Below, piece by piece: positions 1 through 32,000 of a DNA stretch of 32,000 bases. Below the pieces are notes generated by a model. It made no database searches, was not told the DNA's origin, and was given only the letters and a program-made list of their open reading frames with translations. How positions within the stretch are numbered: position 1 is the stretch's first letter; the number at the start of each line of letters is the position of its first letter. Position numbers and translations under genes: made by a program. Origin of the DNA: Candidatus Saccharimonadota bacterium (lineage in GTDB: Bacteria > Patescibacteriota > Saccharimonadia > Saccharimonadales > UBA4665); contig OY970350.1 of assembly GCA_963718045.1 (NCBI GenBank), forward strand, positions 630,001-662,000. The letters are read 5' to 3'.

Positions 1-150
1 GTTAGGTTACGGAATCATGCTCTTAAAGGTAAATATTTAGGTTACAGAAGTATTGATGTTATGGGTGACGTAAGAGCACTATACACAATAAAAGGAGACG
101 AGGTTATTATTTTTGGCTTTATTGGATCACATAGTCGGCTGTATGGTTAG
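1..150 (+). CDS. YafQ/RelE-family type II toxin (mRNA interferase), C-terminal fragment; the 5' end lies outside the window
   Basis: Frame 1 is open from base 1 to TAG at 148-150. It translates to VRLRNHALKGKYLGYRSIDVMGDVRALYTIKGDEVIIFGFIGSHSRLYG. This follows the C-terminal pattern of E. coli YafQ as I recall it (HPLxGxWKGYRxxHVxPDWxLIYKxxDxxLxxxRTGTHxxLFG). It is absent from the ORF track because the window edge truncates it. Confidence 0.6.
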   Translation, partial: VRLRNHALKGKYLGYRSIDVMGDVRALYTIKGDEVIIFGFIGSHSRLYG

Positions 151-665
151 CCTATTTTATTGTGTATGAAGTAGTAGCTTGAAGCAGTACTTGCAGGCAT
201 TATCCGCGTATCAACCTCGTCAAAACCAACTCTATTCATTTCTGAAATAGTCCAACTACCATTATCAGGATTGACACTCTCAACAAATGCCACGTGACCT
301 AGCCCGCCAGGTGCATTAACGTCAACCATGATTGCCGTGTAGCTTGGTGTTTGATCGACTAAATAACCGTCAGCTTGGGCTCTGACAGCCCAAGTTATGG
401 CGTTGCCCCAGGTATTAGGGATAGGCTCCCCTGCTTTTGCCCGAAGAAGTGACACCCAATAGGTACAGTTGCCGAATGCATAGTCATCATTAGCAGCTAA
501 TGGTCCTTCGTATAGATATATATCCATGTTTGGGCCAGAAGACGAGGAGCCAGCCAGAACAAGTAGATTAGTCAAAGAGGACAGTGTAATTATTGGCAGA
601 AGCAATAATGTGATAAGAACCGCTGCAGCTATACCGCTATATAACTTTATGTTACTTTTTAGCAT
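147..665 (-). CDS. CHAP-domain peptidoglycan hydrolase with an N-terminal membrane anchor or signal; VirB1/PrgK-type T4SS cell-wall hydrolase analogue
   Basis: ATG start. Hydrophobic N-terminus GIAAAVLITLLLLPIITL. CHAP catalytic motifs are present: Cys in FGNCTYWV, His in GHVAFVE, then ISEMN. It is the last gene of the T4SS cluster and overlaps the virB4 stop by 14 nt. Confidence 0.8.
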   Translation of the reverse strand: MLKSNIKLYSGIAAAVLITLLLLPIITLSSLTNLLVLAGSSSSGPNMDIYLYEGPLAANDDYAFGNCTYWVSLLRAKAGEPIPNTWGNAITWAVRAQADGYLVDQTPSYTAIMVDVNAPGGLGHVAFVESVNPDNGSWTISEMNRVGFDEVDTRIMPASTASSYYFIHNKIG

Positions 666-2367
666 ATAGCTCGCTAGGATCTGTTGTTATTAGCGGATGC
701 TCACTGTTTGATGCCACTATCTTAACCGCCACGTGCGTTTGGTCAACAATCATAAGACTGTCACCTCGTTCAGTTGTAAGCAGGTAATTTCTTTCAAATT
801 CGCTTAGATTAAACTCACTGACAACGTTCTTAATAGTTGTCGAATCCTGGCGCATTAAGATTCTAAGAGCACTTTGCGAAGCAATTGCCCGGCCGTATTT
901 ATTGTTTAAAAAGTCATTGGCTTGCTGGGATATGATTGATACGCCCAGGTAATATTTCCTCGCCCTCCTAACTAGACCGGCAATAAATCTGGCACTATCT
1001 TCATGTTCTAAAAGCAGCCAGCCTTCATCTATTATTAGAAGTCTCTTACTAGGTTCAGCTTTAATCTGATTGGATACAAAGTTAGCTATTATTAACATCA
1101 TCACTTGCCGCAAACTTTCCGGTATGTCCTTTATATCGAAAACAATTAGACGGTTAGTTAGTTTAATGTTCGTCGGTGAATTAAAGACTTCTGACATTGA
1201 GCCGTTGACGTACTTGTCCAGTCTCTCGGTTAATTTTGTTTGGCTTAGTTTTCCTAATTCGGTATATAGATCGCTAAGCAACGGCGCAGTTGACTGGTTT
1301 GTTTTTAGTACCGCTAAAAGTGCTTTGTCTACCATAGACCTTTCACGAGCTGAAAGACCTTCGGCAAGCAAAGATATTATGTCGGTGACGTTATCTATAT
1401 GCTCACTTTGCTGTTTTTTATTTAAGCTGGCTGCCAATGGGTCAAGCGGGTTAATTCTTTGTTTTGATCTTAAAGACAGTTTAATATATGTGCCCTTTAC
1501 CGACTGGCTGAGGTTTAGATATTCTCTTTCAGGATCAATGACTATTACTTTCGTACCATTAGTTAGCTGTCTTAATATTTCAACTTTAGTCAGATAGCTT
1601 TTACCGCTGCCTGATTGGGCAAAGACTATAGAATTAGCATTCGGCAAAGAGAAACGGTCAATAATAACCAGCGAATCGTTAGACTTATTTATACCAAACA
1701 ATATGCCGCTGGGCTGGACTAGTTCAGACGACATAAATGGAAATGTCAGAGCGGCAGATGAACTATCTAAGTTTCGTTTATATTCAAGTTCATCCGTTGC
1801 CCTGGGTAAGACTGATTGAAGGGCAGCTAATTGCTCGTACCTTGCTGGCTTAGTTAGGAATAGTCTTGAAGACATTGTCGATTCTAGCAGAGTGGTTATT
1901 CTGTCCAATTCACTTAGGTCTTTTGCTCTTAGGGCAACGTAAATACTTATTTGGAAAAGCTTCTCTTGTCCTCTTAAGATTTTGTCTCTTAGTTCAATGG
2001 CCGACTCTAGCGGATCGGTTATCTCCGAGCTTAGTATTCTGCCGGCCTTCATCATGGCTCTCTTGGTAGATTCAAGTTCGGTTATTTTTCGGTGTAGCTT
2101 AGGCAGAGCAAAAAGAGCAGATATTTCTTGAAGATGATAGCTGATATCTATGTTGTGGCTGAAATTAATTAGATTGTCTAACCAGCCACTACTGGCAACA
2201 TAGGGATAACCAGAGATAAATATTACTCTTACGAATTGCCCGTCAATGATTAAGTGATCTGGCAGTTCCTCAAGTCCGCTATATGAAAAATGGTCAACAA
2301 TCGTCTGTTCACCCAACCGGTATTTTAGTTCGTCAGGATTAATCTTTGGCTTTTTATGGTTAATCAT
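652..2367 (-). CDS. virB4: VirB4/TraE/PrgJ-family T4SS ATPase
   Basis: Walker A AQSGSGKSYLTK, Walker B RLLIIDEGW, and the conserved block DGQFVRVIFISGYPYVASSGWLDNL typical of VirB4-type ATPases. The track ORF starts at GTG 2376. I prefer ATG 2367 because GAAGG lies about 9 nt upstream and this start gives an ATGATTAA start/stop overlap with the upstream ORF. Confidence 0.85.
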   Translation of the reverse strand: MINHKKPKINPDELKYRLGEQTIVDHFSYSGLEELPDHLIIDGQFVRVIFISGYPYVASSGWLDNLINFSHNIDISYHLQEISALFALPKLHRKITELESTKRAMMKAGRILSSEITDPLESAIELRDKILRGQEKLFQISIYVALRAKDLSELDRITTLLESTMSSRLFLTKPARYEQLAALQSVLPRATDELEYKRNLDSSSAALTFPFMSSELVQPSGILFGINKSNDSLVIIDRFSLPNANSIVFAQSGSGKSYLTKVEILRQLTNGTKVIVIDPEREYLNLSQSVKGTYIKLSLRSKQRINPLDPLAASLNKKQQSEHIDNVTDIISLLAEGLSARERSMVDKALLAVLKTNQSTAPLLSDLYTELGKLSQTKLTERLDKYVNGSMSEVFNSPTNIKLTNRLIVFDIKDIPESLRQVMMLIIANFVSNQIKAEPSKRLLIIDEGWLLLEHEDSARFIAGLVRRARKYYLGVSIISQQANDFLNNKYGRAIASQSALRILMRQDSTTIKNVVSEFNLSEFERNYLLTTERGDSLMIVDQTHVAVKIVASNSEHPLITTDPSELYAKK

Positions 2368-2995
2368 CTTGCCCACCCTTCAGCACAAATTCTGAACCCA
2401 TAACATCTAGTGCTTTTTGGCTAAGTGGTTGGGTTTTTGACCTTTCCGGAGAGTAAAAACTGTAGAAGAGGTCAATTACTTCTATTGAACCCAGTTGCTT
2501 GGTGATAATGCCTAGTCTGCTTAAATTCTTGGACACTATATCCGCTCTTATGGACAATTGGTCTCGAATACTGGCTATACCTATGTTTTTTATATCGTCA
2601 TATGGAATGACTACATAAAACTGTCTGCTTAAGATTTTGTTAGAACTAATTAAAGTGGAAATGAACTTTCTATAGCTAATCAGCTGTGCTTTGTATATTT
2701 CTTCAGGCTCTTCGTCAAGCCGCAGATTTAATGAGTTTAGATAGTCATCAATATCTATTTCCCTAGTCCTTATTAGAAGCTGGATTGGAAATCCGATTGA
2801 GTTTAAGAAACTTTCAAAGGTATCTATTAGCGCGTCCTTTTCGTCTTCACTTTTTAGTTCAAAGTTAATTGAGCTGGTTGCCATCACTTGGCGGTACTTA
2901 TTATTAGACAGCTTCAATATGCCGCCTGAAATATCGCGAATATCTACCTGGGAAGAACTGCTTCCCTTCTTACCGAGAATAACTGACTTTAACAA
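2360..2995 (-). CDS. T4SS-associated protein, possibly a separately encoded VirB4 N-terminal domain
   Basis: TTG start preceded by a strong SD, AGGAGGA (3000-3006 on the plus strand), 4 nt upstream. The segment DIRDISGGILKLSNNKYRQVMATSSINFELKSEDEKDALIDTFESFLN resembles the extreme N-terminus of long monoderm VirB4 proteins, from memory. It sits between the PrgI-like gene and virB4. Confidence 0.5.
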   Translation of the reverse strand: MLKSVILGKKGSSSSQVDIRDISGGILKLSNNKYRQVMATSSINFELKSEDEKDALIDTFESFLNSIGFPIQLLIRTREIDIDDYLNSLNLRLDEEPEEIYKAQLISYRKFISTLISSNKILSRQFYVVIPYDDIKNIGIASIRDQLSIRADIVSKNLSRLGIITKQLGSIEVIDLFYSFYSPERSKTQPLSQKALDVMGSEFVLKGGQDD

Positions 2996-3458
2996 TTAAT
3001 CCTCCTGCTCTCTGATGAAAAGTTACGCTGTATTTCTGATCACTCAGCAACTTATGACCGATACCGCTGGACTTCATTTCTTGACGGGCTTCTTTGACTG
3101 TAAAAGTGTGTTTAGATCTCGGCTTTATAGGTTCAGAGATTTTTGTCAAAACATGGGTCAGTGGTTGTTTTTTGAAAACATAAACATGCGGACGAAGCTC
3201 ATATTTAGCTCTTAGTTTTAAGATATCTATAACTAAGTGGCTGTTTATTCTAAGTGCCAGTAAGGCGCATACTGCTGAAATGAAAATAATGAGTATTAGT
3301 TTATATATGGAAAATTTACCGAGAGGCGGCAAGATAAAGTAAATAACCGCGCTAATAAATATTGGTACGGCCAATAACAAAATTTGTGTCAGATTTAAGT
3401 TACCGGCTATCCGGTCTTCAACTGTCGTAATTTGAGCGGGTATGACTGAGACTCTCAT
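2970..3458 (-). CDS. PrgI-family / VirB3-like small T4SS membrane protein
   Basis: ATG overlaps the upstream stop (TAATG). N-terminal TTVEDRIAGNLNLTQILLL is followed by two hydrophobic helices. Its position between the VirB6-like gene and virB4 matches the PrgH-PrgI-PrgJ order of pCF10. Confidence 0.65.
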   Translation of the reverse strand: MRVSVIPAQITTVEDRIAGNLNLTQILLLAVPIFISAVIYFILPPLGKFSIYKLILIIFISAVCALLALRINSHLVIDILKLRAKYELRPHVYVFKKQPLTHVLTKISEPIKPRSKHTFTVKEARQEMKSSGIGHKLLSDQKYSVTFHQRAGGLIVKVSYSR

Positions 3459-4804
3459 TATTTAACCTCGCTCCTATTTGTCGGCATAGGCGACTCAGAA
3501 GGTTTCGTCTGGCCGGCTGACTTAGTTTCTGGTAAGTTGCTAAATTTAAGACTGTTTGAATTTGAATAATTACGGCCTCTAGTTCTTCCGGAATTAGTCG
3601 GCAAGTAGCTATTAATTGTATTGACTGCCTGGCTGCCAATATAGCTGGCGCCCATGACAATTCTCTCAGCGATTTGCCGTGACATTCTGGGGCCGATTGA
3701 GGCGTAAGATAACTGGTTCATTACTCCTTGTGTCTTTAAGAGAGCAACAAGTGTAGCCAGGCCGACAATCATGGCCATAAGCGGATCGGGTGTTTGATTT
3801 GTGCTAATAATGCCGGTTAGCAATGAGGCCGCTAATTCTAAAATGACGACATGGACGAATAGAACGAAGATAGCCGAGAAATACCGCTTACAAGCGGATA
3901 TGGCCATATCTCTTAAACCAGGCAGCAGCCAGCAAAGGATAACAATAGGAGCAAGAACTGCGCCAAGATAAATAGTTACAATACGGCCGACGTAAAAGAT
4001 TAGGAGAATTACACTGAAGACCAAGAAAATGGTCATAATAATCAGGGCAGCAAGGCCATAAGCAGATGGCTGTTTAACTACTTCGCTTAAAACGTTCCAG
4101 ACACTTTGGGCAGCATTATTATTGCTGATCGCTTTTATTAAAATATTAGACAGTCCAATCACGGCATCGATAATAAATATTGAGCTGTTAATGAACATAA
4201 AGGCGATAGATATCTGGGGCAGTAACTGTCTTATGTTTACTTCACCAATACCCAGACTATAAAAACCCATCACATGCAGACCGAGGAAGACTATACATAG
4301 CACCATCAGTGCATCAGCTATGCCGACACTGCTAACCCATAGGTTAAATACACTATGGTTGGCTGCCGCCAGTGGCGTACCAGACGTAAAATAGCTTAGA
4401 GCCTTTAGAAATGGTATGGCAACAGTCTCAACAATGGCACTCAGTACGCCTGTAATGGCTTTTATAATTACCGTGATTAGACCACCCGATGAGCTGGTTG
4501 GCTTAATGGCACTAAGACTTGGTACAATGCCATTTGTACCATTTACCGGTAAGGGCCCGTAGGCACTTTTTAAAAAGTTGCTGAGCAGAGCAGCAGCTAG
4601 GACAATCACTAATCCGATTAGAGCATTTTTGATAATCCTTTTAGCCCGAATTAGATTCTCAGGATTACCTGAGCTGGTTATATATTGATAACCGCCAATC
4701 ATAACAAAGAGGGCGCATATGATAGAGCTAAGTAAGCTTATTTCAGTAACTACCGGTGCGATTGATGAGCTGACTATGCTAGTTGCATCGGCAAAAAAGA
4801 ACAT
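3458..4804 (-). CDS. VirB6/TrbL-like polytopic T4SS channel protein with an N-terminal pilin-like module
   Basis: 448 aa with many hydrophobic helices and a polar Ser/Asn/Arg-rich C-terminal tail. The N-terminal 80 aa (GGYQYITSSGNPENLIRAKRIIKNALIGLVIVLAAALL) is a paralogue of the adjacent 116-aa pilin. It starts 2 nt after the pilin stop. Confidence 0.65.
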   Translation of the reverse strand: MFFFADATSIVSSSIAPVVTEISLLSSIICALFVMIGGYQYITSSGNPENLIRAKRIIKNALIGLVIVLAAALLSNFLKSAYGPLPVNGTNGIVPSLSAIKPTSSSGGLITVIIKAITGVLSAIVETVAIPFLKALSYFTSGTPLAAANHSVFNLWVSSVGIADALMVLCIVFLGLHVMGFYSLGIGEVNIRQLLPQISIAFMFINSSIFIIDAVIGLSNILIKAISNNNAAQSVWNVLSEVVKQPSAYGLAALIIMTIFLVFSVILLIFYVGRIVTIYLGAVLAPIVILCWLLPGLRDMAISACKRYFSAIFVLFVHVVILELAASLLTGIISTNQTPDPLMAMIVGLATLVALLKTQGVMNQLSYASIGPRMSRQIAERIVMGASYIGSQAVNTINSYLPTNSGRTRGRNYSNSNSLKFSNLPETKSAGQTKPSESPMPTNRSEVK

Positions 4805-4806
4805 GT

Positions 4807-5157
4807 CTAGCTCCCAAATGCATTAGAGGCTAAGTTACCTACTATGTCAGACAAAACAAAGGCAGCAATAGTGATGGCCAGCCCAATAGCTGAGAATAGT
4901 ATTGTTCTCTTTGCCTTTTCAAGCCTCTGCGGATTTCCTGAGCTAGTAATATAACTGAAGCCGCCTACTACAAAAAAGCCTGTGGCGACAAGGCCAGCCA
5001 GTCCAGCTAGGGCCTCAATGACAGTTTTAATAAAGTTAGAAACTTGAGAAACATCGGCTGTCGCCGAATCTGCGTAGGAGGTAGAGAGCACTACATACGG
5101 CGACAGCACGATCAAAAATGAAAAGTATTTTAATATCAGTCGTTTATAGTCAGCCAT
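4807..5157 (-). CDS. T4SS pilin (VirB2/TrbC-like; CPR/monoderm T4SS pilin type)
   Basis: 116 aa with a signal-like N-terminus (FSFLIVLSPYVVLSTSYA) followed by two hydrophobic helices. The helices flank the loop YITSSGNPQRLEKAKRT, giving VirB2-like topology. It is the first gene of the cluster. Confidence 0.65.
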   Translation of the reverse strand: MADYKRLILKYFSFLIVLSPYVVLSTSYADSATADVSQVSNFIKTVIEALAGLAGLVATGFFVVGGFSYITSSGNPQRLEKAKRTILFSAIGLAITIAAFVLSDIVGNLASNAFGS

Positions 5158-5161
5158 CCAA

Positions 5162-5185
5162 ATGTCCTATTAAGGCTAAGGACAT
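5162..5185 (-). promoter_or_regulatory. 5'-UTR hairpin overlapping the Shine-Dalgarno sequence of the T4SS pilin gene
   Basis: The minus strand reads ATGTCCT-TAGCCTTAAT-AGGACAT-TTGG-ATG. This is a perfect 7-bp inverted repeat, and its 3' arm contains the only SD-like AGGA, 7 nt from the ATG. Confidence 0.3.
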
Positions 5186-5354
5186 CATAAAAAGCCAGCT
5201 GCAGCATAACATTCTTAAGCAATTAGTAATTATTAAAGAAGATTAAATAGCTAAAATTACTATCCGTTATCTGTTGTGTTTATGTCTTCAGGTTTTTATT
5301 TAATAAAGATTAAACTCTAGCCGCCAATATATATCGAAAAACTGTAAGTTGAAT

Positions 5355-6269
5355 TTATGAGTTTGATGATTCGACTATCTTTGGTACACCTAGGCGATCC
5401 CGAACTTTAAGCAGAGCAATAACCACCCCTAGGATTAGGAGGAAGGCTATATAGACTGACCTGTCTATCACGTTAGCAAGAACAATTGTTGATGAAGACA
5501 AATGATTAAGTTTCTCACTTAGGATTAAGAAGCTTTCCCTTATGCCGATGGCACCGGGGGTGAGGGCGACAAATAGTGCCAGATTGGCCGTACCGGTATA
5601 TGTCACAACCTGGCTGAACTTAACGCCGTGCTTTACGCTATGAATTTCAATCATATATATTATTGTTTGTAAGACTACCTGAGCTAGTGTAATAAGCGCC
5701 AAATACGAAAAACTTTTAAAGTGCAGTTTTAATCGAGCTTTTTGGTTTCTTCTTAGATATATCTTTATGCCTAGAACTGCTATAGCTATAACCGCTAGGA
5801 TAATTGGCAGGGTTAGATAATATGGCTGGCTGCCGGCCAGTATAAAGATGACCGATATAACAGCGTAAGTTAAATAATAGATGATAGTTGCTAGGGTGTA
5901 GTCCAGATATTTAAGCTGATAGTTCTTCTTCATATAATAGGCCCTGAAAGCAACACCTGTTTGGCCGGGAATAAAGAAGTTCATAAATAGTGAATAGCAG
6001 TTAATCAGGCTGTTTTCTTTTAGTTTTAGTCTCTTGCCGTTTAAATACATAGTCGCTTGAAATATGCCAATGAGAACACCAAGCATAAGAACGTAAAGCC
6101 CAAATACTTCGGCAGTTACATAGAGCGGTACATGTTTCAGGGAGGTTAACAGATTATGGTGTTTGTCGAAAAAGTAGACGGCAGCTGCTATAGTCGCTAA
6201 AATTAAGAGTGCACTAACGGTCTTTTTGGGAAAGTTAATGTATTTCTTGAGTTGATCTTTAGTATTCAT
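5355..6269 (-). CDS. Flippase-like domain membrane protein (MprF N-terminal / LPG-synthase-TM family)
   Basis: 304 aa, polytopic. Family-typical motifs are FIPGQTGVAFRAYYMKK and TPGAIGIRESFLIL. It is adjacent to glycosyltransferase genes. Confidence 0.6.
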   Translation of the reverse strand: MNTKDQLKKYINFPKKTVSALLILATIAAAVYFFDKHHNLLTSLKHVPLYVTAEVFGLYVLMLGVLIGIFQATMYLNGKRLKLKENSLINCYSLFMNFFIPGQTGVAFRAYYMKKNYQLKYLDYTLATIIYYLTYAVISVIFILAGSQPYYLTLPIILAVIAIAVLGIKIYLRRNQKARLKLHFKSFSYLALITLAQVVLQTIIYMIEIHSVKHGVKFSQVVTYTGTANLALFVALTPGAIGIRESFLILSEKLNHLSSSTIVLANVIDRSVYIAFLLILGVVIALLKVRDRLGVPKIVESSNS

Positions 6270-6331
6270 AAGTTAACTCTAATCATTTTAGAGTATTCTG
6301 ATACAAATCGTGGATAATATTAACGAGTATT

Positions 6332-7864
6332 ATGTTAAATAAAGTATCTGGTAGAGTCCTGAAGGTTATTAATAGTCGTGGGTTTTTTTGGTTTGTTATT
6401 GGCTTTTTTATCTTTGAAGCAGCTTGGATTGCCCTGACTGCTGCCTACCCTCAAGCCTTTGACGAACAATTTCACTTTGGTCTAATTAAAATATATTCAT
6501 ACCATTTATCGCCGTTTCTAACTAAACAGCCGGCTGGTGGTAATGCCTACGGAGCTGTCGCCAGAGATCCATCGTATCTATATCACTATCTGATGAGTTT
6601 TCCGTACCGTTTAATCGAGCTGTTCACCAAACAGCAGACTTACCAGGTTATTACTTTAAGGTTTATTGATATCTTTTTGTTTGCCCACGGCCTTGTTCTA
6701 TTTAAGAAGATTTTAATCAGAGCTAAAGTATCCGCGGGATATGCTAACCTGGCTATCCTAATCTTTGCCCTGATCCCGATTGTGCCTCAGCTTGCCGGTC
6801 AAATAAATTATGACGACTTATTATTCCCGCTGGTAGCTTTTATTTGTTTACTCAGCTTTAAGCTGATTGATGAAATTAAGAAGTTAAAGCCCCAGTTTAG
6901 GACAGTTTTTATACTTCTAATTACCGCTATCCTGACCAGTCTCGTTAAGTATGCCTTCCTGCCAATATTCCTAGCTATTATCTGTTTCTTTGTCTTTTAT
7001 CTGCTATGGACTTACCGGACAAAACTAAAGACAATTTCGTCTAATTTTATCTCCAGTTTTAAAACAGAATCACTAGTCTTAAAGACAGTGCTTATCTTGG
7101 GACTGATTCTTTCGGTTTTTATGTTCGCCCAAAGAGACATAGTTAATCTGATAGATTATCATACTGTTGACCCAAACTGCTCGAGTGTCTTAAGCGTTAA
7201 TCAGTGCAAAGCCTACTCTGCCTGGTATGCCGATTACGAGCGGCACGTCAATGTTCTGGCTAAACATATTAAACCGTCCAGTAATTTTTTTGTCTACATC
7301 TTTGAGTGGCTTTATTGGGTGTGGTATAGGCTGTTTTTTGCGGTTAACGGTCCAGCCAGTAACTTCACCAATTACCCACCACTGCCTGTTCCATGTGCCG
7401 TTGCTTTAGTTATTGGTCTATTTGGCATTATTGCTGCCATTAAGTTCAGAAAAGAATTATTTAAAGATAATCCTTATTCGACACTTATGATAATTGCCAG
7501 TGCTTTTTATGTTATTGCCCTGATACTTCAGGGTTATTCAACTTATAGGTATACAGCTACACTTGAGAACATGAACGGCCGATATTTACTTCCCGTTTTA
7601 TTACTAACAGGCGCCGTATTCGTGAAAGCCTTCTCGTTGGCATTTAGAAAGTATAACCACTTAAAAGTTATTATTGCCTGTGTCATTGTGCTTATGTTCC
7701 TAGAAGGCGGCGGTATTTTAACCTACATTATAAGAAGCGATAACACCTGGTACTTTCAGAACTCAAAGGTTATTCGTGCCAATGAAGTAGCTAAAAAAAT
7801 AAGCAAAAAGGTGGTTGTCAGCGGCAAGAAGTCTTACTCAACCAGTATCTGGTTTTTTAACTAA
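6332..7864 (+). CDS. GT-C fold membrane glycosyltransferase, PMT/ArnT-like (family 39-like)
   Basis: 510 aa with more than 10 hydrophobic helices. The first extracytoplasmic loop carries AFDEQFHFGLIKIY, which resembles the catalytic FDEVHFGKF motif of protein O-mannosyltransferases. Its size matches bacterial PMTs that lack MIR domains. Confidence 0.5.
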   Translation: MLNKVSGRVLKVINSRGFFWFVIGFFIFEAAWIALTAAYPQAFDEQFHFGLIKIYSYHLSPFLTKQPAGGNAYGAVARDPSYLYHYLMSFPYRLIELFTKQQTYQVITLRFIDIFLFAHGLVLFKKILIRAKVSAGYANLAILIFALIPIVPQLAGQINYDDLLFPLVAFICLLSFKLIDEIKKLKPQFRTVFILLITAILTSLVKYAFLPIFLAIICFFVFYLLWTYRTKLKTISSNFISSFKTESLVLKTVLILGLILSVFMFAQRDIVNLIDYHTVDPNCSSVLSVNQCKAYSAWYADYERHVNVLAKHIKPSSNFFVYIFEWLYWVWYRLFFAVNGPASNFTNYPPLPVPCAVALVIGLFGIIAAIKFRKELFKDNPYSTLMIIASAFYVIALILQGYSTYRYTATLENMNGRYLLPVLLLTGAVFVKAFSLAFRKYNHLKVIIACVIVLMFLEGGGILTYIIRSDNTWYFQNSKVIRANEVAKKISKKVVVSGKKSYSTSIWFFN

Positions 7865-8835
7865 TCCTGGTGGTGGTTAAAGACTTGTTTTTTAGTTAGC
7901 TCGAGAGTATCTTCAGCCAGCACTCTGTTTATTCTAATAAGGTCAGCTATAACACCTAGGGCGATAGACAGGAACGAGGCGACAAGGAAGACCATACCGA
8001 CGATTAACGACTGAAGGTGCTGGCCAGGTTTCTTATATATACTGAATAATACTAGGTATCTTATAAATGGCACGCCTCCAAGAATCAAGAACAGAACACC
8101 AAAAGACATAAAAACGGCATAAGGTTTATACATAATAAAGGCCCGCACTATGGTCACGGCCGATCTTCTAACATGCTGGCCTAACGATTTAAACTGTCTT
8201 GATTCCCTAAGTTTAGGGTTGGTGGCCATGGGAATAATAACAATTGACTGGTGTTTATTAGCAGCTTGCAGAGTAGTTTCGGTAGCCCATGAATAATCCG
8301 CTACCGGATTTAGCTGCATGGCTGCCTGACGGGTGTACGCTCTAAAACCGCTGATGGCATCAGGTACATTAGTGCCGGCTGCTTTATTTAGTACCCAGGT
8401 TCCGAACTTTTGATAAAACTTATGGAGCCTTGAAAAATGGTCGATAGTCTGGGTCTGGCGGTCAGTTATAACAACGTCTGCTTGGCCGTCTAAAATAGGC
8501 TGGATTAGTTCTGGTATCTTTTCTTGTTTATATTGGTTATCCCCTTCGGTATTGACAATAATATCGGCACCCATTTCAAGAGCACGGTTAAGGCCGTGTC
8601 TGAACGATCTGCTGAGCCCCTGGTTCTTGGTATGGTAAAGGAAGTGTTCAACACCTAAACTTTTAGCAACCTGAACGGTTTTGTCCGTTGAACCGTCATC
8701 AATTACCAGGATCTCTATTTTATCTATACCCTTAATCTTTTTAGGGATGGTCTTGAGTACCAGAGGCAGAGTCTTCTCTTCGTTGAGACAGGGGATCATA
8801 ATGACTAGTTTGATCGGACGTTTTAGTGGGTTCAT
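7861..8835 (-). CDS. GT2 glycosyltransferase with C-terminal TM helices (polyprenol-phosphate sugar synthase type, GtrB/Ppm1/ArnC-like)
   Basis: N-terminal IMIPCLNEE...LVIDDGSTDKT GT-A signature, then NTEGDNQY. There are two C-terminal hydrophobic helices. The stop overlaps the convergent GT-C gene stop (CTAA, 7861-7864). Confidence 0.75.
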   Translation of the reverse strand: MNPLKRPIKLVIMIPCLNEEKTLPLVLKTIPKKIKGIDKIEILVIDDGSTDKTVQVAKSLGVEHFLYHTKNQGLSRSFRHGLNRALEMGADIIVNTEGDNQYKQEKIPELIQPILDGQADVVITDRQTQTIDHFSRLHKFYQKFGTWVLNKAAGTNVPDAISGFRAYTRQAAMQLNPVADYSWATETTLQAANKHQSIVIIPMATNPKLRESRQFKSLGQHVRRSAVTIVRAFIMYKPYAVFMSFGVLFLILGGVPFIRYLVLFSIYKKPGQHLQSLIVGMVFLVASFLSIALGVIADLIRINRVLAEDTLELTKKQVFNHHQD

Positions 8836-8934
8836 TGAAGCTTTTACGCTTTACTCCTGGCCGACTATAAAATTCATAAGGTAGTATAGCAAATTATATC
8901 TGAGACATCGCTGATAACAACAGGTTATCTATTT

Positions 8935-9522
8935 TTAGGCAATTTGGCTGTCAAAATGAGAGGTGCCGTCAATAACTATGTCGGAAGTGTCTTCAGGTTT
9001 AATTTCCTGGATATATCTGTCTTCAAGCGGTTTCCAAAGCTCCCGCCAGACCTTTTCGGCTTTAACTTCCGGCATTGATGAGCGGCTAATGCCCCGGCTT
9101 AGAGTTACCTCTCTGGGCGTTTCAACCCATATTTTAAGATCATAATCCAGTTCAAATGAAAAGCTGTAGCAGCGGTCAATGAGCACCCCTTTACTTATAT
9201 GTATCTTTTTTTCTATGGGCTTACCCAGGTCCCAGTCATAAGGACGGAAATTAACATCTCTGGAACCATTTTTAATAGGTTCAATAACGTCTTTAAAGAA
9301 CCTCTCTTCGTTATATCCGCCCCAGGCTATAGGGTGCTCAATTGGTTCAAAGTAGTCGTCACCGCAAATAACTAAGAAGCCATCCAGTTTTTCAAGGATG
9401 TACTTAGATAAAGTGGTCTTGCCTGCTCCTCCCCGGCCGTCAATAGCGACGATATAGTACTTGGAGTTTTTAGGCGGGGAGACAAACAGCTTTGTCTTAA
9501 CGTCTATCGGATAATCAGACAT
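8935..9522 (-). CDS. P-loop nucleoside/nucleotide kinase family protein (uridine kinase-like)
   Basis: Walker A IDGRGGAGKTTLSKY near the N-terminus and a size of 195 aa. I cannot support a more specific assignment. Confidence 0.5.
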   Translation of the reverse strand: MSDYPIDVKTKLFVSPPKNSKYYIVAIDGRGGAGKTTLSKYILEKLDGFLVICGDDYFEPIEHPIAWGGYNEERFFKDVIEPIKNGSRDVNFRPYDWDLGKPIEKKIHISKGVLIDRCYSFSFELDYDLKIWVETPREVTLSRGISRSSMPEVKAEKVWRELWKPLEDRYIQEIKPEDTSDIVIDGTSHFDSQIA

Positions 9523-9607
9523 GATCTAATTCTAGCGGTGAGAGCATAAGATAACAATCTAAAAATAAGTTGAGTAGATTTAGATGGATTAGTTTGGTTA
9601 GGTGTAG

Positions 9608-10285
9608 TTAAGATCTAAAGAGCAGCCCTATTAGGTAGCCGGCAATAGCTGCACCCATGCCGATGATCACCATTATTAGCGCACTCCTCAGTGGCTTACC
9701 AAGTGTCATACGGGCTTTATAAATACCGATGCCAGCTAGAACAATGACCGAAAGAATAAGAGCCGCTATTAATGCTCCGTGAACTGGCAGAAAGAAAAAG
9801 GGAATCAACGGTAAGAAAGCACCGCTGAAGGTTGCCACGCCAACGGTAGCCGTGTAGATATAGACATCATGCTTTTCTACCGGTAATAAATTAAGCTCTT
9901 CTTTCATCATAGTATCTATCCATAAGTCATGGTTTGAGGTTATGTGATTAACAATGTCATCGAGGAGTTTACCGCTGAAGCCCTTAGCGGCATAGATATC
10001 GATGATCTCTTGACGTTCAGTCTCAGGCACCTCTTTTACTTCCCTAACCTCTTGCTGTTTTTCAGCAGCATAGTGGTCACGATCCGCCATTTTAGAGGTA
10101 TAGGCAACAGCTGCCATTGATAAGGTTTCAGCAAAGATAGTAGCCAGTCCGCCGGCAATTATTATTCTTGTTGATTTTGTAGCGGCAGCCAGTCCAAGTA
10201 GAAGTCCCAGGATGCTGACTAAACCATCTTGTCCGCCTAAAATTATGTCTGAAAGTTTGTTACCTTTTTTGTGTGGTTCATGCAT
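9608..10285 (-). CDS. VIT1/CCC1-family iron/manganese transporter
   Basis: Characteristic N-terminal LSDIILGGQDGLVSILGLLLG, a central soluble acidic helix region and three C-terminal TM helices. Confidence 0.8.
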   Translation of the reverse strand: MHEPHKKGNKLSDIILGGQDGLVSILGLLLGLAAATKSTRIIIAGGLATIFAETLSMAAVAYTSKMADRDHYAAEKQQEVREVKEVPETERQEIIDIYAAKGFSGKLLDDIVNHITSNHDLWIDTMMKEELNLLPVEKHDVYIYTATVGVATFSGAFLPLIPFFFLPVHGALIAALILSVIVLAGIGIYKARMTLGKPLRSALIMVIIGMGAAIAGYLIGLLFRS

Positions 10286-10370
10286 AACTATCTTTTAGCA
10301 TATCAAATCATTCTAAAAACCATGTAGTACCTCTTAGATAAATTAGAAAAATAGGCTATAGTTTAAGTAT

Positions 10371-11510
10371 ATGAACCAGTTGATCGGGTCGATTAGTGGT
10401 AAGTCCTATCGCCATGTTGTTAAACCGTTGCTTTTTAAGATCAAGCCCGATCCGGTGCATCAGTATTTACTGGTAGTCGGCTCATTGGTGCAGCGCTCAT
10501 ACAGCCTGCGACAACTTTTGACGGCATCTTGGGCTTATGACAATCCGGCATATCTGCGCCAAAAAATCCATGGCATTACTTTCAGTAACCCGGTTGGCTT
10601 ATCGGCCGGTTTTGATAAAAATTTTAAATTACTGCCGCTGCTTAAGGCTATTGGTTTTGGTTTCATGGAGGGCGGTTCGCTAACTTACCTGCCCTGCGAA
10701 GGCAACCCGCGTCCTTGGTTCCACCGTTTGCCGAACAGTCAGTCGCTCGTCGTTTATGCTGGTCTCGCCAACAATGGTGTTGATGACATTATTGGCCGGC
10801 TACAAAGCTATGATTCAAGCGTATTTAAAAACTTCCCAATTAATATATCGGTCGCTAAAACCAATATCCCGGAAGTTTGTAGTGACAGCGAGGCAATCGC
10901 TGACTATATTGGCAGCCTTAAAACTATTAAGAAAGCCGACGTCGGCAAAATGATTACCATAAATATATCTTGCCCTAATGTATATGGCGGTGAACCATTC
11001 ACCACAGCGGCTCGTCTAGAGAGCTTGCTCAAGGAAGTTGATAAACTAAAACTGACCAAGCCGCTGTTTATTAAAATGCCCTGTGATTTACCTTGGTCAA
11101 AGTTTAATTCTCTGCTAGAGGTTGCCAGCGGGCATAAAGTCACAGGTGTGACTATTAGCAATCTAGCCAAAGACCGGGGTCAGATAAAATTACTAGATCC
11201 CCTGCCGGCTAGTGTCAAAGGTAATTTAAGCGGCAAACCGACTTGGCCGTTAAGCAATAACCTGATTAAACAAACTTATCAGAAGTACCAGCACCGTTTC
11301 ACAATTATTGGTGTCGGCGGTATCTTCTCGGCTGAAGATGCCTACACTAAAATTAAACTGGGAGCTAGTCTGGTTGAGCTTATAACCGGCATGATCTTCG
11401 AAGGTCCGCAGCTAATCGGTCAAATTAATCATGATTTGGTAACACTTTTAAAGCGTGACGGCTATACACACATCAACCAAGCTATCGGTGTTGATAGCCT
11501 GGCTGATTGA
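10371..11510 (+). CDS. pyrD: Dihydroorotate dehydrogenase, class-2-like scaffold
   Basis: It aligns block by block with E. coli PyrD as I recall it: the N-terminal extension (VKPLLFKIKPDPVHQYLL), GITFSNPVGLSAGFDKN, NISCPN, IKMPCDL, GNLSGKP and IIGVGGI. The active-site motif has Cys where class 2 enzymes have Ser. Confidence 0.85.
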   Translation: MNQLIGSISGKSYRHVVKPLLFKIKPDPVHQYLLVVGSLVQRSYSLRQLLTASWAYDNPAYLRQKIHGITFSNPVGLSAGFDKNFKLLPLLKAIGFGFMEGGSLTYLPCEGNPRPWFHRLPNSQSLVVYAGLANNGVDDIIGRLQSYDSSVFKNFPINISVAKTNIPEVCSDSEAIADYIGSLKTIKKADVGKMITINISCPNVYGGEPFTTAARLESLLKEVDKLKLTKPLFIKMPCDLPWSKFNSLLEVASGHKVTGVTISNLAKDRGQIKLLDPLPASVKGNLSGKPTWPLSNNLIKQTYQKYQHRFTIIGVGGIFSAEDAYTKIKLGASLVELITGMIFEGPQLIGQINHDLVTLLKRDGYTHINQAIGVDSLAD

Positions 11511-11532
11511 TCTTTAGCTAGAGTACTGGTTT

Positions 11533-12054
11533 CTAGCGAGTTACGCTGATGGATGCGCCTTGTTCTGCGCATGGTGCAGTAACGGTTATGCGAGGAGTAG
11601 TGGTGCTGGTCTCTTGTATTAAGTAACCAGTGGTTGCGGCACTGTAATTATATGTAGTGCCACTCAAAGTACAACTAGCCCCCGAGGTCCAGGATGGGTC
11701 TGAAGGGATAGCTGTCAGGTACGTACCGTTGGCCGATAAAGCAGATAGATCGACGTTGCTTGTTGGACATGTTGGGTTAGTACCAGTGTCACTAGACGCA
11801 CATATCGGTTCCAAAGTTGTGGTTATGGGGTTGGCTGTCGTGCTTGGCAGTGCTCCCTTATTGTCTATTTCGTACTGATATACAGCATCTAAAATGGTTG
11901 TTACGTTCTCGTCTCTTTGAGCGTTACGAGTGTCGGCTAGCTGTTTTGCCGGGTTAACTGCTAATATTACTACTCCTGCTAGTATGGCGATAATAGCCAC
12001 GACTAGCAAAACTTCGATAAGCGTAAAGCCTTCGTTTTTTAATTGTCTATACAT
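11533..12054 (-). CDS. pilA: Type IV pilin (prepilin-type N-terminal cleavage/methylation domain); candidate major pilin
   Basis: N-terminus MYRQLKNEG/FTLIEVLLVVAIIAILAGVVILAVNP has the class III signal, with Gly at -1, Phe at +1 and Glu at +5. It is 173 aa, has two Cys pairs in the C-terminal half, and has its own upstream intergenic region with a good SD (AAAGGG). Confidence 0.85.
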   Translation of the reverse strand: MYRQLKNEGFTLIEVLLVVAIIAILAGVVILAVNPAKQLADTRNAQRDENVTTILDAVYQYEIDNKGALPSTTANPITTTLEPICASSDTGTNPTCPTSNVDLSALSANGTYLTAIPSDPSWTSGASCTLSGTTYNYSAATTGYLIQETSTTTPRITVTAPCAEQGASISVTR

Positions 12055-12072
12055 TGGTGCCCTTTATATATA

Positions 12073-12099
12073 GTTATATTTATTAAGATTACTGGTCAA
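12073..12099 (-). promoter_or_regulatory. Putative sigma70-type promoter for the pilin gene
   Basis: The minus strand reads TTGACC (12094-12099), a 15-nt spacer, then TATAAC (12073-12078), with further TATATA immediately downstream. The spacing is suboptimal. Confidence 0.3.
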
Positions 12100-12172
12100 T
12101 AATACTACTAAGCATAAGCGCTTGCAAGCATTTGCTAGGGGTCTAACGAACACTTTAACGGGTGAAGGCTAA

Positions 12173-12910
12173 CTAATCTATGGCTCCGGTTGGGACGGGG
12201 TTGCCTGGAGGCAGATTAGAAGTGTTTGATCCTTTAGAGGGATTGCTTGTGCTGCTACCGGACGTATTAGAGGCATTATTGGTTGCCGAATTAGATGTCG
12301 GCGTCAATAAGCCTACCGGCACGACTATAACGGTTGTAACTTGGCCGCCATTATTAAATCCGATGCTGATTACTTCACCGTTAGATGATTCACCAACTAT
12401 ATTAGTACCGCTTAATTCCTGGCCATAAGGTCCTGTCTGCCAGGCCGATATATTTGATTCGGACAGATGAAAGTTCCAGGGGTTTTTGGCGCTCTCAATA
12501 GCACTGTCTATGAGCGAGGCTGCTTGTTTGCAGCTGATCGTTTCATTCACGCCTGACTCAACGATCTCGACATGGACTTTCGGTGCACAGTAAGAGCCAA
12601 GTATAGATAGGTTCTTATTAGCTACACCGGTTGTCAGAGCATTATAGGCTGAAGTTGATATGGTCGTATTGGTCTTTGAGGCTGCTGTTAGGTTAGAACC
12701 GGATTCAGTTTGAGACGACTTATGTGTACTGCCAAAAAAAATTATACCAATCAGTATACCGATGGCAATAAGGACCAATGCACCGCCTATTAGAGCCAAT
12801 GCCTGTTTACTGTTTATGCTTTTTATCTGGTTAGACGACGACCGGACAGATTTAATAGGTCTGCCTAGCTGCTGCTTTATGTTTGATTGTGAAATTTTAT
12901 ATCTGTCCAT
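12173..12910 (-). CDS. Hypothetical N-terminally anchored protein with Ser/Thr/Asn-rich segments; last gene of the pilus operon
   Basis: It has a single TM helix (ALALIGGALVLIAIGILIGIIFF), a small Cys-containing domain and a C-terminal tail NSATNNASNTSGSSTSNPSKGSNTS. The track start is TTG 12919; I prefer ATG 12910. I recognise no family. Confidence 0.45.
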   Translation of the reverse strand: MDRYKISQSNIKQQLGRPIKSVRSSSNQIKSINSKQALALIGGALVLIAIGILIGIIFFGSTHKSSQTESGSNLTAASKTNTTISTSAYNALTTGVANKNLSILGSYCAPKVHVEIVESGVNETISCKQAASLIDSAIESAKNPWNFHLSESNISAWQTGPYGQELSGTNIVGESSNGEVISIGFNNGGQVTTVIVVPVGLLTPTSNSATNNASNTSGSSTSNPSKGSNTSNLPPGNPVPTGAID

Positions 12911-12929
12911 AATATGCAAGTATATTGGC

Positions 12930-13349
12930 TTAAGGGGTATCCTGCCAACTGCTAATGATAATAGACGGTGAGGTCTGGGATGTTTTAACGGTTAGATTAT
13001 GGGAAAGTGTATTAGTGCCTTCGACATACGTACCGGTAGCGGTAATTACGTAGCTGGGTGAGCTGCCGCTTATGCTGTATGTACATGTATCCGATGCCGC
13101 AAGGGTTGATGAGCCGTTATTTGGAGTAGTTAAGGTTGGATTAGCCTGAAGAGCTGCTAGAGCCAGTTCGGCGCAGCCGGTGGCTGCAGCTTTGGCATCG
13201 ACGCCGCCATCGGTCGCTTGAGCAGTTATGCTGGTATTTGAGCCGGTTAGAAGCAAAAATACGGCAATCGTAGCCATTACTATGCCTAGTATAAGAACAG
13301 TGATCAGGACTATGTAGCCGCCGTTTGATTTGTTAATCGGTTTACTCAT
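12930..13349 (-). CDS. PilX-N-like minor pilus protein (no Glu5)
   Basis: N-terminal NGGYIVLITVLILGIVMATIAVFLLL resembles the PilX N-terminal domain. It overlaps the preceding minor pilin gene by ATGA. Confidence 0.5.
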   Translation of the reverse strand: MSKPINKSNGGYIVLITVLILGIVMATIAVFLLLTGSNTSITAQATDGGVDAKAAATGCAELALAALQANPTLTTPNNGSSTLAASDTCTYSISGSSPSYVITATGTYVEGTNTLSHNLTVKTSQTSPSIIISSWQDTP

Positions 13350-13879
13350 TGGGGTATGCTGGCTGCTCCATAAAAAGTATTTTGGTAAGTAAACTCTTCC
13401 AAAGTCGAAGTGCTCTTATATGAAAGAGAGAAGCTGATTTGAATTGAGCCATTGGTACCGCTTAGTCCTTCGTTTGTAAAGCTTAAGTTAGATATGCTGA
13501 CATGCGAATTGGTCAGATAGGTATTAACCGACGGACTGCCCTGACTAATTTCCAGGTGATTAGTCGAGCCGTCGTTATATGTACTAAAAATAGTCGGGTT
13601 GACAGAGGTCTGCGGCATATTAAGTTCGATAGCACTGGCCGCAACGCCGCTATTAGGTGAGGCAATACTGCTGGCTTCATGAATATCCTGCTCGATTATC
13701 TCCATGGCGGCTTCACCTTGGTAATTGACAGCCGTAAAGACTTCATTTTTCTGACGCTCAGCAATTGAATTAATAGCCAGAGCCACAATGACCATAATAA
13801 TAGATGAAAAAATAGCAATGTACAGTAACACCTCAATAAGTGTAAAACCGCTGTTATTATTGTTATGTTTCATTTTCAT
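13346..13879 (-). CDS. Prepilin-type minor pilin
   Basis: NNSG/FTLIEVLLYIAIFSSIIMVIVAL class III signal. The track ORF extends to 13939, but ATG 13879 (MKMKHNNNNSGFTLIE) gives a normal short leader and lies 4 nt after the upstream stop. Confidence 0.75.
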   Translation of the reverse strand: MKMKHNNNNSGFTLIEVLLYIAIFSSIIMVIVALAINSIAERQKNEVFTAVNYQGEAAMEIIEQDIHEASSIASPNSGVAASAIELNMPQTSVNPTIFSTYNDGSTNHLEISQGSPSVNTYLTNSHVSISNLSFTNEGLSGTNGSIQISFSLSYKSTSTLEEFTYQNTFYGAASIPQ

Positions 13880-13883
13880 AGCT

Positions 13884-15659
13884 TTACTGATCCCATGCAA
13901 AATCAAACCATTTAGAATCAATGCTTGGACCGTCGGCATTATGGATAGTCCAGGCGAAGTCTGTCGGTGTAGTGTAGTAACTGTTGTTCGTAGCGTTATA
14001 CATGATCGAATAGAGATTGTCGTTGCCGTCGATCATTAATACCATGGCATCGTTAGAGCCAGGTTCAGGTATGATATGGGTTTTATATATAGTAGTTGAG
14101 GCATTTGGTGCGGCCAGCGAAGTCGATTCCCAGGTATTAGTTGACGAGTTAAATGTTTTAAGCTGTGTCGAAGAGGTATCGTTGGAGTAAGCAATTAAAC
14201 CAGTCGTACCAGATAGCAAGCCGTAGGCTAAGTCAGCGCTCTGCTGTTCGCCGTCATTACCATTTGAAGCCACAGTTTGATTTGTCGGGTTACTGACACC
14301 GCTAGGTTTTAGCGTATAGCAATAAATATGCTGGGTTGATAGATTGTCTTTGTCGCAGCCGATCCATTCCTCACTTGCTAGAGGCTGAGCGATAATGTTA
14401 TCGGTTACTGATTGTGACCCGCTTGGCTGGGCCGTGGTCGATATAGTGGAACCCCAGCTGCCTGATCCTTTGCCATTATCGGTGAAGATACTGAATTGAA
14501 GCGATTGATCAGTTGCGCTATTAGTAAATACGGCTGCACCCTGAAGTGTATTGACTGGACTCCAGGCAAAATCGACGTTTTTAGTACTGCCGGATGTACC
14601 GCTGGCAGCTAGGGTCGTATTGGCTGACCAGCTGGTACCGTTATAGAAGCTGGCAACTGTTTCGCTGTCTGCGCCAAGCATCACTACCATCGCTTCATTA
14701 GCTCCGGGACGAGCTTCGACTATCATCGACTCCGGATAGTCATTCTTATCTGAACTAATAGCCGAAAGAGCACCCTGGGTACTCCAGGTGGTACCAGTCC
14801 AGGTATTGTATTTGGGCGTGTTGGTATTGTCGTCATAGACGGCCACAAAGGTACCATTAGCCATGTAGCTGCCGCTAAAGTTACCGCTAGCGTCAAAGCC
14901 TGAGCTAGACCAGGATGTCAGCAGCTGGACATTGCCCCAGCTGGTACCATTCCAAACCATGCCGTACAGATACTGTTTAGACGAATCATACAGCCTGGCC
15001 AGCATTACCTTGTCGTCACCTGTCTGAGCCGGATAAAGTTTGACTGATTCGGCAACTTCGTTATCTGTCTTAGGATCAAAGGCCGGCAGCGGCGATGGAT
15101 TGGTCCAAGTTCCGGTTGATTGCAGCAGCTGGTAATCTATAAGCTCTTTGTTGTCGCCGCCGTTAGCGTAAACCAGCAAACCAGTACGTGTTTGAACTGG
15201 GTTTGTGGTACCAGCCGACCAGTTGGACATATATGTTGTTGCTGACAGTAAACCGTTGCGGGTAATATCCTCTTTCCAGGTGACAGTTACGGTAACCTGA
15301 CGGCTATCGCTGATTGGGCCAGCTGAAAAGACTACGGCTGGTGTATAAATGCCGTTTATTAAAGTTGGCGAGGAGGAAAGCGACCACTGAGTGCCGGTCT
15401 GCTGCAGGTAATAAGTAGTGCCGTTAGTATAGTTGCTTAAGTTTAAATAGTTGCTGTCAGATATGTTATGGACCGCTTCAATGGATTCATTAACAATCTC
15501 AGAAGCTATCATATTATTTCCAGAAACCACTGTAGCGTCCCGTCCGTAAATAAAAGCAGATAAGGCTACAAAGGCCAGCATGGCAAAAATAGCAATTGCC
15601 AGTATTATCTCAATCAGCAGGAAACCCTTTTGGTCTGTCGGCTTCAAATTAACCTTCAT
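13884..15659 (-). CDS. Large prepilin-type protein: minor-pilin N-terminal domain fused to a ~430-aa repeat (beta-propeller-like) domain; candidate pilus tip adhesin
   Basis: DQKG/FLLIEIILAIAIFAML class III signal, then a pseudopilin-like block ending RQVTVTVTWKE. Seven or eight repeats follow, each a hydrophobic strand plus an xGTxW motif (detailed in the findings). It overlaps the upstream gene by ATGA. Confidence 0.7.
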   Translation of the reverse strand: MKVNLKPTDQKGFLLIEIILAIAIFAMLAFVALSAFIYGRDATVVSGNNMIASEIVNESIEAVHNISDSNYLNLSNYTNGTTYYLQQTGTQWSLSSSPTLINGIYTPAVVFSAGPISDSRQVTVTVTWKEDITRNGLLSATTYMSNWSAGTTNPVQTRTGLLVYANGGDNKELIDYQLLQSTGTWTNPSPLPAFDPKTDNEVAESVKLYPAQTGDDKVMLARLYDSSKQYLYGMVWNGTSWGNVQLLTSWSSSGFDASGNFSGSYMANGTFVAVYDDNTNTPKYNTWTGTTWSTQGALSAISSDKNDYPESMIVEARPGANEAMVVMLGADSETVASFYNGTSWSANTTLAASGTSGSTKNVDFAWSPVNTLQGAAVFTNSATDQSLQFSIFTDNGKGSGSWGSTISTTAQPSGSQSVTDNIIAQPLASEEWIGCDKDNLSTQHIYCYTLKPSGVSNPTNQTVASNGNDGEQQSADLAYGLLSGTTGLIAYSNDTSSTQLKTFNSSTNTWESTSLAAPNASTTIYKTHIIPEPGSNDAMVLMIDGNDNLYSIMYNATNNSYYTTPTDFAWTIHNADGPSIDSKWFDFAWDQ

Positions 15660-16120
15660 GAGTAATCCACCATCCCCATAGAATTAATGGTTACTACTAT
15701 TGAGTTACTGTTATCTTTTAAAGTGAAGGTCCCAGTAGTTGAAGGAAAGCCGTAAAGTTTAGAAAAGTCCACTTCGGATGGCCCGCTGACAGTTATACTA
15801 ACCGGCATGGTAAAAACATTGGCTGTGCTAGTATTCCTGGTAGCATAGCTGCTGCCGGCGTATAAGGTAATTGTTTGATTGGTAATATATACGCCGTAGG
15901 AAGAGCTATTTTCTTCGCTGCGGCTTAATATCTGGGCCTGGTATAAGTCCTGGACTAAGGTATTGACAGTGACGTCAAGTCCATTGCTGTTTTGAAGGTT
16001 ACTATAAACCGGCAAGGCAAAAACAGCCAGAACGGCAATTATACCGACTACCACAACTTCTTCAATAAGGGTATAGCCAGCCTGTCCTAATGACCCGAGG
16101 CCAAGTATCTTATGTCTCAT
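15656..16120 (-). CDS. Prepilin-type minor pilin (FimT/GspH-like)
   Basis: GQAG/YTLIEEVVVVGIIAVLAVFALPVY class III signal. It is 154 aa and overlaps the pilC stop by TAATG. Confidence 0.75.
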   Translation of the reverse strand: MRHKILGLGSLGQAGYTLIEEVVVVGIIAVLAVFALPVYSNLQNSNGLDVTVNTLVQDLYQAQILSRSEENSSSYGVYITNQTITLYAGSSYATRNTSTANVFTMPVSITVSGPSEVDFSKLYGFPSTTGTFTLKDNSNSIVVTINSMGMVDYS

Positions 16121-17403
16121 TATCCGCTCGGTTGGGTGTTAAACTGCCCTATCAACGAATAGATTGGCAAAAAGACAGCCAGAGCCACAAATAGTACTGC
16201 TACAGCAATTACAATCAGTACCACCGGTTCTAGTAAGGTCTCCAGATTCTTAGCCGTTATATCGGCTTTTTCCTGATAATTATCGCCAATTTTAAGCAGG
16301 CTTTTATCTAAGTTACCGGATTTTTCAGCGCTAATTATTATCTGGCAGACTGTTCCAGATAATAACTTCCGATTTTCAGGTCTTTGCAGAATTCTGGTAA
16401 AAGAACTGCCTTCGTCTACTTCATCATAAAGTTTGCTTGAAAACATCTTGTAGCGAGCGGTAGACATTGAGCTGACTAAAGATTGAAGAGCAGTAATTAC
16501 CGGCAAACCGGCTTCCAGCATTGAACCCAATATGAATCCGAACCTGGCAACTTCGGTCTGGAAGAGCAAAGTTTTAATTCCAGGTAAGTGAAAGATTATG
16601 ACTTCACTGGCTGCTCTTACCTTCTGATTTAGTTTAACGGCCACGTATAAAGCGGCCACAAGTAGCACAATCAGTCCTGCCAGCAGCAGTCCGTAGTGGC
16701 CGAAAAACCTGCCGAATATCATTAGGCCATCGGTAATTGGGCCAACCTTTTCATGAAGCGATTGAATAACTGTCATTAATTTTGGTAAAAGAAACACACC
16801 GATTCCGGTACCTACTACAAATAGCAGGCTGACTAAAACTGACGGATAGAGCATGGCCGATCTAATTCGGGCGCTCATTTCGTTATTTTTATGCATTTGC
16901 ACAGCAACAACCTTAAGATTTTGCGGTAAGCGGCCGGTTGATTCACCAACCTCGATTAAAGTTACCACTGACGGATTAAACAGGCCGGTTTGGGCAATGG
17001 CCTCTGAAAACGGCACTCCGTCATCAACTTCAGTCCTTACCTTTAGAAGCGCTTTTTTAACAGATTTACGAGTTATTTCGGCAGTGATGGATTCCAAAGC
17101 TTCGCCAATGCTGACACCGGCTGGTAAGAGCATGCTAAGACCGTCCATAAAGTACTCGGCAGTATCCCGGTCAATGCCGCCAAATATCTTTTGTTTGGGC
17201 CTAGGTTTGGTTTTTTTTGGTGGGGGCGGTTTATCTAGTAGTTCGGGATTAGATTGTGAATTTTCAGTGCTTAGCTTAATGGCTGGTAAACCGGTGTTAG
17301 CCTGGGGCGTGCTTACTGGCTGCTTTGGTGTAATAGGCGGATTGACTATAGCCTGTGTGCTGCCTCTTGAAGGCAAATTGTCTGTTGTCTTATTGTTTTC
17401 CAA
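16120..17403 (-). CDS. pilC: Type IV pilus platform protein PilC (GspF family)
   Basis: There are two GspF-type repeats (LSMLLPAGVSIGEALESI and LGSMLEAGLPVITALQSL) and three TM helices. TTG start lies 3 nt after the pilB stop. A ~75-aa Pro/Lys-rich N-terminal extension (KPPPPKKTKPRPKQK) makes the start uncertain. Confidence 0.85.
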   Translation of the reverse strand: MENNKTTDNLPSRGSTQAIVNPPITPKQPVSTPQANTGLPAIKLSTENSQSNPELLDKPPPPKKTKPRPKQKIFGGIDRDTAEYFMDGLSMLLPAGVSIGEALESITAEITRKSVKKALLKVRTEVDDGVPFSEAIAQTGLFNPSVVTLIEVGESTGRLPQNLKVVAVQMHKNNEMSARIRSAMLYPSVLVSLLFVVGTGIGVFLLPKLMTVIQSLHEKVGPITDGLMIFGRFFGHYGLLLAGLIVLLVAALYVAVKLNQKVRAASEVIIFHLPGIKTLLFQTEVARFGFILGSMLEAGLPVITALQSLVSSMSTARYKMFSSKLYDEVDEGSSFTRILQRPENRKLLSGTVCQIIISAEKSGNLDKSLLKIGDNYQEKADITAKNLETLLEPVVLIVIAVAVLFVALAVFLPIYSLIGQFNTQPSG

Positions 17404-17406
17404 GGT

Positions 17407-19110
17407 TTATTTGGGCTCCGCTACCCGTTGAAGTTCTTCTAAGGTAGTAACACCTGATTCGACCTTATCGATACCGTCAGAGAACATATTGTGATCACCT
17501 TGAGCCCTGGACAGCTGTTCGATCTGATTAGTTGATGGGTTAGTTAAGATCAGTTCCTTCATTTGGGGCGTAATGTTTACCAGCTCGAAGATAGCAGTAC
17601 GTCCGTGGTAGCCGGTAAAGTTGCAGCCTTCGCATCCCTGGCCGCGGTAGAGAGTGACATTTGGTCCCTTAAAGTATTTCTCAGGATCGGGCAGCGTTCT
17701 TCCAATTTGATCAAGCGGTACGATAAAACTTGCCCGGCAAGCTTCATGGATCATCCGGACTAATCTTTGGGCGATAACCAGATTTAAGGTGCTGGCCAGC
17801 AAAAAGGGTTCAACTCCCATATCCAGCAGTCTGGGAATAGCCGAAGCGGCGTCATTGGCGTGGAGCGTTGAAAACAGCAGGTGACCGGTTAGGGCAGCAT
17901 TAACTGCCAGCTCGGCAGTCTCGTTATCTCTTATTTCACCGACTAGTATAACGTCCGGGTCTTGGCGGACCATTGATTTAAGCCCTTCTGAAAACGTTAA
18001 CTTAGTTTGAACGTTAACCTGAATCTGGTTGACGCCCAAGATCTTATATTCGACTGGATCTTCGATGGTCGTGACGTTAATTTCGGGATTGTTAATGAGC
18101 TTTAGAAGAGAGTAAAGAGTGGTTGTCTTGCCGGAGCCGGTCGGTCCGGTAGTGATTATCATGCCGTAAGGACGGTGAATCTGGTGGTCGAAAATCTGAC
18201 GGTCGCGGGCAGACAGGCCAAGACTTTTAACGTTTAAACCTCTTGAGTATTCGGCCAGCAAGCGCAGGGCTACTTTTTCACCGTCAAGTGTTGGTATGAT
18301 CGATATTCTGACGTTGACCGGTTTGCCGTCAACATCGTATCTAATGGCTCCATCCTGGCTCATATTGTGTTCGTCTATCCGCATATGAGCCTGGACTTTT
18401 AAGCGATTTAAGATGGTCTCATAATACTGTTTTTGGAGCTGGCCGGCTTCATGAAGCAGTCCGTCAATACGAAAACGGATTAACACTAAGTCTTCCATCG
18501 GTTCAAAGTGGATGTCTGAAACTTTGTAAGCTGTAGCGTCCTTGATAATTTCGTCAATAATTTCTGGAGCAACCCGATCTTGTTCTTGGATTATCTGGTT
18601 AAAGCGAGTGGCTAGCGGTTTACGGTAGTGGACCAGCGATTCATTTAAATCATCGGGCAGGGCATAACTGATACGCACTTCGTGGCCTGGAAAGATTTTG
18701 GCTAGAGCCTCATTCAGGCCGGCTTTTTTAGGGTTATCTGTAGCAACAGTGATCTGATTATCATTTATTTTATAGACAACTACCCTGAACTCCTGGCCGA
18801 TGTCGGGAGGGATCATATTAATATGCTCTTTGCTCGGCTGATAGATACCCAGATCGGCTGATTCTACTCCGTAATACTGAGCCAAAGCGTGTCCCAGCAT
18901 GTCGTAAGCAACAATGTTTTGATTGAGCAGATAATCGAATAGACTGATGTGATGAGAGGCTATGTAGTTTTCGGCTTTTTCGATGCCCTTTTGGTCTAGA
19001 AACTGACCATTAAGCAAGATTGTCTTTAATAATTGCTCATCGTACAATCCGGAATCTTGGGTCGGAGTTGCTGGCTGTGCTGCTTGATTTTGATTTGTTT
19101 GTTCGTCCAT
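17407..19110 (-). CDS. pilB: Type IV pilus assembly ATPase PilB (GspE family)
   Basis: Walker A GPTGSGKTTTLY, Asp box VTTIEDPVEY, Walker B DPDVILVGEIRD, His box GHLLFSTLHAND and CEGC. The track start is TTG 19131; I prefer the first ATG at 19110 (MDEQTN...). Confidence 0.9.
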   Translation of the reverse strand: MDEQTNQNQAAQPATPTQDSGLYDEQLLKTILLNGQFLDQKGIEKAENYIASHHISLFDYLLNQNIVAYDMLGHALAQYYGVESADLGIYQPSKEHINMIPPDIGQEFRVVVYKINDNQITVATDNPKKAGLNEALAKIFPGHEVRISYALPDDLNESLVHYRKPLATRFNQIIQEQDRVAPEIIDEIIKDATAYKVSDIHFEPMEDLVLIRFRIDGLLHEAGQLQKQYYETILNRLKVQAHMRIDEHNMSQDGAIRYDVDGKPVNVRISIIPTLDGEKVALRLLAEYSRGLNVKSLGLSARDRQIFDHQIHRPYGMIITTGPTGSGKTTTLYSLLKLINNPEINVTTIEDPVEYKILGVNQIQVNVQTKLTFSEGLKSMVRQDPDVILVGEIRDNETAELAVNAALTGHLLFSTLHANDAASAIPRLLDMGVEPFLLASTLNLVIAQRLVRMIHEACRASFIVPLDQIGRTLPDPEKYFKGPNVTLYRGQGCEGCNFTGYHGRTAIFELVNITPQMKELILTNPSTNQIEQLSRAQGDHNMFSDGIDKVESGVTTLEELQRVAEPK

Positions 19111-19184
19111 AAACCGGGTTTCTCTTTTCAATATAAAGCTATGCCCATGCTCATGCTTAATATTCTCATCTATCTACTTCTTTT

Positions 19185-19193
19185 ATTATAGCA
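19185..19193 (-). promoter_or_regulatory. Extended -10 promoter element upstream of pilB
   Basis: The minus strand reads TGCTATAAT, a perfect extended -10. A weak TTAAGA lies 18 nt upstream. Confidence 0.45.
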
Positions 19194-19225
19194 AAAACAT
19201 CAATTAATTCTTAAGCTTTAATAAC

Positions 19226-19879
19226 CTAGTTTATAACCTGGATTGTCGATAAGGCAGAATAAAAGTACCCCGCGTCTTGATCAAGCAAGCTCTCAACATC
19301 CGGGCTTAAATTATGCGCACAAGGGCCACTAGGTAAAATATAGGCAATGTAATAGGTTGGCTCTTGCTTAATTAGGCCCTCACTGGAACTGGCGCTGGAC
19401 GGATATTGGCCATCAGCTTTAGTTATGCTATCGAAGGCCCCTTGCCCGCTGGAAGTAGAGCACGTAGATACCTCATTAGTTATAGTGGCCGTCGAAAAGT
19501 TAACAGTAACTGCCCCATTTGATGATGTTGACGAGCTATAGGTAAGATCAGACATAGAACTTGGCAAGGTGATACTTATACCTAACGGCTTTATGTCAAT
19601 CGTAGTTTCATTTGACTGCGTGCTAGTTTGATTGCTGGTGCTAGTAGTACTGGTAGATGTGGATATATTGACCGGTGGTTTCCCTTGAGGCGGAGTGTCA
19701 TTAGGGACTACGGCTTTGGGAGTAGTTTTTGTATCAGAGACAGTCGGGCTGGAATCAATCCTTATATCATTCGCCCATTTTATATATATTACTGTCAGAC
19801 CACAGAAAGCTATAACAACTATCAGCACTAAGACTTCTAGTAAGACGTGTCTATGATTATTTCTTTCAAAGCTAACCAT
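19226..19879 (-). CDS. Hypothetical N-terminally anchored Ser/Thr-rich surface protein
   Basis: It has a single TM helix (VLLEVLVLIVVIAFCGLTVIYI), a Pro-rich spacer, an STSTSTTSTSNQTSTQS linker and a small C-terminal domain. I recognise no family. Confidence 0.45.
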   Translation of the reverse strand: MVSFERNNHRHVLLEVLVLIVVIAFCGLTVIYIKWANDIRIDSSPTVSDTKTTPKAVVPNDTPPQGKPPVNISTSTSTTSTSNQTSTQSNETTIDIKPLGISITLPSSMSDLTYSSSTSSNGAVTVNFSTATITNEVSTCSTSSGQGAFDSITKADGQYPSSASSSEGLIKQEPTYYIAYILPSGPCAHNLSPDVESLLDQDAGYFYSALSTIQVIN

Positions 19880-20059
19880 TTATTTATATTTATACCTGAC
19901 GATAACTATTATAGCTTAAGCTTTGAGTAAATCTTTGTTATTTAAACAGGGATTAGTATTTTAAGACTAAGTTATGGTGAACCTGACTAAAACTTATTGG
20001 AAGGATTGTAGTAGGAATTGTTTGATCGGAAAGATTCGTTTGTTTGATATATTACATAT

Positions 20060-20683
20060 ATGCGAATTTTAGCTTTTGGAGACAGCATTACTTATGGCAC
20101 TGGCGACAGTAAAGGTGGATGGCCGGATAGATTAAAGCAGCAATTAAATGGGGCTAACTTATTGGAAACCTCAAAAAAAGAAGCTGAACATACCGTATTT
20201 AATCTGGGTATACCGGGAGAAACTTCAGTAGGATTATTAAAGCGAATAGAGAATGAATGCCGGGCTAGAGTTAGAAAAATACTGGTCATTACAATATCAA
20301 TTGGGACAAACGATTCGAGAGCCGTAGATGATAAAGAATCATATGAAGTTCCTATAGACTTATACGAATCGAACGTAAGACAGATAATCCAAATTGCTAA
20401 AAAATATTCGGATAGGATACTAATAATCGGTCTGACGCCAATAATTAAAGAGGAGTTAGACTTTAAGAACTATTGGTATTATAACTCAAGGATAAAAGTA
20501 TATAATAGTGCTCTCGAAAGTCTTGCTAAAAACGAAGGCCTACAGTTTGTTGAGATATTTAATACTATGGCTAAGTCCGGGATCGAAGATAAATTAATTG
20601 ATGACGGCCTACATCCAAATGATAAAGGTTACGAGTATATGTTAGAAACAGTCAAGTCATATCTGTTGACAATGCTGCATTAA
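20060..20683 (+). CDS. SGNH/GDSL-family hydrolase
   Basis: Block I FGDSITYG, block III IGTNDS and block V DGLHPN. Confidence 0.8.
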   Translation: MRILAFGDSITYGTGDSKGGWPDRLKQQLNGANLLETSKKEAEHTVFNLGIPGETSVGLLKRIENECRARVRKILVITISIGTNDSRAVDDKESYEVPIDLYESNVRQIIQIAKKYSDRILIIGLTPIIKEELDFKNYWYYNSRIKVYNSALESLAKNEGLQFVEIFNTMAKSGIEDKLIDDGLHPNDKGYEYMLETVKSYLLTMLH

Positions 20684-20776
20684 CCATAAGCGATTTGCTG
20701 ACCCTACGGGGTTCGATTTATAAATAAATTGGCAAGTGAAATTATTAGATGGAATGGGTTACTGCTTAGAGCTAAA

Positions 20777-21574
20777 CTAACTGTGTAAGGATTGAAACTT
20801 GGTTGTATTTACAAGATTAGTGAAACTTGTCGACAAACTGCTGGCATTATAGGCAGTTCCATAGGCTGTGCCCGTTATGCTAACCGTAAAGTCAAAAGTC
20901 AGAGTGACGTCGCTCTCTGAGCCATCTTCAAGAACGTAATAATCGTCTGTTTGGGTACCTGAAGACGCAAGAGGATTTTTGGCAGTTTGAACCACTTGAT
21001 AAGAAAAAGCATTGTATCCATTTATCGTTGTCTTCGAGGGCTTATTCCCATTCGATACCTGAGTTGAGTATTCCTGGTTAAATAGATTTGTAGATGCACT
21101 AGAAGCTGTTGATATCCAGATTGATATCAAATGTGAGTTTGCACCACTCGGAGAATTATTTGGGGTAAAGTATACAAACGGAAATTGACCTGAAGACTCA
21201 TCGGCACCAACGTACTCACCAACATCCCAGGATACTGGATAGTTTAGCGTATAGTAACCGTCGAATGACCAAACTTTTGTAGTCGTTGTACTAGCCGAGC
21301 TACCTGTTGAACTTTTTTCAGCCTGCAAGCCAGCTAGTTGTTTATTGAGACTGGTAATATGAGTATTGGATGAAGATAACTGAGCGGTTAAATTGTTGAC
21401 TTTTTTGTGTTGCCAATAATATACTCCACCGACGCATAAGATAACGATGATGATAAATAATACAAACTTTGTTAGCGAATTCAGCCGACCTTTTTGCGGA
21501 ACCGAAACATGTGGTTCCTGAGGTAGTTGATTGTTGTTTGGTTGTTGGGGCGTAGTTACAATTTGGTCATCCAT
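20777..21574 (-). CDS. Hypothetical N-terminally anchored protein with a short coiled segment and a Ser/Thr-rich linker
   Basis: It has a TM helix (FVLFIIIVILCVGGVYYW), LTAQLSSSNTHITSLNKQLAGLQAEK, and then a ~170-aa domain. I recognise no family. Confidence 0.45.
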   Translation of the reverse strand: MDDQIVTTPQQPNNNQLPQEPHVSVPQKGRLNSLTKFVLFIIIVILCVGGVYYWQHKKVNNLTAQLSSSNTHITSLNKQLAGLQAEKSSTGSSASTTTTKVWSFDGYYTLNYPVSWDVGEYVGADESSGQFPFVYFTPNNSPSGANSHLISIWISTASSASTNLFNQEYSTQVSNGNKPSKTTINGYNAFSYQVVQTAKNPLASSGTQTDDYYVLEDGSESDVTLTFDFTVSITGTAYGTAYNASSLSTSFTNLVNTTKFQSLHS

Positions 21575-21583
21575 GTTGACAAT

Positions 21584-21592
21584 ATTCTATCA
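21584..21592 (-). promoter_or_regulatory. Extended -10 element only 8 nt upstream of the ATG of the 265-aa gene (possible leaderless mRNA)
   Basis: The minus strand reads TGATAGAAT-ATTGTCAA-ATG. There is no SD-like purine run. Confidence 0.3.
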
Positions 21593-21612
21593 TAATTTAA
21601 GCACAAACAATT

Positions 21613-21687
21613 TGGTGATCCCAAGGGGAATCGAACCCCTGTTGTCGGGATGAAAACCCGGTGTCCTAACCGCTAGACGATGGGACC
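21613..21687 (-). tRNA. tRNA-Glu (anticodon UUC), CCA encoded
   Basis: The reverse complement is GGTCCCATCGTCTAGCGGTTAGGACACCGGGTTTTCATCCCGACAACAGGGGTTCGATTCCCCTTGGGATCACCA. It folds as a cloverleaf: a 7-bp acceptor stem with one G-U pair, a D arm GTCT/GGAC, an anticodon loop TTTTCAT and a T arm AGGGG-TTCGATT-CCCCT. It closely resembles E. coli tRNA-Glu. Confidence 0.9.
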
Positions 21688-21709
21688 ATTTAGGCCTGGT
21701 TATCTTAAC

Positions 21710-21715
21710 ATTATA
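21710..21715 (-). promoter_or_regulatory. -10 hexamer (TATAAT) of the likely tRNA-Glu promoter
   Basis: A perfect TATAAT on the minus strand lies 22 nt upstream of the mature tRNA 5' end. Only a weak -35 (TTAAGG) is present. Confidence 0.4.
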
Positions 21716-21726
21716 GAAGTTAAATT

Positions 21727-21762
21727 AAAATCCCCTTAATGCTCTCTCTTAAGGGGATTTTT
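21727..21762 (-). terminator. Intrinsic terminator hairpin downstream of the surface-protein operon
   Basis: AAAATCCCCTTAA-tgctctctc-TTAAGGGGATTTT is a perfect 13-bp stem with a 9-nt loop and A/T runs on both sides, so it is potentially bidirectional. It lies about 105 nt after the stop at 21869. Confidence 0.7.
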
Positions 21763-21868
21763 AGAGCGGTCAGTCATTGCTCTATATAAATTTGAACTTA
21801 TATCCAAATTCTAGCATAAAATGTGTTATTAAGCTAGTGTTTGTCCACAGATTAAATTCAGGGTCTAT

Positions 21869-22891
21869 TTAGAACAGGCTTCGGCCGAGTTTTCGAGCGC
21901 GGTAGAAATAGTGCCCAATCGTACCAAGTACGGTTGCTATACCGGCTACAGCAAAGATGTTACCTGGGCCAGTGTTGACTAGAGAAGTAGGAGTAGTTGG
22001 GGTTGTAGGAGTTACTGGGGGTGTTACTGGAGGAGGAGTTGGGGCAGCAATTGTAATTGCTGCACTACAGTTATTACTAGTTACATTACCTAGGTTGGTT
22101 AAGACAGTAGCAGTAATTGTATAGTTGCCTGGTTTTGGGTATGTGTATGTTACCGGAAAGTCAGTTGACTTATAGATACTTATTGTGCCGTTACCGTAAT
22201 TAATGCTCGTGCCTGAAACTAACGCACTATTTGCTGTGTAGTTAACGCTATTAATTGTTACGTTATCGCCGTTAACAGCAGGTGTGGAGAGTAAATTACA
22301 GGTTGCCGGAACTGGTGCTGGTGGAATGACAGGACAATAAACTTTTGTCTGGAACTGAAGGTATTCGTCAATGGATTCTCCAAGACTGCCGATATCTATA
22401 CCGCCGCCGCTATCAGTGATTGTGTCAGCTAAGGTACCGTTTGCACTGCTGCTAATTACGTTGCCGGCGCTGTTAAGAAGCACGGTACTATCTTTAATGT
22501 AACTCTGAGTTTGAGCGCTAGACAGATTTAATGTAGCCTCAAAGCTGGTTTGAGGAGTTAAACCGTCGGGCGTATAAGCAGTTGCGACTGAATTATAAGT
22601 GGTATATGGGGTAATGGTATTGATGTTTGCTTCTACTTTTACATCATTTATAGAACCCGGACCAGGATTATATAGGTGTAAACGGTACTGCAAAACATCA
22701 CAAACACCAGCCGATTGAGTATTAGCAAAGCCACTGACCTGGGTAACATTAGAAATCTGGTAATTTGAGTTACCGCCTTCAATTTGTCCGGGGAGTTGGT
22801 CAGCAAACGCACTAGCACTCATTAATCCTAGTCCAGCTAGTAATGCTACCATGGCGCTAATGTAAGTCAGTTTTGAAAATATTTTCTTCAT
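21869..22891 (-). CDS. Secreted cell-surface protein with a PKD-like domain and an LPXTG-like (LVNTG) C-terminal sorting signal
   Basis: Strong SD (AAGGAG). Sec signal MKKIFSKLTYISAMVALLAGLGLMSASAFA/DQ. PKD-like block INYGNGT...TYTYPKPGNYTITATV. Pro/Thr linker APTPPPVTPPVTPTTPTTPTS. The C-terminus has LVNTGP, then the hydrophobic helix NIFAVAGIATVLGTIGHYFY, then the basic tail RARKLGRSLF. Confidence 0.7.
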   Translation of the reverse strand: MKKIFSKLTYISAMVALLAGLGLMSASAFADQLPGQIEGGNSNYQISNVTQVSGFANTQSAGVCDVLQYRLHLYNPGPGSINDVKVEANINTITPYTTYNSVATAYTPDGLTPQTSFEATLNLSSAQTQSYIKDSTVLLNSAGNVISSSANGTLADTITDSGGGIDIGSLGESIDEYLQFQTKVYCPVIPPAPVPATCNLLSTPAVNGDNVTINSVNYTANSALVSGTSINYGNGTISIYKSTDFPVTYTYPKPGNYTITATVLTNLGNVTSNNCSAAITIAAPTPPPVTPPVTPTTPTTPTSLVNTGPGNIFAVAGIATVLGTIGHYFYRARKLGRSLF

Positions 22892-22921
22892 ATAAATCTC
22901 CTTAGATTGACACCCTTATGG

Positions 22922-24691
22922 TTAATTTTGTTCCCTTACAGCGAAGTAAAAGTCAGCACTTGAAGTTAAATGATTTACTTTATCGATAGCTGTAATAGTT
23001 ACCGTGTCGCTGTCAGGATTAGGGATATAGTCAGGTGCAGTGATTGTTTCACAGAACTCACTTACACTACTGTTATATTCTGGGGTAGTAACAGAACCTT
23101 CTTGAATAGTGGGTGGCAGAAATTCTACTCCGTCACTTACAGGGATCGAATAGGCTGATTCACAATCTACAAATGTAGCACCTTCATCTACCGTTTCTAC
23201 GTTAGCCGGTGCTGAAACGTATGGTGCATATTCAGGGATAGTGGTTGTAGTAGTTGATGTAGTTGTGGTGGTTTCGGGTACTGTGGTTGTAGTAGTCGTA
23301 ACCGGGTGTTTTTTCTTCTGTATTTCCCGGTCGGTGAAATAGAAGATATCACCATTAGGACCAACTACTTTAAACTGAGTAGGTTTTGTAACACTAGTCC
23401 ACTCTTGTCGGTTTTGATGTAGTGGGGTAAGTTCTGTGACGTCGGCAATACTGCCAACATTACATTCTCCAAGCGGTTGGACTAGTCTACCGTCTTTATC
23501 ATCATAAATCACTTCATGCTTAACGATTCTCTTACCGTCTTGGCAAACTTCCTTAAACCTGAAGGTGCCGGAAGGCGTATGAATAAATTCATTATCAGGA
23601 TTTTTAGTTTTCTTAACAACCGATACTTCGGCTTTTCTGGTAGGGATAGTGGTTGTGGTAGTTGTTGCAGGTCGTGTGGTTGTGGTAGTTGTTGCAGGTC
23701 GTGTGGTTGTAGTAGTCACTCTTTTAGGAATAGTGGTAGTAGTTGTAGGTTTAGGTCGTGTGGTTGTAGTAGGTGTTTGTTCTTCTATGACAATTATAGT
23801 ATCGCCACAATCAACATGGGCTTTAGCTTCAACTTGTAATTCACCAGTGACACTATCATATTCTTTAACTGCTTCATTTCCTTTACCTTCGCCGCTTTTT
23901 AGGTAACCTTCAACAGTAACTTCTTCACTGGCTTTAGCAGTGGCTGATGCTTCTCCACATATTTTGTGGAACTGGTCACGGCCAATAGCTAGGGCTGTAG
24001 CCTTAACACTAATGTCCATTTTGTCCTTAAAGCTTTTTTCTAGAATAACTGGGGTAGTAATGTAAGTAATATGTTCTGGTGGTTTACCAAATGGGATAAA
24101 GTAGTTACCGCAGTTATCTATAACTGTTCCATTTGGACCATGGTTACCGGCCTTTTCCCAACCAGTTGGGGAAGCGCTGTCTCGACAGACCAGTGTTGGG
24201 CGGTCATCCTTAAAAAACTTTACCTGGCCTAGCGTTGGGTGTTCTGGGCTGTGAATAGTATCACCGCTGTTCCATCCGCCAGGCGTCCAAAAACAATTAG
24301 TAGTAGTTATTTCTTTTTTCGGCACACCATTGGCATTTAAATAAGATAAGATGGTGATCTTGCCTTTTGCAACATCAGAAGCAGTCACGGTACTGTGACT
24401 CTCGCTAGTAGATTCATAAACTTTCTCGCTGCCAGGAAAATTAAGGGTCACACCTTTTGGAAGTTTTTCGGCAGACGTGATGGGCTTTGCACCTGCTGTG
24501 ACAGCTGTTACTTGTGTTGCGGCGCCTGCGCCGGTACTAGCCTCACCAAGTCCAATTCCAATTCCTGATGCGGCTAAAGTACAACCCACAAATAAACGGC
24601 GAGCTGTGATACTAGCTTCACGTACTGAATCAAAAATACTTCTTGAAGCTTCCTCTTGTGGCATAGCCTGTAACTGCTGAGACGATTCCAT
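22922..24691 (-). CDS. Secreted or lipid-anchored Cys-containing protein with mucin-like poly-Thr linkers
   Basis: I prefer ATG 24691, which has AGGAG 6 nt upstream; the track TTG is at 24697. The N-terminus has TARRLFVGCTLAASGIGIGLG. There are two Thr-rich blocks, TTTTRPKPTTTTTIPKRVTTTTTRPATTTTTTRPATTTTTTIPTRK and HPVTTTTTTVPETTTTTSTTTTTIPEY. I recognise no family. Confidence 0.55.
   Translation of the reverse strand: MESSQQLQAMPQEEASRSIFDSVREASITARRLFVGCTLAASGIGIGLGEASTGAGAATQVTAVTAGAKPITSAEKLPKGVTLNFPGSEKVYESTSESHSTVTASDVAKGKITILSYLNANGVPKKEITTTNCFWTPGGWNSGDTIHSPEHPTLGQVKFFKDDRPTLVCRDSASPTGWEKAGNHGPNGTVIDNCGNYFIPFGKPPEHITYITTPVILEKSFKDKMDISVKATALAIGRDQFHKICGEASATAKASEEVTVEGYLKSGEGKGNEAVKEYDSVTGELQVEAKAHVDCGDTIIVIEEQTPTTTTRPKPTTTTTIPKRVTTTTTRPATTTTTTRPATTTTTTIPTRKAEVSVVKKTKNPDNEFIHTPSGTFRFKEVCQDGKRIVKHEVIYDDKDGRLVQPLGECNVGSIADVTELTPLHQNRQEWTSVTKPTQFKVVGPNGDIFYFTDREIQKKKHPVTTTTTTVPETTTTTSTTTTTIPEYAPYVSAPANVETVDEGATFVDCESAYSIPVSDGVEFLPPTIQEGSVTTPEYNSSVSEFCETITAPDYIPNPDSDTVTITAIDKVNHLTSSADFYFAVREQN
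23651..23704. repeat. Perfect 2 x 27-bp in-frame tandem repeat inside the Thr-rich protein gene
   Basis: GGTTGTGGTAGTTGTTGCAGGTCGTGT occurs at 23651-23677 and again at 23678-23704. Each copy encodes TRPATTTTT on the minus strand. Degenerate copies flank it. Confidence 0.9.
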
Positions 24692-24783
24692 TAACAACTC
24701 CTGTTCTTAATTTGAATAATTAACAACTATTTACTTCTCCCACTTTCATGTCTTGACAGACATTCGAATGTGTTATGCAGTAA

Positions 24784-24812
24784 ACAATATCACAAGAACA
24801 GTACTTTGTCAA
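24784..24812 (-). promoter_or_regulatory. Sigma70-type promoter for the surface-protein operon
   Basis: The minus strand reads TTGACA (24807-24812), a 17-nt spacer ending in TGA, then TATTGT (24784-24789). It lies between the histidine kinase stop and the ATG at 24691. Confidence 0.5.
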
Positions 24813-24865
24813 CATTATTGTGTACTATGTTAAGTGTAAGAATTATTACTTTATTTGACGTGTTT

Positions 24866-27085
24866 TTACACAGGAGCTAGTTCTTTGTTCTCTTCTTTGA
24901 CAGGCATAATACCTGGTTTTGGTGTTAGTTTGGCTTTAGGGAAGACAAAACCAAAGGTACTGCCTTTGCCCTCAGTGCTTTCAAATATGATTGAACCGCC
25001 TTCAGCAATAACTACCTTTTTAGCCATGAACAGTCCAAGGCCTGTGCCGTCTGGTCTGGCTTTACGGGCATTACCAGCTCGATAGAACTTAGTAAATAAG
25101 TGATGCTGTTCTGCTTTAGGTACGCCTATACCGTTATCTTCTATTCTTAGTTCAATGATGTTTGGGTTATCTATTAGTCTGACATTAATTTTACCGCCAG
25201 CCGGTGTGTAGTAGATAGCGTTATCTACGAAGTTCATGATAACTTGTCTGGTCTTTGTTTCATCTAGCATTAATGTTGGGAAGGACTTTGGTTTATCGTA
25301 ATTTATGTTTAGAGATTTAGATGAAGCTGTTTCACCTAGCTGGCTTAATTCCTGGTCAATAATTTCAGCTAAGTCAACTGGGCTAGGTTCAATGATGAAT
25401 TTACCGGTTTTAAGTCTGGATACATTAAGAAGATCAGCTATTAAATAGACCATTCGCTGGGAAGAGAAGAAGGCTTGTCCTAACATTTCTCTTTGGGGTT
25501 TAGAGACTTTACCAACATCACCGTCAAGCACCATACTAAGATAGCCCTTAACACTAGTTAAGGGTGTTCTAAGCTGGTGAGAGGCCATAGATATGAAGTC
25601 GTCTTTGGTTTCATCGAGAGCCCGCAGTTTATCGTTAGCCTGACGCAACTTTTTGGTAGCATCATCGATGCGAGCCTGTAAGGTAAGATTAAAGTTTTCA
25701 ATTTCTTGAAAGCGCAGAGCGTTCTGAATTGCAATTACTAATTCGTTGGCGACAATCTCAACAAGCCCTAAGTCTTGAGAGTTGTATAAATTGCCACTCT
25801 TTTTGGGCCCAAGGATTAGGTATCCGATGGCTTCATCCCCCGTATGAGAGGACACCTTCGCAACGACTGATATATTGTAATGCTGCAGGTTCTTTTGAAC
25901 CTCAACATATTTTTCATCTAAGGTATCGACGAAAATGAGGCTCTGTTCGGTAGTGCTCAAAGCTTTCTTAATTAAATTGGTAGCCTCTTCAGTCAAGGTT
26001 AGGCGTTGATTCGTCATAATCGTCTGACCAGCCACATTCCCAGTTTTCAATATCGTAAATGCACAGTAACTAGATTTAATGGTGTCTGCTATTAATGTAG
26101 CGCTTCTTCTAAGAAGCAATCTCATATCATAGGTTGATATTAAAACTTTATTAAACTCATCGAGAAAAAACTGCGTATCATAAGCATCTCGATAAAATAT
26201 CCTGTTACTTAATCTATCAAAGAACTGCTTTATGGGCTGGAATGTAAAAGCCAGAAATACAGCCATCACAACGTAGAGTAATTCCTGACCAGTAGAGACT
26301 CGCCTTAAATTAACAAGATGTGAAAGTATACCAAAGAGTACTACGGAATAGATGGCCGCCAAGGCAGCTAAGGTAAGTACATAACCCATTGTCCGGGCTA
26401 CAATTAGTCTGATATCTAAAAATCCGTGCTTTATCATGGCGTAGGCTACAAATAGTGAGAAAACAAGTAAAGAGAAGCCACCAAAATCCACGTATTGCGT
26501 ATTAACCTTCAGAAGTGTAAGAACATCGCCAGTAAAGATATTTACTACTAATGCAATAGTAATCCCAATTAAAACGAACTTAATTTGTTTCTTTTGACGT
26601 AGGTCGGCCCTTTTATATTTCTTAATTAAGATGCCTATACCTAACAACATATAGAGAATTCCTACCACGTCAGAAAAGGTATAGAGAAAGCCTACATTTT
26701 GAGGCTCAGCACCATAACTTGCAATTTTTACAGACGATAATCCGATAGGCGTCAGCAATAAAACAGATACAATAATCATGGGTAAAGAATAGATAATTTG
26801 CCTTTTAATATTGACTTTTGTCTGATATGGAAACACGAGAACAAAGTAATAAAATAAAAGAAACATTAACTGGCCGAAAAACAAAGCAAGCCTTAATAAC
26901 CAGAGGGCAGAGGTCGTGTTATGAGTTATATCTGCTAAAAATAAGAAGAGTAGCCATAGAGCCACAAAGACATTTAGTATCGCGTAAACTTTATTCGTTA
27001 TATTGCGAGCGTTGAGGGCTACAAAAATGCTAATTGACACAATTCCAATAATTGCAGGAATATAAGATATGAAGTTTACTTCCAT
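24866..27085 (-). CDS. Sensor histidine kinase with a large polytopic N-terminal domain
   Basis: H box SHQLRTPLTSVKGY, N box FVDNAIYYTP, G1 EDNGIGVP and G2 GTGLGLFMAK. The N-terminal ~300 aa has at least 7 hydrophobic helices, followed by a GAF-like region and a coiled coil. The track start is TTG 27142. I prefer ATG 27085 because AAGGA lies 8 nt upstream and the protein then starts directly in TM1. Confidence 0.85.
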   Translation of the reverse strand: MEVNFISYIPAIIGIVSISIFVALNARNITNKVYAILNVFVALWLLFLFLADITHNTTSALWLLRLALFFGQLMFLLFYYFVLVFPYQTKVNIKRQIIYSLPMIIVSVLLLTPIGLSSVKIASYGAEPQNVGFLYTFSDVVGILYMLLGIGILIKKYKRADLRQKKQIKFVLIGITIALVVNIFTGDVLTLLKVNTQYVDFGGFSLLVFSLFVAYAMIKHGFLDIRLIVARTMGYVLTLAALAAIYSVVLFGILSHLVNLRRVSTGQELLYVVMAVFLAFTFQPIKQFFDRLSNRIFYRDAYDTQFFLDEFNKVLISTYDMRLLLRRSATLIADTIKSSYCAFTILKTGNVAGQTIMTNQRLTLTEEATNLIKKALSTTEQSLIFVDTLDEKYVEVQKNLQHYNISVVAKVSSHTGDEAIGYLILGPKKSGNLYNSQDLGLVEIVANELVIAIQNALRFQEIENFNLTLQARIDDATKKLRQANDKLRALDETKDDFISMASHQLRTPLTSVKGYLSMVLDGDVGKVSKPQREMLGQAFFSSQRMVYLIADLLNVSRLKTGKFIIEPSPVDLAEIIDQELSQLGETASSKSLNINYDKPKSFPTLMLDETKTRQVIMNFVDNAIYYTPAGGKINVRLIDNPNIIELRIEDNGIGVPKAEQHHLFTKFYRAGNARKARPDGTGLGLFMAKKVVIAEGGSIIFESTEGKGSTFGFVFPKAKLTPKPGIMPVKEENKELAPV

Positions 27086-27141
27086 TATGTTTATCCTTAG
27101 CCAAAGTATATCATAGGATAAGTAAGCGTTAACTGAGTTCA

Positions 27142-28047
27142 ATGATTGTTAAATATCCAAACTTTTCGAAGTTAGACATAAGTCACAAACAAGAAATAAA
27201 GGCCTTAGTAAGCCAGTTTCCACCCTACTCGGATTTTAATTTCATTAGCCTTTTTTGCTGGGATATAGATGGGACAACCGAGATATCTAATCTCAATGGC
27301 AACCTAGTTATTAAAATGGATGATTATGTAACTGGCAAACCTTTCTATTCAATTCTCGGTAAACAAGATATTGATAAATCCCTCACCACTTTGCTAAACC
27401 TCAGCCCGAGCTTAAAATTAGTACCAGCAGATGTTATAAACTCTATTCAATTTCCGTCTAATTTTGAAGTTGCCGAGGATCGTGATCAATTTGACTACAT
27501 ATACCCTGTTGAAGCTCAAGTGGATCTAGCTGGTGGTCATAACAAAATTAAACGCAATAAAATAAGTAAATTCGTACGCACTTATCATGAAGATCTGTCG
27601 CTCAAAAAAATACAGTTTAACGATCCGACTACTAAGCATGAGGTGGATCAGATCCTTTTGAGCTGGTCATCAGAACGTCACCGTAGTAATGATGAGGTAC
27701 GACGCGAAGCCGCTGCAATAGAAAAGCTCTTTAAGTACGCTGAGCATTTTATGCTGGTCGGTATTAAGGTTTTTTTGGCCAATACTTTTGTTGGTTTTTC
27801 TGTTAACGAGATCGTTCAAATGGACTGTGCTATTTGCCATTTCCAAAAGTCTATTTTAACTTTTGAGAATATCGATGTTTTCCTATCGAATCTGGCTGCA
27901 AAAGAGTTAAAACATTTCGGTTGTAAATATACCAACTGGGAACAAGACCTTGGTCTTCCTGGTTTGCGCAGACTCAAGGAATCCTACATAGACGAGGATA
28001 GTTTTTTCCTAAAGAAATATACTATTACGAATAAGTTAGCTGGCTAG
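27142..28047 (+). CDS. DUF2156 / MprF C-terminal-like (aminoacyl-phosphatidylglycerol synthase-like, GNAT-fold) protein
   Basis: Family-typical blocks are YSDFNFISLFCWD, EDRDQFDYIYPVEAQVDLAGGHNKIKRNKISKF and C-terminal WEQDLGLPGLRRLKESY. It has no TM domain. Confidence 0.6.
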   Translation: MIVKYPNFSKLDISHKQEIKALVSQFPPYSDFNFISLFCWDIDGTTEISNLNGNLVIKMDDYVTGKPFYSILGKQDIDKSLTTLLNLSPSLKLVPADVINSIQFPSNFEVAEDRDQFDYIYPVEAQVDLAGGHNKIKRNKISKFVRTYHEDLSLKKIQFNDPTTKHEVDQILLSWSSERHRSNDEVRREAAAIEKLFKYAEHFMLVGIKVFLANTFVGFSVNEIVQMDCAICHFQKSILTFENIDVFLSNLAAKELKHFGCKYTNWEQDLGLPGLRRLKESYIDEDSFFLKKYTITNKLAG

Positions 28048-29925
28048 ATGTAAAGCTTTATATTCTGTAACAGATATAGGTTCACCTATTGGCTGAATCC
28101 TGCCATGACTACCATGATTGATAGCAAATGTGACTAATTTTGGTATATATTCTGCACTAGTTTCAGTACACTCAAATGTAATAAGCCCTTTAGTACCTCT
28201 TCCGGCATAAAGTCTGGTTGCAAGATCTATGACGGGTAGCGAATATGCAGATCCTTTGGCATTCTCATCCGATACAATACCCGGGAAGATAACTATATTG
28301 TTTGTGTCATAATACTCAGGATAGTTGTCCTTGTAGTATTGTCTATTGAACCATGGGCAATGGTCAAAATCTTGAACAAAAAAGCAAAGAGTGTTTATGG
28401 AGCCGTTTGCACGATTAACTATCTTAGCTACTTGTGGATCTGCCAGAATACCTAATAAATCTTCTTTGGTAAAGCCTGCATACATCGGATGCCCCTCGGT
28501 TAACTTAGCGAATGGATTGTTGTAAATCTCCCATATCTTTTCTGCATCTTCTCCTTCTATGACGTCTATGAGAGCAACCCCATCATTTTCATCAACTGAT
28601 AATTCCCCGTTTTCAACAAGTTGCCGATATACTTCCCTTAGAGGTGGGCCTTCCTTAACTTCCGTAACACCATTGAACGTAATGGGTGCAACGAAGACCT
28701 CACCGGTTCTGCGTTTTTCACCATTACCAAGGTTTTCAAGTAAATAAAGGTCAGGGTGTTCAGTAGCTATACTCTCTAGAATGTCGACTGGCTGGCTAAT
28801 ATACTGATCCGTAAATACAATTGAGCCATTATCCAGCTTTTGCCTGATAGCATCTGCCACTAATGCTTGCGACTCTTCAGAACTCGGCATGGGTGGATGA
28901 GCATAATAGTAAACCTCTGTACCCTCACCGTAAGTTTCTGTTAGTAACCTCGTGTTATACCACTCCAATTCCTTAGCTGGAACAAGTAGGGGTGCATAGG
29001 TCTCTTCCCCTTTTCTTCTGGACTTATACCCCATCAGAACAGCTTCAGGATTCTTAAGTGCTTTTTCTAGATCCTCGCCATAAAGCCCGACCTTAACCGC
29101 CTCGTCTTCTTGGCTACGAAAGGCCTCGTAATTATCAAGCGATCTTTCGATTTGTTCCTGTGTAATAGAGTTACCCTGAACTATCTCACCAACTGTACTA
29201 TATCGGTCAGCTAACTCAATGCTTCGAGCAGAGGCAATCTTTTTAATCCAACTTGGCATTGCCATTAAGGCAGCAGTTATAAGAACTCCGGCCGAAACTT
29301 TTTCTGGAATATTATTAACAGCTTGAACCCCTATGGATGTAAGAGCTCCTTCAACAGCAAATACACCGGCCAGCCAAGTAGCCGTAAGGAGTCCTTGGCG
29401 TCTTGCCTCTATAGAGGTACGTTCAGGTTTTCTGCCTTGTTCTACCGTCATTAACGCCGGCGTACCGAAAGTCATCGCTATACCAGTATCGACAATTGGT
29501 TTAGTACTTCCTCCATCTTCTGGTAGAAAGTTATGTAATTTTTTATTAAGCCACCCCGAAAACTTTATGCCGTTTGGCCTGGTAATTAAGCTACTAGCCG
29601 CTATTGCTCCTGCGCCTTCGACTATTAGCGTGCTACCACCGAGAACGATGGCTCCGGCTAATGGGTTACTGTGAGTAATAACGTTTGCAGCCGCAAAGGC
29701 AGCATAACGGGAACCTTCGTTAGTAACGGGTAATAACTCAGCCGCTACAACTGCTTTTCTTATAGCGTCCTTGGATTTCTCTAATCGGCCAATCTTTTCT
29801 GGTACTAAATTTACTCCATAACTCGCCGTTGATGCTTCTGGGTTATCATGATCAACTTGATCTTCTACAACAGGAATATCTGGCAATTGGTTGGTAGTAG
29901 GGTCGAATCTTATATCTTCGGTCAT
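28036..29925 (-). CDS. Uncharacterised 629-aa protein: N-terminal Gly/Ala-rich membrane region plus a ~400-aa soluble C-terminal region
   Basis: Long ORF with an ATG start, 22 nt downstream of pdaD on the same strand. Hydrophobic segments include GAIVLGGSTLIVEGAGAIAASSLI, LLTATWLAGVFAVEGALTSIGV and VSAGVLITAALMAMPSWI. I recognise no catalytic motif. Coding is supported by length and context only. Confidence 0.5.
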   Translation of the reverse strand: MTEDIRFDPTTNQLPDIPVVEDQVDHDNPEASTASYGVNLVPEKIGRLEKSKDAIRKAVVAAELLPVTNEGSRYAAFAAANVITHSNPLAGAIVLGGSTLIVEGAGAIAASSLITRPNGIKFSGWLNKKLHNFLPEDGGSTKPIVDTGIAMTFGTPALMTVEQGRKPERTSIEARRQGLLTATWLAGVFAVEGALTSIGVQAVNNIPEKVSAGVLITAALMAMPSWIKKIASARSIELADRYSTVGEIVQGNSITQEQIERSLDNYEAFRSQEDEAVKVGLYGEDLEKALKNPEAVLMGYKSRRKGEETYAPLLVPAKELEWYNTRLLTETYGEGTEVYYYAHPPMPSSEESQALVADAIRQKLDNGSIVFTDQYISQPVDILESIATEHPDLYLLENLGNGEKRRTGEVFVAPITFNGVTEVKEGPPLREVYRQLVENGELSVDENDGVALIDVIEGEDAEKIWEIYNNPFAKLTEGHPMYAGFTKEDLLGILADPQVAKIVNRANGSINTLCFFVQDFDHCPWFNRQYYKDNYPEYYDTNNIVIFPGIVSDENAKGSAYSLPVIDLATRLYAGRGTKGLITFECTETSAEYIPKLVTFAINHGSHGRIQPIGEPISVTEYKALHLAS

Positions 29926-29947
29926 CTTTTTAATTATTTATGTAATA

Positions 29948-30427
29948 CTACCACCCACTAGCCCGGTAAGTTGCAACTACGAGTGCACACACGGGATGGT
30001 GTGTACAGGTTTTACCGACTACCTTCATTTTTATTTCACCAAAATCTACATTGCGTGTAGCCATTAGGGCTTCCAGGCTTTGGGTTATATCTCGTCTTAC
30101 AGCCTCTTCACTGTTACCATCATGCTCAACAAATAGACCCTTGCCAGTTTTCTTGTCTTGCACCCAACCAATTCCCGCCCAAGCTTCAACGTTTGGCCTA
30201 TCTACCCTTGATTCAGCCATGACTACATATAGTCTGTCACCCCACTTGCCTGATAGCCTGTCTAGTTTGCTGTCATCATCATGTATAACTATCTTCGTTT
30301 TAGGAGGTACTACAGAACTAAGTTTTATAATGTTAAAGTTGGCGACGCCGGCTGCATTCAGAGCTGCATCAAAAGCAGATAGTTTTGTAGGACCCGTGCC
30401 TAAACCGCTTGCTAAATGTATAATCAT
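29948..30427 (-). CDS. pdaD: Pyruvoyl-dependent arginine decarboxylase
   Basis: LSAFDAALNAAGVANFNIIKLSSVVPP matches the [27 protein letters not shown] self-processing region (Ser-Ser cleavage site) of archaeal PdaD as I recall it. The size of 159 aa fits. Confidence 0.85.
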   Translation of the reverse strand: MIIHLASGLGTGPTKLSAFDAALNAAGVANFNIIKLSSVVPPKTKIVIHDDDSKLDRLSGKWGDRLYVVMAESRVDRPNVEAWAGIGWVQDKKTGKGLFVEHDGNSEEAVRRDITQSLEALMATRNVDFGEIKMKVVGKTCTHHPVCALVVATYRASGW

Positions 30428-30451
30428 ATGACTTTTTGCCTTCTTTTAGTT

Positions 30452-30496
30452 AAAAGCACTCGCCCGTAAAGTCTCCCTTACAAAACGAGTGCTTTT
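30452..30496. promoter_or_regulatory. Long perfect inverted repeat (terminator-like hairpin) in the divergent pdaD / response-regulator intergenic region
   Basis: AAAAGCACTCG (30452-30462) pairs with CGAGTGCTTTT (30486-30496) in a perfect 11-bp stem, with an inner GTAA/TTAC pairing. T-runs follow in both orientations. Confidence 0.4.
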
Positions 30497-30547
30497 ATTC
30501 TTCTAATGTACTAAAATACAGTAGTAGAATAATATTAAACTAGTAAT

Positions 30548-30940
30548 ATGTCAAGCATAAAAGGAACCAAGAAGATAAAGGTAGCGGTTATAGAGGATAA
30601 CATCCCTATACAAGAACTCTATACATTTAAGCTGAAGCATGAGGGTTTTGAGGTTCGAGTTGCTGGAGATGGTGAAGTTGGCCTCACTATGGTCAAAAAA
30701 TTCATGCCCGATTTAATACTGCTTGATCTTCTGATGCCCATCAAAAGCGGCGAGGATATGCTGGAAGATCTTCGCAAGTTTGATTGGGCTAAAGAAATAA
30801 AGGTTATTATCCTAACCAACATATCTAAGGATGAAGCACCGTCTAAATTAAGATTACTTAACGTCGACAGATACATCGTTAAAGCACATTACACACCGCA
30901 GCAAGTTATAGATATTGTCAGAGAAGTGATGGCCAGTTGA
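30548..30940 (+). CDS. Single-domain (receiver-only) response regulator
   Basis: Receiver-domain signature: VIEDN, phospho-acceptor context DLILLDLLMP, ILTN, and VKAHYTP. There is no output domain (130 aa). Confidence 0.85.
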   Translation: MSSIKGTKKIKVAVIEDNIPIQELYTFKLKHEGFEVRVAGDGEVGLTMVKKFMPDLILLDLLMPIKSGEDMLEDLRKFDWAKEIKVIILTNISKDEAPSKLRLLNVDRYIVKAHYTPQQVIDIVREVMAS

Positions 30941-30976
30941 ATTGTAAATAAAGTAAAGTTGTCTTAGGATTAAATT

Positions 30977-31351
30977 ATGTCTAAAAATGTGAAGATAGCT
31001 ATTATTGAGGATGACCAGGCTATAAGCCAGATGTATAGGTTTAAGTTTGAGGCAGAAGGCTATCAGGTTGAAACAGCTGGAGATGGCAAGATTGGCCTTG
31101 AACTTGCCCAGTCTATGAAGCCGGATATTATACTGCTTGATCTTATGATGCCAGAGATGAATGGTGATCAGATGCTGGCTAAACTAAGAGCTACTCCCCG
31201 GGGCAAGCATATTAAGGTTATTATCCTAACCAATATGGGTGAGCAAGAGATTCCTGACTCTGTTAAAAAATTGGGTGTTAGCGGTGTTATCTTAAAAGCA
31301 GATATGACGCCAAGACAAGTTGCCGATACTGTAAAGAAGCATCTTGGGTAG
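30977..31351 (+). CDS. Single-domain (receiver-only) response regulator, tandem paralogue
   Basis: IIEDD, DIILLDLMMP, ILTN and LKADMTP. It is 124 aa and collinear with the upstream paralogue. Confidence 0.85.
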   Translation: MSKNVKIAIIEDDQAISQMYRFKFEAEGYQVETAGDGKIGLELAQSMKPDIILLDLMMPEMNGDQMLAKLRATPRGKHIKVIILTNMGEQEIPDSVKKLGVSGVILKADMTPRQVADTVKKHLG

Positions 31352-31384
31352 TAAAGATCTAATTAACTGGCATAATGAACTAAA

Positions 31385-32000
31385 ATGAAAATTGCTATTT
31401 TAGGTTATGGCAGCCAAGGTCAATCTGTCTATGAGTACTATAAAAATACAGATAACACTTTAACTGTTTGCGATAAAGACACAGCTACTGACCTGCCTGA
31501 AGGCGTTGACAGCCAGATCGGTGAAGCATACTTAGATGGACTGGATAAGTTTGATCTTATCTTCAGGGGTCCTGGTGTTCATCCGACTGAAATTGTAAAA
31601 GCCAATGGCAAGGCAATACTAGGTAAAGTAACCTCTAACACCAACGAGTTTTTAAGGCTCTGCCCTACAAAGAATGTTGTTGGCGTAACTGGCACAAAAG
31701 GAAAGGGAACTACTTCAACCTTAATCGCTAAAATGCTTGAAGAAAGCGGACTTAGAGTTCATCTTGGCGGCAATATTGGTACACCACCTCTCGATTTACT
31801 GGCTGAAGATATTAAAGAAGAGGACTGGGTAGTTCTAGAACTCGCTAATTACCAGTTAATTGATCTTAAATATTCAATCCATATTGCTGTTTGTTTAATG
31901 GTCGAGCCGGAACACTTAGATTGGCATGCTGATGAAAATGAATACTATGAGGCTAAGGCTAAGTTATTTGAATGTCAGACTAAGGATGATCTGGCCACAT
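31385..32000 (+). CDS. murD: Mur ligase, MurD-like (UDP-N-acetylmuramoyl-L-alanine--D-glutamate ligase), 5' part; the 3' end lies outside the window
   Basis: The frame is open from ATG 31385 to the window end. The N-terminal Rossmann-like ILGYGSQGQS, then RGPGVHP, then the Mur-ligase P-loop GVTGTKGKGTTS match MurD domain order. It is absent from the ORF track because no stop lies in the window. Confidence 0.6.
   Translation, partial: MKIAILGYGSQGQSVYEYYKNTDNTLTVCDKDTATDLPEGVDSQIGEAYLDGLDKFDLIFRGPGVHPTEIVKANGKAILGKVTSNTNEFLRLCPTKNVVGVTGTKGKGTTSTLIAKMLEESGLRVHLGGNIGTPPLDLLAEDIKEEDWVVLELANYQLIDLKYSIHIAVCLMVEPEHLDWHADENEYYEAKAKLFECQTKDDLAT

Follow-up and report, generated by a model that had tools for sequence, protein, structure and literature searches.

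What a type IV secretion system (T4SS) does when neither a coupling protein (T4CP) nor a relaxase is encoded beside it is the question raised by six consecutive minus-strand genes at positions 147 to 5157 of a 32,000-nucleotide stretch of Saccharimonadales DNA, the whole of which we call the window. Few machines have been shown to be indispensable to Saccharibacteria as epibionts, and the T4SS is one of them. From sequence comparisons, we consider it probable (at about 0.75) that these genes constitute a chromosomal, vertically inherited Saccharimonadales T4SS operon of the Patescibacteria clade, with a role in host contact and not in relaxase-dependent conjugation. The locus represents no new kind of system, and allows a known one to be described more sharply.

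A tightly packed six-gene operon

All six open reading frames (ORFs) are present as a preliminary description of the sequence had listed them, and the profile searches that it had proposed, run here, upheld the T4SS family assignments of the six proteins. Its reading of the locus as a single tightly packed operon for a monoderm-type T4SS core thus holds. In the direction of transcription, the genes encode a secreted VirB2-like T4SS pilin (4807..5157, 116 aa), a pilin-VirB6 fusion (3458..4804, 448 aa), a PrgI/VirB3-like small membrane protein (2970..3458, 162 aa), a soluble TrsD/TraC-like protein (2360..2995, 211 aa), the VirB4 ATPase (652..2367, 571 aa from an ATG, or 574 aa from a GTG at 2376) and a membrane-anchored CHAP peptidoglycan hydrolase with a predicted VirB1/PrgK-like role (147..665, 172 aa). 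The junctions, read from the sequence, agree with those first reported: a 2-nt gap, a 1-nt overlap (TAATG, in which the start ATG of the PrgI-like gene overlaps the stop codon of the preceding gene), and overlaps of 26 nt, 8 nt (ATGATTAA) and 14 nt. The 211-aa gene has a TTG start with AGGAGG ahead of it. The same tight junctions are repeated in two orthologous loci (L016 and L011). Overlapping gene junctions are widespread in the compact genomes of this group of bacteria and are not unusual in themselves.

The 116-aa pilin matches Pfam T4SS_pilin at 44.5 bits (cut-off 26.6) and NCBIfam NF045849, the Mbov_0395-family pilin-like conjugal transfer protein, at 42.9 bits (cut-off 40). Its three hydrophobic segments are read as a signal-peptide-like stretch and, after it, a hairpin of two hydrophobic helices. 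Its kinship with the 'pilin-like' family of mycoplasma ICEs bears on the published idea that pilins were perhaps co-opted from other T4SS classes. The second gene, originally described as VirB6-like, does encode a polytopic TrbL/VirB6 domain (Pfam TrbL at 28.7 bits against a cut-off of 25.9, TrbL_3 matches in the precomputed annotation, and about 8-10 hydrophobic segments in the protein), but that name leaves out a VirB2-like hairpin at its N-terminus (residues about 16-78), which matches T4SS_pilin at 41.4 bits (E = 1.5e-10). The best 120 of its 845 homologues are mostly 435-515 aa long and carry PF18895 and PF19590, identifying the protein as a conserved pilin-VirB6 fusion. The 162-aa protein matches Pfam PrgI over residues 6-92 (29.2 bits, cut-off 27), and its two transmembrane helices are backed by hydropathy. 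The 172-aa protein matches Pfam CHAP at 57.3 bits as well as NCBIfam amidase and PcsB-type hydrolase domains, and has a single N-terminal transmembrane segment and the Cys (NCTYW) and His (GHVAF) motifs.

VirB4 is encoded as two polypeptides

The 571-aa VirB4 passes the cut-off of NCBIfam NF045971 (CD1110-family VirB4; 331.2 bits against 325), matches Pfam P-loop_TraG and AAA_10 as well as the VirB4 entry 4AG5 in the PDB (E = 2.4e-30), and has both its Walker A (AQSGSGKS) and Walker B (LLIIDE) motifs intact. Relative to full-length VirB4 profiles it is missing about the first 200 positions, its matches spanning positions 202-733 of 752 in NF045971 and 280-890 in NF045975. The 211-aa protein matches these same profiles at 12-173 and 120-283, respectively. 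Because the two proteins tile consecutive parts of two full-length VirB4 profiles, VirB4 is split, and the 211-aa ORF, left as an unassigned extra gene in the preliminary description, is the detached, TrsD-like N-terminal domain of VirB4.

This assignment agrees with a match to the TrsD profile NF041427 (E = 1.4e-6), with PF26593 (TraC-like) in the precomputed Pfam annotation, and with an AF2 model whose top 14 Foldseek matches are all R388 TrwK/VirB4. The protein itself had no match in the local Pfam profile search, and a PDB sequence search returned chance-level matches only; PF11130 (TraC_F_IV) is matched by 20 of 42 of its homologues. There are 2,101 homologues, the best 120 of which are all 174-219 aa and hence stand-alone proteins. 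We also considered an internal duplication, in which the 211-aa protein would copy the N-terminal region of the 571-aa VirB4, and rejected this since hhalign finds no similarity between the two (probability 0.4%); the protein is therefore the missing domain and not a copy. With the 211-aa ORF being TrsD-like, the gene order is nearer to TrsC-TrsD-TrsE of pGO1 than to PrgI-PrgJ, replacing the earlier view that it mirrors PrgH-PrgI-PrgJ-PrgK of enterococcal pCF10.

Conservation, neighbourhood and selection

The boundaries of the operon are those first proposed. Upstream lies a glycosylation gene, encoding an LPG_synthase_TM-family membrane protein, with a GT2 glycosyltransferase beyond it, and downstream lies a convergent YafQ-family toxin gene whose stop codon overlaps that of the CHAP gene by 4 nt. 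The 10 kb to the left of the window encode RelB/YafQ, pyruvate kinase (PK), PGK, TIM, UvrD and KsgA, and the window itself also encodes a type IV pilus cluster. The six-gene cluster is syntenic in the five other Saccharimonadia lineages examined. In four of these (L016, L011/L012, L017 and L018) the GT2/LPG-synthase-family and PK-PGK-TIM-UvrD context is kept, while the most distant (L033, 59% VirB4 identity) has the six genes and the same neighbourhood in rearranged form. We had considered the T4CP-less cluster type to be a rare derived form, and dropped this since distant L033 has the same cluster in the same neighbourhood.

The six-gene cluster evolves under purifying selection. Across all six genes dN/dS is 0.04-0.14 (0.04 for the pilin gene, compared with L016), and the adjacent PK, PGK and TIM genes have values of 0.09-0.10. 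Nothing places the window cluster on a mobile element: its context is conserved and housekeeping, no tRNA gene was found near it or near either of the two paralogous clusters described below, and its GC content (0.409) is equal to that of its surroundings (0.415 for the window). Vertical inheritance is thus suggested by the neighbourhood shared across these lineages, including rearranged L033, together with the similar GC of cluster and window. The nearest VirB4 relatives found belong to Saccharimonadia and Patescibacteria, with the exception of two short contigs whose MAGs carry the labels proteobacterium and Oscillospiraceae. The best reference profile for VirB4 is of the MPF_FATA type (CD1110), which makes a place in that class probable on profile comparison.

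Coupling proteins and paralogous clusters

In agreement with the preliminary description, profile searches of window ORFs of at least 90 aa (several of which match no family) found no T4CP (VirD4), relaxase or VirB8 families, and repeat and inverted-repeat searches gave nothing resembling an oriT. The outer-membrane core proteins VirB7/9/10, along with VirB8, likewise gave no sequence-profile matches in these ORFs or in the flanking loci. A VirD4 and relaxase pair immediately past the left edge, which would have spoken for a conjugative element, is absent from the adjoining 10 kb, where RelB/YafQ and housekeeping genes are found instead.

The claim that there is no coupling protein stands in cis but does not extend to the genome. 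The window is 99.98% identical, over 14.8 kb, to an 832-kb metagenomic contig, and judged by this contig the genome does encode a T4CP-like protein. At a distance of about 140 kb, the contig carries a second, paralogous T4SS cluster (L008) ending in a 902-aa T4CP-like ATPase, which matches TrwB_AAD_bind (30.9 bits, cut-off 20.5), TraG-D_C (25.2 bits, cut-off 22) and also the TraD and CD1115-type VirD4 profiles; a PDB sequence search with it found nothing. A third copy (L007) is decayed, with TrsD in pieces of 83 and 130 aa, VirB4 in pieces of 355 and 148 aa and a truncated T4CP. No relaxase families were found in about 20 kb around either paralogous cluster. The link between the window and the paralogous clusters comes from this one metagenomic contig, with backing from one binned MAG that has both cluster types on separate contigs.

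A scan of reference genomes yielded 15 loci, to be read as a sample and not a census of the two cluster types. The T4CP-type clusters (L008, L013, L015, L021, L022, L024, L025 and L027) match the window cluster in the content and order of all six genes, with VirB4 likewise split and a pilin fused to VirB6; their proteins are 47-72% identical to those of the window cluster. They differ in a seventh gene directly after CHAP, encoding the T4CP-like ATPase of 814-902 aa, which is often followed by a small ORF and a PLDc_2 nuclease gene on the opposite strand. Their flanks are variable, those of L008 containing IS elements, toxin-antitoxin and retroelement genes. Between the window cluster and its paralogue, identity is 72% for VirB4 and 47-56% for the parts that probably meet partner proteins.

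Comparison with known systems

The Patescibacteria survey of Quinonero-Coronel et al. (2025, PMC12102498) nests the VirB4 clade of the group within MPF_FATA and names TrsD as the most frequent partner; it records pilins, almost no VirB8, and relaxases in 103 of 3,035 genomes. With 2,425 VirB4 proteins of the clade in 2,407 assemblies, it is uncommon for an assembly to have more than one (PMC12102498). In Southlakia epibionticum ML1, the T4SS and its pilins are essential, and no recognisable coupling or relaxase protein was found in the T4SS (PMC10633639); a distant T4CP homologue was reported later and is not essential (PMC12102498). The idea of a stripped-down, relaxase-less Patescibacteria T4SS is therefore already published, with ~3,000 genomes surveyed and essentiality in one cultured strain, and the locus is probably a further example of this Patescibacteria-clade, MPF_FATA-derived type, usually without relaxase. 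The non-conjugative role proposed in the preliminary description is consistent with the published view (PMC12102498, PMC10633639).

Much like the T4SSs of ML1 (SEML1_0006-0019), Nanosynbacter lyticus TM7x and the survey (PMC12102498), the window cluster combines VirB4, a TrsD homologue, PrgI/VirB3, VirB6, a VirB2-like pilin and a peptidase after virB4; it has no VirB8, no relaxase and no T4CP adjoining virB4, and it is chromosomal with KsgA nearby. It differs in its pilins, a single free one plus the domain in the VirB6 fusion against an array of six in ML1, in not being near dnaA as far as is visible, and in coexisting with a second, T4CP-bearing paralogous cluster. Three features are modestly new: that paralogues coexist, that VirB4 is cleanly split, and that the fusion of a pilin to VirB6 is conserved, the fused domain being present in hundreds of homologues.

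Among MPF_FATA monoderm systems, the cluster resembles C. difficile CTn2 in that its VirB4 passes the CD1110-family cut-off, and pGO1 trs (TrsC-TrsD-TrsE) in having a TrsD-like protein between the VirB3-like gene and VirB4. With these and pCF10 prgH-prgK it shares PrgI, a VirB6-like protein, a CHAP hydrolase and the lack of an outer-membrane core. Unlike them, it has no relaxase, cis T4CP, VirB8-like PrgL/TraM or surface adhesin; its CHAP protein is small, without a lytic transglycosylase domain; it has VirB2-like pilins, which MPF_FATA systems are said to lack; and it is chromosomal and syntenic, whereas they reside on mobile elements. Mycoplasma ICEs (Mbov_0395, Mbov_0397) are alike in that the pilin passes NF045849 and the TrsD-like protein and VirB4 together tile NF045975. 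However, VirB4 scores 262 bits against an equivalog cut-off of 590, the mycoplasma ICE VirB4 is one undivided protein of 894 positions, and the ICE is mobile with its own DNA-processing genes. Bordetella Ptl, Brucella VirB and Helicobacter ComB also work with neither a dedicated coupling protein nor a relaxase (PMC12102498, PMC12857230), but they belong to diderms, have VirB7/9/10 cores, move known substrates (toxin, effectors and incoming DNA, respectively) and have no specific sequence kinship with the window cluster.

Possible functions of the operon

There are several possible explanations for what the operon does. It could be a working conjugation or DNA-export machine that relies in trans on the T4CP-like ATPase encoded with the paralogous cluster, and on an unrecognised relaxase encoded elsewhere. 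That ATPase, with its TrwB_AAD_bind, TraG-D_C, TraD and CD1115-type VirD4 matches, is indeed on the same contig, VirB4 is 72% identical between the two clusters, and T4CP genes in other systems often lie far from virB4 (PMC12102498). We nevertheless judge this quite unlikely, since relaxase families are absent from the window and from the roughly 20 kb examined around each of the three clusters, no oriT-suggestive inverted repeat was found, the housekeeping neighbourhood is stable and free of mobile-element marks, and an identity of only 47-56% in the likely partner-contact parts argues against shared components. Relaxases are, moreover, rare in Patescibacteria, and the ML1 T4CP homologue is not essential (PMC12102498). 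It is very unlikely that the operon is a redundant copy of the T4CP-bearing cluster in decay, its T4CP and its function already lost. One of the three clusters in the genome (L007) has clearly decayed, and one strain-level assembly (L001) has frameshifts in the pilin and VirB6 genes; these indels are at short homopolymers, as is typical of long-read assembly errors, and the window cluster keeps six intact ORFs at dN/dS 0.04-0.14, intact catalytic motifs, and its architecture and location down to 59% VirB4 identity.

Import of DNA or nutrients, feeding a cell unable to make nucleotides, is an unlikely role as well. Helicobacter ComB is a T4SS without T4CP and relaxase, and the window cluster resembles it in this; the alternative model is the archaeal Ced system, to whose DNA-translocating ATPase CedD the window VirB4 has a weak match (26 bits). 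This match is far below cut-off and reflects nonspecific P-loop similarity. Although minimal biosynthetic capacity in the organism's group (PMC10633639) would speak for import, S. epibionticum takes up DNA through type IV pili and ComEC, and deletion of comEC abolished competence but not viability (PMC12857230). Uptake of DNA by way of ComEC therefore does not account for the T4SS being essential. The window has a type IV pilus cluster of its own.

For the preferred reading, a host-contact machine, the genes suggest by homology a four-step mechanism. The CHAP enzyme would open the peptidoglycan locally, and PrgI, the VirB6 domain and the TrsD-like protein would anchor a VirB4 hexamer at the membrane. 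VirB4 would then pull pilin from the membrane to assemble a short pilus or channel, which would serve in contact with the host bacterium, for adhesion or for the passage of protein or other substrates, and not for relaxase-dependent conjugation. VirD4 is dispensable for pilus biogenesis in Agrobacterium, so a T4CP-less cluster would be expected to be able to build such a structure alone.

T4CP-less and T4CP-bearing clusters can occur together in one tiny genome, and comparing the two is a natural way to ask which functions require a coupling protein. Tentatively, Saccharimonadia of this lineage could possess two insulated T4SSs in a ~0.83 Mb genome, an old, syntenic, T4CP-independent six-gene machine dedicated to building the pilus or host-contact structure and a T4CP-coupled paralogue that duplicates and decays in variable contexts rich in mobile elements; the seven-gene paralogue may still be moving DNA or proteins. 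If true, this would be a natural split of structural and substrate-recruiting roles, and a clue to the essential function of the Saccharibacteria T4SS.

Putative regulatory region

The scan for a minus-strand terminator after the CHAP gene found none, and a consensus promoter scan was at chance (15 sites against 17.7 expected). Ahead of the pilin gene is an AT-rich region (5158..5354, minus strand). Alignment of five orthologous upstream regions revealed a conserved block within it, TTTAATAAT..TGCTTA.G.ATG, located ~60-85 nt before the pilin start codon, which is a putative promoter or regulatory site.

Gene content and layout of the operon

Six minus-strand ORFs had been claimed in the preliminary description, and all of them are present: a pilin (4807-5157, 116 aa), a pilin-VirB6 protein (3458-4804, 448 aa), a PrgI-like protein (2970-3458, 162 aa), a TrsD-like protein (2360-2995, 211 aa), VirB4 (652-2367 from an ATG or 652-2376 from a GTG, 571 or 574 aa) and a CHAP protein (147-665, 172 aa). 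They form one operon, whose junctions match the sequence as claimed (a 2-nt gap, TAATG, a 26-nt overlap, ATGATTAA and a 14-nt overlap) and are equally tight in orthologous loci. The 211-aa ORF begins at a TTG codon with a strong AGGAGG motif in front of it. Both proposed borders are also found, with an LPG_synthase_TM-family gene upstream, followed further out by a GT2 glycosyltransferase gene, and a convergent YafQ-family toxin gene downstream that ends 4 nt inside the CHAP gene, the two stops overlapping. The toxin gene is part of a RelB/YafQ-type toxin-antitoxin pair (window 1-150, + strand, and on leftwards at 14655-15208 of L009, a locus reaching left of the window), convergent with the operon and seen in the window's own lineage only. 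The pair is missing from the orthologous loci L016, L011, L017 and L018 of other Saccharimonadia, and is therefore an insertion specific to this lineage. At 137-152 (+ strand), a terminator-like hairpin belonging to the toxin gene spans the end of the CHAP gene. Between the LPG_synthase_TM and pilin genes, three of these loci carry an extra Mannosyl_trans2-family gene (L016 6578-7681, L017 5580-6680, L018 5565-6665) that neither the window nor L011 has.

Alignment of window 5158-5354 with the orthologous upstream regions (alignment A3, five lineages) revealed a conserved block, TTTAATAAT..TGCTTA.G.ATG, about 60-85 nt 5' of the pilin start codon, and a second conserved, AT-rich block farther 5'. 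The first block may be a promoter or operator; it was not picked out by a consensus sigma-70 scan.

Pfam and NCBIfam profile searches bear out the CHAP, VirB4, PrgI, VirB6 and pilin assignments made earlier. The CHAP domain scores 57 bits in Pfam, with NCBIfam in agreement, and the PrgI-like protein reaches 29.2 bits against the PrgI profile (cut-off 27). The VirB4 ATPase matches P-loop_TraG and AAA_10, scores 331.2 bits against NCBIfam NF045971 (CD1110-family VirB4, cut-off 325), and aligns through its C-terminal domain with PDB 4AG5 (E = 2.4e-30). Its Walker A (AQSGSGKS) and Walker B (LLIIDE) motifs are intact, as are the Cys and His motifs of the CHAP protein. Hydropathy agrees with the predicted roles of the six proteins: the pilin shows a two-helix hairpin after a signal-like segment, the VirB6 fusion about 8-10 hydrophobic segments, the PrgI-like protein two helices and the CHAP protein a single N-terminal anchor, while the scan found no membrane segment in the 211-aa protein or VirB4.

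The 116-aa protein matches T4SS_pilin, and the 448-aa protein carries an N-terminal T4SS_pilin domain followed by TrbL/VirB6. Among the best 120 of 845 homologues of the latter, most are 435-515 aa long and carry both the pilin and TrbL families, so the fusion is the normal form in this group rather than an artefact. In the near-identical assembly L001, single-base deletions split the pilin-VirB6 gene into 132 and 282 aa and shorten the pilin gene. These differences (L001 5558-7208, equivalent to window 4411, 5134 and 5196-5197) all fall at short homopolymers, and are thus probably long-read assembly errors rather than real strain-level frameshifts. With 42.9 bits (NCBIfam cut-off 40), the 116-aa pilin also qualifies for the Mbov_0395 family, the "pilin-like conjugal transfer protein" of mycoplasma ICEs. 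In a published survey, VirB2-like pilins are taken to be lacking in MPF_FATA systems and perhaps to have been co-opted from other T4SS classes; the Mbov_0395-family match suggests that MPF_FATA may already include a pilin-like component.

VirB4 is split into two polypeptides

The main correction to the preliminary description concerns the 211-aa ORF, listed there by its length, which profiles and predicted fold identify as the N-terminal part of VirB4. The ORF has 2,101 homologues, and all 120 of those listed are stand-alone proteins of 174-219 aa, nearly all named sources being Saccharimonadales or Saccharibacteria. Precomputed Pfam annotation of the homologues gives PF26593 (TraC-like) and, on some, PF11130 (TraC_F_IV). 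The latter family, which represents the N-terminal domain of the VirB4 homologue of the F plasmid, is matched by 20 of 42 aligned homologues. In NCBIfam, the ORF covers positions 12-173 and the 571-aa ATPase 202-733 of the 752-position CD1110 VirB4 profile; the corresponding stretches of the mycoplasma ICE VirB4 profile are 120-283 and 280-890. A further match of the ORF is to the TrsD/TraD family. The top 14 structural matches of its AlphaFold model (pLDDT 68.6) are R388 TrwK/VirB4, and hhalign detected no resemblance of the ORF to the N-terminal region of the ATPase itself. Together, the profile coverage, the fold match and the hhalign result establish that the two polypeptides make up one full-length VirB4. 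The same arrangement is present in TrsD/TrsE of pGO1, and TrsD is reported to be the commonest virB4 partner in Patescibacteria (PMC12102498).

Paralogous clusters in the same genome

Over 14.8 kb, the window matches contig_22346 of ena:ERZ25039519 (832,233 bp) at 99.98% identity; on this contig the operon lies at about 612.5-617.5 kb and two further T4SS clusters, L008 and L007, are found. L008 (about 757-765 kb) encodes pilin, pilin-VirB6, PrgI, TrsD-like, VirB4 and CHAP proteins, 47-72% identical to those of the window operon, and, last in order, a 902-aa protein. In the public annotation the VirB6 gene of L008 is called from too late a start, and an in-frame ATG upstream brings back the pilin domain. 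The 902-aa protein exceeds the Pfam cut-offs for TrwB_AAD_bind (30.9 versus 20.5) and TraG-D_C (25.2 versus 22), also matches the TraD and CD1115-type VirD4 families, and has at least 1,675 homologues, mostly of 814-902 aa, the few with a named source being mostly Saccharimonadales. Given this type IV coupling protein (T4CP)-like ATPase, the earlier statement that there is no coupling protein is true in cis only and does not extend to the genome. No relaxase family was seen in the stretches scanned around the three clusters.

L007 (1-9 kb) is a third copy, of the T4CP type and decayed, with TrsD broken into 83 and 130 aa, VirB4 into 355 and 148 aa, and the T4CP truncated at 564 aa; a dCMP deaminase gene sits between the split fragments. 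Its 64-94% protein identity to L008 points to fairly recent intragenomic duplication. Both cluster types also occur, on separate contigs, in the binned MAG GCA_054610135.1, and the seven-gene T4CP type is common among the other Saccharimonadia loci fetched (L013, L021, L022, L024, L025, L027). In neighbour-joining trees the six-gene type forms its own clade. In a published survey, 2,407 assemblies yielded 2,425 VirB4 proteins of the Patescibacteria clade, which makes more than one copy per genome uncommon.

Just upstream of the L008 cluster (L008 1592-9144) are genes for an RVT_1 reverse transcriptase, a bAvd accessory protein, an Lcl_C-domain protein, two DDE transposases and a HicB-like antitoxin, and a Phd-like/PIN gene pair. 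This set resembles a diversity-generating retroelement within a stretch where mobile elements abound. After the T4CP-like gene, on the opposite strand, a small ORF and a PLDc_2 nuclease gene form a pair that recurs in L013 and L015.

Inheritance and possible role of the operon

Profile searches of the other 27 kb of the window found nothing resembling a T4CP, relaxase or VirB8; its genes are for glycosylation, lipids and metabolism, a histidine kinase and a type IV pilus cluster, along with several ORFs without any family match. The left flank was read from public contigs whose CHAP protein is identical to that of the window and which reach 10 kb past the window edge. It contains RelB/YafQ, a small ORF, pyruvate kinase (PK), PGK, TIM, UvrD, a DUF348/G5 protein and KsgA. 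A VirD4-relaxase pair, whose presence there the preliminary description had named as counting against it, is absent from this stretch.

The six genes lie among the same neighbours in L016 (95% VirB4 identity), in L011/L012, L017 and L018 (77-79%) and, with an inversion, in L033 (59%). Against L016, dN/dS is 0.04-0.14 for the six genes and 0.09-0.10 for PK, PGK and TIM; the operon is thus conserved and under purifying selection, and its GC content is that of its surroundings. On sequence grounds, it is a functional, vertically inherited chromosomal locus. Synteny, dN/dS and GC content rule out a recent mobile acquisition or remnant, and selection and synteny likewise exclude a decaying copy.

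The type of system is already described. In Southlakia epibionticum ML1, Tn-seq found the T4SS locus and pilins essential for epibiotic growth, recognisable coupling or relaxase proteins were not found in this T4SS, and protein export or an alternative was suggested as its role (Wang et al. 2023, PMC10633639). A survey of 3,035 Patescibacteria genomes (Quinonero-Coronel et al. 2025, PMC12102498) placed their VirB4 in a monophyletic clade nested in MPF_FATA, with TrsD, PrgI, VirB6 and VirB2-like pilins near virB4, VirB8 almost absent, KsgA frequently close by, relaxases in just 103 genomes, and T4CP homologues common and seldom near virB4; a 2025 review restates these points (PMC12857230). The preliminary description, sound in its ORFs, junctions, families and borders, is therefore a rediscovery in both observation and inference. 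Its interpretation is partly supported: a T4SS core without T4CP or relaxase in cis stands, the 211-aa ORF needs the correction given above, and the lack of a T4CP does not extend to the genome. To this known type the locus adds a clean split of VirB4 into two polypeptides, a conserved pilin-VirB6 fusion, a pilin linked to a mycoplasma ICE family, and coexisting T4CP-less and T4CP-bearing paralogous clusters.

If the proteins work as their VirB/Trw and Gram-positive homologues do, the CHAP hydrolase would open the wall, PrgI, VirB6 and the TrsD-like domain would seat a VirB4 hexamer at the membrane, and VirB4 would dislocate pilin and drive the formation of a pilus or channel where the cell meets its host. 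Agrobacterium can make its pilus without VirD4, and the operon should therefore manage to build such a structure with no T4CP. A conjugative use of it, with a T4CP supplied in trans, is unlikely, as no relaxase was seen in the window or in the stretches scanned around the three clusters and the operon bears no mark of a mobile element. The membrane parts of the window operon and L008 are only 47-56% identical, which argues for two insulated machines. A machine for DNA import is also improbable, since T4P/ComEC results in ML1 speak against it (PMC12857230).

The type IV pilus cluster (11533-19131) begins 6.4 kb from the T4SS operon. It encodes a PilB-like T2SSE ATPase (17407-19131), a PilC-like T2SSF protein (16120-17403), two proteins with a pilin-type N-terminal signature (Pfam N_methyl motif; 11533-12054 and 13346-13939), and a 591-aa protein (13884-15659) assigned such a signature on weak, sub-cutoff NCBIfam minor-pilin matches. 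In S. epibionticum ML1, the type IV pilus and the T4SS are both essential.

Follow-up and report, generated by a model that had tools for sequence, protein, structure and literature searches.

A predicted minor pilin carrying a β-propeller module in a type IV pilus operon of a Saccharimonadota bacterium

Patescibacteria (CPR bacteria) live attached to other bacteria, and type IV pili (T4P) are their best-supported attachment devices. Modular pilins were defined by Raynaud et al. 2021 (PNAS), with PilB (vWA module) and PilC (lectin module) of Streptococcus sanguinis as adhesins; the authors noted that the modular design is common in CPR phyla and that domain databases miss many of the modules. 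In Nanosynbacter lyticus TM7x, the T4P-2 minor pilin PilX2 (locus TM7x_02975-02995) has a C-terminal seven-bladed propeller that resembles the PLL lectins and PilY1 (bioRxiv 2024, PMC11623550; ISME J 2025, PMC12206443). Deletion of PilX2 halves host binding without abolishing the filaments (PMC11623550), and the host-binding data for TM7x point to glycans (PMC11623550, PMC12206443). PilY1/PilC itself is a non-pilin protein, attached to the tip non-covalently by a 12-residue plug at its C-terminus, which augments a β-sheet of PilK.

The window analysed here is a stretch of 32,000 nucleotides from a Saccharimonadota genome. An initial annotation had described in it a prepilin fused to a propeller-like repeat domain, encoded by an open reading frame of 591 residues at 13884-15659 on the minus strand. 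The frame lies exactly there, and all 14 peptide strings quoted from it are present, including KG/FLLIE at residues 11-17, RQVTVTVTWKE at 120-130 and seven strand/motif pairs. The parts of the gene are as follows.

13884..15659, minus strand: whole gene, encoding the predicted 591-residue modular minor pilin (ORF list; stop codon at 13884-13886)
15624..15659, minus strand: leader peptide, residues 1-12 (MKVNLKPTDQKG), the last residue being the Gly before the predicted prepilin-peptidase cut (read from sequence)
15216..15623, minus strand: pilin module, residues 13-148 (AF2 model and DSSP, weak family matches, bare relatives)
15195..15215, minus strand: linker and graft point, residues 149-155, SAGTTNP (pLDDT; end of the bare pilin)
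13887..15194, minus strand: predicted β-propeller module, residues 156-591, eight four-stranded units (AF2, repeat statistics, Foldseek)
15060-15194, minus strand: propeller unit 1 (unit table)
14883-15059, minus strand: propeller unit 2 (unit table)
14739-14882, minus strand: propeller unit 3 (unit table)
14577-14738, minus strand: propeller unit 4 (unit table)
14415-14576, minus strand: propeller unit 5 (unit table)
14241-14414, minus strand: propeller unit 6 (unit table)
14094-14240, minus strand: propeller unit 7 (unit table)
13911-14093, minus strand: propeller unit 8 (unit table)
within 13887-13910, minus strand: closing strand of the propeller, FDFAW, residues 585-589 (unit table and AF2)
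14319..14357, minus strand: Cys435...Cys447, a candidate disulfide between two adjacent strands of unit 6, B and C (family conservation)

Of the 58 homologs of the protein, about 50 are full length, and the exact sequence is also present in public MAG assemblies. A search for related loci with a 16-sequence alignment places its relatives in Saccharibacteria/Saccharimonadales MAGs, which agrees with the CPR origin proposed earlier. Gly, Ala, Ser and Thr make up 41% of the composition; a composition rich in these residues is typical of exposed pilins (PMC11623550, PMC12206443). Weak matches to DUF2510 occur in 15 of the 48 family members (best E 0.0012). A second open reading frame of 591 residues in the window (22922-24697) was considered as a paralog and rejected, being an unrelated Thr-rich protein.

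The class III signal can be read directly from the sequence, with Gly12 preceding the cut, Phe13 following it and Glu17 at +5. The protein starts MKVNLKPTDQKG/FLLIEIILAIAIFAMLAF: a short polar leader whose last residue is Gly precedes a hydrophobic run of about 20 residues, with Glu at +5. Across the family, E17 is invariant and G12 is conserved to at least 90%; nearly all of the roughly 50 full-length relatives show the signal pattern. In the AF2 model (strands assigned with DSSP), a long helix (residues 15-69) is followed by a five-stranded β head (residues 82-145) ending in ...TYMSNW, the helix and antiparallel sheet head of a pilin; mean pLDDT in 10-residue blocks over this module is 67-90. 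The protein scores 14.2 bits against PF07963 (curated cut-off 21.2) and 14.8 bits against TIGR02532, below its curated cut-off of 16.3. PF07963 is matched by 30 of the 48 family members at E<=1, the best at 1.8e-6. Matches to ComGE (E 2.5e-4, 21.1 bits, cut-off 49) and GspI (E 7e-4, 20.0 bits, cut-off 44.35) cover the N-terminal helix only, and as both models score below their cut-offs, the protein is not assigned as an equivalog of the GspI/ComGE/PilV core minor pilin. It resembles that pilin in being the second gene of a four-gene minor-pilin set and in its small head of about 135 residues; it differs in that all matches fall under the curated cut-offs, the equivalence resting mainly on gene order. 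A profile search with the pilin module, among the short proteins listed, gave stand-alone relatives across Patescibacteria (JGI name 'PilV'), and the module as a single-sequence query found one protein. Together, the signal and the model argue for a genuine prepilin module, which prepilin peptidase would be expected to cleave.

The repeats of the C-terminal domain were examined by hhalign self-alignment of its profile. An offset of about 111 residues scores 168.8 (E 7e-22), with further alignments at offsets of 214 (151.9), 327 (58.1) and 51 residues (46.2); the top score of 40 column-shuffled controls is 24.4. Because these scores far exceed the shuffle maximum, the repeats reported in the initial annotation are statistically significant, and the periodicity is real at the family level. 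The basic period of about 55 residues lies within a larger one: pairs of blades form a super-repeat of about 110 residues, which occurs four times. Profile self-alignment, the AF2 strands and the unit table count eight units. Unit 6, EEWIGCDKDNLSTQHIYCYTLKPSGVSNP (residues 416-473), is degenerate; it has no Trp and holds the only two cysteines of the protein, Cys435 and Cys447, each at least 90% conserved across the family and together a candidate for a disulfide. The xGTxW motif of the units was compared with the Asp-box of sialidases, SxDxGxTW, and with the Kelch pattern of a hydrophobic strand-GG...Y...W. Both identifications were rejected: the Asp-box spacing differs, and no BNR or Kelch match was found at E<=1 in the 48 members. 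The resemblance to both appears to be one of convergent motifs.

With high confidence, structure prediction makes the repeat domain a β-propeller. Modelled alone with AF2, it gives 32 strands at pLDDT 94.0 and pTM 0.92, and Foldseek matches it to more than 500 propeller structures at E<=0.001. The earlier proposal of a propeller is thus borne out by structure prediction and fold search, while its count of seven blades gives way to eight units, unit 6 having been missed. From the strand pattern and the repeat register, the eight units would form eight blades, with the ring closed at blade 1 by the C-terminal strand. The best matches among solved structures are the seven-bladed propeller lectins PLL, PHL and BP39L (E 3e-10 to 4e-7), with TM-scores of 0.52-0.57 (query-normalised) and 0.63-0.69 (target-normalised), rmsd 5-6 Å and 12-14% identity. 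They are followed in the ranking by the fucose lectin AofleA and by carbohydrate-active enzymes; a viral fold library returned generic propellers only. A profile search of PDB sequences found no lectin, and no match to RCC1 or another Pfam propeller was obtained at E<=1 for the protein and 47 relatives. The most conserved residues of the family are mostly structural Trp, Tyr and Gly within the strands, and no obvious conserved pocket was found among them. The propeller mass is 47 kDa. Its pI is 4.13 and its net charge -25, compared with family medians of 5.5 and -4.

The operon has the order PilB-PilC-minor pilins-major pilin and includes four minor pilin genes, of which this one is the second, so that the fusion of a prepilin to a propeller, as previously described, lies within a T4P operon. 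The neighbouring genes are these.

17407..19131, minus strand: PilB-type assembly ATPase, T2SSE and MshEN (Pfam E 1.2e-122)
16120..17403, minus strand: PilC-type platform protein, T2SSF (Pfam E 6.1e-47)
15656..16120, minus strand: minor pilin 1, 154 residues, AG/YTLIE, ComGD/GspH-like (ComGD 2.4e-8, GspH 1.9e-4)
13346..13879, minus strand: minor pilin 3, 177 residues, ComGF/GspJ-like (N_methyl E 5.5e-6, ComGF 2.7e-5, GspJ 1e-3)
12930..13349, minus strand: fourth small subunit, 139 residues, NGG/YIVLI (sequence; 38% identity to its counterpart in the related locus L010)
12173..12919, minus strand: conserved single-pass membrane protein of 248 residues (ORF; a 243-residue gene at the same position in locus L001)
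11533..12054, minus strand: likely major pilin, 173 residues, EG/FTLIE (N_methyl E 5.9e-7, GspG 5.6e-8)

PilB, PilC and four more pilin-like genes lie on the same strand as the 591-residue gene and several overlap, which is the arrangement expected of a subunit co-encoded with a T4P machine. The 3' end of minor pilin 1, whose two NCBIfam matches (ComGD, GspH) are both below the curated cut-offs, overlaps the start of the gene (15656-15659). Minor pilin 3 probably starts MKMKHNNNNSG/FTLIE, the mechanical frame running from 13939. The fourth small subunit has a hydrophobic N-terminus without Glu at +5 and would be a tip subunit of the GspK/ComGG type. The 248-residue membrane protein has no Pfam or NCBIfam match, and the likely major pilin reaches 28.7 bits against TIGR02532, above the cut-off of 16.3. 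The order of the operon is conserved in relatives at 54%, 35% and 30% identity. No prepilin peptidase (peptidase A24), PilT or PilM/N/O was found within the 32-kb window. Promoter and terminator scans gave counts close to those of shuffles, the only plausible site being 19214-19185, upstream of pilB.

The pilin and the propeller appear to be separable. The linker (149-155) is the only internal segment of the AF2 model with pLDDT below 50. In a relative, the same operon slot is occupied by a bare pilin of 151 residues (P0233), with 53% identity over residues 8-151, and this protein ends at residue 151, exactly at the linker. In another relative, the slot holds a homologous pilin fused to an LVIVD propeller; the downstream genes are homologous, with minor pilin 3 sharing 31% identity with the gene next to the LVIVD fusion. 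Proteins that are not pilins, with up to 7,926 residues, also carry the propeller of the window protein; its partners there are cadherin-like, Big_9 and DUF2341 domains and six copies of Laminin_G_3 (LamG lectin). The propeller family comprises 1,551 cluster representatives and has no Pfam match. The two marks of a modular pilin are thus present, namely a separately folding module on a short linker and the occurrence of that module outside pili. Since the propeller can be absent from the slot, swapped within it and found outside pili, we regard the protein, as read from sequence and models, as a modular minor pilin.

We consider it probable that the protein is a small minor pilin onto which a propeller has been grafted through the seven-residue linker, as a host-binding module displayed by the pilus. 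What the analysis shows is the gene with its signal motif and repeats, a confident prediction of the fold, the context of the operon, and that the two modules are independent of each other. Prepilin peptidase would remove the 12-residue leader. The N-terminal helix would then bring the subunit into the minor-pilin complex that primes assembly, and so to the pilus tip. A propeller of this bulk would not fit into the body of the filament, and we propose that it is displayed at the tip. There it would bind a ligand on the surface of the host bacterium, most likely a cell-wall glycan or glycoprotein, and binding would tether the epibiont to its host. Binding rather than catalysis is what we infer, as are the processing, the location at the tip and the nature of the ligand. 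A pilus-displayed adhesin, as a functional analogue of PilY1, is the best-supported reading.

The carbohydrate-active enzymes among the Foldseek matches count against binding; the propeller could be an enzyme displayed on the pilus or the cell surface (a glycosidase, a sialidase-like hydrolase or a polysaccharide lyase) that cuts or remodels the cell-wall polysaccharide of the host. We think this quite unlikely. By both E-value and TM-score the lectins are the top matches, a Pfam enzyme family is matched by none of the 48 members even at E<=1, and a search for a conserved acidic or basic cluster on one class of loops found none that stands out; moreover, the non-pilin carriers pair the domain with lectin and cadherin-type binding modules. 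Also unlikely is a surface protein outside filaments, in which the pilin-like helix anchors the propeller in the cytoplasmic membrane, the cell having no outer membrane, or a short pseudopilus of the T2SS/Com type. The operon is Com/T2SS-like (ATPase, platform, ComGD/GE/GF-like genes) with no PilT or PilM/N/O nearby, and database names of the relatives are ComGC or PulG. However, subunits docking into a filament are expected to keep Glu at +5 and the Gly of the cleavage site, and both are strictly kept here. The set of four minor-pilin genes is conserved, as is its order, and Saccharibacteria make two kinds of T4P filament, through which the analogous PilX2 acts (PMC11623550, PMC12206443).

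The main role may instead be structural, with the protein priming or capping pilus assembly like PilY1/PilC and the propeller serving as a scaffold. Assembly of T4aP is primed by minor pilins and PilY1 (Treuner-Lange 2020, cited in PMC11623550), PilC stabilises PilK, and the gene belongs to the core set of minor pilins. Yet in close relatives the slot of the same operon holds a bare pilin, and in others an unrelated propeller, from which the propeller would be dispensable for assembly, an accessory; TM7x lacking PilX2 likewise still forms filaments (PMC11623550). This makes a structural main role improbable. A DNA receptor of a competence pilus, comparable to ComZ, the large DNA-binding minor pilin of Thermus, would fit the best (weak) matches of the minor pilins to ComGD/GE/GF and the natural competence of Saccharibacteria (PMC11623550); that modular pilins can bind DNA is taken from the discussion of ComZ in Raynaud et al. 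2021. We hold this to be very improbable and rejected it on the charge of the propeller, which is strongly acidic (pI and net charge above); competence is also normal in T4P-2 mutants of TM7x (PMC11623550).

The host-binding reading leads to a broader and more tentative suggestion, possible but doubtful at present. Patescibacteria T4P operons may have an exchange point in their second minor-pilin slot, where unrelated binding modules come and go and set the host bacterium to which an epibiont can attach; in that case the 'WNGTSW' propeller would be a large unannotated family of glycan-binding domains that also occurs in giant surface proteins. The options in the slot may be no module, the eight-unit 'WNGTSW' propeller or the LVIVD propeller, with LamG or RCC1 on other pilins. 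The propeller pilin and the comparison of slots give a concrete candidate for a determinant of host specificity, and the analysis defines a propeller repeat that is widespread but lacks Pfam annotation.

Compared with PilY1/PilC, the propeller would likewise be a large adhesin that shares the pilus tip with four minor pilins, but here it is covalently part of a pilin. The PilY1/Neisseria_PilC domain (IPR008707) has no match at E<=1 in the protein and 47 relatives, which places them outside that family by domain content, and PilY1 is absent among the 50 Foldseek matches listed. Because no homology to the PilY1 propeller is detectable, the earlier comparison with PilY1 stands as a functional analogy only. 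The PLL, PHL and BP39L lectins share the propeller fold and Trp-rich repeats of about 50 residues; they are seven-bladed, soluble and free-standing, whereas the window protein has eight units on a pilin, and we read the moderate resemblance in the models as an analogy at the level of fold, not as membership. With the modular pilins of Raynaud et al. 2021 the protein shares a small pilin, a short linker and a bulky module that is also found outside pili, in a design proposed to place an adhesive function on the filament, probably at its tip. Those modules are of the vWA or ConA-like type, whereas here the module belongs to a propeller repeat family without Pfam annotation, which would have escaped their InterPro-based survey. 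PilX2 is from the same bacterial group and also has a pilin-like helix and head followed by a C-terminal propeller with PLL-type lectin analogues; it too is a proposed pilus adhesin, explicitly compared with PilY1. By its published description, PilX2 is set apart as seven-bladed with RCC1 repeats, whereas the window protein has eight units and, like its 47 relatives, no RCC1 match at E<=1, and so departs from the PilX2 type as described. PilX2 also lacks a predicted PilD signal, and its locus, made up of pilin genes only, lies apart from the machinery, in contrast to the canonical G/FxxxE of the window protein and the position of its gene downstream of PilB-PilC in the same operon. The architecture, which the initial annotation did not recognise as described, is covered by the modular pilins of Raynaud et al. 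2021 and by PilX2 (PMC11623550, PMC12206443). As modular pilins (2021) and a propeller pilin of Saccharibacteria (2024/2025) were already published, the window protein is a new example and not a new architecture, and it leaves the current picture of pilus biology unchanged. Compared by description with PilX2, it would add to the pilins of this group a second propeller, unrelated to the first.

The gene was confirmed at 13884-15659 on the minus strand, where the initial annotation had placed it, and all the peptides quoted there are found in its 591-residue translation. The N-terminus, MKVNLKPTDQKG/FLLIEIILAIAIF, bears out the proposed class III (prepilin) signal, in which Gly occupies position -1 and Glu position +5. 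Public metagenomes contain about 50 relatives of full length (roughly 590 residues); Glu17 is invariant among them, Gly12 is at least 90% conserved, and no Pfam domain other than the N-terminal motif was matched in any. The related loci are Candidatus Saccharibacteria/Saccharimonadales MAGs, the closest 94% identical. On an ENA contig of 7,403 bp, a near-identical gene is called as two ORFs (P0216 and P0062), a 168-residue pilin module (89% identical) and a 437-residue propeller starting MQTRTG; the break at the linker probably reflects a frameshift or a misassembly rather than a natural split.

The gene belongs to a tightly packed operon.

Operon of the 591-residue pilin
17407-19131, minus strand, PilB-type ATPase
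16120-17403, minus strand, PilC-type platform protein
15656-16120, minus strand, 154-residue pilin, ComGD/GspH-like
13884-15659, minus strand, 591-residue pilin
13346-13879, minus strand, 177-residue pilin, ComGF/GspJ-like
12930-13349, minus strand, 139-residue subunit
12173-12919, minus strand, 248-residue membrane protein
11533-12054, minus strand, 173-residue GspG-like protein, probable major pilin

From this order, the protein is second in a four-gene minor-pilin set, the place of GspI/ComGE/PilV elsewhere; apart from the signal, it matches only the families ComGE and GspI, weakly and below threshold. The gene order is preserved in relatives at 54%, 35% and 30% identity. For the next minor pilin, the mechanical ORF begins at 13939, with an overlap of 56 nt; the true start is likely the Met at 13879 (MKMKHNNNNSG/FTLIE), 4 nt past the preceding stop codon, which gives a leader of normal length. 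The N-terminus of the 139-residue subunit is hydrophobic and pilin-like (NGG/YIVLITVL) but has no Glu at +5, a trait of the GspK/ComGG-type tip subunits of T2SS and Com systems. The related locus L010 encodes a counterpart 38% identical to it, and in L001, L012 and L013 its position is taken by genes of much the same length (137 and 142 residues). Genes for a prepilin peptidase, PilT and PilM/N/O are absent from the 32-kb window.

The C-terminal family profile was aligned against itself, giving off-diagonal matches at offsets of about 111 (score 168.8), 214 (151.9), 327 (58.1) and 51 (46.2). The highest score among 40 column-shuffled versions of the same profile was 24.4; the periodicity noted in the initial annotation is therefore far above shuffled profiles and no by-product of a Ser/Thr/Asn/Gly-rich composition. 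Eight units are present rather than the seven listed, a degenerate unit (residues 416-473), which lacks Trp and holds the only two cysteines of the protein, having been overlooked. The units alternate between two flavours, so that a two-unit super-repeat of about 110 residues occurs four times in the domain. DUF2510, a short Trp-containing motif domain, gave weak matches in 15 of 48 family members (residues 156-591 and relatives; best E 0.0012), presumably through the WNGTSW-type hairpin.

The full-length AlphaFold2 model, computed with the family alignment, has a mean pLDDT of 87.7.

Parts of the AlphaFold2 model
Residues 15-69, long N-terminal helix
Residues 82-145, small five-stranded head
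Residues 149-155, low-confidence segment of 7 residues (linker)
C-terminal to residues 149-155, all-beta domain

Modelled alone, the all-beta domain (pLDDT 94.0, pTM 0.92) has 32 strands in eight four-stranded units, a confident propeller prediction rather than a non-repetitive or low-confidence fold, with one unit more than the seven blades proposed. FDFAW (585-589), the final strand, shares the register of strand one in the other units; by implication the C-terminus closes the ring, as is usual in propellers. Eight blades and ring closure are thus predicted from the strand pattern and repeat register. In Foldseek, the first 22 matches of the domain-only model to solved structures are all Photorhabdus PLL/PHL lectins, and a related lectin from Burkholderia, BP39L, comes in at rank 36. 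These matches (E 3e-10 to 4e-7, identity 12-14%) have rmsd values of 5-6 Å and TM-scores of 0.52-0.57 normalised to the query and 0.63-0.69 normalised to the target; the PLL/PHL lectins are seven-bladed, whereas our domain has eight units, and the moderate TM-scores and high rmsd are compatible with the superposition of a ring of eight blades on rings of seven, but are no proof of it. Next in rank are the fucose lectin AofleA, sialidases, a rhamnose-glucuronate lyase and further propellers, with more than 500 solved structures matching at E<=0.001. A profile search of PDB sequences matched only the N-terminal helix of geopilins, and no family member matched RCC1, PilY1, BNR, Kelch, LVIVD or any other Pfam propeller model at E<=1.

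Pilin and propeller also occur apart. In L012, a Saccharimonadales MAG with the same operon, the slot holds a plain pilin of 151 residues, 53% identical to residues 8-151, which stops exactly at the low-confidence linker and is directly followed by the next minor pilin. Relatives of the pilin module standing alone are found across Patescibacteria, some named PilV by JGI. In P0055, a homologous pilin module (36% identity, E 1e-19) is fused to an unrelated propeller of LVIVD repeats (which we take to be IPR013211); the two genes downstream are homologs of the 177- and 139-residue genes, placing P0055 in the same slot. A propeller-only profile matched 1,551 proteins at E<=0.001 and 194 at E<=1e-30 among 1.84 billion cluster representatives. 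The best matches are mostly the fusion of about 590 residues, and the propeller is also found, in single or many copies, in proteins that are not pilins, the largest 7,926 residues long, together with cadherin-like, Big_9, DUF2341 and six LamG (ConA-like lectin) domains. Neither of the giant proteins P0079 (6,719 residues) and P0104 (7,926 residues) has a pilin signal; the profile aligns to 25 distinct stretches of the first and 19 of the second, so that both probably hold several tandem propellers of this family. Nine pilin-signal proteins of 733-902 residues (P0073, P0075, P0080, P0085, P0096, P0097, P0106, P0118 and P0133) are three-module variants, with an extra region of 200-300 residues that has no Pfam match and lies N-terminal or C-terminal to the propeller. 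In L013 (7889-9577, a Magasanikbacteria contig), a distant Patescibacteria operon of the same layout, the slot has a bare 154-residue pilin and another pilin further downstream (562 residues) carries a Laminin_G_3 lectin domain; in that operon the grafted module is on a different subunit.

In its anatomy the protein is a modular pilin: a core minor pilin of the ordinary kind, extended at the C-terminus by what is most likely a binding module. Prepilin peptidase would remove the leader, and the subunit would become part of the minor-pilin complex with which assembly starts and the filament is capped. The propeller, at 47 kDa probably too bulky for the filament body, would be displayed at the cap and would bind a ligand on the surface of the host bacterium, a glycan being the likeliest. 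Binding is the most likely role for the predicted propeller because its best fold matches are lectins and because lectin and cadherin-type modules partner the domain in other proteins. Carbohydrate-active propellers are also among the fold matches, and would suit an enzyme, which we consider improbable; no conserved pocket is evident, the most conserved residues of the family being mainly structural Trp, Tyr and Gly. A role of the propeller in pilus assembly is about as improbable, as close relatives dispense with it. DNA binding is least probable of all and would be a surprise in a propeller so strongly acidic (pI 4.13, net charge -25). The loops after the fourth strand of each unit are the least conserved, and the ligand may vary with them.

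Several other genes in the window were noted. A type IV secretion cluster (147-4804, minus strand) resembles the monoderm-type T4SS reported to be essential in Saccharibacteria, and two probable surface proteins lie at 21869-24697 (minus strand).

Secretion and surface genes
147-665, minus strand, CHAP-domain protein
652-2376, minus strand, VirB4/TraG-like P-loop ATPase
2970-3458, minus strand, PrgI-family protein
3458-4804, minus strand, 448-residue protein with T4SS-pilin domain and TrbL/VirB6
21869-22891, minus strand, 340-residue PKD-domain protein
22922-24697, minus strand, 591-residue protein with several poly-Thr linkers and no Pfam match

The last, considered as kin of the pilin for its identical length, is yet unrelated. 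An MprF-like lysyl-phosphatidylglycerol synthase is split over two genes that lie 21 kb from each other (5355-6269 and 27142-28047), with its TM region on one and its C-terminal transferase domain on the other. A 7TM-HisKA histidine kinase and two single-domain response regulators are located at 24866-27142 and 30548-31351. Relatives have a histidine kinase and/or response regulators near pilB or directly upstream: a PAS kinase and three regulators by pilB at the P0035 locus, a 7TM-HisKA kinase in L012 (1-833) with two genes between it and pilB, and one response regulator in L013, hinting at two-component control of the pilus.

The propeller and pilus-binding reading of the initial annotation is largely supported by prediction and context; the architecture, taken there as undescribed, had already been described. 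Modular pilins were defined by Raynaud et al. (PNAS 2021), who also showed S. sanguinis PilB-vWA to be an adhesin and counted more than 1,200 such proteins in 264 architectures, many in CPR phyla, among them a Falkowbacteria pilin with 12 copies of IPR013211; they caution that modules missing from domain databases escape detection. The proposed functional analogy with PilY1 holds as a likeness and not as kinship, no PilY1 Pfam match being found at E<=1: PilY1/PilC is a non-pilin protein whose C-terminal plug keeps it at the tip by augmenting a sheet of PilK, whereas here the propeller is covalently joined to a pilin. Closer is PilX2 of Nanosynbacter lyticus TM7x, by its description a minor pilin with a C-terminal propeller of seven units; our protein has eight, of a different propeller family, with a canonical prepilin signal and a place inside the machinery operon, and is best seen as a second, probably independent, example of that design. 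What is modestly new is a large propeller family without Pfam annotation, and a single minor-pilin slot that takes a bare pilin or the same pilin with either of two unrelated propellers.
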